DNA of 43,914 bases from Mustelus asterias (Eukaryota), in assembly GCF_964213995.1 (NCBI RefSeq), contig NW_027590405.1:186001-229914 (forward strand), in the 5' to 3' direction. Each line of letters starts with the position of its first letter. Within the stretch, counting starts at the first letter, position 1. Below, piece after piece: positions 1-43,914 of the stretch. Below the pieces are notes generated by a model. The model was not told the DNA's origin. It was given only the letters and a program-made list of their open reading frames with translations, and did no database searches. A program made the translations under genes and the position numbers.

Positions 1-3000
1 ACTGTCCCCCATCAAACACTCCCAGGACAGGGACAGCACGGGGTTAGATACAGAGTAAAGCTCCCTCTACACTGTCCCCCATCAAACACTCACAGGACAG
101 GTACAGCACGGGGTTAGATACAGAGTAAAGCTCCCTCGACACTGTCGCCCCATCAAACACTCCCAGGACAGGTACGGCACGGGGTTAGATACAGAGTAAA
201 GCTCCCTCTTTACTGTCCACCATCAAACACTCCCAGGACAGGGACAGCACGGGGTTAGATACAGAGTAAAGCTCCCTCGACACTGTCCCCCCATCAAACA
301 CTCCCAGGACAGGTACGGCACGGGGTTAGATACAGAGTAAAGCTCCCTCTTTACTGTCCACCATCAAACACTCCCAGGACAGGGACAGCACGGGGTTAGA
401 TACAGAGTAAAGCTCCCTCGACACTGTCCCCCCATCAAACACTCCCAGGACAGGTACGGCACGGGGTTAGATACAGAGTAAAGCTCCCTCTTTACTGTCC
501 ACCATCAAACACTCCCAGGACAGGGACAGCACGGGGTTAGATACAGAGTAAAGCTCCCTCTACACTGTCCCCCATCAAACACTCCCAGGACAGGTACAGC
601 ACGGGGTTAGATACCGAGTAAAGCTCCCTCGACACTGTCCCCCCATCAAATACTCCCAGGACAGGTACAGCACAGGGTTAGATACAGAGTAAAGCTCCCT
701 CTACACTGTCCCCATCAAACACTCCCAGGACAGGGACAGCACGGGGTTAGATACAGAGTAAAGCTCCCTCTACACTGTCCCCCATCAAACACTCCCAGGA
801 CAGGGACAGCACGGGGTTAGATACAGAGTAAAGCTCCCTCTACACTGTCCCCCATCAAACACTCCCAGGACAGGGACAGCACGGGGTTAGATATAGAGTA
901 AAGCTCCCTCTACACTGTCCCCCATCAAACACTCACAGGACAGGTACAGCACGGGGTTAGATACAGAGTAAAGCTCCCTCGACACTGTCCCCCCATCAAA
1001 CACTCCCAGGACAGGTACGGCACGGGGTTAGATACAGAGTAAAGCTCCCTCTTTACTGTCCACCATCAAACACTCCCAGGACAGGGACAGCACGGGGTTA
1101 GATACAGAGTAAAGCTCCCTCGACACTGTCCCCCCATCAAACACTCCCAGGACAGGTACGGCACGGGGTTAGATACAGAGTAAAGCTCCCTCTTTACTGT
1201 CCACCATCAAACACTCCCAGGACAGGGACAGCACGGGGTTAGATACAGAGTAAAGCTCCCTCTACACTGTCCCCCATCAAACACTCCCAGGACAGGTACA
1301 GCACGGGGTTAGATACCGAGTAAAGCTCCCTCTCCACTGTCCCCCATCAAACACTCCCAGGACAGGTACAGCACAGGGTTAGATACAGAGTAAAGCTCCC
1401 TCTACACTGTCCCCCATTGAACACTCCCAGGACAGGTACAGCACGGGGTTAGATACAGAGTAAAGCTCCCTCTACACTGTCCCCCCATCAAACACTCCCA
1501 GGACAGGTACAGCACGGGGTTAGATACAGAGTAAAGCTCCCTCTACACTGTGCCCCCATCAAACACTCCCAGGACAGGTACAGCACGGGGTTAGATACAG
1601 AGTAAAGCTCCCTCTACACTGTCCCCCATCAAATACTCCCAGGACAGGTACAGCACGGGGTTAGATACAGAGTGAAGCTCCCTCGACACTGTCCCCCCAT
1701 CAAATACTCCCAGGACAGGTACAGCACAGGGTTAGATACAGAGTAAAGCTCCCTCTACACTGTCCCCATCAAACACTCCCAGGACAGGGACAGCACGGGG
1801 TTAGATACAGAGTAAAGCTCCCTCTACACTGTCCCCCATCAAACACTCCCAGGACAGGGACAGCACGGGGTTAGATACAGAGTAAAGCTCCCTCTACACT
1901 GTCCCCCATCAAACACTCCCAGGACAGGGACAGCACGGGGTTAGATACAGAGTAAAGCTCCCTCTACACTGTCCCCCATCAAACACTCACAGGACAGGTA
2001 CAGCACGGGGTTAGATACAGAGTAAAACTCCCTCGACACTGTCCCCCCATCAAACACTCCCAGGACAGGTACGGCACGGGGTTAGATACAGAGTAAAGCT
2101 CCCTCTACACTGTCCACCATCAAACACTCCCAGGACAGGGACGGCACGGGGTTAGATACAGAGTAAAGCTCCCTCTACACTGTCCCCCATCAAACACTCC
2201 CAGGACAGGTACAGCACGGGGTTAGATACCGAGTAAAGCTCCCTCTACACTGTCCCCCATCAAACACTCCCAGGACAGGTACAGCACAGGGTTAGATACA
2301 GAGTAAAGCTCCCTCTACACTGTCCCCCATTAAACACTCCCAGGACAGGTACAGCACGGGGTTAGATACAGAGTAAAACTCCCTCTACACTGTCCCCATC
2401 AAACACTCCCAGGACAGGTACAGCACGGGGTTAGATACAGAGTAAAGCTCCCTCTGCACTGTCCCGCCCCATCAAACACTCCCAGGACGGGTCCAGCACG
2501 GGGTTAGATACAGAGTAAAGCTCCCTCTACACTGTCCCCCATCAAACACTCCCAGGACAGGAACAGCACGGGGTCAGATACAGAGTAAAGCCCCCTCTAC
2601 ACTGTCCCCATCAAACACTCCCAGGACAGGAACAGCATGGGGTTAGATACACAGTAAAGCTCCCTCTGCACTGTCCCCCCCATCAAACACTCCCAGGACA
2701 GGTGCAGCACGGGGTTAGATACAGAGTAAAGCTTCCTCTACACTGTCCCCCATCAAACACTCCCAGGACAGGTGCAGCACGGGGTTAGATACAGAGTAAA
2801 GCTCCCTCTACACTGTCCCCCATCAAACACTCCCCGGACAGGAAAAGCATGGGGTTAGATACAGAGTAAAGCTCCCTCTACACTGTCCCCCATCAAACAC
2901 TCCTAGGACAGGAAAAGCATGGGGTTAGATACAGAGTAAAGCTCCCTCTACACTGTCCCCCATTAAACACTCCCAGGACAGGTACAGCACGGGGTTAGAT

Positions 3001-4655
3001 ACAGAGTAAAACTCCCTCTACACTGTCCCCATCAAACACTCCCAGGACAGGTACAGCACGGGGTTAGATACAGAGTAAAGCTCCCTCTGCACTGTCCCGC
3101 CCCATCAAACACTCCCAGGACGGGTCCAGCACGGGGTTAGATACAGAGTAAAGCTCCCTCTACACTGTCCCCCATCAAACACTCCCAGGACAGGAACAGC
3201 ACGGGGTCAGATACAGAGTAAAGCCCCCTCTACACTGTCCCCATCAAACACTCCCAGGACAGGAACAGCATGGGGTTAGATACACAGTAAAGCTCCCTCT
3301 GCACTGTCCCCCCCATCAAACACTCCCAGGACAGGTGCAGCACGGGGTTAGATACAGAGTAAAGCTTCCTCTACACTGTCCCCCATCAAACACTCCCAGG
3401 ACAGGTGCAGCACGGGGTTAGATACAGAGTAAAGCTCCCTCTACACTGTCCCCCATCAAACACTCCCCGGACAGGAAAAGCATGGGGTTAGATACAGAGT
3501 AAAGCTCCCTCTACACTGTCCCCCATCAAACACTCCTAGGACAGGAAAAGCATGGGGTTAGATACAGAGTAAAGCTCCCTCTACACTGTCCCCATTACCA
3601 CTCCCAGGACAGGTACAGCACGGGGTTAGATACAGAGTAAAACTCCCTCTACACTGTCCCCATCAAACACTCCCAGGACAGGTACAGCACGGGGTTAGAT
3701 ACAGAGTAAAGCTCCCTCTGCACTGTCCCGCCCCATCAAACACTCCCAGGACGGGTCCAGCACGGGGTTAGATACAGAGTAAAGCTCCCTCTACACTGTC
3801 CCCCATCAAACACTCCCAGGACAGGAACAGCACGGGGTCAGATACAGAGTAAAGCTCCCTCTTCACTGTCCCCATCAAACACTCCCAGGACAGGAACAGC
3901 ATGGGGTTAGATACACAGTAAAGCTCCCTCTGCACTGTCCCCCCCATCAAACACTCCCAGGACAGGTGCAGCACGGGGTTAGATACAGAGTAAAGCTTCC
4001 TCTACACTGTCCCCCATCAAACACTCCCAGGACAGGTGCAGCACGGGGTTCGATACAGAGTAAAGCTCCCTCTACACTGTCCCCCATCAAACACTCCCCG
4101 GACAGGAAAAGCATGGGGTTAGATACAGAGTAAAGCTCCCTCTACACTGTCCCCCATCAAACACTCCTAGGACAGGAAAAGCATGGGGTTAGATACAGAG
4201 TAAAGCTCCCTCTACACTGTCCCCATTACCACTCCCAGGACAGGTACAGCACGGGGTTAGATACAGAGTAAAGCTCCCTCTACACTGTCCCCATCAAACA
4301 CTCCCAGGACAGGTACAGCACGGGGTTAGATACAGAGTAAAGCTCCCTCTACACTGTCCCCCCCCATCAAACACTCCCAGGACAGGTGCAGCACGGGGTT
4401 AGATACAGAGTAAAGCTTCCTCTACACTGTCCCCCATCAAACACTCCCAGGACAGGTGCAGCACGGGGTTAGATACAGAGTAAAGCTCCCTCTACACTGT
4501 CCCCCATCAAACACTCCCAGGACAGGTACAGCACGGGGTTAGATACAGAGTAAAGCTCCCTCTGCACTGTCCCCATCAAACACTCCCAGGACAGGTACAG
4601 CACGGGGTTAGATACAGAGTAAAGCTCCCTCTACACTGTACCCCATCAAACATTG
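1..4655. repeat. 70-bp tandem satellite/minisatellite (about 66 units) in IPO4 intron 3, runs off the window edge
   Basis: Unit ACTGTCCCCCATCAAACACTCCCAGGACAGG(T/G)ACAGCACGGGGTTAGATACAGAGTAAAGCTCCCTCTAC repeats head-to-tail with single-base variants and C-run length changes. Confidence 0.97.
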
Positions 4656-5234
4656 CCAGATCAGGGAGGGTTAGGTTGACTGGCTGTGCTAAATTGCCCC
4701 TTTGTGGGGTTACGGGAATAGGCCCTGGGTGGGAGTTTGGTCAGTGCAGACGTTATGGGCCAAATGGCCTCCTTCTGCACTCTGGGGATTTCAAGACAGA
4801 TGCAGCACAGGGCGTACAGGCAGTAGTAGAGGCGGGTACAATTTTGTCCTTTAAAAAGCATTTAGACAGTTCCATGGTACGATGGGTATAGAGGGATATG
4901 GGCCAAATGTGGACTAGCTTAGGGGTTTAAAAAAAAAGGGTGGCATGGACTAGTTGGGCCGAAGGGCCTGTTTCCATGCTGTAAACCTCTATGACTCTCT
5001 ATTTGTTTAGGGTTATACATTATTGTGGTTGTTTTGTTTTTAATTGATAAAAGTTATTGCTGATATTTTTACTATACATGTTAACTATAAACTTTGTTTG
5101 ATGAAAGCTCCCTCGTGGGTCACCTGAATTATACCTGGAGTGAAACATCTCATGCTTACCCAAACCAAATTCAAAGTGCAAAACTTATGACCCAGGCGGG
5201 CTTCATTTCTGATCTGAATTATAACTAAACGTAC

Positions 5235-5314
5235 TTCTCTTTCAGATCCACTGACAGCTTCTTCCAATGTTTGGCAATTCTCCTCCGCACGAGTACAGCT
5301 GCAAACTGACGGAT
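5235..5314 (-). CDS. IPO4: Importin-4 coding exon 3 (80 nt; IRQFAAVLVRRRIAKHWKKLSVDLKE plus 2 nt)
   Basis: Acceptor ctacttcag|ATC, donor GAGAA|gtacgt. Peptide matches the recalled IPO4 N-terminal segment IRQFAAVLTRRR and is in frame with exon 2. Confidence 0.93.
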
Positions 5315-5407
5315 CTGAAGTAGACAGGGGAGAGCAGGGTGAGTTTCCGCGTCGCTGGAGAGGGGGCAGCGGGAGGAAATGCACCCAGAAACAAAATACC
5401 AACAAAA

Positions 5408-5860
5408 TGGGCGGCACAGAGGTTCGCACTGCTGCCTCACAGCGCCCAGGGACCCAGGTTCGAATCCCGGCGTGGTCACCCCGCTTGTGTGGGGAGTTTG
5501 CACATTCTCCCCATGTCTGCGTGGGTTTCCTCCGGGTGAAGAAGAACAAAGAACAATACAGCACAGGAACAGGCCCTTCGGCCCTCCAAGCCCGCGCCAC
5601 TCCCTGGTCCAAACTAGACCATTCTTTTGTATCCCTCCATTCCCACTCCGTTCATATGGCTGTCTAGATAAGTGTGTTCCAGTTTCCTCCCACAGTCCGA
5701 AGGTTAGGTGGATTGGCCGTGCCAAATTGACCCGAGTGTCAGGGGGATTAGCAGGGTAAATGTGTGAGGTTAAGGGAACAGGGCCCAGGTGGGATTGCGG
5801 TCGATACAGACTCGACGGGCCAAATGGCCTCCTTCTGTGCTGTAGAGATTCTCTGATTCC
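5408..5860 (+). mobile_element. tRNA-derived V-SINE (HE1-like) interrupted by an inverted CR1 3' tail (about 5540-5672)
   Basis: GGCGGCAC...GGTTCGAATCCC tRNA-like head, V-domain TGTGGGGAGTTTGCACATTCTCCCCATGTCTGCGTGGGTTTCCTCCGGGTG, tail resumes at about 5673. Confidence 0.8.
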
Positions 5861-5939
5861 TGATTCTATGACCACAGAGGGCTGAAAGGCACCTAACCAG
5901 GTTAGATAAGGTCCAATGCCAGCTGGCTCTACATGGAAA

Positions 5940-6890
5940 CTAGAAGCCGGAGGAGGCCTTTCAGCCCTTCGAGCCTGTTCCGACATTCATTTTGATCATG
6001 GCTGATCATCGAATTCAATATCCTGATTCCCCCCCCCTTCCCTTCATATCCCTCGATCCCTTTAACCCCAAGAGCTATATCTAACTTCTTGAAATCACAC
6101 AATGTTTTGGCCTCAACTACTTTCTGTGGGAGTGAATTCCACACATTCACCACCCTCTGGGTGAAGAAATTTCTCCTCACCTCAGTCCTAAAAGGTTTAC
6201 CCCTTATCCTCAAACTATGACCCCCTAGTTCTGGACTCTGCCACCATTAGTGTCAGGGTGACTAGCATGTGAAGTGGTTTTATCACTAGACAATTAATCC
6301 GGAAACTCAGCTAACGTTCTGGGGGACCCCGGGTTCGAATCCCGTCCGCGGCAGATGGAGGAATTTGATTTCAATAAAAAATATCTGGGATTAAGAATCT
6401 ACTGATGACCCATTGTCGGAGAAACCCATCTGGTTCCCTTTGGGGAAGGAAATCTGCCGTCCTTACCCCGGTCTGGCCTACATGTGACTCCAGAGCCACA
6501 GCAATGTGGTTGAGTCTCAACTGCCCTCCAAGGGCTACTAGGGATGGGCAATGAATGCTGGACCAGCCGGGGACGCCCGTGTCCCACGGTTGAATTTTTT
6601 AAAAAACATTCTTTCTGAATCTACCCTGTCTAACCCTGTTAGAATTTTATAAGTTTCTATGAGATCCCCTCTCACTCTTCTAAACTCCAGTGAATATAAT
6701 CCTAACCGACTTAGTCTCTCCTCATATGACAGACCTGCCATCCCAGGAATCAGCCTGGTAAATCTTCACTGCACTCCCTCTATAGCAAGGACATCCTTCC
6801 TCAGATAAGGAGACCAAAACTGCACACAATACTCCAGGTGTGGCCTCACCAACGCCCTGTACAATTGCAGTAAAACATCTCTATTCCTAC
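5940..6890 (-). mobile_element. CR1-clade LINE 3' fragment, split by a SINE insertion (about 6250-6605)
   Basis: Minus-strand ORFs GLSYEERLSRLGLYSLEFRRVRGDLIETYKI and RRNFFTQRVVNVWNSLP are typical CR1 ORF2 C-terminus. Confidence 0.85.
6250..6605 (+). mobile_element. Second tRNA-derived SINE family (possibly SacSINE1-like)
   Basis: B-box GGTTCGAATCCC at about 6332, distinct body (GAAGGAAATCTGCCGTCCTTACC...GGGATGGGCAATGAATGCTGG), A-rich end. Family name is from memory. Confidence 0.55.
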
Positions 6891-7069
6891 GTAGTCAGCA
6901 CGTCAGCAATGCCAAGGTGGGAAGGTTCTGAGATTCCCACAGGGATTGAGAACTATCTTGCCTGTTCTTTCCCCAAAAGTGGCCGGAAGATTCTTTTATT
7001 TCCACCCAAGAGATGGGGCCTCGTTTTAAAGTCTCAGACGCAAAAGTCCACTCTGTGGGTGCTGGGAAA

Positions 7070-8130
7070 GGAATTAATGGGTACTTTTCAAATTGGCAGG
7101 CAGTAACTCGTGGGGTGCCACAGGGATCGGTGCTGGGACCCCAGCTATTCACAACATGTATTAAGTATTTGGATGAGGGGACAAAATGTAACATCTCAAA
7201 GTTTGCAGACGATACCAAGTTGGGTGGGAGGGTGAGCTGTGAGGAGGATGCAGAGATCCTTCAGCATGATCTGGACAGGTTGGCTGAGTGGGCTAATCGG
7301 TGGCAGATGCAGTGTAATTTGGATAAGTGTGAGGATATTCACTTTGGAAGCAGAAACAAGGAGGCAGATTACTACCCGAATGGGTGTAAATTGGGAGAGG
7401 GGAGTGTGCAGAGGGACCTGGGTGTCCTTGTGCACCAGTCGCTGAAGGTAAGCATGCAGGTGCAGCAGGGGGTAAAGAAGGCAGATGGTATGTTGGCCTT
7501 CATTGCGAGAGGTTTCGAGTACAGGAGCGAGGGATGTGTTGTTGCGATTATACAGGGTCCTTGGTGAGACCACACCCAGAGTATTGTGTGCAGTTTGGGT
7601 CTCCTTTTCTGAGGAAGGATGTTCTTGCTCTCGAGGGAGTTGCAGCGAAGGTTTCCCAGGCTGATCCCGGGGATGGCGGGACTGATGTACGAGGAGAGAT
7701 TGACCAGGTTAGGATTGTTTTCCCTGGAGTTCAGGCGAATGAGGGGGGAATCTCGTGGAAACTTATAAAGTTCTTCAGGTCTGGACAGGGTAGATGCAGG
7801 GAGGATGTTCCTGATGGTGGGGGAGTCCAGAACCAGGGGTCACAGTCTGGGGGATTCGGGGTAGACCATTTAGGACGGAGTTGAGGAGACATTTCTTCAC
7901 CCAGAGAGCGGTGAGCCTGTGGAATTCATTCCCACAGGAAGTAGTTGATGTCAAAATATTGAATGTATTCAAGAGGTGGCTGGATAGGGCACTGGGGGCA
8001 AATGGGATCAAAGGTTATGGGGAGAAAGCAGGATTAGGCTATTGAGTTGGATGATCAGCCATGATGGTGATGAGTGTGGCGGAGCAGGTTCAAGGGGCCG
8101 AATGGCCTCCTCCTACTCCTGTGTTTCTAT
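7070..8130 (+). mobile_element. CR1 LINE 3' fragment (RT C-terminal half, frameshifted)
   Basis: GVPQGSVLGP and KFADDTK motifs in ORF 7013-7567; frameshifts downstream; CR1 3' UTR ending in TTTCTATG. Confidence 0.9.
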
Positions 8131-8184
8131 GTGAAGCCCACTCCCTTGTTCCTTCCCCATATCGCCATCATCCTTTTGCCTCGA

Positions 8185-8690
8185 CAAAAGAGCAAAGACT
8201 GATAGCCAAGTTCCGCACACGAGGACAGCCTCAACCGGGATCTTGGGTTCATGTCACACTATCTGTACCCCCACGACTTGCCTGGGCTTGCAAAATCTCA
8301 CTAACTGTCCTGGCCGGAGACAATACACATCTCTTTAAACTGTGATTATCCCTCTCTCCACTCGCACTGTCTGTACCTGTAAAGACTCGATTACCTGTGA
8401 AGACTCGATTACCTGTGAAGACTCGATTACCTGTGAAGACTCGATTACCTGTGAAGACTCGATTACCTGTGAAGACTCGATTACCTGTGAAGACTCGCAT
8501 TCCAACCTTTATCTTGCAATCGTGTCTTTGTCTATATATGCCGTGTTTGTGAACCCAACTCTCCACTCACTTGATGAAGGAGCAGCGCTCCAAAAGCTCG
8601 TGATTTCAAATAAACCTGTTGGACTTTAACCTGGTTTTGTGAGACTTCTTACTGTGCCCACCCCATTCCAACACCTGCATCTCCACATCA
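8185..8690 (+). mobile_element. Penelope-like element remnant (GIY-YIG C-terminus plus terminal repeat region with degenerate hammerhead)
   Basis: Encodes EQRLIAKFRT..; homologous to 20752-21256; contains TTGATGAAGGAGCAGCGCTCCAAAAGCTCGTG. Confidence 0.7.
8388..8497. repeat. 18-bp tandem repeat (GAAGACTCGATTACCTGT, about 6 copies)
   Basis: Directly visible; translates as CEDSIT repeats in the ORF track. Confidence 0.95.
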
Positions 8691-8699
8691 CAAATATTT

Positions 8700-9370
8700 G
8701 TCGGGGACGAAGTAGAAAGGGTCGAGAGCTTCAAGTTTTTAGGTGTCCAGATCACCAACAACCTGTCCTGGTCCCCCCCATGCCAACACTATAGTTAAGA
8801 AAGCCCCACCAACACCTCTACTTTCTCAGAAGACTAAGGAAATTTGGCATGTCAGCTACAACTCTCACCAACTTTTACAGATGCCCCATAGAAAGCATTC
8901 TTTCTGGTTGTACCACAGCTCGGTCTGGGGCTCCTGCTCTGCCCAAGACCGCAAGGAACTACAAAAGGGTCGTGAATGTAGCCCAATCCATCACGCAAAC
9001 CCGGCCTCCCATCCATTGACTCTGTCTACACTTCCCGCTGCCTCGGGGGAAAAGCAGCCAGTATAATTAAGGACCCCCCACACCCCGAACATTCTCTCTT
9101 CCACCTTCTTCCATCGGGAAAAAGACACAAAAGTCTGAGGTCACGCACCGACCGACTCAAGAACAGCTTCTTCCCTGCTGCTGTCAGACTTTTGAATGGA
9201 CCTACCTCGCATTAAGTTGATCTTTCTCTACACCCTAGCTATGACTGTAACACTACATTCTGCACTCTCTTGTTTCCTTCTCTATGAACGGTATGCTTTG
9301 TCTGTATAGCGCGCAAGAAACAATACTTTTCACTGTATGTTAACACATGTGACAATAATAAATCAAATAT
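8700..9370 (+). mobile_element. Rex1/Babar-like LINE 3' fragment
   Basis: Frameshifted IVKKA..RLYFLRRLRKFGMSATTLTNFYRC.IESILSGC peptide and AATAAATCAAAT tail; related copies at 28992-29668 and 36730-37352. Confidence 0.75.
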
Positions 9371-9602
9371 TTATCTAATTCTGCTGACATTCACCATTGA
9401 AATTGCTTCCCTGCCCCTTACGTGTTACTAAACGCAACAACTTTCTTTGCATAATAAAATAGAGATGTCCTTTCTCCCGCTGGTTCATTTGGCTGGTATC
9501 TGGGTCCGTGTGGTTAGCCAACACCAGCCCGGTTCTGTCCCCCACATGCCCCAGCCACTGGGAACATTTTTGTCCTTCAGAATAAAGTTAGGAGCTGTTT
9601 AC

Positions 9603-9689
9603 CTGATGGTTCGGTGAGCTTGCGAGGATGTTGCAGAGTGCAGGGACCACTGACGGATCCTTAAACGCGTCCTTCAACTGAGCTGTGGC
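9603..9689 (-). CDS. IPO4: Importin-4 coding exon 2 (87 nt; ATAQLKDAFKDPSVVPALCNILASSPNHQ)
   Basis: Not in the ORF track; read manually. Acceptor cccacccgcag|GCC, donor CAG|gtaaac, phase 0-0. Matches recalled human IPO4 ATEQLQIVLRAPAALPALCDLLASAADPQ. Confidence 0.93.
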
Positions 9690-9946
9690 CTGCGGGTGGG
9701 ACAAGAGGCAGAGGGGTTACACAGTCCACGGCGCAGGGGACAAGCCGCCCAACTCCGTGAGCCACCCCCACCTCCCCGCCCCGCCACTCACACCACAAAG
9801 ACAGTGGGCACACTGTACCTTCAACACAGAATCAAACAGATAATAATGTGAAAAGAAGGCACTTTCGTACTCCAGCCCCTTTTTAAATGATGCCATCGCC
9901 ACCTCAATAATAACCTGGTGATAATTCAAGTTCCAAATGGAGCATG

Positions 9947-10262
9947 GGGCGGCACGGTAGCACAGTGGTTAGCACTGCTGCCTCACAGCACCAGGGACCC
10001 GGGTTCGATTCCCGGCTTGGGTCACTGTCTGTGTGTAGTCTGCACATTCTCCCCGTGTCTGCGTGGGTTTCCTCCGGGTGCTCCGGTTTCCTCCCACAGT
10101 CTGAGAGACGTGGCTGGTTAGGGTGCATTGGGCCATGCAAAATTCTCCCTCAGTGTGACCCAAACAGGTGCCGGGGTGTGGCGACTGGGGGATTCTCACA
10201 GTAACGTCATTGCAGTGTTAATGTAAGCTGACTTGTGACACTAATAGATAAACTTTAAACGT
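9947..10262 (+). mobile_element. tRNA-derived V-SINE copy
   Basis: A-box/B-box head GGCACGGTAGCACAGTGG...GGTTCGATTCCC, V-domain, tail ending ATAAACTTTAAAC. Confidence 0.88.
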
Positions 10263-10310
10263 TAAAGGCATCCGCTGAGCAGGGGAAAACCTGCTGCCTC
10301 CCTCAAGAAA

Positions 10311-10706
10311 GTTAAAGTTTATTTATTAGTCACAAGTAGGGTGTCTTGACAAGTCCAGGAATAGGATGGGAATAGAGGGATACGGTCCCCAGAAGTGGAG
10401 GGGGTTTTAGTTCAGTCGGGGCAGCATGGTCGGTGCAGGCTTGGAGGGCCGAAGGGCCTGTTTCTGTGCTGGAATTTTCTTTGTTCTTTGTTCTAAGGCT
10501 TACATTAACACTGCAATAAAGTTACTGTGAAAATACCCTAGTCACCACAGTCCGGCGCCTGTTTGGGTCAATGTACCCGAACCAGCACGTCTCTCAGACT
10601 GTGGGAGGAAACCGGAGCACCCGGAGGAAACCCACGCAGACACGGGGAGCTCGTGCAAATGTGCTATGAAGCCGCAGTGCTAACCACTGTGCCACCATGC
10701 CGCCCA
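10311..10706 (-). mobile_element. V-SINE copy inverted relative to 9947-10262, with a CR1 tail inserted at about 10341-10495
   Basis: Reverse complement of the same tail, V-domain and head. Confidence 0.82.
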
Positions 10707-10837
10707 CGGATGCTGTGCAGTTGGGTCACTCCTTGACACCAGTTCTTCCACTACCCACAATGGAGTCATGGAGACTGCGCCGACTTCTCCCAGAGTGCTC
10801 CTCAGTGAAGCCTGTCTGTCACTCTGCTGGATGCCTG

Positions 10838-11372
10838 CTATATAACACCTTGGTTAGGCCGCATTTGGAGCATTGCGTGCGGTTCTGGTCGCCGCACTAA
10901 TAGAAGGACGTGGAAGCTTTGGGGAGAGTGCTCACCAGGATGTTGCCTGGTCTCGAGGGTGTCGGCTATGAGGAGAGGTTGACTAAACTGGGATTGTTCT
11001 ATCTGGAAAGACGGAGGCTGAGGGGAGACCGGATAGAGGTCGACAAAATGATGAGAGGCACAGACAGGGTGGATAGTCGGAGCTATTTCCCAGGGTGGAA
11101 GTGTCAAGGGGGCACAGGTTCAAGGGGAAAGTTTAAGGGAGATGTGTGGGGGAGGTTTTTCACACAGAGAGCGGTGGGTGCCTGGAACGCGCTGCCAGAG
11201 GAGGTGGTGGAAACAGGCACATTAGCAACATTGAAGAGGCATCTGGATGGGTCCATGAACAGGGAGGGAATAGAGGGATACGGACCGAGTAAGTTCGAAT
11301 ACTTAGGGATCACAATCGGCACAGGCGTGGAGGGCCGAAGGGCCTGCTCTTGTGCTGTTCTTTGTTCTTGTA
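10838..11372 (+). mobile_element. CR1 LINE 3' fragment
   Basis: LVRPHLEHCVRFWSPH, YEERLTKLGLF and FFTQRAVGAWNALP peptides with an in-frame stop. Confidence 0.88.
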
Positions 11373-11539
11373 TGATGCACTGTCGTGAGTTTAAATGTGA
11401 CTTTTTAGCGGGGATTTAGCAGAATTCAGAGTTGAGGTCCCACTGGCAGGTATGTGGATACAGGCCACAGAAATCTGACTAACTCTCGGAGTCATGTACT
11501 GAATTTTGGCCAATCTGCAGTATCTCGACGTATCCAGTA

Positions 11540-12120
11540 CAACACAAGTCAGGAGTGTGACGGAATTGATTGGATGGGAGCCGTTCCAACAGCCCTCAAG
11601 AAGCTCGACACTATCCAGGACATTCTGGAGTGTGATGGAACAATCTCCGCTTGCCTGGATGAGTGCGCCTCTCCAACAACAATCTCCACTTGCCTGGATG
11701 AGTGCGGCTCTCCAACAACAATCTCCACTTGCCCGGATGAGTGCGCCTCTCCAACAACAATCTCCACTTGCTCGGATGAGTGCGCCTCTCCAACAACAAT
11801 CTCCACTTGCCTCGATGAGTGCGCCTCTCCAACAACAATCTCCACTTGCCCGGATGAGTGCGCCTCTCCAACAACAATCTCCACTTGCCTGGATGAGTGC
11901 GTCTCCAACAACAATCTCCACTTGCCTGGATGAGTGCGGCTCTCCAACAATAATCTCCACTTGCCTGGATGAGTGCGGCTCCCAACAACACTCGAGAAGC
12001 TCAACACCATCCGGGACAAAGCAGCCCCTCCACCCCCGCTCGATCGACACGCTAACCACCAACATTCACTCCCTCCACCACCGACACACAGCGACAGCCG
12101 TGTGTACCATCTACAAGATG
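11540..12120 (+). repeat. LINE RT remnant with an internal 39-bp tandem expansion (CAACAACAATCTCCACTTGCCTGGATGAGTGCGCCTCTC, about 9 copies)
   Basis: Flanks read QVRSV.E..PLAWMS..PTTLEKLNTIRDKAA, resembling a LINE RT C-terminal segment; the unit translates QQQSPLAWMSAPL. Confidence 0.8.
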
Positions 12121-12760
12121 CAACCCACCCCCCCCACCAGGGACAGAGTGGCCCCGCCCACCCCCCCAGCAGGGACAAAGTGGCCCCGTCCCCCCAGCAG
12201 GGACAGAGTGGCCCCGCCCACCCCCCAGCAAGGCAGAGTGGCCCCGCCCGTGCCCCCAGCAGGGGCAGAGTGGTCCCGCCCACCCCCCCAGCAGGGCAGA
12301 GTGGCCCCACCCCCCCAGCAGGGACAGAGTGGCCCCGCCCGCCCCCCCAGCAGAGCAGAGTGGCCCCGCCCACCCCCCCAGCAGGGCAGAGTGGCCCCAC
12401 CCCCCCAGCAGGGACAGAGTGGCCCCGCCCGCCCCCCCATCAGGGGCAGAGTGGCCTCGCCCTCCCCCCCAGCAGGGGCAGAGTGGCCCCGCCCACCCCC
12501 CCAGCAGGGGCAGAGTGGCCCCGCCCACCCACCCCAGCAGGGCAGAGTGGCCCTGCCCACCCACCCCAGCAGGGCAGAGTGGCCCCGCCCACCCACCCCA
12601 GCAGGGAAGAGTGGCCCCGCCCACCCACCCCAGCAGGGACAGAGTGGCCCCGCCCACCCACCCCAGCAGGGACAGAGTGGCCCCGCCCACCCACCCCAGC
12701 AGGGACAGAGTGGCCCCGCCCACCCACCCCAGGAGGGACAGAGTGGCCCCACCCACAGCC
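12121..12760. repeat. GC-rich about 30-bp tandem repeat (CCCCAGCAGGGACAGAGTGGCCCCGCCCAC)
   Basis: Directly visible; source of the Pro/Gly-rich spurious ORFs. Confidence 0.92.
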
Positions 12761-13510
12761 ACTGTTCTCAGCCCCGCCCCCTGCCCAGTAAATGACAGTC
12801 AGCTCCGCCCACAGACATTGTTCTCAGCCCCGCCCCGTCTGGTGGTTGACAGTCAGCTCCACCCACAGCCATTGTTCTCAGCCCCACCCCCTGCCCAGTG
12901 ATTAAGTCAGCTCCGCCCAGTCATTGTTCTCAGCCTCACCCCCTGACTGACAGTCAGCTCCGCCCACAGCCAGTGTTCTCAGCTCCACCCACGGCCATTG
13001 TTCTTGGCCCTGCCCAGTGAGTCACAGTCAGCTCCGCCCACAGACATTGTTCTCAGCCCCACCCCCTGCCCAGTGATTAAGTCAGCTCCGCCAAGTCATT
13101 GTTCTCAGCCTCACCCCCTGACTGACAGTCAGCTCCGCCCACAGCCAGTGTTCTCAGCCCCGCCCCCTGATTGACACTCAGCTCCACCCACGGCCATTGT
13201 TCTTGGCCCTGCCCCGAGTCAGTCAGCTCCGCCCACAGCCATTGTTGTCAGACCCACCCCTGCCCAGTGATTGACAGTCAGCTCCACCCAGTCATTGTTC
13301 TCAGCCTCACCCCCGACTGACAGTCAGCTCCGCCCACAGCCATTGTTCTCGTCCCCGCCCCCTGCCCGGTGATTGACAGTCAACCCTCCCCCCCCTTGCC
13401 TGGCGATTGGAAGTGAGCCCCGCCCAGCCATTGTCTTTAGTCCCGCCCCCTGCCCGGTGATTGGCAGTCCGCCGCCGCTGCCCCTCCTCCCCTGCCCGGT
13501 GATTGGCGGT
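12761..13510. repeat. Degenerate about 55-bp tandem repeat (CAGTCAGCTCCGCCCACAGCCATTGTTCTCAGCCCC...) in IPO4 intron 1
   Basis: Recurrent GACAGTCAGCTCCGCCC and CATTGTTCTCAGCC motifs. Confidence 0.8.
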
Positions 13511-13689
13511 TAGCCCGCCGCCCACGCGCCGCTGTTTGAAAAGCGCTCGCGCTGCGCCGCCACCTGGCAGTTGGCGCTCGAGCGCCAGGGGGAGTAACCG
13601 CCGCGGCTGCGGCCGGGCCTGGGCCTGTTCCCCCCCCCCTCAGGGTTAAACCCCCACATAAGACAACCACCCCCTCCATCCCCACACAC

Positions 13690-13755
13690 CTGCTGGATCA
13701 GGGCCGTGTCCGGCTCCAGCAAGTTGTTGAGGATCTTCTCCAGGAACTCCGCCAT
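13690..13755 (-). CDS. IPO4: Importin-4 coding exon 1 (MAEFLEKILNNLLEPDTALIQQ)
   Basis: Kozak context GCGATGG, donor CAG|gtgtgt, phase 0. Matches recalled IPO4 start LEQLLRELLLPDTERIRR and joins exons 2 and 3 in frame. Confidence 0.93.
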
Positions 13756-14430
13756 CGCCTCCCTCACACACACACACACTGTCACCGGCAACGTGCTTCC
13801 CCTCCGACTGCCTGCTGCAAGGCAGGAGGCGCCGCCCGAACCGGCTGAGTGGGAGCAACCGCCCACCAGGAGCGCCGCCCCGCGACTGGGAGGACTACGC
13901 GGCGGCCGCTACCTCAGGACCGCGCTGGCCCCGCCCACAATTATGAGGATGTCGCGCCAGCCCCGCCCCTAATGATGAGGTCAGCGCGGCCACGCCCCTC
14001 ATTATTTGGATGCCGCGCCTACCCCGCCCACAGTTGGTGGGAGGACCACGCCAGCCCCGCCCCCAATTGTTACGACAGGGCTGTTGGCCCCGCCCACAAT
14101 TCCTGAGGATTGCTTCAGCCCTGCCCCCAATTATGAGAAAGATCGCGCAGCCCCGCCCCCAGTTGGTGGGAGGACCGCGCCAGCCCCGCCCCCAGTGGCT
14201 GGGAGGACCGCGCCAGCCCCGCCCCCAGGGGCTGGGAGGAACGCGCCAGCCCCGCCCCCAGTGGCTGGGAGGACAACGCCGGCCCCGCCCCCAATTATGA
14301 GGATGTCGTGTCAGCCCTGCCCCCAATTCCTGTGAGAACTGCGCAGGCCCCGCCCATAATTATTGGGAGGCCCAAACTAGCCCCACCCCTAATTATTAGG
14401 ATTGTGCATCAGCCCCGCCCTCAATTAGTG
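13756..14430 (-). promoter_or_regulatory. CpG-rich IPO4 5' UTR/promoter with tandem GC boxes
   Basis: High CpG density; more than a dozen GCCCCGCCC (Sp/KLF) motifs in a degenerate about 36-bp repeat directly upstream of the ATG. Confidence 0.7.
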
Positions 14431-14434
14431 GGAG

Positions 14435-15842
14435 TTCGGAGACGGCGCCTCCTGTAGGTGGGAGGGGAAAACAGCGCCTCCTGTAGGTGGGAGGATGGAG
14501 ATGGCGCCTCCTGCAGGTGGGAGGGGAAAACAGCGCCTCCTGTAGGTGGGAGGACGGAGACAGCGCCTCCTGTAGGTGGGAGGATGGAGACGGCGCCTCC
14601 TGTAGGTGGGAGGGGAAAACAGCACCTCCTGTAGGTGGGAGGACGGAGACGGCGCCTCCTGTAGGTGGGAGGACGAAGATGGCGCCTCCTGTCGGTGGGA
14701 GGACTAAGAGGGTGCCTTCTGTAGGTGGGAGGACCGAGACGGCGCCTTCTGTAGGTGGGAGGACCGAGACGGCGCCTCCTGCAGGTGGGAAGACCGAGAC
14801 GGCGCCTCCTGTAGGTGGGAAGACCGAGACGGCGCCTCCTGTAGGTGGGAGGACCGAGACGGCGTCTCCTGTAGGTGGGAGGACGAAGATGGCGCCTCCT
14901 GTCGGTGGGAGGACTAAGAGGGTGCCTTCTGTAGGTGGGAGGACCGAGACGGCGCCTTCTGTAGGTGGGAGGACCGAGACGGCGCCTCCTGCAGGTGGGA
15001 GGACGAAGATGGCGCCTCCTGTCGGTGGGAGGACTAAGAGGGTGCCTTCTGTAGGTGGGAGGACCGAGACGGCGCCTTCTGTAGGTGGGAGGACCGAGAC
15101 AGCGCCTCCTGCAGGTGGGAAGACCGAGACGGCGCCTCCTGTAGGTGGGAGGACGGAGACGGCGCCTCCTGTAGGTGGGAGGACGGAGACGGCGCCTCCT
15201 GTAGGTGGGAGGACCAAGATGGCGCCTCCTGTCGGTGGGAGGACGGAGACGGCGCCTCCTGTAGGTGGGAGGACGAAGAGGGTGCCTTCTGTAGGTGGGA
15301 GGACCAAGACGGCGCCTTCTGTAGGTGGGAGGACCGAGACGGCGCCTCCTGTCGGTGGGAGGACCGAGACGGCGCCTCCTGCAGGTGGGAAGACCGAGAC
15401 GGCGCCTCCTGTAGGTGGGAGGACCGAGACGGCGCCTCCTGTAGGTGGGAGGACAGAGACGGCGCCTCCTGTAGGTGGGAGGACGGAGACGGCGCCTCCT
15501 GTAGGTGGGAGGACGGAGACAGTGCCTCCTGTAGGTGGGAGGACGGAGACGGCACCTCCTGTAGGTGGGAGGACGGAGACGGCGCCTCCTGTAGGTGGGA
15601 GGACGGAGACGGCGCCTCCTGTAGGTGGGAGGACGGAGACGGCGCCTCCTGTAGGTGGGAGGACGGAGACGGCGCCTCCTGTAGATTGGAGGACCGAGAC
15701 GGCGCCTCCTGTAGGTGGGAGGACGGAGACGGCGCCTCCTGTAGGTGGGAGGACGGAGACGGCGCCTCCTGTAGGTGGGAGGACGGAGACGGCGCCTCCT
15801 GTAGGTGGGAGGATGGAGACGGCACCTCCTGTAGGTGGGAGG
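14435..15842. repeat. 30-bp tandem minisatellite (GGAGGACGGAGACGGCGCCTCCTGTAGGTG, about 47 copies)
   Basis: Directly visible; the exact 30-bp period produces long spurious ORFs in several frames. Confidence 0.97.
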
Positions 15843-16328
15843 TCTCTTCACCTCCGTCCTAAATGGTCTACCCCGAATCCTCAGACTGTGACCCCCTGGT
15901 TCTGGACTCCCCCCACCATCGGGATCATCCTCCCTGCATCTACCCTGTCTCGTCCCGTTACCAAACCCCGCCCCCAATCCCCAAACCCCGCCCCCAATCC
16001 CCAAACCCCGCCCCCAATCCCCTGGTTCTGGACTCCCCCCACCATCGGGAACATCCTCCCTGCATCTACCCTGTCTAGCCCCGTTACCAAACCCCGCCCC
16101 CAATCCCCAAACCCCGCCCCCAATCCCCAAACCCCACCCCCAATCCCCAAACCCCGCCCCCAATCCCCAAACCCCACCCCCAATCCCCAAACCCCACCCC
16201 CAATCCCCAAACCCCGCCCCCAATCCCCTGGTTCTGGACTCCCCCCACCATCGGGAACATCCTCCCTGCATCTACCCTGTCCAGTCCTGTTAGAATTTGA
16301 TAAGTCTCTATGAGATTCCCCCCCTCAT
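15843..16328 (-). mobile_element. Older CR1 fragment (3' part) with internal duplications and a 20-bp G-rich repeat (ATTGGGGGCGGGGTTTGGGG on minus)
   Basis: LIETYQILTGLDRVDAGRMFPMVGG peptide repeated; continues on the other side of the intact LINE at 20287-20555. Confidence 0.8.
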
Positions 16329-16416
16329 AGAACATAGAACATTACAGCGCAGAACAGGCCCTTCGGCCCACGATGTTGCACCGACCAGTTAAAAAAAAAA
16401 ACTGTGACCCTCCAAC

Positions 16417-19236
16417 CTAAACCAATTTCTTTTCGTCCATGAACCTATCTACGGATCTCTTAAACGCCCCCAAACTAGGCGCATTTACTACTGATGCTGG
16501 CAGGGCATTCCAATCCCTCACCACCCTCTGGGTAAAGAACCTACCCCTGACATCGGTTCTATAACTACCCCCCCTCAATTTAAAGCCATGCCCCCTCGTG
16601 CTGGATTTCTCCATCAGAGGAAAAAGGCTATCACTATCCACCCTATCTAAACCTCTAATCATCTTATATGTTTCAATAAGATCCCCTCTTAGCCGCCGCC
16701 TTTCCAGCGAAAACAATCCCAAATCCCTCAGCCTCTCCTCATAGGATCTCCCCTCCATACCAGGCAACATCCTGGTAAACCTCCTCTGCACCCTCTCCAA
16801 AGCCTCCACATCCTTCCTGTAATGTGGGGACCAGAACTGCACACAGTACTCCAAGTGCGGCCGCACCAGAGTTGTGTACAGTTGCAACATAACGCTACGA
16901 CTCCTAAATTCAATCCCCCTACCAATAAACGCCAAGACACCATATGCCTTCTTAACAACCTTATCTACTTGATTCCCAACTTTCAGGGATCTATGCACAC
17001 ATACACCTAGATCCCTCTGCTCCTCCACACTATTCAAAGTCCTCCCGTTAGCCCTATACTCAACACATCTGTTATTCCTACCAAAGTGAATTACCTCACA
17101 CTTCTCCGCATTAAACTCCATCCGCCACCTCTCGGCCCAACTTTGCAACCTGTCTAAGTCTTCCTGCAGACTACGACACCCTTCCTCACTGTCTACCACA
17201 CCACCGACTTTGGTGTCATCAGCAAATTTGCTAATCCACCCAACTATACCCTCATCCAGATCATTAATAAATATTACAAACAGCAGTGGCCCCAAAACAG
17301 ATCCCTGAGGTACACCACTTGTAACCGCACTCCATGATGAATATTTACTATCAACCACCACCCTCTGTTTCCTATCCGCTAGCCAATTCCTGATCCAATT
17401 TCCTAGATCACCCCCAATCCCATACATCTGCATTTTCTGCAGAAGCCTACCATGGTGAACCTTATCAAACGCCTTACTAAAATCCATATATACCACGTCC
17501 ACTGCCTTGCCCCCATCCACCTCCTTGGTCACTTTCTCAAAAAACTCAATAAGGTTAGTAAGGCACGACCTACCTGCCACAAAACCATGCTGACTATCAC
17601 CTATCAATTCATTACTCTCCAAATAACTATAAATCCTATCCCTTATAATTTTTTCCAACATCTTGCCGACAACAGAAGTGAGACTCACCGGTCTATAATT
17701 CCCGGGGAAGTCTCTGTTCCCCTTCTTAAACAATGGGACAACATTCGCTAACCTCCAATCTTCTGGTACTATACCAGAGGCCAACGACGACCTGAAGATC
17801 AGAGCCAGAGGCTCTGCAATCACTTCTCTTGCCTCCCAGAGAATCCTTGGATAAATCCCATCCGGACCAGGGGATTTATCTATTTTCAGACCCTCCAGAA
17901 TATCCTGCACATCCTCCTTATCAACTGTAATACTGTCTATTCTACTCCCTTGCAACCCAGTGTCCTCCTCAGCTATATTCATGTCCCCTTGCGTGAACAC
18001 CGAAGAGAAATATTGGTTCAATGCTTCACCAATCTCCTCCGGTTCCACACATAACTTCCCTCTGCCATCTATAACTGGCCCTAAACTTGCCCTAACCAAC
18101 CTTCTGTTCTTGACATACCTATAGAACGCCTTAGGATTCTCTTTAACCCTATCCGCCAAAGTCTTCTCATGTCCCCTTTTAGCCCTTCTAAGCTCGCTCT
18201 TCAACTCCCTCTTAGCCAATCTAAAGCTTTCTAGTGCACTACCCGAGTGCTCACGTCTCATCCGAACATAAGCCTCCTTTTTCTTTTTAACCAACAAAGA
18301 AACTTTTTTGGTGCACCACGGTTCCCTAGCCCTACCAATTCCTCCTTGCCTGACAGGGACATACCTATCACAGACTCGCAGTAGCTGCTCCTTGAAAAAA
18401 CTCCACATGTCGGACGTTCCCAGTCCCTGTAATCTCCTAGTCCAACCTATGTTTCCTAATTCTCTCCTAATAGCCTCATAATTACCCTTCCCCCAGCTAA
18501 AACCACTGGCCCGAGGTTCATGCCTATCCCTTTCCATCACTAAGGTGAACGTAACCGAATTGTGGTCACTATCACCAAAATGCACACCAACGTCCAAGTC
18601 TAGCACCTGGTCTGGCTCATTTCCCAGCACCAGATCCAATATAGCCTCACCTCTAGTTGGCCTGTCTACATACTGAGTCAAAAAACCTTCCTGCACGCTT
18701 TGAACAAAAACTGACCCCTCTAACGAGCTAGAGCTATAACAATTCCAGTCAATATTAGTCAAGTTAAAATCCCCCATAACAATTGCCCTATTACTTTCAC
18801 TCCTAAGCAGGATTGACTCCGCAATCCTTTCCTCAACCTCTCTAGAACTTTTAGGAGGTCTATAAAAGACTCCCAACAGGGTGACCTCTCCTCTCCTATT
18901 TCTAATCTCCGCCCATACTACCTCAACAGATAAGTCCTCATCAAACCTCCTCTCTGACACTGTGATACAATCTCTGACCAATAATGCTACCCCTCCCCCT
19001 CTTCTACCTCCTTCCCTACTTCGACTAAAACATTTGAACCCCGGGACCTGCAGCATCCATTCCTGCCCCTGCTCTATCCATGTCTCTGAAATAGCCACAA
19101 CATCGAAGTCCCAGGTACTGATCCACGCTGCAAGTTCACCCACTTTATTGCGAATACTCCTGGCATTGAAGTATACACATTTCAAACCCTGCTCCACCCC
19201 ACCTCTGCAATGCCGTGCATTGCAGTCCCCATCCAT
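16417..19236 (-). CDS. LINE ORF2: APE endonuclease plus reverse transcriptase (939 aa)
   Basis: APE motifs YFNARS, ISETW, YRPP, MGDFN, LDLV, SDHN; RT motifs PGPDG, NYRPVSL, QHGF, DFSKAFD, GVPQGSVLGP, FADD; no stops or frameshifts. Confidence 0.95.
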   Translation of the reverse strand: MDGDCNARHCRGGVEQGLKCVYFNARSIRNKVGELAAWISTWDFDVVAISETWIEQGQEWMLQVPGFKCFSRSREGGRRGGGVALLVRDCITVSERRFDEDLSVEVVWAEIRNRRGEVTLLGVFYRPPKSSREVEERIAESILLRSESNRAIVMGDFNLTNIDWNCYSSSSLEGSVFVQSVQEGFLTQYVDRPTRGEAILDLVLGNEPDQVLDLDVGVHFGDSDHNSVTFTLVMERDRHEPRASGFSWGKGNYEAIRRELGNIGWTRRLQGLGTSDMWSFFKEQLLRVCDRYVPVRQGGIGRAREPWCTKKVSLLVKKKKEAYVRMRREHSGSALESFRLAKRELKSELRRAKRGHEKTLADRVKENPKAFYRYVKNRRLVRASLGPVIDGRGKLCVEPEEIGEALNQYFSSVFTQGDMNIAEEDTGLQGSRIDSITVDKEDVQDILEGLKIDKSPGPDGIYPRILWEAREVIAEPLALIFRSSLASGIVPEDWRLANVVPLFKKGNRDFPGNYRPVSLTSVVGKMLEKIIRDRIYSYLESNELIGDSQHGFVAGRSCLTNLIEFFEKVTKEVDGGKAVDVVYMDFSKAFDKVHHGRLLQKMQMYGIGGDLGNWIRNWLADRKQRVVVDSKYSSWSAVTSGVPQGSVLGPLLFVIFINDLDEGIVGWISKFADDTKVGGVVDSEEGCRSLQEDLDRLQSWAERWRMEFNAEKCEVIHFGRNNRCVEYRANGRTLNSVEEQRDLGVCVHRSLKVGNQVDKVVKKAYGVLAFIGRGIEFRSRSVMLQLYTTLVRPHLEYCVQFWSPHYRKDVEALERVQRRFTRMLPGMEGRSYEERLRDLGLFSLERRRLRGDLIETYKMIRGLDRVDSDSLFPLMEKSSTRGHGFKLRGGSYRTDVRGRFFTQRVVRDWNALPASVVNAPSLGAFKRSVDRFMDEKKLV

Positions 19237-19286
19237 GCATCCCTCACTTTCAGCCCCACTACTCAGGATCCCTCCCCCCCCCCGAA

Positions 19287-20216
19287 TCAGTTTAAACCTC
19301 CCTGCATGGCCTTAGCAAATTTACCCCCCAGGATATTGGTCCCCTTCTGATTAAGGTGTAGACCATCCTTCTCATAGAGGTCACACCTTCCCCAGTACGA
19401 GCCCCAATTGCTTAAGTACCTGAACCCCTCCCTCCTGCACCATCCCCTCAGCCATGAATTCAAACCTTCCCTCTCCCTATTCCTCTCTAAACTATCCCGT
19501 GGTACAGGCAAGAGTCCAGAGATAACCACTCTGTCAGTCTTGGCCTTTAGTTTCCACCCCAACTCCATAAATCCCTGCCTAATATCCCCTTCCCCTATCC
19601 TCCCTATGTCGTGTGTCCCCACATGTACAATAACTTGTGGTTTATCTCCCTCCCCCCTAAGAGTCCTGAATACCCTGTCAGACACATCCCGGACCCCAGC
19701 CCCTGGTAGGCAACACACCAACCCTGAGTCCCTACCTTTAGTTCCGACCCTCCTATCTGTCCCCTTAATTGTGGAGTCCCCAATCACAAGGCCCAGTCTT
19801 TTACAGCCCCTAACCACCTGAGCTTTCTCACTCGGCTCACCCCCAGAGATCTGCTCTCTATGCTCAGTTGATTCCTCCTCAACTGTAGCCTCCAGCACCG
19901 AAAACCTATTATGGAGGGGAACCGCCCCAGGGGATTGTCTTCCCGATTGCTTCTTACCCCTCCTCCTGGCATTGACCCAAGCCTCATTTCTAGGAGTTAC
20001 TATTTCTCTATAACTCCTATCAACTTCCACCTCCGCCTCCCGAATTATGCGGAGTTCCTCTACCTCCCCCTCCAGCTCCTTTACACGCTCCTCCAGAAGC
20101 TGCAATCTAATGCACTTCTTACAACTAAAATCTCCTGAAACACTACTGGATTTCCTCACCACATACATCCCACAGGAGATGCAGCATACTGCCTGAACTG
20201 CCATCCCTGAAGCCAT
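19287..20216 (-). CDS. LINE ORF1: N-terminal Cys finger/leucine zipper plus SGNH esterase domain
   Basis: First ATG at 20216 (MASGM); CxxC...CxxC, coiled coil LQLLEERVKELEGEVEEL, esterase blocks GDS, LPGA, VGTHD, DGLH; ends GLN*, typical of CR1 ORF1. Confidence 0.9.
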   Translation of the reverse strand: MASGMAVQAVCCISCGMYVVRKSSSVSGDFSCKKCIRLQLLEERVKELEGEVEELRIIREAEVEVDRSYREIVTPRNEAWVNARRRGKKQSGRQSPGAVPLHNRFSVLEATVEEESTEHREQISGGEPSEKAQVVRGCKRLGLVIGDSTIKGTDRRVGTKGRDSGLVCCLPGAGVRDVSDRVFRTLRGEGDKPQVIVHVGTHDIGRIGEGDIRQGFMELGWKLKAKTDRVVISGLLPVPRDSLERNREREGLNSWLRGWCRREGFRYLSNWGSYWGRCDLYEKDGLHLNQKGTNILGGKFAKAMQGGLN

Positions 20217-20751
20217 TACCAGCAAGAAAAAAAAGAAAACAAAAAAACTTCCCCACACTTCCCCAACTGTCACTCTCCACTGCAGTTCATTCGTCTGAAC
20301 TCCAGGGCAATCCTAACCTGGTCAATCTCTCCTCGTACATCAGTCCCGCCATCCCCGGGATCAGCCTGGGAAACCTTCGCTGCAACTCCCTCGAGAGCAA
20401 GAACATCCTTCCTCAGAAAAGGAGACCCAAACTGCACACAATACTCCAGGTGTGGCCTCACCAAGGCCCTGTATAATCGCAACAACACATCCCTGCTCCT
20501 GTACTCGAAACCTCTCGCAATGAAGGCCAACATACCATCTGCCTTCTTTACCGCCTGCTGCTAAAATTGCCCCTTCGTGTCCCCGGGATGCGTAGATTGG
20601 AGGGATTAGTGGGGTAAATGTGTGGGGTTACGGGGATAGGGCCTGGATGGGATTGTGATCGGTGCAGACTCGATGGGCCAAATGGCCTCCTTCTGCACTG
20701 TAGCGATTCTATGAAAAAAATTTTTGATGTGGCCTCAGCAAGGCCATGTAT

Positions 20752-21256
20752 AAACGCAGCAGTCACGGGCATTCAGCCTCTAATCTTCGGGTACGCGTTC
20801 TCCAAGGCGGCCTTCACGACACACGACAGCGCAGAGTCGCTGAGCAGAGACTGATAGCCAAGTTCCGCACACATGAGGACGGCCTAAACCGGGATGTTGG
20901 ATTTATGTCACATTATCAGTCACCCCCACAGCTTGCCTCCTGGACTTGCAGAACCTCACTGGCTGTCCTGTCTGGAGACAATCTCTGTAACCTGTACTGA
21001 ATGCTCCCTCCACCCACATTGTCTGTACCTTTAAGACCTGGTTGGCTGTAGGGATTCGCATTCTAATCAGTATTCTGTAACTTGATTTTGTGCCTCTGTG
21101 CCCTGTTTGGGAGCAGATTTCCACTCCATCTGACGAAGGAGCAGCGCTCCGAAAGCTAGTGGCATTTGCTACCAAATATACCTGTTGGACTTTAACCTGG
21201 TGTTGTTAAAACCCTTACTGTATTTACCCAAGTCCAACGCCAGCATCTCCACATCA
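20752..21256 (+). mobile_element. Penelope-like element 3' remnant inserted in a CR1 fragment
   Basis: Encodes GHSASNLRVRVLQGGLHDTRQRRVAEQRLIAKFRTHEDGLNRD (GIY-YIG C-terminus-like), followed by a terminal repeat with a hammerhead motif. Confidence 0.75.
21126..21162 (+). ncRNA. Minimal type I hammerhead ribozyme motif (Penelope-associated)
   Basis: CCAT-CTGACGA-A-GGAGC(AGC)GCTCC-GAAA-GCT-A-GTGG: both core boxes, 5-bp stem II, palindromic AGCT helix III, stem I CCAU/GUGG. Confidence 0.72.
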
Positions 21257-21339
21257 TAACTGCAGCAAGGCATCCTTACTCCTGTACTCAAATCCTCTTG
21301 CTATGAGTCCCAGGAAACTGGTACCACAGATAATAAAGG

Positions 21340-24300
21340 AAGCAAAAGGAATGTTGGCATTTATAGCGAAAGGAATAGAATATACAGGGAAGGAAGTATT
21401 GTTGCAACTATACAAGGCACTGGTGAGGCCGCACCTGGAGTACTGTGCACCGTTTTAGTCCCCATATCTGAGGGAAGATGTAGTGGCTTTGGAGGCAGTT
21501 CAGAGAAGGTTCACTTGATTGATTCCAGAGATGAGGGGTTTGTCGTGTGAAGAGAGATCGAACAATTTAGGCCTCTACTCTCTGGAATTTAGAAGAATGA
21601 GGGAAGATCAAATTGAGGTGTACAAGTTGATGAAAGGTCCTGGGACGAGAGGTCAGAGTCTTAGAATAAGGGGTGGCAAATTTAAAACAGAGCTGAGGAG
21701 AAACTGCTTCTCCCAAAGGGTTTGTAAATCTGTGGAATTCGCTACCCCAAAGTGCGGTGGATGCTGGGACAGAGAGTCGATTAAAGGAGGAGTTGGACTG
21801 ATTTTTAATTGGGAATGGGTTGAAGGATTGTGGGGAGAAGGCAGGAAAATGGGGATGAGAAAAATATCAGCCATGGTCGAAAGGCGGAGCGGAATCGATG
21901 GGCTGAATGGCCTAATTCTGCTCTTATATCTTACCTTAGACAAAATCGAGACAGGATTTACTCCCACTTGGAAATTCGTGGACGTATTAGCGAGAGGCAA
22001 CATGGTTTTATGAAGGGGAGGTCCTGTCTCACGAACTTGATCGGGTCTTTCGAGGAAGTGACGAAGATGATTGATGAGGGTAGGGCAGTGGATGTTGTCT
22101 ACATGGACTTCAGTAAGGCCTTTGACAAGGTCCCTCATGGCAGACTGGTGCAGAAGGTGAAGTCGCATGGGATCAGAGGTGAGCTGACAAGGTGGATACA
22201 AAACTGGCTCGGTCAAAGAAGACAGAGGGTAGCAGTGGAAGGGTGTGTTACTGAATGGAGGGCTGTGACAAGTGGCGTTCCTCAGAGATCAGTGCTGGGA
22301 CCTTTGCTGTTTGTAATATATATAAATGATTTGGAGGAAAATGTAACTGGATTGATCAGTAAGTTTGCAGACGACACAAAGGTTGGTGGGTTTGTGGATA
22401 GCGATGAGGACCATCAGAGGATACAGCAGGATATAGATCAGATGGAGACTTGGGCGGAGAGATGGCAGATGGAGTTTAATCCGGACAAATATGAGGCCTT
22501 TTGGAAGGTCTAATACAGATAGGAAACATACAGTAAATGGCAGAACGCTTGAGAGTATTGATAGGCAGAGGGATCTGGTACACAGGTCACTGAAAGTGGC
22601 AATGCAGGTGGAGAAGGTAGTCAAGAAGGCATACGGCATGCTTGCCTTCATCGGCCGGGGCATTGATTTAAAAATTGGCAAGTCATGTTGCAGCTTTATA
22701 GAACCTTAGTTCGGCCGCACTTGGAATATAGTGTTCAATTCTGGTCGCCACACTACCGGAAGGATGTGGAGGCTTTGGAGAGGGTACAGAAAAGATTTAC
22801 CAGGATGTTGCCTGGTATGGAGGGCATTAGCTATGAGGAGAGGTTGGAGAAACTTGGTTTGTTCTCACTGGAGCGACGGAGGTTGAGGGGCGACCTGATA
22901 GAAGTCTACAAGATTATGAGGGGCATGGACAGAGTGGATAGTCAGAAGCTTTTTCCCAGGGTGGAAGAGTCAATTACTATGGGGGCACAGGTTTAAGGTG
23001 TGAGGGGCAAGGTTTAAAGGAGATGTACGAGGCAAGTTTTTTACACAGAGGGTGGTGAGTGCCTGGAACTCGCTGCCGGGGGAGGGAGTGGAAGCGGATA
23101 CGATAGTGAGTTTTAAGGGGCGTCTTGACAAATACATGAATAGGATGGGAATAGAGGGATAACTAGAAAGAGTGCAGAAAAGATTTACTAGGATGCTACC
23201 GGGACTTGATGGATTGAGTTATAAGGAGAGACTGAATAGACTGGGACTTTTTTCTCTGGAGCGTAGGAGGCTGAGGGGTGATCTTATAGAGGTCTATAAA
23301 ATAATGAGGGGCACAGATCAGCTAGATAGTCAATATCTTTTCCCAAAGGTAGGGGAGTCTAAAACTAGAGGGCATAGGTTTAAGGTGAGAGGGGAGAGAT
23401 ACAGAAGCGTCCAGAGGGGCAATTCTTTCACACAGAGGGTGGTGAGTGTCTGGAACGAGCTGCCAGAGGCAGTAGTAGAGGCGGGTACAATTTTGTCTTT
23501 TAAAAAGCGTTTAGACAGTTACATGGGTACGATGGGTATAGAGGGATATGGGCCAAACGCGGGCAATTGGGACTAGCTTAGGGGTTTAAAGAAAAGGGCA
23601 GCATGGACAAGTTGGGCCGAAGGGCCTGTTTCCATGCTGTAAACCTCTGTGACTCTCTATGGTCCCCGGAAGGGTTGGGGGTTATAGTTGAGTCGGGCAG
23701 CATGGTCGGTGCAGGCTTGGAGGGCCGAAGGGCCTGTTCCTGTGCTGGAATGTTCTTTGTTTCTATGTTGGTCGGAATAACAGCAAAATGGACTATTATT
23801 TAAATGGTAAAAAATTGCAGCATGCTGCTGTGCAGAGGGACCTGGGTGTCCTTGTGCAGGAATCTCAAGGAGTTGGTTTGCAGGTGCAGCAGGGAATGAA
23901 GGCAGCAAATGGAATTGTGTCCTTCATTGCGAGAGGGATGGAGTTTAAAAACAGCGAGGTTATGTTGCAGCTGTATAAGGTGCTGGTGAGGCCACACCTG
24001 GAGTTACTGTGTACAGTTTTGGTCCCCTTACTTGAGAAAGGATATACTGGCACTGGAGGGGGTGCAGAGGAGATTCACTCGGTTGATTCCGGAGTTGAGA
24101 GGGTTGGCTTATGAGGAGAGACTGAGTAGACTGGGGCTATACTCACTGGAATTCAGAAGAATGAGGGGAGATCTTATAGAAACATATAAGATTATGAAGG
24201 GAATACATAAGATAGAAGCAGGGAAGTTGTTTCCACTGGCGGGTGAAACTAGAACTAGGGGGGCATGACCTCAAAATAAGGGGGAACAGATTTAGGACTG

Positions 24301-24555
24301 AGTTGAGGAGGAACTTCTTCACACAAAGGGTTGTGAATCTGTGGAATTCCCTGCCCAGTTGAGGCTCCCTCACTGAATGTTTTTAAGGCAAGGATAGATA
24401 GATTTTTGAACAGTGAAGGAATTAAGGGTTATGGTGAGCGGGCGGGTAAGTGGAGCTGAGTCCACGGAAAGATCAGCCATGATCTTATTGAATGGCGGAG
24501 CAGGCTCGAGGGACCAGGTGGCCCACTCCTGCTCCTTGTTCTTATGTTCTTATGA
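21340..24555 (+). mobile_element. Stack of at least four nested or adjacent CR1 3' fragments (about 21340-21930, 21935-23160, 23161-23655, 23770-24555)
   Basis: Repeated RT and C-terminal peptides (QHGFMKGRSCLTNL, FADDTK, RPHLEY, FTQRVV) with frameshifts and separate 3' tails. Confidence 0.9.
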
Positions 24556-24607
24556 ACTTATTAATGCCACAAAGACTTGACACGGAGTTAGAGAGGGGTT
24601 GAAAATG

Positions 24608-24613
24608 TTTATT
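24608..24613 (-). terminator. Polyadenylation signal AATAAA of the Ig-like gene
   Basis: TTTATT on plus strand, about 108 nt after the stop codon of the C exon. Confidence 0.75.
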
Positions 24614-24720
24614 GGAGATACCATACACCGGAAACAGGTTAGGCCGCACGCATGAGGAGGAGGTTGCCAGGGGGTCTCTGAGCCTCCCTGCCCCCCCCCC
24701 CCTCCCCTCCCCGTAGGCCC

Positions 24721-25064
24721 TCACCGGAGCTCGCAGCTTTCCCGCTCAATCGTTCTGACGATGGGCTCCTGGCTGGACTCGTGCTGGAGCTGGCAGGAGT
24801 AGCGGGCATGGCTGCCCCACTGGCCAGCGGGTAGAGTCAGGTAGGTGCTCCACCGATAGCTGCCGTCCTCGGCTCTTGTGGCTTCCGCCGCGCCGGCGCT
24901 CAGTCCGCCCGCCGCCTCCTCCTCGTCCAGGGTCCATCGGGCACGCACATGTCCCGGGTAGAATCCCTCCGCCAGGCAGCTGAGGGTGACGCTGGCTCCG
25001 GCCTGGGCCAACTGCTCGGCCGAGGGCGGGTACAGGTGGACGGAAGGTGCCGATATCTGGCGGC
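24721..25064 (-). CDS. Ig light-chain-like gene exon 3: C1-set constant domain with terminal Cys and stop
   Basis: Acceptor tctctcttcccacag|GC (phase 1). (S)RQISAPSVHLYPPSAEQL...VTLSCLAEGFYPGHVRARW...DGSYRWSTYLTLPAGQW..HARYSCQLQHES...RTIERESCELR*: canonical C1 motifs and a light-chain-type C-terminal Cys; no TM segment. Confidence 0.93.
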
Positions 25065-25172
25065 CTGTGGGAAGAGAGACAGAGAGAGGAGGCGTTATCC
25101 AACCTGATGCAAAAGCAACAAATGTGCCACCCCGGCCTTGGATTAAACAGTCCTCCCCTTAATTCACATCAT

Positions 25173-27499
25173 CCTCCCAGTGTGATACACAGACCGGGAC
25201 TGTACACGGAGCTCCCAGTGTGATACAGAGACCAGGACTGTACACGGTGCTCCCAGTGTGATACAGAGACCGGGATCTGTACACGGAGCTCCCAGTGAGA
25301 TACAGAGACCGGGGAACTGTACACGGAGCTCCCAGTGTGATACAGAGACCGGGATCTGTACACGGAGCTCCCAGTGTGATACACAGACCGGGACTGTACA
25401 CGGAGCTCCCAGTGTGATACAGAGACCAGGACTGTACACGGAGCTCCCAGTGTGATACAGAGACCGGGATCTGTACACGGAGCTCCCAGTGTGATACAGA
25501 GACCGGGATCTGTACACGGAGCTCCCAGTGTGATGCAGAGACCGGATCTGTACACGGAGCTCCCAGTGTGATACAGAGACCGGGATCTGTACACGGAGCT
25601 CCCAGTGTGACACAGAGACCGGGGAACTGTACACGGAGCTCCCAGTGTGATACGGAGACCGGAACTGTACACGGAGCTCCCAGTGTGATACGGAGACCGG
25701 AACTGTACACGGAGCTCCCAGTGTGATACGGAGACCGGGAACTGTACGCGGTGCTCCCAGTGTGATACGGAGACCGGGAACTGTACACGGAGCTCCCAGT
25801 GTGACACAGAGACCGGGATCTGTACACGGAGCTCCCAGTGTGACACAGAGACCGGGGAACTGTACACGGAGCTCCCAGTGTGATACGGAGACCGGAACTG
25901 TACACGGAGCTCCCAGTGTGATACGGAGACCGGAACTGTACACGGAGCTCCCAGTGTGATACGGAGACCGGGAACTGTACGCGGTGCTCCCAGTGTGATA
26001 CGGAGACCGGGAACTGTACACGGAGCTCCCAGTGTGATACAGAGACCGGAACTGTACACGGAGCTCCCAGTGTGATACGGAGACCGGAACTGTACACGGA
26101 GCTCCCAGTGTGATACAGAGACCAGAACTGTACACGGAGCTCCCAGTGTGATACGGAGACCGGGAACTGTACACGGAGCTCCCAGTGTGATACGGAGACC
26201 GGAACTGTACACGGAGCTCCCAGTGTGATACAGAGACCGGAACTGTACACGGAGCTCCCAGTGTGATACGGAGACCGGGAACTGTACACGGAGCTCCCAG
26301 TGTGATACGGAGACCGGGATCTGTACACGGAGCTCCCAGTGTGATACAGAGACCGGGATCTGTACACGGAGCTCCCAGTGTGACACAGAGACCGGGGAAC
26401 TGTACACGGAGCTCCCAGTGTGATACGGAGACCGGAACTGTACACGGAGCTCCCAGTGTGATACGGAGACCGGAACTGTACACGGAGCTCCCAGTGTGAT
26501 ACGGAGACCGGGAACTGTACGCGGTGCTCCCAGTGTGATACGGAGACCGGGAACTGTACACGGAGCTCCCAGTGTGATACAGAGACCGGAACTGTACACG
26601 GAGCTCCCAGTGTGATACGGAGACCGGAACTGTACACGGAGCTCCCAGTGTGATACAGAGACCGGAACTGTACACGGAGCTCCCAGTGTGATACGGAGAC
26701 CGGGAACTGTACACGGAGCTCCCAGTGTGATACAGAGACCAGAACTGTACACGGAGCTCCCAGTGTGATACGGAGACCGGGAACTGTACACGGAGCTCCC
26801 AGTGTGATACGGAGACCGGAACTGTACACGGAGCTCCCAGTGTGATACAGAGACCGGAACTGTACACGGAGCTCCCAGTGTGATACGGAGACCGGGAACT
26901 GTACACGGAGCTCCCAGTGTGATACGGAGACCGGGATCTGTACACGGAGCTCCCAGTGTGATACAGAGACCGGAACTGTACATGGAGCTCCAAGTATGAT
27001 ACGGAGACCGGAACTGTACACGGAGCTCCCAGTGAGATACGGAGACCGGGGAACTGTACACGGAGCTCCCAGTATGATACGGAGACCAGAACTGTACACG
27101 GAGCTCCCAGTGTGATACGGAGACCGGGGAACTGTACACGGAGCTCCCAGTGTGATACGGAGACCGGGAACTGTACGCGGTGCTCCCAGTGTGATACGGA
27201 GACCGGGATCTGTACACGGAGCTCCCAGTGTGATACGGAGACCGGGAACTGTACGCGGTGCTCCCAGTGTGATACGGAGACCGGGATCTGTACACGGAGC
27301 TCCCAGTGTGATACAGAGACCGGGATCTGTACACGGAGCTCCCAGTGTGATACGGAGACCGGGGAACTGTACACGGAGCTCCCAGTGTGATACAGAGACC
27401 AGAACTGAGCACGGTGCTCCCAGTGCGATACGGAGACCGGAACTGAGCACGGTGCTCCCAGTGCGATACGGAGACCGGAACTGAGCACGGTGCTCCCAG
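25173..27499. repeat. 38-40-bp tandem minisatellite (TGTACACGGAGCTCCCAGTGTGATAC(A/G)GAGACCGGGAAC, about 60 copies) in the J-C intron
   Basis: Directly visible; ends about 110 bp from the C-exon acceptor. Confidence 0.97.
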
Positions 27500-27754
27500 A
27501 GCCAATCTCCTGCGTCTCATCCTAAAACTATTCCCCCTCGTGACTGACCCCTCAACCAAGGGGAACAGTAACTCCCTATGCACCTGTCCAGACCCCTTAT
27601 AATCTTACATGCCTCCATGATGTCCCCCGCAGCCTTCTCTGCTCCAGAGAAAACAATCCCAGTCTATCTCGTGTCTCCTCAGACGCTCCATCCAAAGCAA
27701 CATCCTGGTGAACCTCCTCTGTACCCCCTCTAGTGCTATCATATCCTTCCCATG

Positions 27755-28910
27755 GACAGCACGGTAGCACAGTGGTTAGCACTGCTACCTCACAGCGCCA
27801 GGGACCCGGGTTCAATTCCGGCCTCGGGTCACTGTCTGTGCGGAGTCTGCACATTCTCCCCCGTGTCGGTGTGGGTTTCCTCCGGGTGCTCCGGTTTCTT
27901 CCCACAGTCCAAAAGATGTACTGGTGAGGAGGATTGGCCATGCTAAATTGCCCCTTAGTGTCCAAAGATGTGCGGGTTAGGTGGATTGGCCATTTAAATT
28001 GTCCCTCAGTGTCCAAAGATGTGCAGGTTCGGTAGATTGGCCATGCTAAATTGCCCCTCGGTGTCCAAAAGTGTGTAGGTTAGGTGGATTGGCCATGCTA
28101 AATTGCCCCTTAGTGTCCAAAGATGTGCGGGTTAGGTGGATTGGCCATGCTAAATTGCCCCTTAGTGTCCAAAGATGTGTAGGTTAGGTGGATTGGCCGT
28201 GCTAAATTGCCCCTTAGTGTCCAAAGATGCGCAGGTTAGGTGGATTGGCCATGTTAAATTGTCCCTTTGTGTCCAAAGATGTGCAGGTTGGGTGGATTGG
28301 CCATGCTAAATTGTCCCTTAGTGTCCAAAGATGTGTGGGTTAGGGGCTTGGCCATGCTAAATTGTCCCTTAGTGTCCAAAGATGTGTGGGTTAGGGGCTT
28401 GGCCATGCTAAATTGTCCCTTAGTGTCCAAAGATGTGTGGGTTAGGGGCTTGGCCATGCTAAATTGTCCCTTAGTGTCCAAAGATGTGTAGGTTAGGGCG
28501 GCACGGTAGCGCAGTGGTTCGCACTGCTGCTTCACAGCTCCAGGGACCAGGGTTCGATCCCCGGCTTGGGTCACTGTCTGTGTGGAGTTTGCACATTCTC
28601 CTCGTGTCTGCGTGGGTTTTCTCCGGGTGCTCCGGTTTCCTCCCACAGTCCAAAGATGTGCGGGTTAGGTTGATTGGCCATGCTAAAACTGCCCCTTAGT
28701 GTCCTGAGATGCGTAGGTTAGAGGGATTAGCGGGTAAATATGTGGGGGTAGGGCCTGGGTGGGATTGTGGTCGGTGCAGACTCGATGGGCCAAATGGTCT
28801 CTTTCTGCACTGTAGGGTTTCTATGATTCTATGAGGTTAGGTGGATTGGCCATGCTAAATTGTCCCTTAACATCCAAAGGTTAGTGGATTGGCCATGCTA
28901 AATTGTTATC
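27755..28910 (+). mobile_element. Two V-SINE copies with an internal 51-52-bp tandem expansion
   Basis: Heads at about 27757 and 28497; unit GGATTGGCCATGCTAAATTGCCCCTTAGTGTCCAAAGATGTGTAGGTTAGGT. Confidence 0.88.
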
Positions 28911-28991
28911 TCCAATTGCAACGGGATATTGATCAATTGGGCCAGTGGGCTGACGAATGGCAGATGCAGTTTAATTAAATAAATGCGATCG

Positions 28992-29668
28992 GTGTCCAGA
29001 TCACCAACAACCTGTCCTGGTCCCCCCCATGCCGACACTATAGTTAAGAAAGCCCCACCAACGCCTCTACTTTCTCAGAAGACTAAGGAAATTTGGGCAT
29101 GTCAGCTACAACTCTCACCAACTTTTACAGATGCCCCACAGAAAGCATTCTTTCTGGTTGTATCACAGCTTGGTCTGGGGCTCCTGCTCTGCCCAAGACC
29201 GCAAGGAACTACAAAAGGGTCGTGAATGTAACCCAATCCATCACGCAAACCAGCCTCCCATCCATTGGCTCTGTCTACACTTCCCGCTGCCTCGGGAAAA
29301 AGCAGCCGGCATCATTAAGGACCCCCCCCACCACACACCCCGGACATTCTCTCTTCCACCTTCTTCGGTCGGGGAAAAAGATACAAAAGTCTGAGGTCAC
29401 GTACCGACCGACTCAAGAACAGCTTCTTCCCTGCTGCTGCTGTCAGACTTTTGAATGGACCGACCTCGCATTAAGTTGATCTTTCTCTACACCCTAGCTA
29501 TGACTGTAACACTACATTCTGCACTCTCTCCTTTCCTTCTCTATGAACGGTATGCTTTGTCTGTACAGCGTGCAAGAAACAATACTTTTCACTGTATGTT
29601 AATACATGTGACAATAATAAATCAAATCAGAATCTAGCTATGACTGTAACACTACATTCCGCACTCTC
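28992..29668 (+). mobile_element. Rex1/Babar-like LINE 3' fragment
   Basis: MSATTLTNFYRCPTESILSGCITAW peptide; same family as 8700-9370. Confidence 0.75.
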
Positions 29669-29669
29669 T

Positions 29670-30605
29670 CATAGAACAAAGAAAATTACAGCACAGGAAC
29701 AGGCCCTTCGGCCCCTCCAAGCCTGCACCGACCATGCTGCCCCGACTGAACTAAAACCCCCTCCCCTTCCGGGGACCATATCCCTCTATTCCCATCCTAT
29801 TCATGTATTTGTCAAGACACCCCTTAAAACTCACTATCGTATCCACTTCCACTCCCTCCCCCGGCAGCGAGTTCCAGGCACCCACCACCCTCTGTGTAAA
29901 AAAACTTGCCTCGTACATCTCCTTTAAACCTTGCCCCTCGCACCTTAAACCTGTGCCCCCCTAGTAATTGACTCTTCCACCCTGGGGAAAAAGCTTCTGA
30001 CTATCCACTCTGTCCATGCCCCTCATAATCTTGTAGACTTCTATCAGGTCTCCCCTCAACCTCCGTCGTTCCAGTGAGAACAAACCAAGTTTCTCCAACC
30101 TCTCCTCATAGCTAATGCCCTCCATACCAGGCAACATCCTGGTAAATCTTTTCTGTACCCTCTCCAAAGCCTCCACATCCTTCTGGTAGTGTGGCGACCA
30201 GAATTGAACACTATATTCCAAGTGCAGCCTAACTAAGGTTCTATAAAGCTGCAACATGACTTGCCAATTTTTAAACTCAGTGCCCCGGCCGATGAAGGCA
30301 AGCATGCCGTATGCCTTCTTGACTACCTTCTCCACCTGCATTGCCACTTTCAGTGACCTGTGTACCTGTACACCCAGATCCCTCTGCCTATCAATACTCT
30401 TCAGGGTTCTGCCATTTACTGTATATTTCCTATCTGTATTAGACCTTCCAAAATGCATTACCTCACATTTGTCCGGATTAAACTCCATCTGCCATCTCTC
30501 CGCCCAAGTCTCCAACCGATCTATATCCTGCTGTATCCTCTGACGGTCCTCATCGCTATCCGCAAATCCACCAACCTTTGTGTCATCCGCAAACTTACTA
30601 ATCAA
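29670..30605 (-). mobile_element. CR1 LINE 3' fragment inserted in the Rex1-like tail repeats
   Basis: ORF 29961-30713 from LISKFADDTK to KLFP; Rex-type tail resumes at 30612-30855. Confidence 0.9.
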
Positions 30606-30898
30606 ACTTAATACTCTCCTTTCCTTCTCTATGAACGGTATGCTTTGTCTGTACAGCGCGCAAGAAACAATACTTTTCACTGTATCCCAATACATGTGAC
30701 AATAATAAATCAAATCAAAATCTAGCTACGACAGTAACACTACATTCTACACCCTCTCCTTTCTTTCTCTATGAACGGTATGCTTTGTATAGCACGCAAG
30801 AAACAATACTTTTCACTGTCTCCCAATACATGTGACAATAATAAATCAAATCAAATGGAAGAATGACTGTGAATGAGGGTAGATTTAAGGTCACTCAC

Positions 30899-31252
30899 TG
30901 GGTATAAGTAGGGAGATTCCATTGCCAAAGTAACACTGGTTGTTGTAATATACGGCACAGTAGTAAGAACCGGTGTCTGATTCAGCCATATTGTTGATGT
31001 TCAGGGTGTAGCTGTTGCTCTTGGTGTCACGGGCAGCCAGATAACGCTCGGTGATGCCCGACCCCCGCTGGATGTCTCCGCTTGCCCACAGGACCAGCAC
31101 CCACTCAGGCTGGCGCCCCTTCCGCAGCCGGTACCAGGAGCCACCGTAGTCTCCCACGTTGATGTTCTCCACCCGGCAAGACAAGGCGGCCGTCCCTCCC
31201 GCCGCCACCGAGGCTGACGGGGGCTGCTGGAGGACCGGGTTCGGGGTGGCAG
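30899..31252 (-). CDS. Ig light-chain-like gene exon 2: germline-fused V-J domain (354 nt, phase 1-1)
   Basis: Branch/acceptor gctaac-ttctctttctcttccttcctgtcttccag|CT; donor CCCA|gtgagt. (A)ATPNPVLQQPPSASVAAGGTAALSC...WY...YTLNI...DTGSYYC-AVYYNNQCY-FGNGISLLIP: V-set Cys/Trp/DxxxYYC and an FGxG G-strand in one exon. Confidence 0.94.
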
Positions 31253-31535
31253 CTGGAAGACAGGAAGGAAGAGAAAGAGAAGGTTAGCCCAATGGAATTA
31301 GAGCCGTAGAGAAACAGTCCATTCGGCCCACCTTGTCCACGCCGCCCTTTTTTTTAAATCCCTAAGCGAGTCGCAATTGCCCGCGTTTGGCCCGTATCCC
31401 TCTGTACCCGTCGTACCCATGTAACTGTCTAAACGCTTTTTAAAAGACAAAATTGTACCCGCCTCTACTACTACCTCTGGCCCTATTTATTCACTGCAGC
31501 TCAGCATTCAACACGGTTATTCCCACGAAACTCGC

Positions 31536-31875
31536 TGTCAGACTTTTGAATGGACTGACCCTGCATTAAGCTGATCTTTCTCTACATCCTACTTATGGCT
31601 GTAACACTACATTCTGCACCCTCTCCTTTCCTTCTCTATGAACGGTATGCTTTGTCTGTATAGCGCGCAAGAAACAATACTTTTCACTGTATCCCGATAC
31701 ATGTGACAATAATAAATCAAATCAAAATCTAGCTATGACTGTAACACTACATTCTGCACTCTCTCCTTTCCTTCTCTATGAATGGTATGCTTTGTCTGTA
31801 TAGTGCGCAAGAAACAATACTTTTCACTGTATGTTAACACACGTGACAATAATAAATCAAATCAAAATCAAACCG
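31536..31875 (+). mobile_element. Rex1/Babar-like 3' tail, tandemly duplicated, in the leader-V intron
   Basis: Two copies of CTGTAACACTACATTCTGCAC...GACAATAATAAATCAAATCAAA. Confidence 0.75.
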
Positions 31876-32132
31876 AACCAAGCTGAAAATTACCCATTTA
31901 TACCAACTCTCTATTCCGTGTTCATTAGCCAATCTTCTATCCATGCCAATATCTTACCCCCAACATCACGGGCAATAATTTTCTGCAGTTGCCCTTTGAC
32001 GTGGCATCTCATCAAATGCCTTTCAAGTGTGGGGCAGCAGACAAGACCTTCCCCCCACCACCCCAACCTCCGAGACGGGCGGCCAAATCCAAACCGTTCC
32101 CCCCCCCCAAAGGGTCGCGAACAGCCACCGAC

Positions 32133-32178
32133 CTGTCAGACACAAGAGGAAGATGATAGTCTGCCACACGACCTCCAT
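32133..32178 (-). CDS. Ig light-chain-like gene exon 1: leader peptide (MEVVWQTIIFLLCLT plus 1 nt)
   Basis: Not in the ORF track. Kozak AGGATGG, hydrophobic 15-mer, 46-nt coding exon with phase-1 donor ACAG|gtcggt: the classic Ig/TCR split-leader layout, in frame with the VJ exon. Confidence 0.88.
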
Positions 32179-32239
32179 CCTCGCTCGCTGCCTGTCGGGC
32201 GCTCGCTGGACGTGCTTCTTACCTGCCCGCCGACGCCTC

Positions 32240-32395
32240 GTCTTTATTCAGCCCCGGACTCTGATAGGCTGGGCTTGACAATGACACGGGCCTTTGCATC
32301 ATACCCAAGGGCAACCAATCAGCAGCTGCCAGGATGCAGATAGTCACGTCTCAGATGCTGATTGGCTGGGGAGACTTCGGAATGATGCGTGACGA
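32240..32395 (-). promoter_or_regulatory. Putative promoter of the Ig-like gene
   Basis: TATA-like AATAAA (32248-32243), octamer variant ATGCAAAG (32299-32292), E-boxes CAGCTG (32323-32328) and CAGATG (32352-32357), two CCAAT boxes, CRE half-site TGACG (32390-32394). Confidence 0.6.
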
Positions 32396-32604
32396 TGTCG
32401 GGGGGTGGGGGGGGGGGGGGGCGGGATGTGGGGGAGGGGGTAAGGGTCATGTTGAGATGCAGAGAGAGAGAGAGAGTCATAAAGGTTTCCAGCATGGAAA
32501 CAGATTCTTCGGCCCAACTTGTCCATGCCGTCCAGTTTTTACCATGAAGCTAGTCCCAATTGCCCGTGTTTGGTCCATATCCCTCTATCCCTGTCCTACC
32601 CATA

Positions 32605-33935
32605 AAATCATCGAAACCCTACAGTGCAGAAGGAGGCCATTCGGCCCATCGAGTCTGCACCAACCACAATCCCATCGATGCCCTATTCCCATCACCCCAC
32701 ATATTTACCGCACTAATCCCTCTAACCGACGCATCATGGGACACTAAGGGACAATTTAACACGGCCAATCCACCTAACCTACACATCTTTGGACACTAAG
32801 GGACAATTTAGCATGGCCAATCCACCTAACCTGCACATCTTTGGACACTAAGGGGCAATTTAGCATGGCCAATCCACCTAACCAACACATCTTTGGACAC
32901 TAAGGGGCAATTTAGCATGGCCAATCCACCTAACCTACACATCTTTGGACACTAAGGGACAATTTAGCATGGCCAATCCACCTAACCTGCACATCTTTGG
33001 ACACTAAGGGGCAATTTAGCATGGCCAATCCACCTAACCTACACATCTTTGGACACTAAGGGGCAATTTAGCATGGCCAATCCACCTAACCTACACATCT
33101 TTGGACACTAAGGGGCAATTTAGCACGGCCAATCCACCTAACCTACACATCTTTGGACACTAAGGGAGAATTTAGCATGGCCAATCCACCTAACCTGCAC
33201 ATCTTTGGACACTAAGGGGCAATTTAGCATGGCCAATCCACTTAACGTACACAGTTTTGGACACTAAGGGGCAATTTAGCATGGCCAATCCACTTAACGT
33301 ACACAGTTTTGGACACTAAGGGACAATTTAGCATGGCCAATCCACCTAATCTATCCATCTTTGGACACTAAGGGGCAATTTACCATGGCCAATCCACCTA
33401 ACCTACACATCTTTGGACACTAAGGGACAATTTAGCATGGCCAATCCACCTAATCTATCCATCTTTGGACACTAAGGGGCAATTTACCATGGCCAATCCA
33501 CCTAACCTACACATCTTTGGACACTAAGGGACAATTTAGCATGGCCAATCCACCTAATCTATCCATCTTTGGACACTAAGGGGCAATTTAGCATGGCCAA
33601 TCCACCTAACCTATAGATCTTTGGACACTAAGGGACAATTTAGCATGGCCAATCCACCTAATCTATCCATCTTTGGACACTAAGGGGCAATTTAGCATGG
33701 CCAATCCACCTAATCTATCCATCTTTGGACACTAAGGGGCAATTTAACATGGCCTATCAACCCAACCCGCACATCTTTTGGACTGTGGGAGGAAACTGCA
33801 GCACCCGGAGGAAACCCACGCAGACACGGGGAGAACGTGCAGACTCCGCACAGACAGTGACCCAAGCCGGGAATCGAACTCGGGTCCCTGGAGCTGTGAG
33901 ACGGCAGTGCTAACCCACTGTGCCACCGTGCCGCC
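32605..33935 (-). mobile_element. V-SINE with an about 1-kb internal 52-bp tandem expansion (about 19 units)
   Basis: Head at about 33935, V-domain, array 32740-33770, SINE tail to about 32605. Confidence 0.88.
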
Positions 33936-33939
33936 CATG

Positions 33940-34762
33940 TAAGTGTCTAACTGCTTTTTAAAACGACAAAATTGTACCCGCCTCTTCTACTACCTCTGGC
34001 AGCTCGTTCCAGACACTCACCACCCTCTGTGTGAGAGAATTGCCCCTCTGGACACTTTTGTATCTCTCCCCTCTCACCTTAAACCTATGCCCTCTAGTTT
34101 TAGACTCCCCTACCTTGGAAACCTGGTTAACACACTTTTGAAAGCCTCTCACTTACCAGACGTCCCTCTGCCTTCCCACAGACTCCCCCAATTAACTTTT
34201 GAAAGCTCCTGCCTGATACCATCAAAATTGGCCTTGCCCCAATTTAGAATTTTAACTTTTGGGCCAGACCTATCATTCTCCATAGCTATCTTAAAACTAA
34301 TAGAATTATGGTCACTGGTCCCAAAGTGATCCCTCACTAACACTTCTGTCACCTGCCCTTCCTTATTTCCCAAGAGGTGGTCAAGTTTTGCCCGCTCCCT
34401 AGTCGGGTTATCCACAGACTGAATGAGAAATTCCTCCTGAACACACTCAACAAATTTCTCTCCATCCAACCCTCTAACACCATGGCCGTCCCAGTCAATG
34501 TTGGGAAAGTTAAAATCTCCGACTACTACCACCCTATTTTTCTTGGAGCTATCTGTAATCTCCTTACATATTTGCTCCTCAATTTCCCGCTGAATATTTG
34601 GGGGCCTATAGTACAACTCGATCAAAGTGATTTCCCCCTTCTTATTTCTCAGTTCTATCCATATAGACTCAGTGGCCAAACTCTTGGATATATCTCCTCT
34701 CAGTACTGCCGTGATGCTTTCCCTAATCAAAAGTGCAACTCCCCCTCCTCTCCTACCTCCTG
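33940..34762 (-). mobile_element. CR1 fragments (endonuclease region joined to a 3' ORF2 piece)
   Basis: GGGVALLI, YYRPP, VGDFNFPNIDW and SDHN motifs in ORF 34149-34847; RGHRFKVRG peptide in 33958-34152. Confidence 0.85.
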
Positions 34763-35059
34763 GGGATTGGGTCACTGTCTGTGTGGAGTCTGCACGTTCT
34801 CCCCATGTCTGCGTGGGTTTCCTCCGGGTGCTCCGGTTTCCTCCCACAGTCTGTCGGAGGAAAGATGTGTTGGTTAGATGTATTGACCCGAACAGGCACC
34901 GGATTGTGGCGACTAGGGGAATTTCACAGTAACTTCATTGCAGTGTTAAGGTAAGCCTTACTTGTGACTAATAGTTAAACTTTGCTTTAATTAAATATTA
35001 TTTTATTGGAGTGTATCCATTCATGGGATCTGAGTGTTGCTAGCAAGTCCAGCAAACAT

Positions 35060-35690
35060 TTGACCTGTCATGCTGTAGCGACCAGAGCAAGTCAGAGGCT
35101 GGGAATCCTGCGGAGAGTAACTCACCTCCTGACTCTCCCCAAAGCCTGTCCACCATCTACAAGGACACAAGTCAGGAGTGTGATGGAATATCCTCCACTT
35201 GCCTGGATGACTGCGGCTCCCAACAACAATCTCCACTTGCCTGGATGAGTGCGGATCCCAACAACAATCTCCACTTGCCTGGATGAGTGCGACTCTCCAA
35301 CAACAATCTCCACTTGCCTGGATGACTGCGGCTCCCAACAACAATCTCCACTTGCCTGGATGACTGCGGCTCCCAACAACAATCTCCACTTGCCTGGATG
35401 AGTGCGCCTCTCCAACAACAATCTCCACTTGCCTGGATGAGTGCGACTCTCCAACAACAATCTCCACTTGCCTGGATGAGTGCGCCTCTCCAACAACAAT
35501 CTCCACTTGCCTGGATGAGTGCGACTCTCCAACAACAATCTCCACTTGCCTGGATGAGTGCGGCTCCCAACAACACTCGAGAAGCTCGACACCATCCGGG
35601 ACAAACTAGCTCGATCGACACGCTAACCACCAACATTCACTCCCTCCACCACCCACGCACAGCGGCAGCCGTGTGTACCGTCTACAAGAT
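35060..35690 (+). repeat. Second LINE RT remnant with the 38-39-bp tandem expansion
   Basis: RASQRLGILRRVTHLLT..QVRSVMEYPPLAWM followed by about 10 repeat units. Confidence 0.8.
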
Positions 35691-36290
35691 GGTAAAAATT
35701 GGCACGTCACATTGCAGCTTTATAGAACCTTAGTTAGGCAGCACTTGGAATATAGTGTTCAATTCTGGTTGCCACACTACCAGAAGGATGTAGAGGCTTT
35801 GGAGAGGGTACAGAAAAGGTTTACCAGGATGTTGCCTGGTATGGAGGGCATTAGCTATGAGGAGAGGTTGGAGAAACTTGGTTTGTTCTCACTGGAACGA
35901 CGGAGGTTGAGGGGCGACCTGATAGAAGTCTACAAGATTATGAGAGGCATGGACAGAGTGGATAGTCAGAAGCTTTTTCCCCAGGGTGGAAGAGTCAATT
36001 ACTAGGGGGCACAGGTTTAAGGTGCGAGGGGCAAGGTTTAAAGGAGATGTACGAGGCAAGTTTTTTTACACAGAGGGTGGTGGGTGCCTGGAACTCGTTG
36101 CCGGGGGAGGTAGTGGAAGCGGATACGGTAGTGAGTTTTAAGGGGCGTCTGGACAAATACATGAATAGGATGGGAATGGAGGGATATGGTCCCCAGAAGG
36201 GGAGGGGGTTTTAGTTCAGTCGGGCAGCACGGTCGGTGCAGGCTTGGAGGGGCCGAAGGGCCTGTTCCTGTGATGGAATTTTCTTTGTAA
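35691..36290 (+). mobile_element. CR1 LINE 3' fragment
   Basis: LQLYRTLVRQHLEYSVQFW...KLFP; very similar to 22685-23160 and 29670-30260. Confidence 0.9.
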
Positions 36291-36729
36291 TGGACAGTCA
36301 GGTTTTATAATAAATTAATAATTCTATTGCTTGGGGAAGAAAGGTGCCTGTTTCTGAGATTTATAGATAACGCACAGATCCAGCTGTGTAGGCAGCTGGA
36401 GAAATCATTTCAATTAATGTTGTGAGCCACGGGGTTAATGGAACCAGAGACAGACTATGCACAGTCTCAGAGGGTGGTGAATCTCTGGAATTCTCTGCCC
36501 ACTGAAGCAGTGGAGGCTACCTCGTTAAATATGTTTAAATCACGGATAGATGGATTCCTGATCGGTGATGGAATTAGGGGTTATGGGGATCAGGCGGGTA
36601 AGTGGAACTGATCCACTTCAGATCAGCCATGATCTTATTGAATGGCGGGGCAGGCTCGAGGGGCTAGATGGCCGACTCCTGCTCCTATTTCTTATGTTCT
36701 TATGTTCCTCTCTCGCCTGTACTAACAAG

Positions 36730-37352
36730 ATGTCCAGATCACCAACAACCTGTCCTGGTCCCCCCCATGCCGACACTATAGTTAAGAAAGCCCCACCAAC
36801 GCCTCTACTTTCTCAGAAGACTAAGGAAATTTGGCATGTCAGCTACAACTCTCTCCAACTTTTACAGATGCTCCATAGAAAGCATTCTTTCTGGTTGTAT
36901 CACAGCTTGGTATGGGGCTCCTGCTCTGCCCAAGACCGCAAGGAACTACAAAAGGGTCGTGAATGTAGCCCAATCCATCACGCAAACCAGCCTCCCATCC
37001 ATTGACTCTGTCTACACTTCCCGCTGCCTCGGGGAAAAGCAGCCGGCATAATCAAGGACCCCCCCATGCACCCCGGACATTCTCTCTTCCACCTTCTTCC
37101 TTCAGGAAAAAGATACAAAAGTCTGAGGTCACGTACCGACCGACTCAAGAACAGCTTCTTCCCTGCTGCTGCTGTCAGACTTTTGAATGGACCTACCTCG
37201 CATTAAGTTGATCTTTCTCTACACCCTAGCTATGACTGTAACACTACATTCTACACCCTCTCCTTTCCTTCTCTATGAACGGTATGCTTTGTCTGTATAG
37301 CTCGCAAAGAAACAATACTTTTCACTGTATGTTAATACATGTGACAATAATA
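36730..37352 (+). mobile_element. Rex1/Babar-like LINE 3' fragment
   Basis: MSATTLSNFYRCSIESILSGCITAWYG peptide and the same tail as other copies. Confidence 0.75.
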
Positions 37353-37669
37353 GGACCATAAGACCATAAGACATCGGAGCAGAATGAGGCCACTCGGCCC
37401 ATCGAGTCTGCTCCGTCATTCAATCATGGCTGATATTTCTCTCATCCCCATTCTCCTGCCTTTTCCCCATAACCCCTGATCCCCTTATTAATCAAGAACC
37501 TATCTATCTCTGTCTTAAGGACACTCAATGACCCGGCCTCCACAGCCTTCTGCGGCAAAGAGTTCCACAGATTCACCACTCTCTGGCTGAAGAAATTCCT
37601 CCTCATCTCTGTTTTAAAGTTAGGGAGGTAGTTCCAGGATTGTGGCCCCAGCGACAGTGAAGGAACAGC

Positions 37670-37990
37670 CGGCGCGGTGGCACAGTGGGTTAGCACTGCT
37701 GCCTCAGAGCTCCAGGGAGCCGGGTTCGATTCCCGGCGCGGGTCACTGTCTGTGTGGAGTCTGCACATTCTCCCCGTTTCTGTGTGGGTTTCCTCCGGGT
37801 GCTCCGGTTTCCTCCCACAGTCCAAAGATGTGTAGGTTAGGTGGATTGGCCGTGCTAAATTGCCCCTTAGTGTCAGGAGGATTAGCAGGGTAAATATGTG
37901 GGGTTATGGGAATAGGGCCTGGGTGGGATTGTGGTCAGTACAGGCTCGATGAACTGAATGGCCTCCTTCTGCACTGTAGGGATTCTATGA
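37670..37990 (+). mobile_element. Complete unexpanded V-SINE
   Basis: tRNA head, V-domain, a single 52-bp unit and tail ending GGATTCTATGA. Confidence 0.88.
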
Positions 37991-38560
37991 TTTCCAAGTC
38001 GGGGATGGTGAGTGACTCGGAGGGGGAACCTCCAGGTGGTGGTGTTCCCCAGGTATCTGCTGCCCCCCACCCCTTGTCCTTCTAGATGGTAGAGGTGGCA
38101 GGTTTGGAAGGTGCTGTCGAAGGAGCCTCGGCGAGTCGCTGCGGTGCATCTTGTAGACGGTACACACGGCTGTCGCTGTGCGTGGGTGGTGGAGGGACTG
38201 AATGTTGGTGGTTAGCGTGTCGATCGAGCGGGGGGTGGAGGGGCTGCTTTGTCCTGGATGGTGTTGAGCTTCTCGAATGTTGTTGGGACCGCACTCATCC
38301 AGGCAAGTGGAGATTGTTGTTGGAGAGGCGCACTCATCCAGGCAAGTGGAGATTGTTGTTGGAGAGGCGCACTCATCCGGGCAAGTGGAGATTGTTGTTG
38401 GAGCTGCGCACTCATCCAGGCAAGTGGAGATTGTTGTTGGAGAGGCGCACTCATCCAGGCAAGTGGGGATTGTTGTTGGAAAGGCGCACTCATCCAGGCA
38501 AGTGGAGATTGTTGTTGGGAGCCGCACTCATCCAGGCAAGTGGAGATTGTTGTTGGGAGC
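37991..38560 (-). repeat. Third LINE remnant with the 39-bp tandem expansion (minus strand)
   Basis: Reverse complement of the 11640-12120 unit and flank, extended further 3'. Confidence 0.8.
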
Positions 38561-38869
38561 CTAGTCAATCTCTAGTTAATCTCTCCTCATACATCAGTCC
38601 CGCCATCCCCGGGATCAGCCTGGGAAATCTTCGCTGCAACTCCCTCGAGAACAAGAACATCCTTCCTCAGAAAAGGAGACCAAAACTGCACACAATACTC
38701 CAGGTGTGGCCTCACCAAGGCCCTGTATAATTACAGCAAATCATTATTTTCTCTCTCTCTCAACACAATCAAACATTTAACACCTCAGAGAGGATGAAGA
38801 GATAGATCCTTAATTTAAACACTGGAGGCAAAAGCATAATGCCTCCCTGAGAAGACTTAGACTGGCTTA

Positions 38870-40455
38870 GAATCCCTACAGTACAGAAGGAGGCCATTCA
38901 GCCCATCGAGTCTGTACCGACCACAATCCCACCCAGGCCCTATTCCATAATCCTGCACATTTACCCTACGAATCCCCCTGACACCAAGGGGCAATTTAGC
39001 ATGGCCAATCCACCTAACCTGCACATCTTTGGACACTAAGGGACAATTTAGCATGGCCAATCCACCTAATCTACACATCTTTGTACACTAAGGGGCAACT
39101 TAGCATGGCCAATCCACCTAACCTGTACATCTTAGGGTCAACGGCAGGATTCTGAGGAATGTGGAGGAACAGAGAGAACTTGGGTTTCATATCCACAGAT
39201 CTCTGAAGGTTGCCAATCAAGTGGATACAGCTGTGAAAAAGGCCTAAAGTGTGTTAGCTTTTATTAACAGGGGGTTGGAGCTTAAGAGCCGTGGGGTTAT
39301 GCTGCAACTGTACAGGACCTTGGTGAGACCACATTTGGAATATTGTGTGCAGTTCTGGTCACCTCACTATAAGAAGGATGTGGAAGCGCTGGAAAGAGTG
39401 CTGAGGAGATTTACCAGGATGCTGCCTGGTTTGGAGGGTAGGTCTTATGAGGAAAGGTTGAGGGAGCTAGGGCTGTTCTCTCTGGAGCAGAGGAGGTTGA
39501 GGGGAGACTTAATAGAGGTTTATAAAATGATGAAGGGGATAGATAGAGTGAACGTTCAAAGACTATTTCCTCGGGTGGATGTAGCTGTTACTCAGGGGCA
39601 TAACTATAAGGTTCATGGAGGGAGATATAGGAAGGATATCAGAGGTAGGTTCTTTACGCAGAGAGTGGTTGGGGTGTGGAATGGACTGCCTGCTGTGATA
39701 GTGGAGTCAGACACTTTAGGAACATTTAAGCGGTTATTGGATAGGCACATGGAGCACACCAGGATGATAGGGAGTGGGATAGCTTGATCTTGGTTTCGGA
39801 CAAAGCTTGGCACAACATCGAGGGCCGAAGGGCCTGTTCTGTGCTGTACTGTTCTATGTTCTATCTTTTGACGCTAAGGGGCAATTTAGCATGGCCAGTC
39901 CACCTAACCTATACATCTTTGGATACTAAGGGGCAATTTAGCATGGCCAATCCACCTAACCTACACATCTTTGGATACTAAGGGGCAATTTAGCATGGCC
40001 AATCCACCTAACCTACACATCTTTGGACACTAAGGGGCAATTTAGCATGGCCAATCCACCTAACCTACACATCTTTGGATACTAATGGGGCAATTTAGCA
40101 TGGCCAATCCACCTAACCTACACATCTTTGGACACTAAGGGGCAATTTAGCATGGCCAATCCACCTAACCTACACATCTTTGGACACTAAGGGGCAATTT
40201 AGCATGGCCAATCCACCTAACCTACACATCTTTGGACACTAAGGGGCAATTTAGCATGGCCAATCCACCTAACCTACACATCTTTGGACACTAAGGGGCA
40301 ATTTTAGCATGGCCAATCCACCTAACCTGCACATCTTTTGGACTGTGGGAGGAAACCGGAGCACCCTGAGAAACCCACGCAGACTCCACACAGACAGTGA
40401 CCCGCGCCGGGAATCGAACCCGGGTCCCTGGCGCTGTGAGGCTGCAGTGCTAACC
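38870..40455 (-). mobile_element. V-SINE with a 52-bp expansion, interrupted by a plus-strand CR1 3' fragment (about 39135-39865)
   Basis: Head at about 40452; arrays at 39870-40340 and 38980-39130; CR1 ORF 39251-39787 with (GTTCTAT)n tail. Confidence 0.85.
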
Positions 40456-40689
40456 CACTGTGCCACCGTGCGGCCCTCTCTCGTCCACTATCCTGTCCAT
40501 CCATTCCCGGATGATGGCCAGCGAACGGACTTGTTCGGACTTGCAGTTGGAGTTCCGAGGAAAGCGTGGAGTGCTGGGGGGTGGGGGGGGGGGGGGGGGG
40601 GTGGTGGGGAGAGGGGAGATTGACGTGCCATCGCGTTGGTTAGGTGGGCGAAGGAGATCGGTAGATGAGCAGTCAGAGGTCACTGCTTG

Positions 40690-40860
40690 TCAACAACAGT
40701 TGGGCCAACGTTTCTCACCTGCGACGGTTAGCCTGCTGGTTTCAGTTCCTCCTATGCGGGTATTTATAGGGGGACAGTGTGTGGTAAACAGGAAACATCT
40801 GGGTGTTGTGCGTATCTGCAATAAACACAACGGCAACATGCCACACTGCGCCAACTGGTG
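40690..40860. promoter_or_regulatory. Candidate lymphoid (B-cell) enhancer
   Basis: In non-repetitive DNA: CACCTG 40716-40721, EICE GAGGAACTGAAACC (minus, 40751-40738), MEF2-like CTATAAATAC (minus, 40769-40760), RUNX TGTGGT 40780-40785, FOX GTAAACA 40784-40790, ETS CAGGAAA 40789-40795, CATCTG 40796-40801. Confidence 0.55.
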
Positions 40861-41037
40861 CGAGACTTGTTTACTAATGGGTGGTACGGCTGAGCGAATG
40901 GTGGCCTGTGCGTGGGCCGTTTCTATCAGAGCCCTACCCACAGAGTCTTAGAGTTTTACAGTGAGTACGGGATGGAATATGGACAGGGTGTTGTGGACAA
41001 GTTGAGTTTGCAGGGACCAGAAGGTATGGTCTTATGG

Positions 41038-42423
41038 ACGGCACGGTGGCACAGTGGGTTAGCACTGCTGCCTCACAGCGCCAGGGACCCAGGTTCAATT
41101 CCCAGGTTGGGTCACTGTCTGTGCGGAGTCTGCACGTTCTCCCCGTGTCTGCGTGGGTTTCCTCCGGGTGCTCCGGTTTTTCGCACATTCCAAATATCTA
41201 CGGGTTAGGTGGATTGGCCGTGCTAAACTACGCCTTAGTGTCCAAAGATGTGCAGGTTAGGGGAATTGGCCATGCTAAATTGTCCCTTAGTGTCCAAAGA
41301 TGTGCAGGTTAGGTGGATTGGCCATGCTAAATTGCCCCTTTGTGTCCAAAGATGTGCAGGTTAGGGGAATTGGCCATGCTAAATTGTCCCTTAGTGTCCA
41401 AAGATGTGCAGGTTAGGGGGATTGGCCATGCTAAATTGTCCCTTAGTGTCCAAAGATGTGCAGGTTAGGGGAATTGGCCATGCTAAATTGTCCCTTAGTG
41501 TCCAAAGATGTGCAGGTTAGGGGGATTGGCCATGCTAAATTGTCCCTTAGTGCCCAAAGATGTGTAGGTTAGGTGGATTGGCCGTGCTAAATTGCCCCTT
41601 AGTGTCCAAAGATGTGTAGGTTCGGTGGATTGGCCATGCTAAATTGCCCCTTAGTGTCCAAAGATGTGTAGGTTAGGGGGATTGGCCGTGCTAAATTGTC
41701 CCTTAGTGTCCAAAGATGTGTAGGTTAGGTGGATTGGCCATGCTAAATTGTCCCTTAGTGTCCAAAGATGTGTAGGTTAGGTGGATTGGCCGTGCTAAAT
41801 TGTCCCTTAGTGTCCAAAGATGTGTAGGTTAGGTGGATTGGCCGTGCTAAATTGTCCCTTAGTGTCCAAAGATGTGTAGGTTAGGTGGATTGGCCATGCT
41901 AAATTGTCCCTTAGTGTCCAAAGATGTGCAGGTTAGGTGGATTGGCCATGCTAAATTCTCCCTTAGTGTCCCGGGATGCATGGAATAGACGGATTAGCAG
42001 GGCAAATATGTTGGATTACGGGGATAGGCCCTGGGTGGGATTGTGGTCGGTGCAGACTCGATGGGCCGAATGGCCTCTTCCTGCACTGTAGGAATTCTAT
42101 GATTTTTAGGATATGATCTTACGGGCGGCACGGAGGCACGGTGGGTTAGCACTGCTGCCTCACAACACCAAGGACTTGGGTTCGATTCCCGGTTTCGGTC
42201 ACTGTCCATGTGGAGTTTGCACGTTCTCCCCGTGTCTGCGTGGGTTTCCTTCGGTTTCCTCCCACAGTCCAAAGATGTGCAGGTTAGGTTGATTGGCCAT
42301 GTTAAATTGATCCTTAGTGTCAGAGGGATTAGTAGGGTTACAGGAATTGGGCCTGGTGGGATTGTGATTGGCACAGACTTGATGGGCTGAACGGCCTCCT
42401 TCTGTACCGTAGGGATTCTATGA
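41038..42423 (+). mobile_element. Two V-SINEs, the first with a 52-bp tandem expansion (about 41205-41970)
   Basis: Heads at about 41038 and 42124; V-domains; tails ending ATTCTATGA. Confidence 0.88.
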
Positions 42424-42754
42424 TACAGGAGCAGAATGAGGCCACTCGGCCCATCGAGTCTGCTCCGCCATTCAATCATGGCTGATATTTTTCTCATCCC
42501 CATTCTCCTGTCTTTTCCCCATAACCCCTGATCCCCTTATTAATCAAGAACCTATCGATCTCTGTCTTAAAGACACTCAATGACTAAAGGAGAGTTCAGG
42601 AAGAATTGAGTTCGATGGTGTGAGTCAGCAATGGGTATAAGGACCTCACAACAGACAAGCTTGGGTCAGGGTGGGGTATAGAACATAGAACAGTACAGCA
42701 CAGAACAGGCCCTTCGGCCCTCCAAGCCTGTGCTGATCATGATGTCCTGCCGAA

Positions 42755-43340
42755 ATGTGCATGGATCCCTGAAAGTTGGCACCCAGGTTGATAGGGTTGT
42801 TAAGAAGGCGTACGGTGTGTTAGCTTTTATTGGTAGAGGGATTGAGTTTCGGAGCCAGGAGGTCATGCTGCAACTGTACAAAACTCTGGTGCGGCCGCAC
42901 TTGGGAGTATTGCATACAGTTCTGGTCGCCGCATTATAGGAAGGATGTGGAAGTGTTGGAAAGGGTGCAGAGGAGGTTTACCAGGATGTTGCCTGGTATG
43001 GTGGGAAAATCGTATAAGGAAAGGCTGAGGGGCTTGAGGTTGTTTTCGTTAGAGAAAAGAAGGTTAAGAAGTGACTTAATAGAGGCATACAAGATGATCA
43101 GAGGATTAGATAGAGTGGATAGTGAGAGCCTTTTTCCTCAGATGGTGATGGCTAACATGAGGGGACAGAGCTTTAAATTGAGGGGTGAGAGATATAGGAC
43201 AGATGTTAGAGGTAGGTTCTTTACTCAGAGAGTAGTAAGGGCGTGGAATGCCCTGCCTGCAGCAGTAGTGGACTCGCCAACATTAAGGGCATTTAAATGG
43301 TTATTGGATAAACATATGGATGATATTGGAATAGTGTAGA
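42755..43340 (+). mobile_element. CR1 LINE 3' fragment, similar to the intact element
   Basis: VVKKAYGVLAFIGRGIEFRS...YRTDVRGRFFTQRVVRAWNALPA with one frameshift. Confidence 0.9.
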
Positions 43341-43363
43341 TTAGGAGGGGCTTTAGATTGGTT

Positions 43364-43563
43364 NNNNNNNNNNNNNNNNNNNNNNNNNNNNNNNNNNNNN
43401 NNNNNNNNNNNNNNNNNNNNNNNNNNNNNNNNNNNNNNNNNNNNNNNNNNNNNNNNNNNNNNNNNNNNNNNNNNNNNNNNNNNNNNNNNNNNNNNNNNNN
43501 NNNNNNNNNNNNNNNNNNNNNNNNNNNNNNNNNNNNNNNNNNNNNNNNNNNNNNNNNNNNNNN
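43364..43563. other. Assembly gap (200 N)
   Basis: Run of N; contiguity beyond this point is not assured. Confidence 0.99.
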
Positions 43564-43914
43564 ACACACACTCACTCTCTCACACACACTCACTCACTCA
43601 CACACTCTCTCTCACACACTCTCTCTCTCACACTCTCTCTCTCACACACACTCTCTCTCACACACTCTCTCACACACACACTCTCACTCACACTCTCTCA
43701 CACACTCTCTCTCACACACACACTCTCTCTCACACACACTCTCTCACACACACACTCTCTCACACACACACTCTCACTCACACACTCTCTCTCACACACT
43801 CTCTCTCACACACACACTCTCACACACACTCTCACTCACTCTCTCTCACACACTCTCTCACACACACACTCTCACTCACACTCTCTCTCACACTCTCTCT
43901 CACACACACTCTCA
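43564..43914. repeat. Compound (CA)n/(CT)n microsatellite
   Basis: Directly visible. Confidence 0.97.

What the first reader, a model, noticed from the sequence alone, without database searches (positions are those of the whole stretch)
13690..32178. Ig-like gene lies directly upstream of IPO4, a marker of the human 14q11-12 TCR alpha/delta neighbourhood
Seen: the VJ-C1 gene ends about 11 kb before the IPO4 start codon on the same strand, with only repeats between. Known: human IPO4 lies in the 14q11.2-q12 cluster (with PSME1/2, IRF9, REC8, TM9SF1) near TRA/TRD and PSMB5, a region argued to derive from an MHC-paralogous block. Inference: this linkage may preserve an ancestral association of light-chain-like, TCR and proto-MHC genes, in line with the primordial immune complex idea.
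Basis: partly seen in the sequence, partly recalled or inferred. Interest (0 to 1): 0.7.

Follow-up and report, generated by a model that had tools for sequence, protein, structure and literature searches.

The report
Fixed shark light chain beside IPO4
This shark gene is an intact, spliced, apparently single-copy antibody light-chain-like gene inherited already joined, sitting next to IPO4 in a block of genes found on human chromosome 14; the broad link to the antibody/T-cell-receptor region is already published, but the gene forms its own conserved lineage and likely encodes an invariant light chain.

Summary
Observation confirmed. A leader-VJ-C1 gene (minus strand, 32178-24721) ends 10,966 bases before the IPO4 start codon. 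There is no assembly gap between them, and only repeats and the IPO4 promoter. One contig from a public run is its spliced mRNA. The 369-kb scaffold also carries TTC5, SDR39U1 and a CCNB1IP1-like exon (human 14q11-12 genes), but no TCR or IgH gene was found on it. The wider linkage is known: shark IgH, TCR-alpha/delta, PSMB5 and some IgL are linked (PMC12227049), and the great-white orthologue is probably that paper's 'IgL sigma-prime'. Sigma-2 genes also lie at IgH in gar and bowfin. What the tools add: orthologues in seven sharks form a fully supported clade apart from classic sigma-2, with fixed CDR lengths. Sigma-2-like genes share a chromosome with IPO4 in coelacanth and lungfish (contig-length match), but in lungfish about 515 Mb apart. 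Chromosome-level synteny is old; direct adjacency is not shown outside sharks. IPO4 is not itself evidence for a proto-MHC. Likely role: an invariant light chain (inferred). The scan noted the same arrangement earlier in another shark genome (e1-9373472, unchecked).

The parts
32133..32193 (-). Exon 1: 5' UTR and split leader (ATG at 32178)
   Evidence: spliced contig of run X3 covers 32193-32133
30899..31252 (-). Exon 2: germline-joined VJ; IMGT CDR1/2/3 = 8/7/9 residues (hand count); FGxG J motif; two variant sites (31110 silent; 30934 Cys or Tyr in CDR3)
24590..25064 (-). Exon 3: C1 domain with near-terminal Cys, stop at 24721, 3' UTR, AATAAA at 24613; no transmembrane exon in the transcript contig
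32292..32341 (-). Two one-mismatch octamer-like sites 99-148 bases upstream of the transcript contig's 5' end (weak)
   Evidence: octamer consensus recalled
13690..13755 (-). IPO4 (importin-4) coding exon 1
   Evidence: 95% to sawfish IPO4 residues 1-22
9603..9689 (-). IPO4 exon 2
5235..5314 (-). IPO4 exon 3; the gene continues about 181 kb beyond the window's start
14428..15842 (.). 30-bp minisatellite, 47 copies, between the genes
16417..20312 (-). Non-LTR retrotransposon with open ORF1 (esterase-like) and ORF2 (endonuclease + reverse transcriptase), between the genes
25174..27499 (.). 38-bp minisatellite, 60 copies, in the VJ-C intron
43364..43563 (.). 200-N scaffold gap separating IPO4 and VJ-C1 from the PARP14-like, CCNB1IP1-like, TTC5 and SDR39U1 genes

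Best explanation
The gene is an intact, spliced, germline-joined light-chain-like gene of the sigma-2 group, apparently single-copy, lying 11 kb upstream of IPO4 in a 14q11-12-like block, and it likely encodes an invariant antibody light chain within the shark antigen-receptor complex. Shown: exon structure, splicing, no close paralogue among the scored candidates, a separate shark-wide clade, 14q-type neighbours. Inferred: (1) the scaffold is a fragment of the chromosome with PSMB5, IgW, IgM and TCR-alpha/delta (about 0.85); (2) with no RSS and a fixed CDR3, every expressing cell makes the same V domain with no RAG step; (3) the leader sends it into the ER, where the C1 domain would pair with an IgH CH1 and link through its near-terminal Cys, giving an antibody with one fixed half, like the nurse-shark germline-joined sigma-2 chain that pairs with neonatal IgM1gj (about 0.55); (4) the place beside IPO4 is inherited neighbourhood, with no functional tie to importin-4.
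For: Spliced 888-nt contig joining all three exons at the predicted sites and ending 23 nt after AATAAA. Next-best C exon in the genome 41% (150 of 544 candidates scored); other V hits at most 43% (150 of 1130 scored). Orthologues at 55-68% in five other sharks, plus a C-only one. Clade support 100/98 (V), 100/98 (C), 100/99-100 (V+C). Terminal Cys in 7 of 7; CDR3 of 9 residues, YGG and WASG in 6 of 6. CDR1/CDR2 of 8/7 is the sigma-2 pattern (PMC5985310 Table S5). The C domain aligns with kappa and lambda C including the terminal Cys. The great-white orthologue XP_041031929.1 is on a 20.36-Mb contig; Table S1 of PMC12227049 has 'IgL sigmaprime' on chr27, 344 kb from psmb5, and accession spacing to that chromosome's UrIg2 fits. 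Coelacanth IPO4 and a sigma-2-like IgL are both on contigs of 172,207,807 bases. The lungfish sigma-2-like IgL is on an 882,488,833-base contig, matching the chromosome that carries IPO4, TTC5, SDR39U1, PSMB5 and REC8. Gar and bowfin sigma-2 lie at IgH.
Against: No protein or pairing data. Expression rests on one contig of depth 2 in one run of unrecorded library type and tissue. The Gln that usually bonds VL to VH (position 38, recalled) is present in 1 of 6 orthologues against 3 of 3 classic sigma-2. There is no perfect octamer within 1.5 kb of the V exon, whereas 2 of 2 lambda, the sigma and the C75 gene have one; kappa and classic sigma-2 also lacked it, so this is weak. No TCR, IgH or PSMB5 on the scaffold; PSMB5 and IgW are on another small scaffold. 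The great-white match is circumstantial. No ray or chimaera orthologue appeared (weak evidence). Deep branches of the sigma-2 group are unresolved.
Confidence: 0.6

Rival explanations
1. A UrIg-like non-rearranging secreted homodimer, made outside B cells and possibly never split by RAG: a two-domain VJ-C1 relic close to the antigen-receptor precursor (nearest to the first reader's idea).
For: Single copy; joined state and CDR lengths fixed across Galeomorphi and Squalomorphi; lies in the complex that holds UrIg2 (PMC12227049, whose Fig. 2 legend predicts a VJ-C1 precursor); VL-VH Gln poorly kept; imperfect octamer.
Against: Groups among IgL, not with UrIg-like or TM-bearing C domains, in the C tree (weak deep support). 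Has sigma-2 CDR lengths and an IgL-type terminal Cys. Its closest V match is the rearranging horn-shark sigma-2 (46%). Germ-line joining of L chains is common in cartilaginous fish (PMC5192425). A union with the TM-bearing VJ-C1 group was not rejected, though (AU p 0.36).
Confidence: 0.2
2. An ordinary dispersed germline-joined copy of the classic sigma-2 (type I/NS5) isotype that landed beside IPO4; the position means nothing.
For: Sigma-2 CDR pattern; labelled sigma-prime in Table S1 if it is the same gene; IgL miniclusters are scattered over at least six contigs of this genome.
Against: Only 34-44% C identity to classic sigma-2. Horn shark, whale shark and this genome each hold both kinds, on different contigs. 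One clade with classic sigma-2 is rejected only narrowly (AU p 0.042, LG+G4). The upstream macro-domain neighbour is shared with basking shark.
Confidence: 0.12
3. A surrogate-light-chain analogue: an invariant chain that tests newly made heavy chains in pre-B cells.
For: Invariant, single-copy and conserved; fish lack known surrogate chains (passages of PMC5192425, PMC9614664).
Against: No VpreB- or lambda5-like unique tails and no split into two chains; no stage-specific expression data.
Confidence: 0.06
4. The adjacency is a misassembly.
For: Unplaced 369-kb scaffold, repeat-rich interval; no laid record could span the 11 kb.
Against: No gap between the genes; the basking-shark model fuses the same upstream neighbour to the orthologue; chromosome-level synteny in other species.
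Confidence: 0.02

Closest known systems
IgL sigma-2 (sigma-cart, sigma-prime, type I, NS5) of cartilaginous fish
   Same: Leader-VJ-C1 with terminal Cys; CDR1/CDR2 of 8/7; best V match (46% to horn-shark WKK30312.1); some loci are germline-joined (PMC5192425).
   Different: Separate fully supported clade; C identity 34-44%; both kinds coexist in three species; apparently always single and joined; longer leader intron (880 nt).
'IgL sigmaprime' LOC121270612 in the great-white antigen-receptor complex (PMC12227049 Table S1)
   Same: Probably the orthologue: same NCBI name, compatible contig length and accession spacing, room for IPO4 before psmb5.
   Different: In the parts I read the paper only lists it; it does not discuss its joined state, separate lineage or IPO4 neighbour. 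Identity is not proven.
Germline-joined sigma-2 of gar, bowfin, coelacanth, turtles (PMC5985310, PMC8423624)
   Same: Joined VJ; at or near IgH / the 14q-like chromosome.
   Different: Turtle and caecilian genes form another clade. Only coelacanth XP_006009921 groups with this gene (64/45 and 88/88, not starred).
UrIg / UrIg2 (PMC12227049)
   Same: Non-rearranging single-exon VJ with split leader; UrIg2 lies in the same complex.
   Different: UrIg has 3 C domains and UrIg2 9-11 plus TM; this gene has one IgL-like C and no TM.
PRARP-like VJ-C1-TM genes (Fu 2019, seen only as cited; label recalled)
   Same: Non-rearranging VJ-C1.
   Different: No TM or cytoplasmic tail; separate clade (100/100 for that group).

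Membership tests
Ig light chain | Split leader, one VJ and one C1 domain, no TM | tested here: met
Ig light chain | Near-terminal Cys for the H-L disulfide | tested here: met
   7 of 7 orthologues; aligns with kappa terminal Cys
Ig light chain | Pairs with an Ig heavy chain in B cells | not testable with these tools
   needs protein or single-cell data; interface Gln in 1 of 6
Ig light chain | Octamer-driven promoter | tested here: inconclusive
   only one-mismatch sites; perfect site in 4 of 6 other IgL-type genes checked
IgL sigma-2, broad group | CDR1 = 8 and CDR2 = 7 residues | tested here: met
   hand count against Table S5 of PMC5985310
IgL sigma-2, broad group | Groups with sigma-2 in trees | tested here: inconclusive
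   17-row group at 84/95, open; union with lambda rejected (p 0.0009); union with sigma p 0.056
Classic shark sigma-2 (type I / NS5) | Same clade as horn-shark sigma-2 WKK30312.1 | tested here: not met
   separate starred clades; AU p 0.042 (borderline)
UrIg / UrIg2 | Three or more C1 domains | tested here: not met
   one C exon with stop and poly(A) signal
PRARP-like VJ-C1-TM | Transmembrane segment | tested here: not met
   stop right after the C domain in 6 of 6 full models
Elasmobranch antigen-receptor complex (huchr14 equivalent) | Physical linkage to PSMB5, IgH and TCR-alpha/delta | tested here: inconclusive
   not on this scaffold; indirect through the great-white, coelacanth and lungfish matches
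Elasmobranch antigen-receptor complex (huchr14 equivalent) | Other human 14q11-12 orthologues alongside | tested here: met
   IPO4, TTC5, SDR39U1; human map positions recalled; TTC5 and SDR39U1 lie beyond a 200-N gap
Never-split pre-RAG VJ gene | Diverged before rearranging IgL/TCR; no split orthologue anywhere | tested here: inconclusive
   deep branches unresolved, trees unrooted

The most novel reading that the evidence does not exclude
This is an unrecognised ancient light-chain lineage, separate from classic sigma-2, kept as one invariant VJ-C1 gene on the IgH/TCR-alpha-delta chromosome since the shark-coelacanth split (coelacanth XP_006009921 as orthologue). It is either the fixed chain that checks or partners early heavy chains in fish, which lack VpreB/lambda5, or a two-domain never-split relative of the gene RAG invaded.
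Probability: 0.13. Interest if true: 0.75.

Novelty: new variant of a known kind. Interest (0 to 1): 0.4.

Why it matters
The added value is narrower. The light-chain gene in the shark antigen-receptor complex seems not to be classic sigma-2 but a conserved, single, non-rearranging lineage, so 'sigma-2' likely covers several old paralogues. IPO4, TTC5 and SDR39U1 give single-copy anchors for ordering a region that is broken up in this assembly. An invariant light chain kept across shark superorders is a testable candidate for a fixed partner of early heavy chains.

Tried and rejected
TCR-alpha constant family PF09291: no match in the genome (0 of 17 candidates), so TCR-alpha C could not be placed. 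Rad21_Rec8_N: 4 matches, on C7 and C20, none on this scaffold, identity not checked. PA28 and EMP70 families: candidates for PSME1/2 and TM9SF1 fall on small scaffolds (C4789, C2410; C4775, C1384, C1171; assignment inferred), so nothing could be ordered. The IPO4 homologue search gave 4 cluster representatives of 25 candidates and no per-shark contigs, so adjacency in other sharks was not tested directly. Rfam on 11 sources (144 kb): no RNase P RNA, one weak U2 match. The CCNB1IP1-like exon had no informative Pfam hit and the Atlas was unavailable; its name is recalled. The V exon of the C2496 gene was not found in 3-51.8 kb. AlphaFold model was poor (pLDDT 64, pTM 0.49), so no fold search was run. 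Complex prediction was not run, because light chains pass by likeness to solved Fabs. Sequencing runs: no RNA holder listed; all four runs are one study and may be the assembly's source. Coelacanth XP_006009921 as orthologue: the window's VJ exon was its only V-region hit at E<=1e-12 among 150 scored of 1263, but its C domain prefers lambda and C2496, and V scores tie with classic sigma-2 (205 vs 197); left open. Ohta 2019 (PMC6761025), Saha 2014 (PMC4110200) and Flajnik 2023 (PMC10530332) were not held.
Full report
1. The observation. The window is G000:C373:186001-229914, on a 369,302-base scaffold of a 3.68-Gb genome. [quoted passage not shown] The gene has a leader exon (ATG 32178), one exon with V and J in frame (31252-30899) and a C1 exon (25064-24721) followed by AATAAA (Pfam). 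No RSS flanks it. IPO4 starts at 13755 on the same strand, 10,966 bases after the stop. It is importin-4 and is complete on the scaffold over about 195 kb. The interval is 92% repeated sequence, with minisatellites and an intact LINE, and has no gap.

2. The gene is transcribed. In run X3 one 888-nt contig (depth 2) consists of 32193-32133, 31252-30899 and 25064-24590, joined at the predicted splice sites. Its two V-exon differences from the assembly are also in runs X1 and X2, whose contigs run through the introns, so they are likely alleles; one changes the CDR3 Cys to Tyr. This is one contig from one study, tissue unknown.

3. Copy number and relatives. In the genome the next-best C exon is 41% identical (150 of 544 candidates scored), and other V hits are at most 43% (150 of 1130). 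The other light-chain loci are elsewhere: a joined lambda-type cluster on C13, kappa-type on C8, sigma-type on C26, a split classic sigma-2 on C23, and two divergent singles on C75 and C2496. The kappa and sigma labels are recalled; the C23 label rests on 69-70% identity to horn-shark sigma-2 WKK30312.1. Orthologues: great white, basking shark, horn shark, sevengill (5 of 1402 candidates including self), whale shark (6 of 7995) and a bamboo-shark C domain. Their genome-derived models include the J, whereas the model of the split C23 gene lacks it, so they are likely joined too; I did not see their DNA. V and C are equally conserved (mean pairwise 65% and 65%). All six have a 9-residue CDR3, YGG and WASG.

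4. Family. CDR1/CDR2 are 8/7, the sigma-2 pattern (PMC5985310 Table S5). Trees used 24 of the stored proteins (single VJ-C1 chains; I left out cluster mates or partial models P0044, P0053, P0078, P0090, P0113, P0139, P0144, P0148 and all multi-domain hits) plus genomic domains. The orthologues form a starred clade in V (33 rows), C (38 rows) and V+C (28 and 27 rows), apart from the starred classic sigma-2 clade. AU tests (LG+G4): with classic sigma-2 p 0.042, with lambda p 0.0009, with sigma p 0.056, with TM-bearing VJ-C1 genes p 0.36. The nearest outside row is coelacanth XP_006009921 (64/45; 88/88 with the mixture model and the long lizard row removed), which is not established. Horn shark, whale shark and this genome each have both kinds on different contigs.

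5. Neighbourhood. Scaffold order: IPO4, VJ-C1, 200-N gap, PARP14/15-like macro-domain gene, CCNB1IP1-like exon (name recalled), TTC5, SDR39U1, from exon prediction. TTC5, CCNB1IP1, SDR39U1 and IPO4 are human 14q11.2-q12 genes; PARP14 is not (both recalled). The basking-shark model fuses macro-domain exons to the orthologous V and C, and those parts map to the same two neighbouring genes here, which supports the join across the gap. PSMB5 with IgW is on another scaffold, C185, and IgM with TCR-like V on C71. The assembly cannot link them.

6. Other species. PMC12227049 (read: parts 1-4 of 8, section 19, Table S1 whole) shows IgM, IgW, IgNAR, TCR-alpha/delta, PSMB5, UrIg2 and 'some IgL' linked in four elasmobranchs. 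Great white has 'IgL sigmaprime' at chr27:5.94 Mb, 344 kb from psmb5; catshark has 'IgLsigma' 3.1 Mb from psmb5; none is listed for stingray or epaulette shark. The orthologue XP_041031929.1 lies on a 20.36-Mb contig (chr27 genes are listed to 17.1 Mb), 571 accessions after that chromosome's UrIg2 protein, while the LOC numbers differ by 502: probably the same gene. Coelacanth IPO4 and the sigma-2-like XP_006009926.3 are both on 172,207,807-base contigs; distance unknown. In lungfish (PMC10751288; read passages and supplement parts 86, 89, 90 of 98), one chromosome has SDR39U1 and TTC5 head to head as here, two 'IgL lambda' genes about 15 Mb on, PSMB5 at 164 Mb, and IPO4 with REC8 at 640-644 Mb among MHCpara-9 genes. 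Its last gene ends at 882,438,282, matching the 882,488,833-base contig of a lungfish chain that groups with coelacanth XP_006009926. Gar has two joined sigma-2 genes flanking IgH (PMC5985310, sections 28 and 30 and passages). Bowfin has sigma-2 inside the IgH V cluster, on the TCR-alpha/delta scaffold (PMC8423624, passage). So chromosome-level synteny is old, but the direct IPO4 adjacency is not kept in lungfish, and these bony-fish genes may be paralogues of this one.

7. How it likely works. With no RSS and a fixed CDR3 the product is invariant. Leader, IgL-like C1 and a terminal Cys point to a secreted chain that disulfide-bonds to a heavy chain, as reported for the nurse-shark joined sigma-2 with IgM1gj (PMC5192425, passage). 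Against: the VL-VH Gln is kept in 1 of 6 orthologues, and the promoter has only imperfect octamers, which leaves a UrIg-like homodimer open. Nothing suggests a functional tie to IPO4.

8. Novelty. The linkage is known. No held paper has IPO4, 'immunoglobulin light chain' and synteny together, and none of the 15 listed of 53 mentions IPO4. Searches for a separate joined sigma-2-like shark lineage returned only the papers above. Ohta 2019, Saha 2014, Flajnik 2023 and most subscription papers were not readable and may already name this gene; three supplement files of PMC5985310 were outside the search (one was read later). PMC9614664 was seen as passages only. An earlier unchecked note of this scan (e1-9373472) reports a broken copy upstream of IPO4 in another shark genome; I found it after reaching this reading and could not check it.

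9. Verdict. Real feature; known neighbourhood; a distinct conserved variant of the sigma-2 light-chain group. Interest 0.4.

Noticed in passing
G000:C2496:18031-18339 (L034:5032-5340): Another apparently single divergent IgL-like C exon; it is the best genomic C hit of turtle sigma-2 (48%). No V found on the scaffold.
   Followed up: partly
G000:C75:17329620-17336400 (L037, L078): Divergent light-chain-like gene, orthologue of bamboo-shark XP_072406873.1 (joined VJ-C1, C clade 100/100). The V exon here looks frameshifted. Possibly a further sigma-2-like lineage.
   Followed up: partly
window 16417-20312 (-): LINE with both ORFs open (341-aa esterase-like ORF1; 964-aa endonuclease/RT ORF2), so probably a young insertion.
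   Followed up: partly
G000:C373:233,800-275,700 (L020-L024): PARP14/15-like macro-domain gene for which no catalytic-domain exon was predicted before the Ig gene; a basking-shark model fuses macro exons to the VJ-C1 orthologue (read-through or model error).
   Followed up: partly
window 30934: Likely allelic Cys/Tyr in CDR3; the assembled allele has an unpaired Cys absent from all five orthologues.
   Followed up: partly
G000:C15:1.55-2.55 Mb (L092): Cluster of sigma-2-like V exons, at least one with a joined J, and a 1139-aa open frame at 1,553,195; probably the multi-V receptor family noted elsewhere by the scan.
   Followed up: no
G000:C1:175912756-175913091 (L094): Lone joined VJ exon on a long branch.
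   Followed up: no
G000:C9:99366854-99367318: Long single-exon proteasome beta match, possibly PSMB11 or a retrocopy, away from PSMB5.
   Followed up: no
G000:C23:1595912-1598310 (L040): Classic sigma-2 locus with a degenerate RSS and a C exon that reads past the usual stop; may be decaying.
   Followed up: partly
L022:4018-4138 (-): Weak U2 snRNA-like match inside the PARP14-like gene.
   Followed up: no
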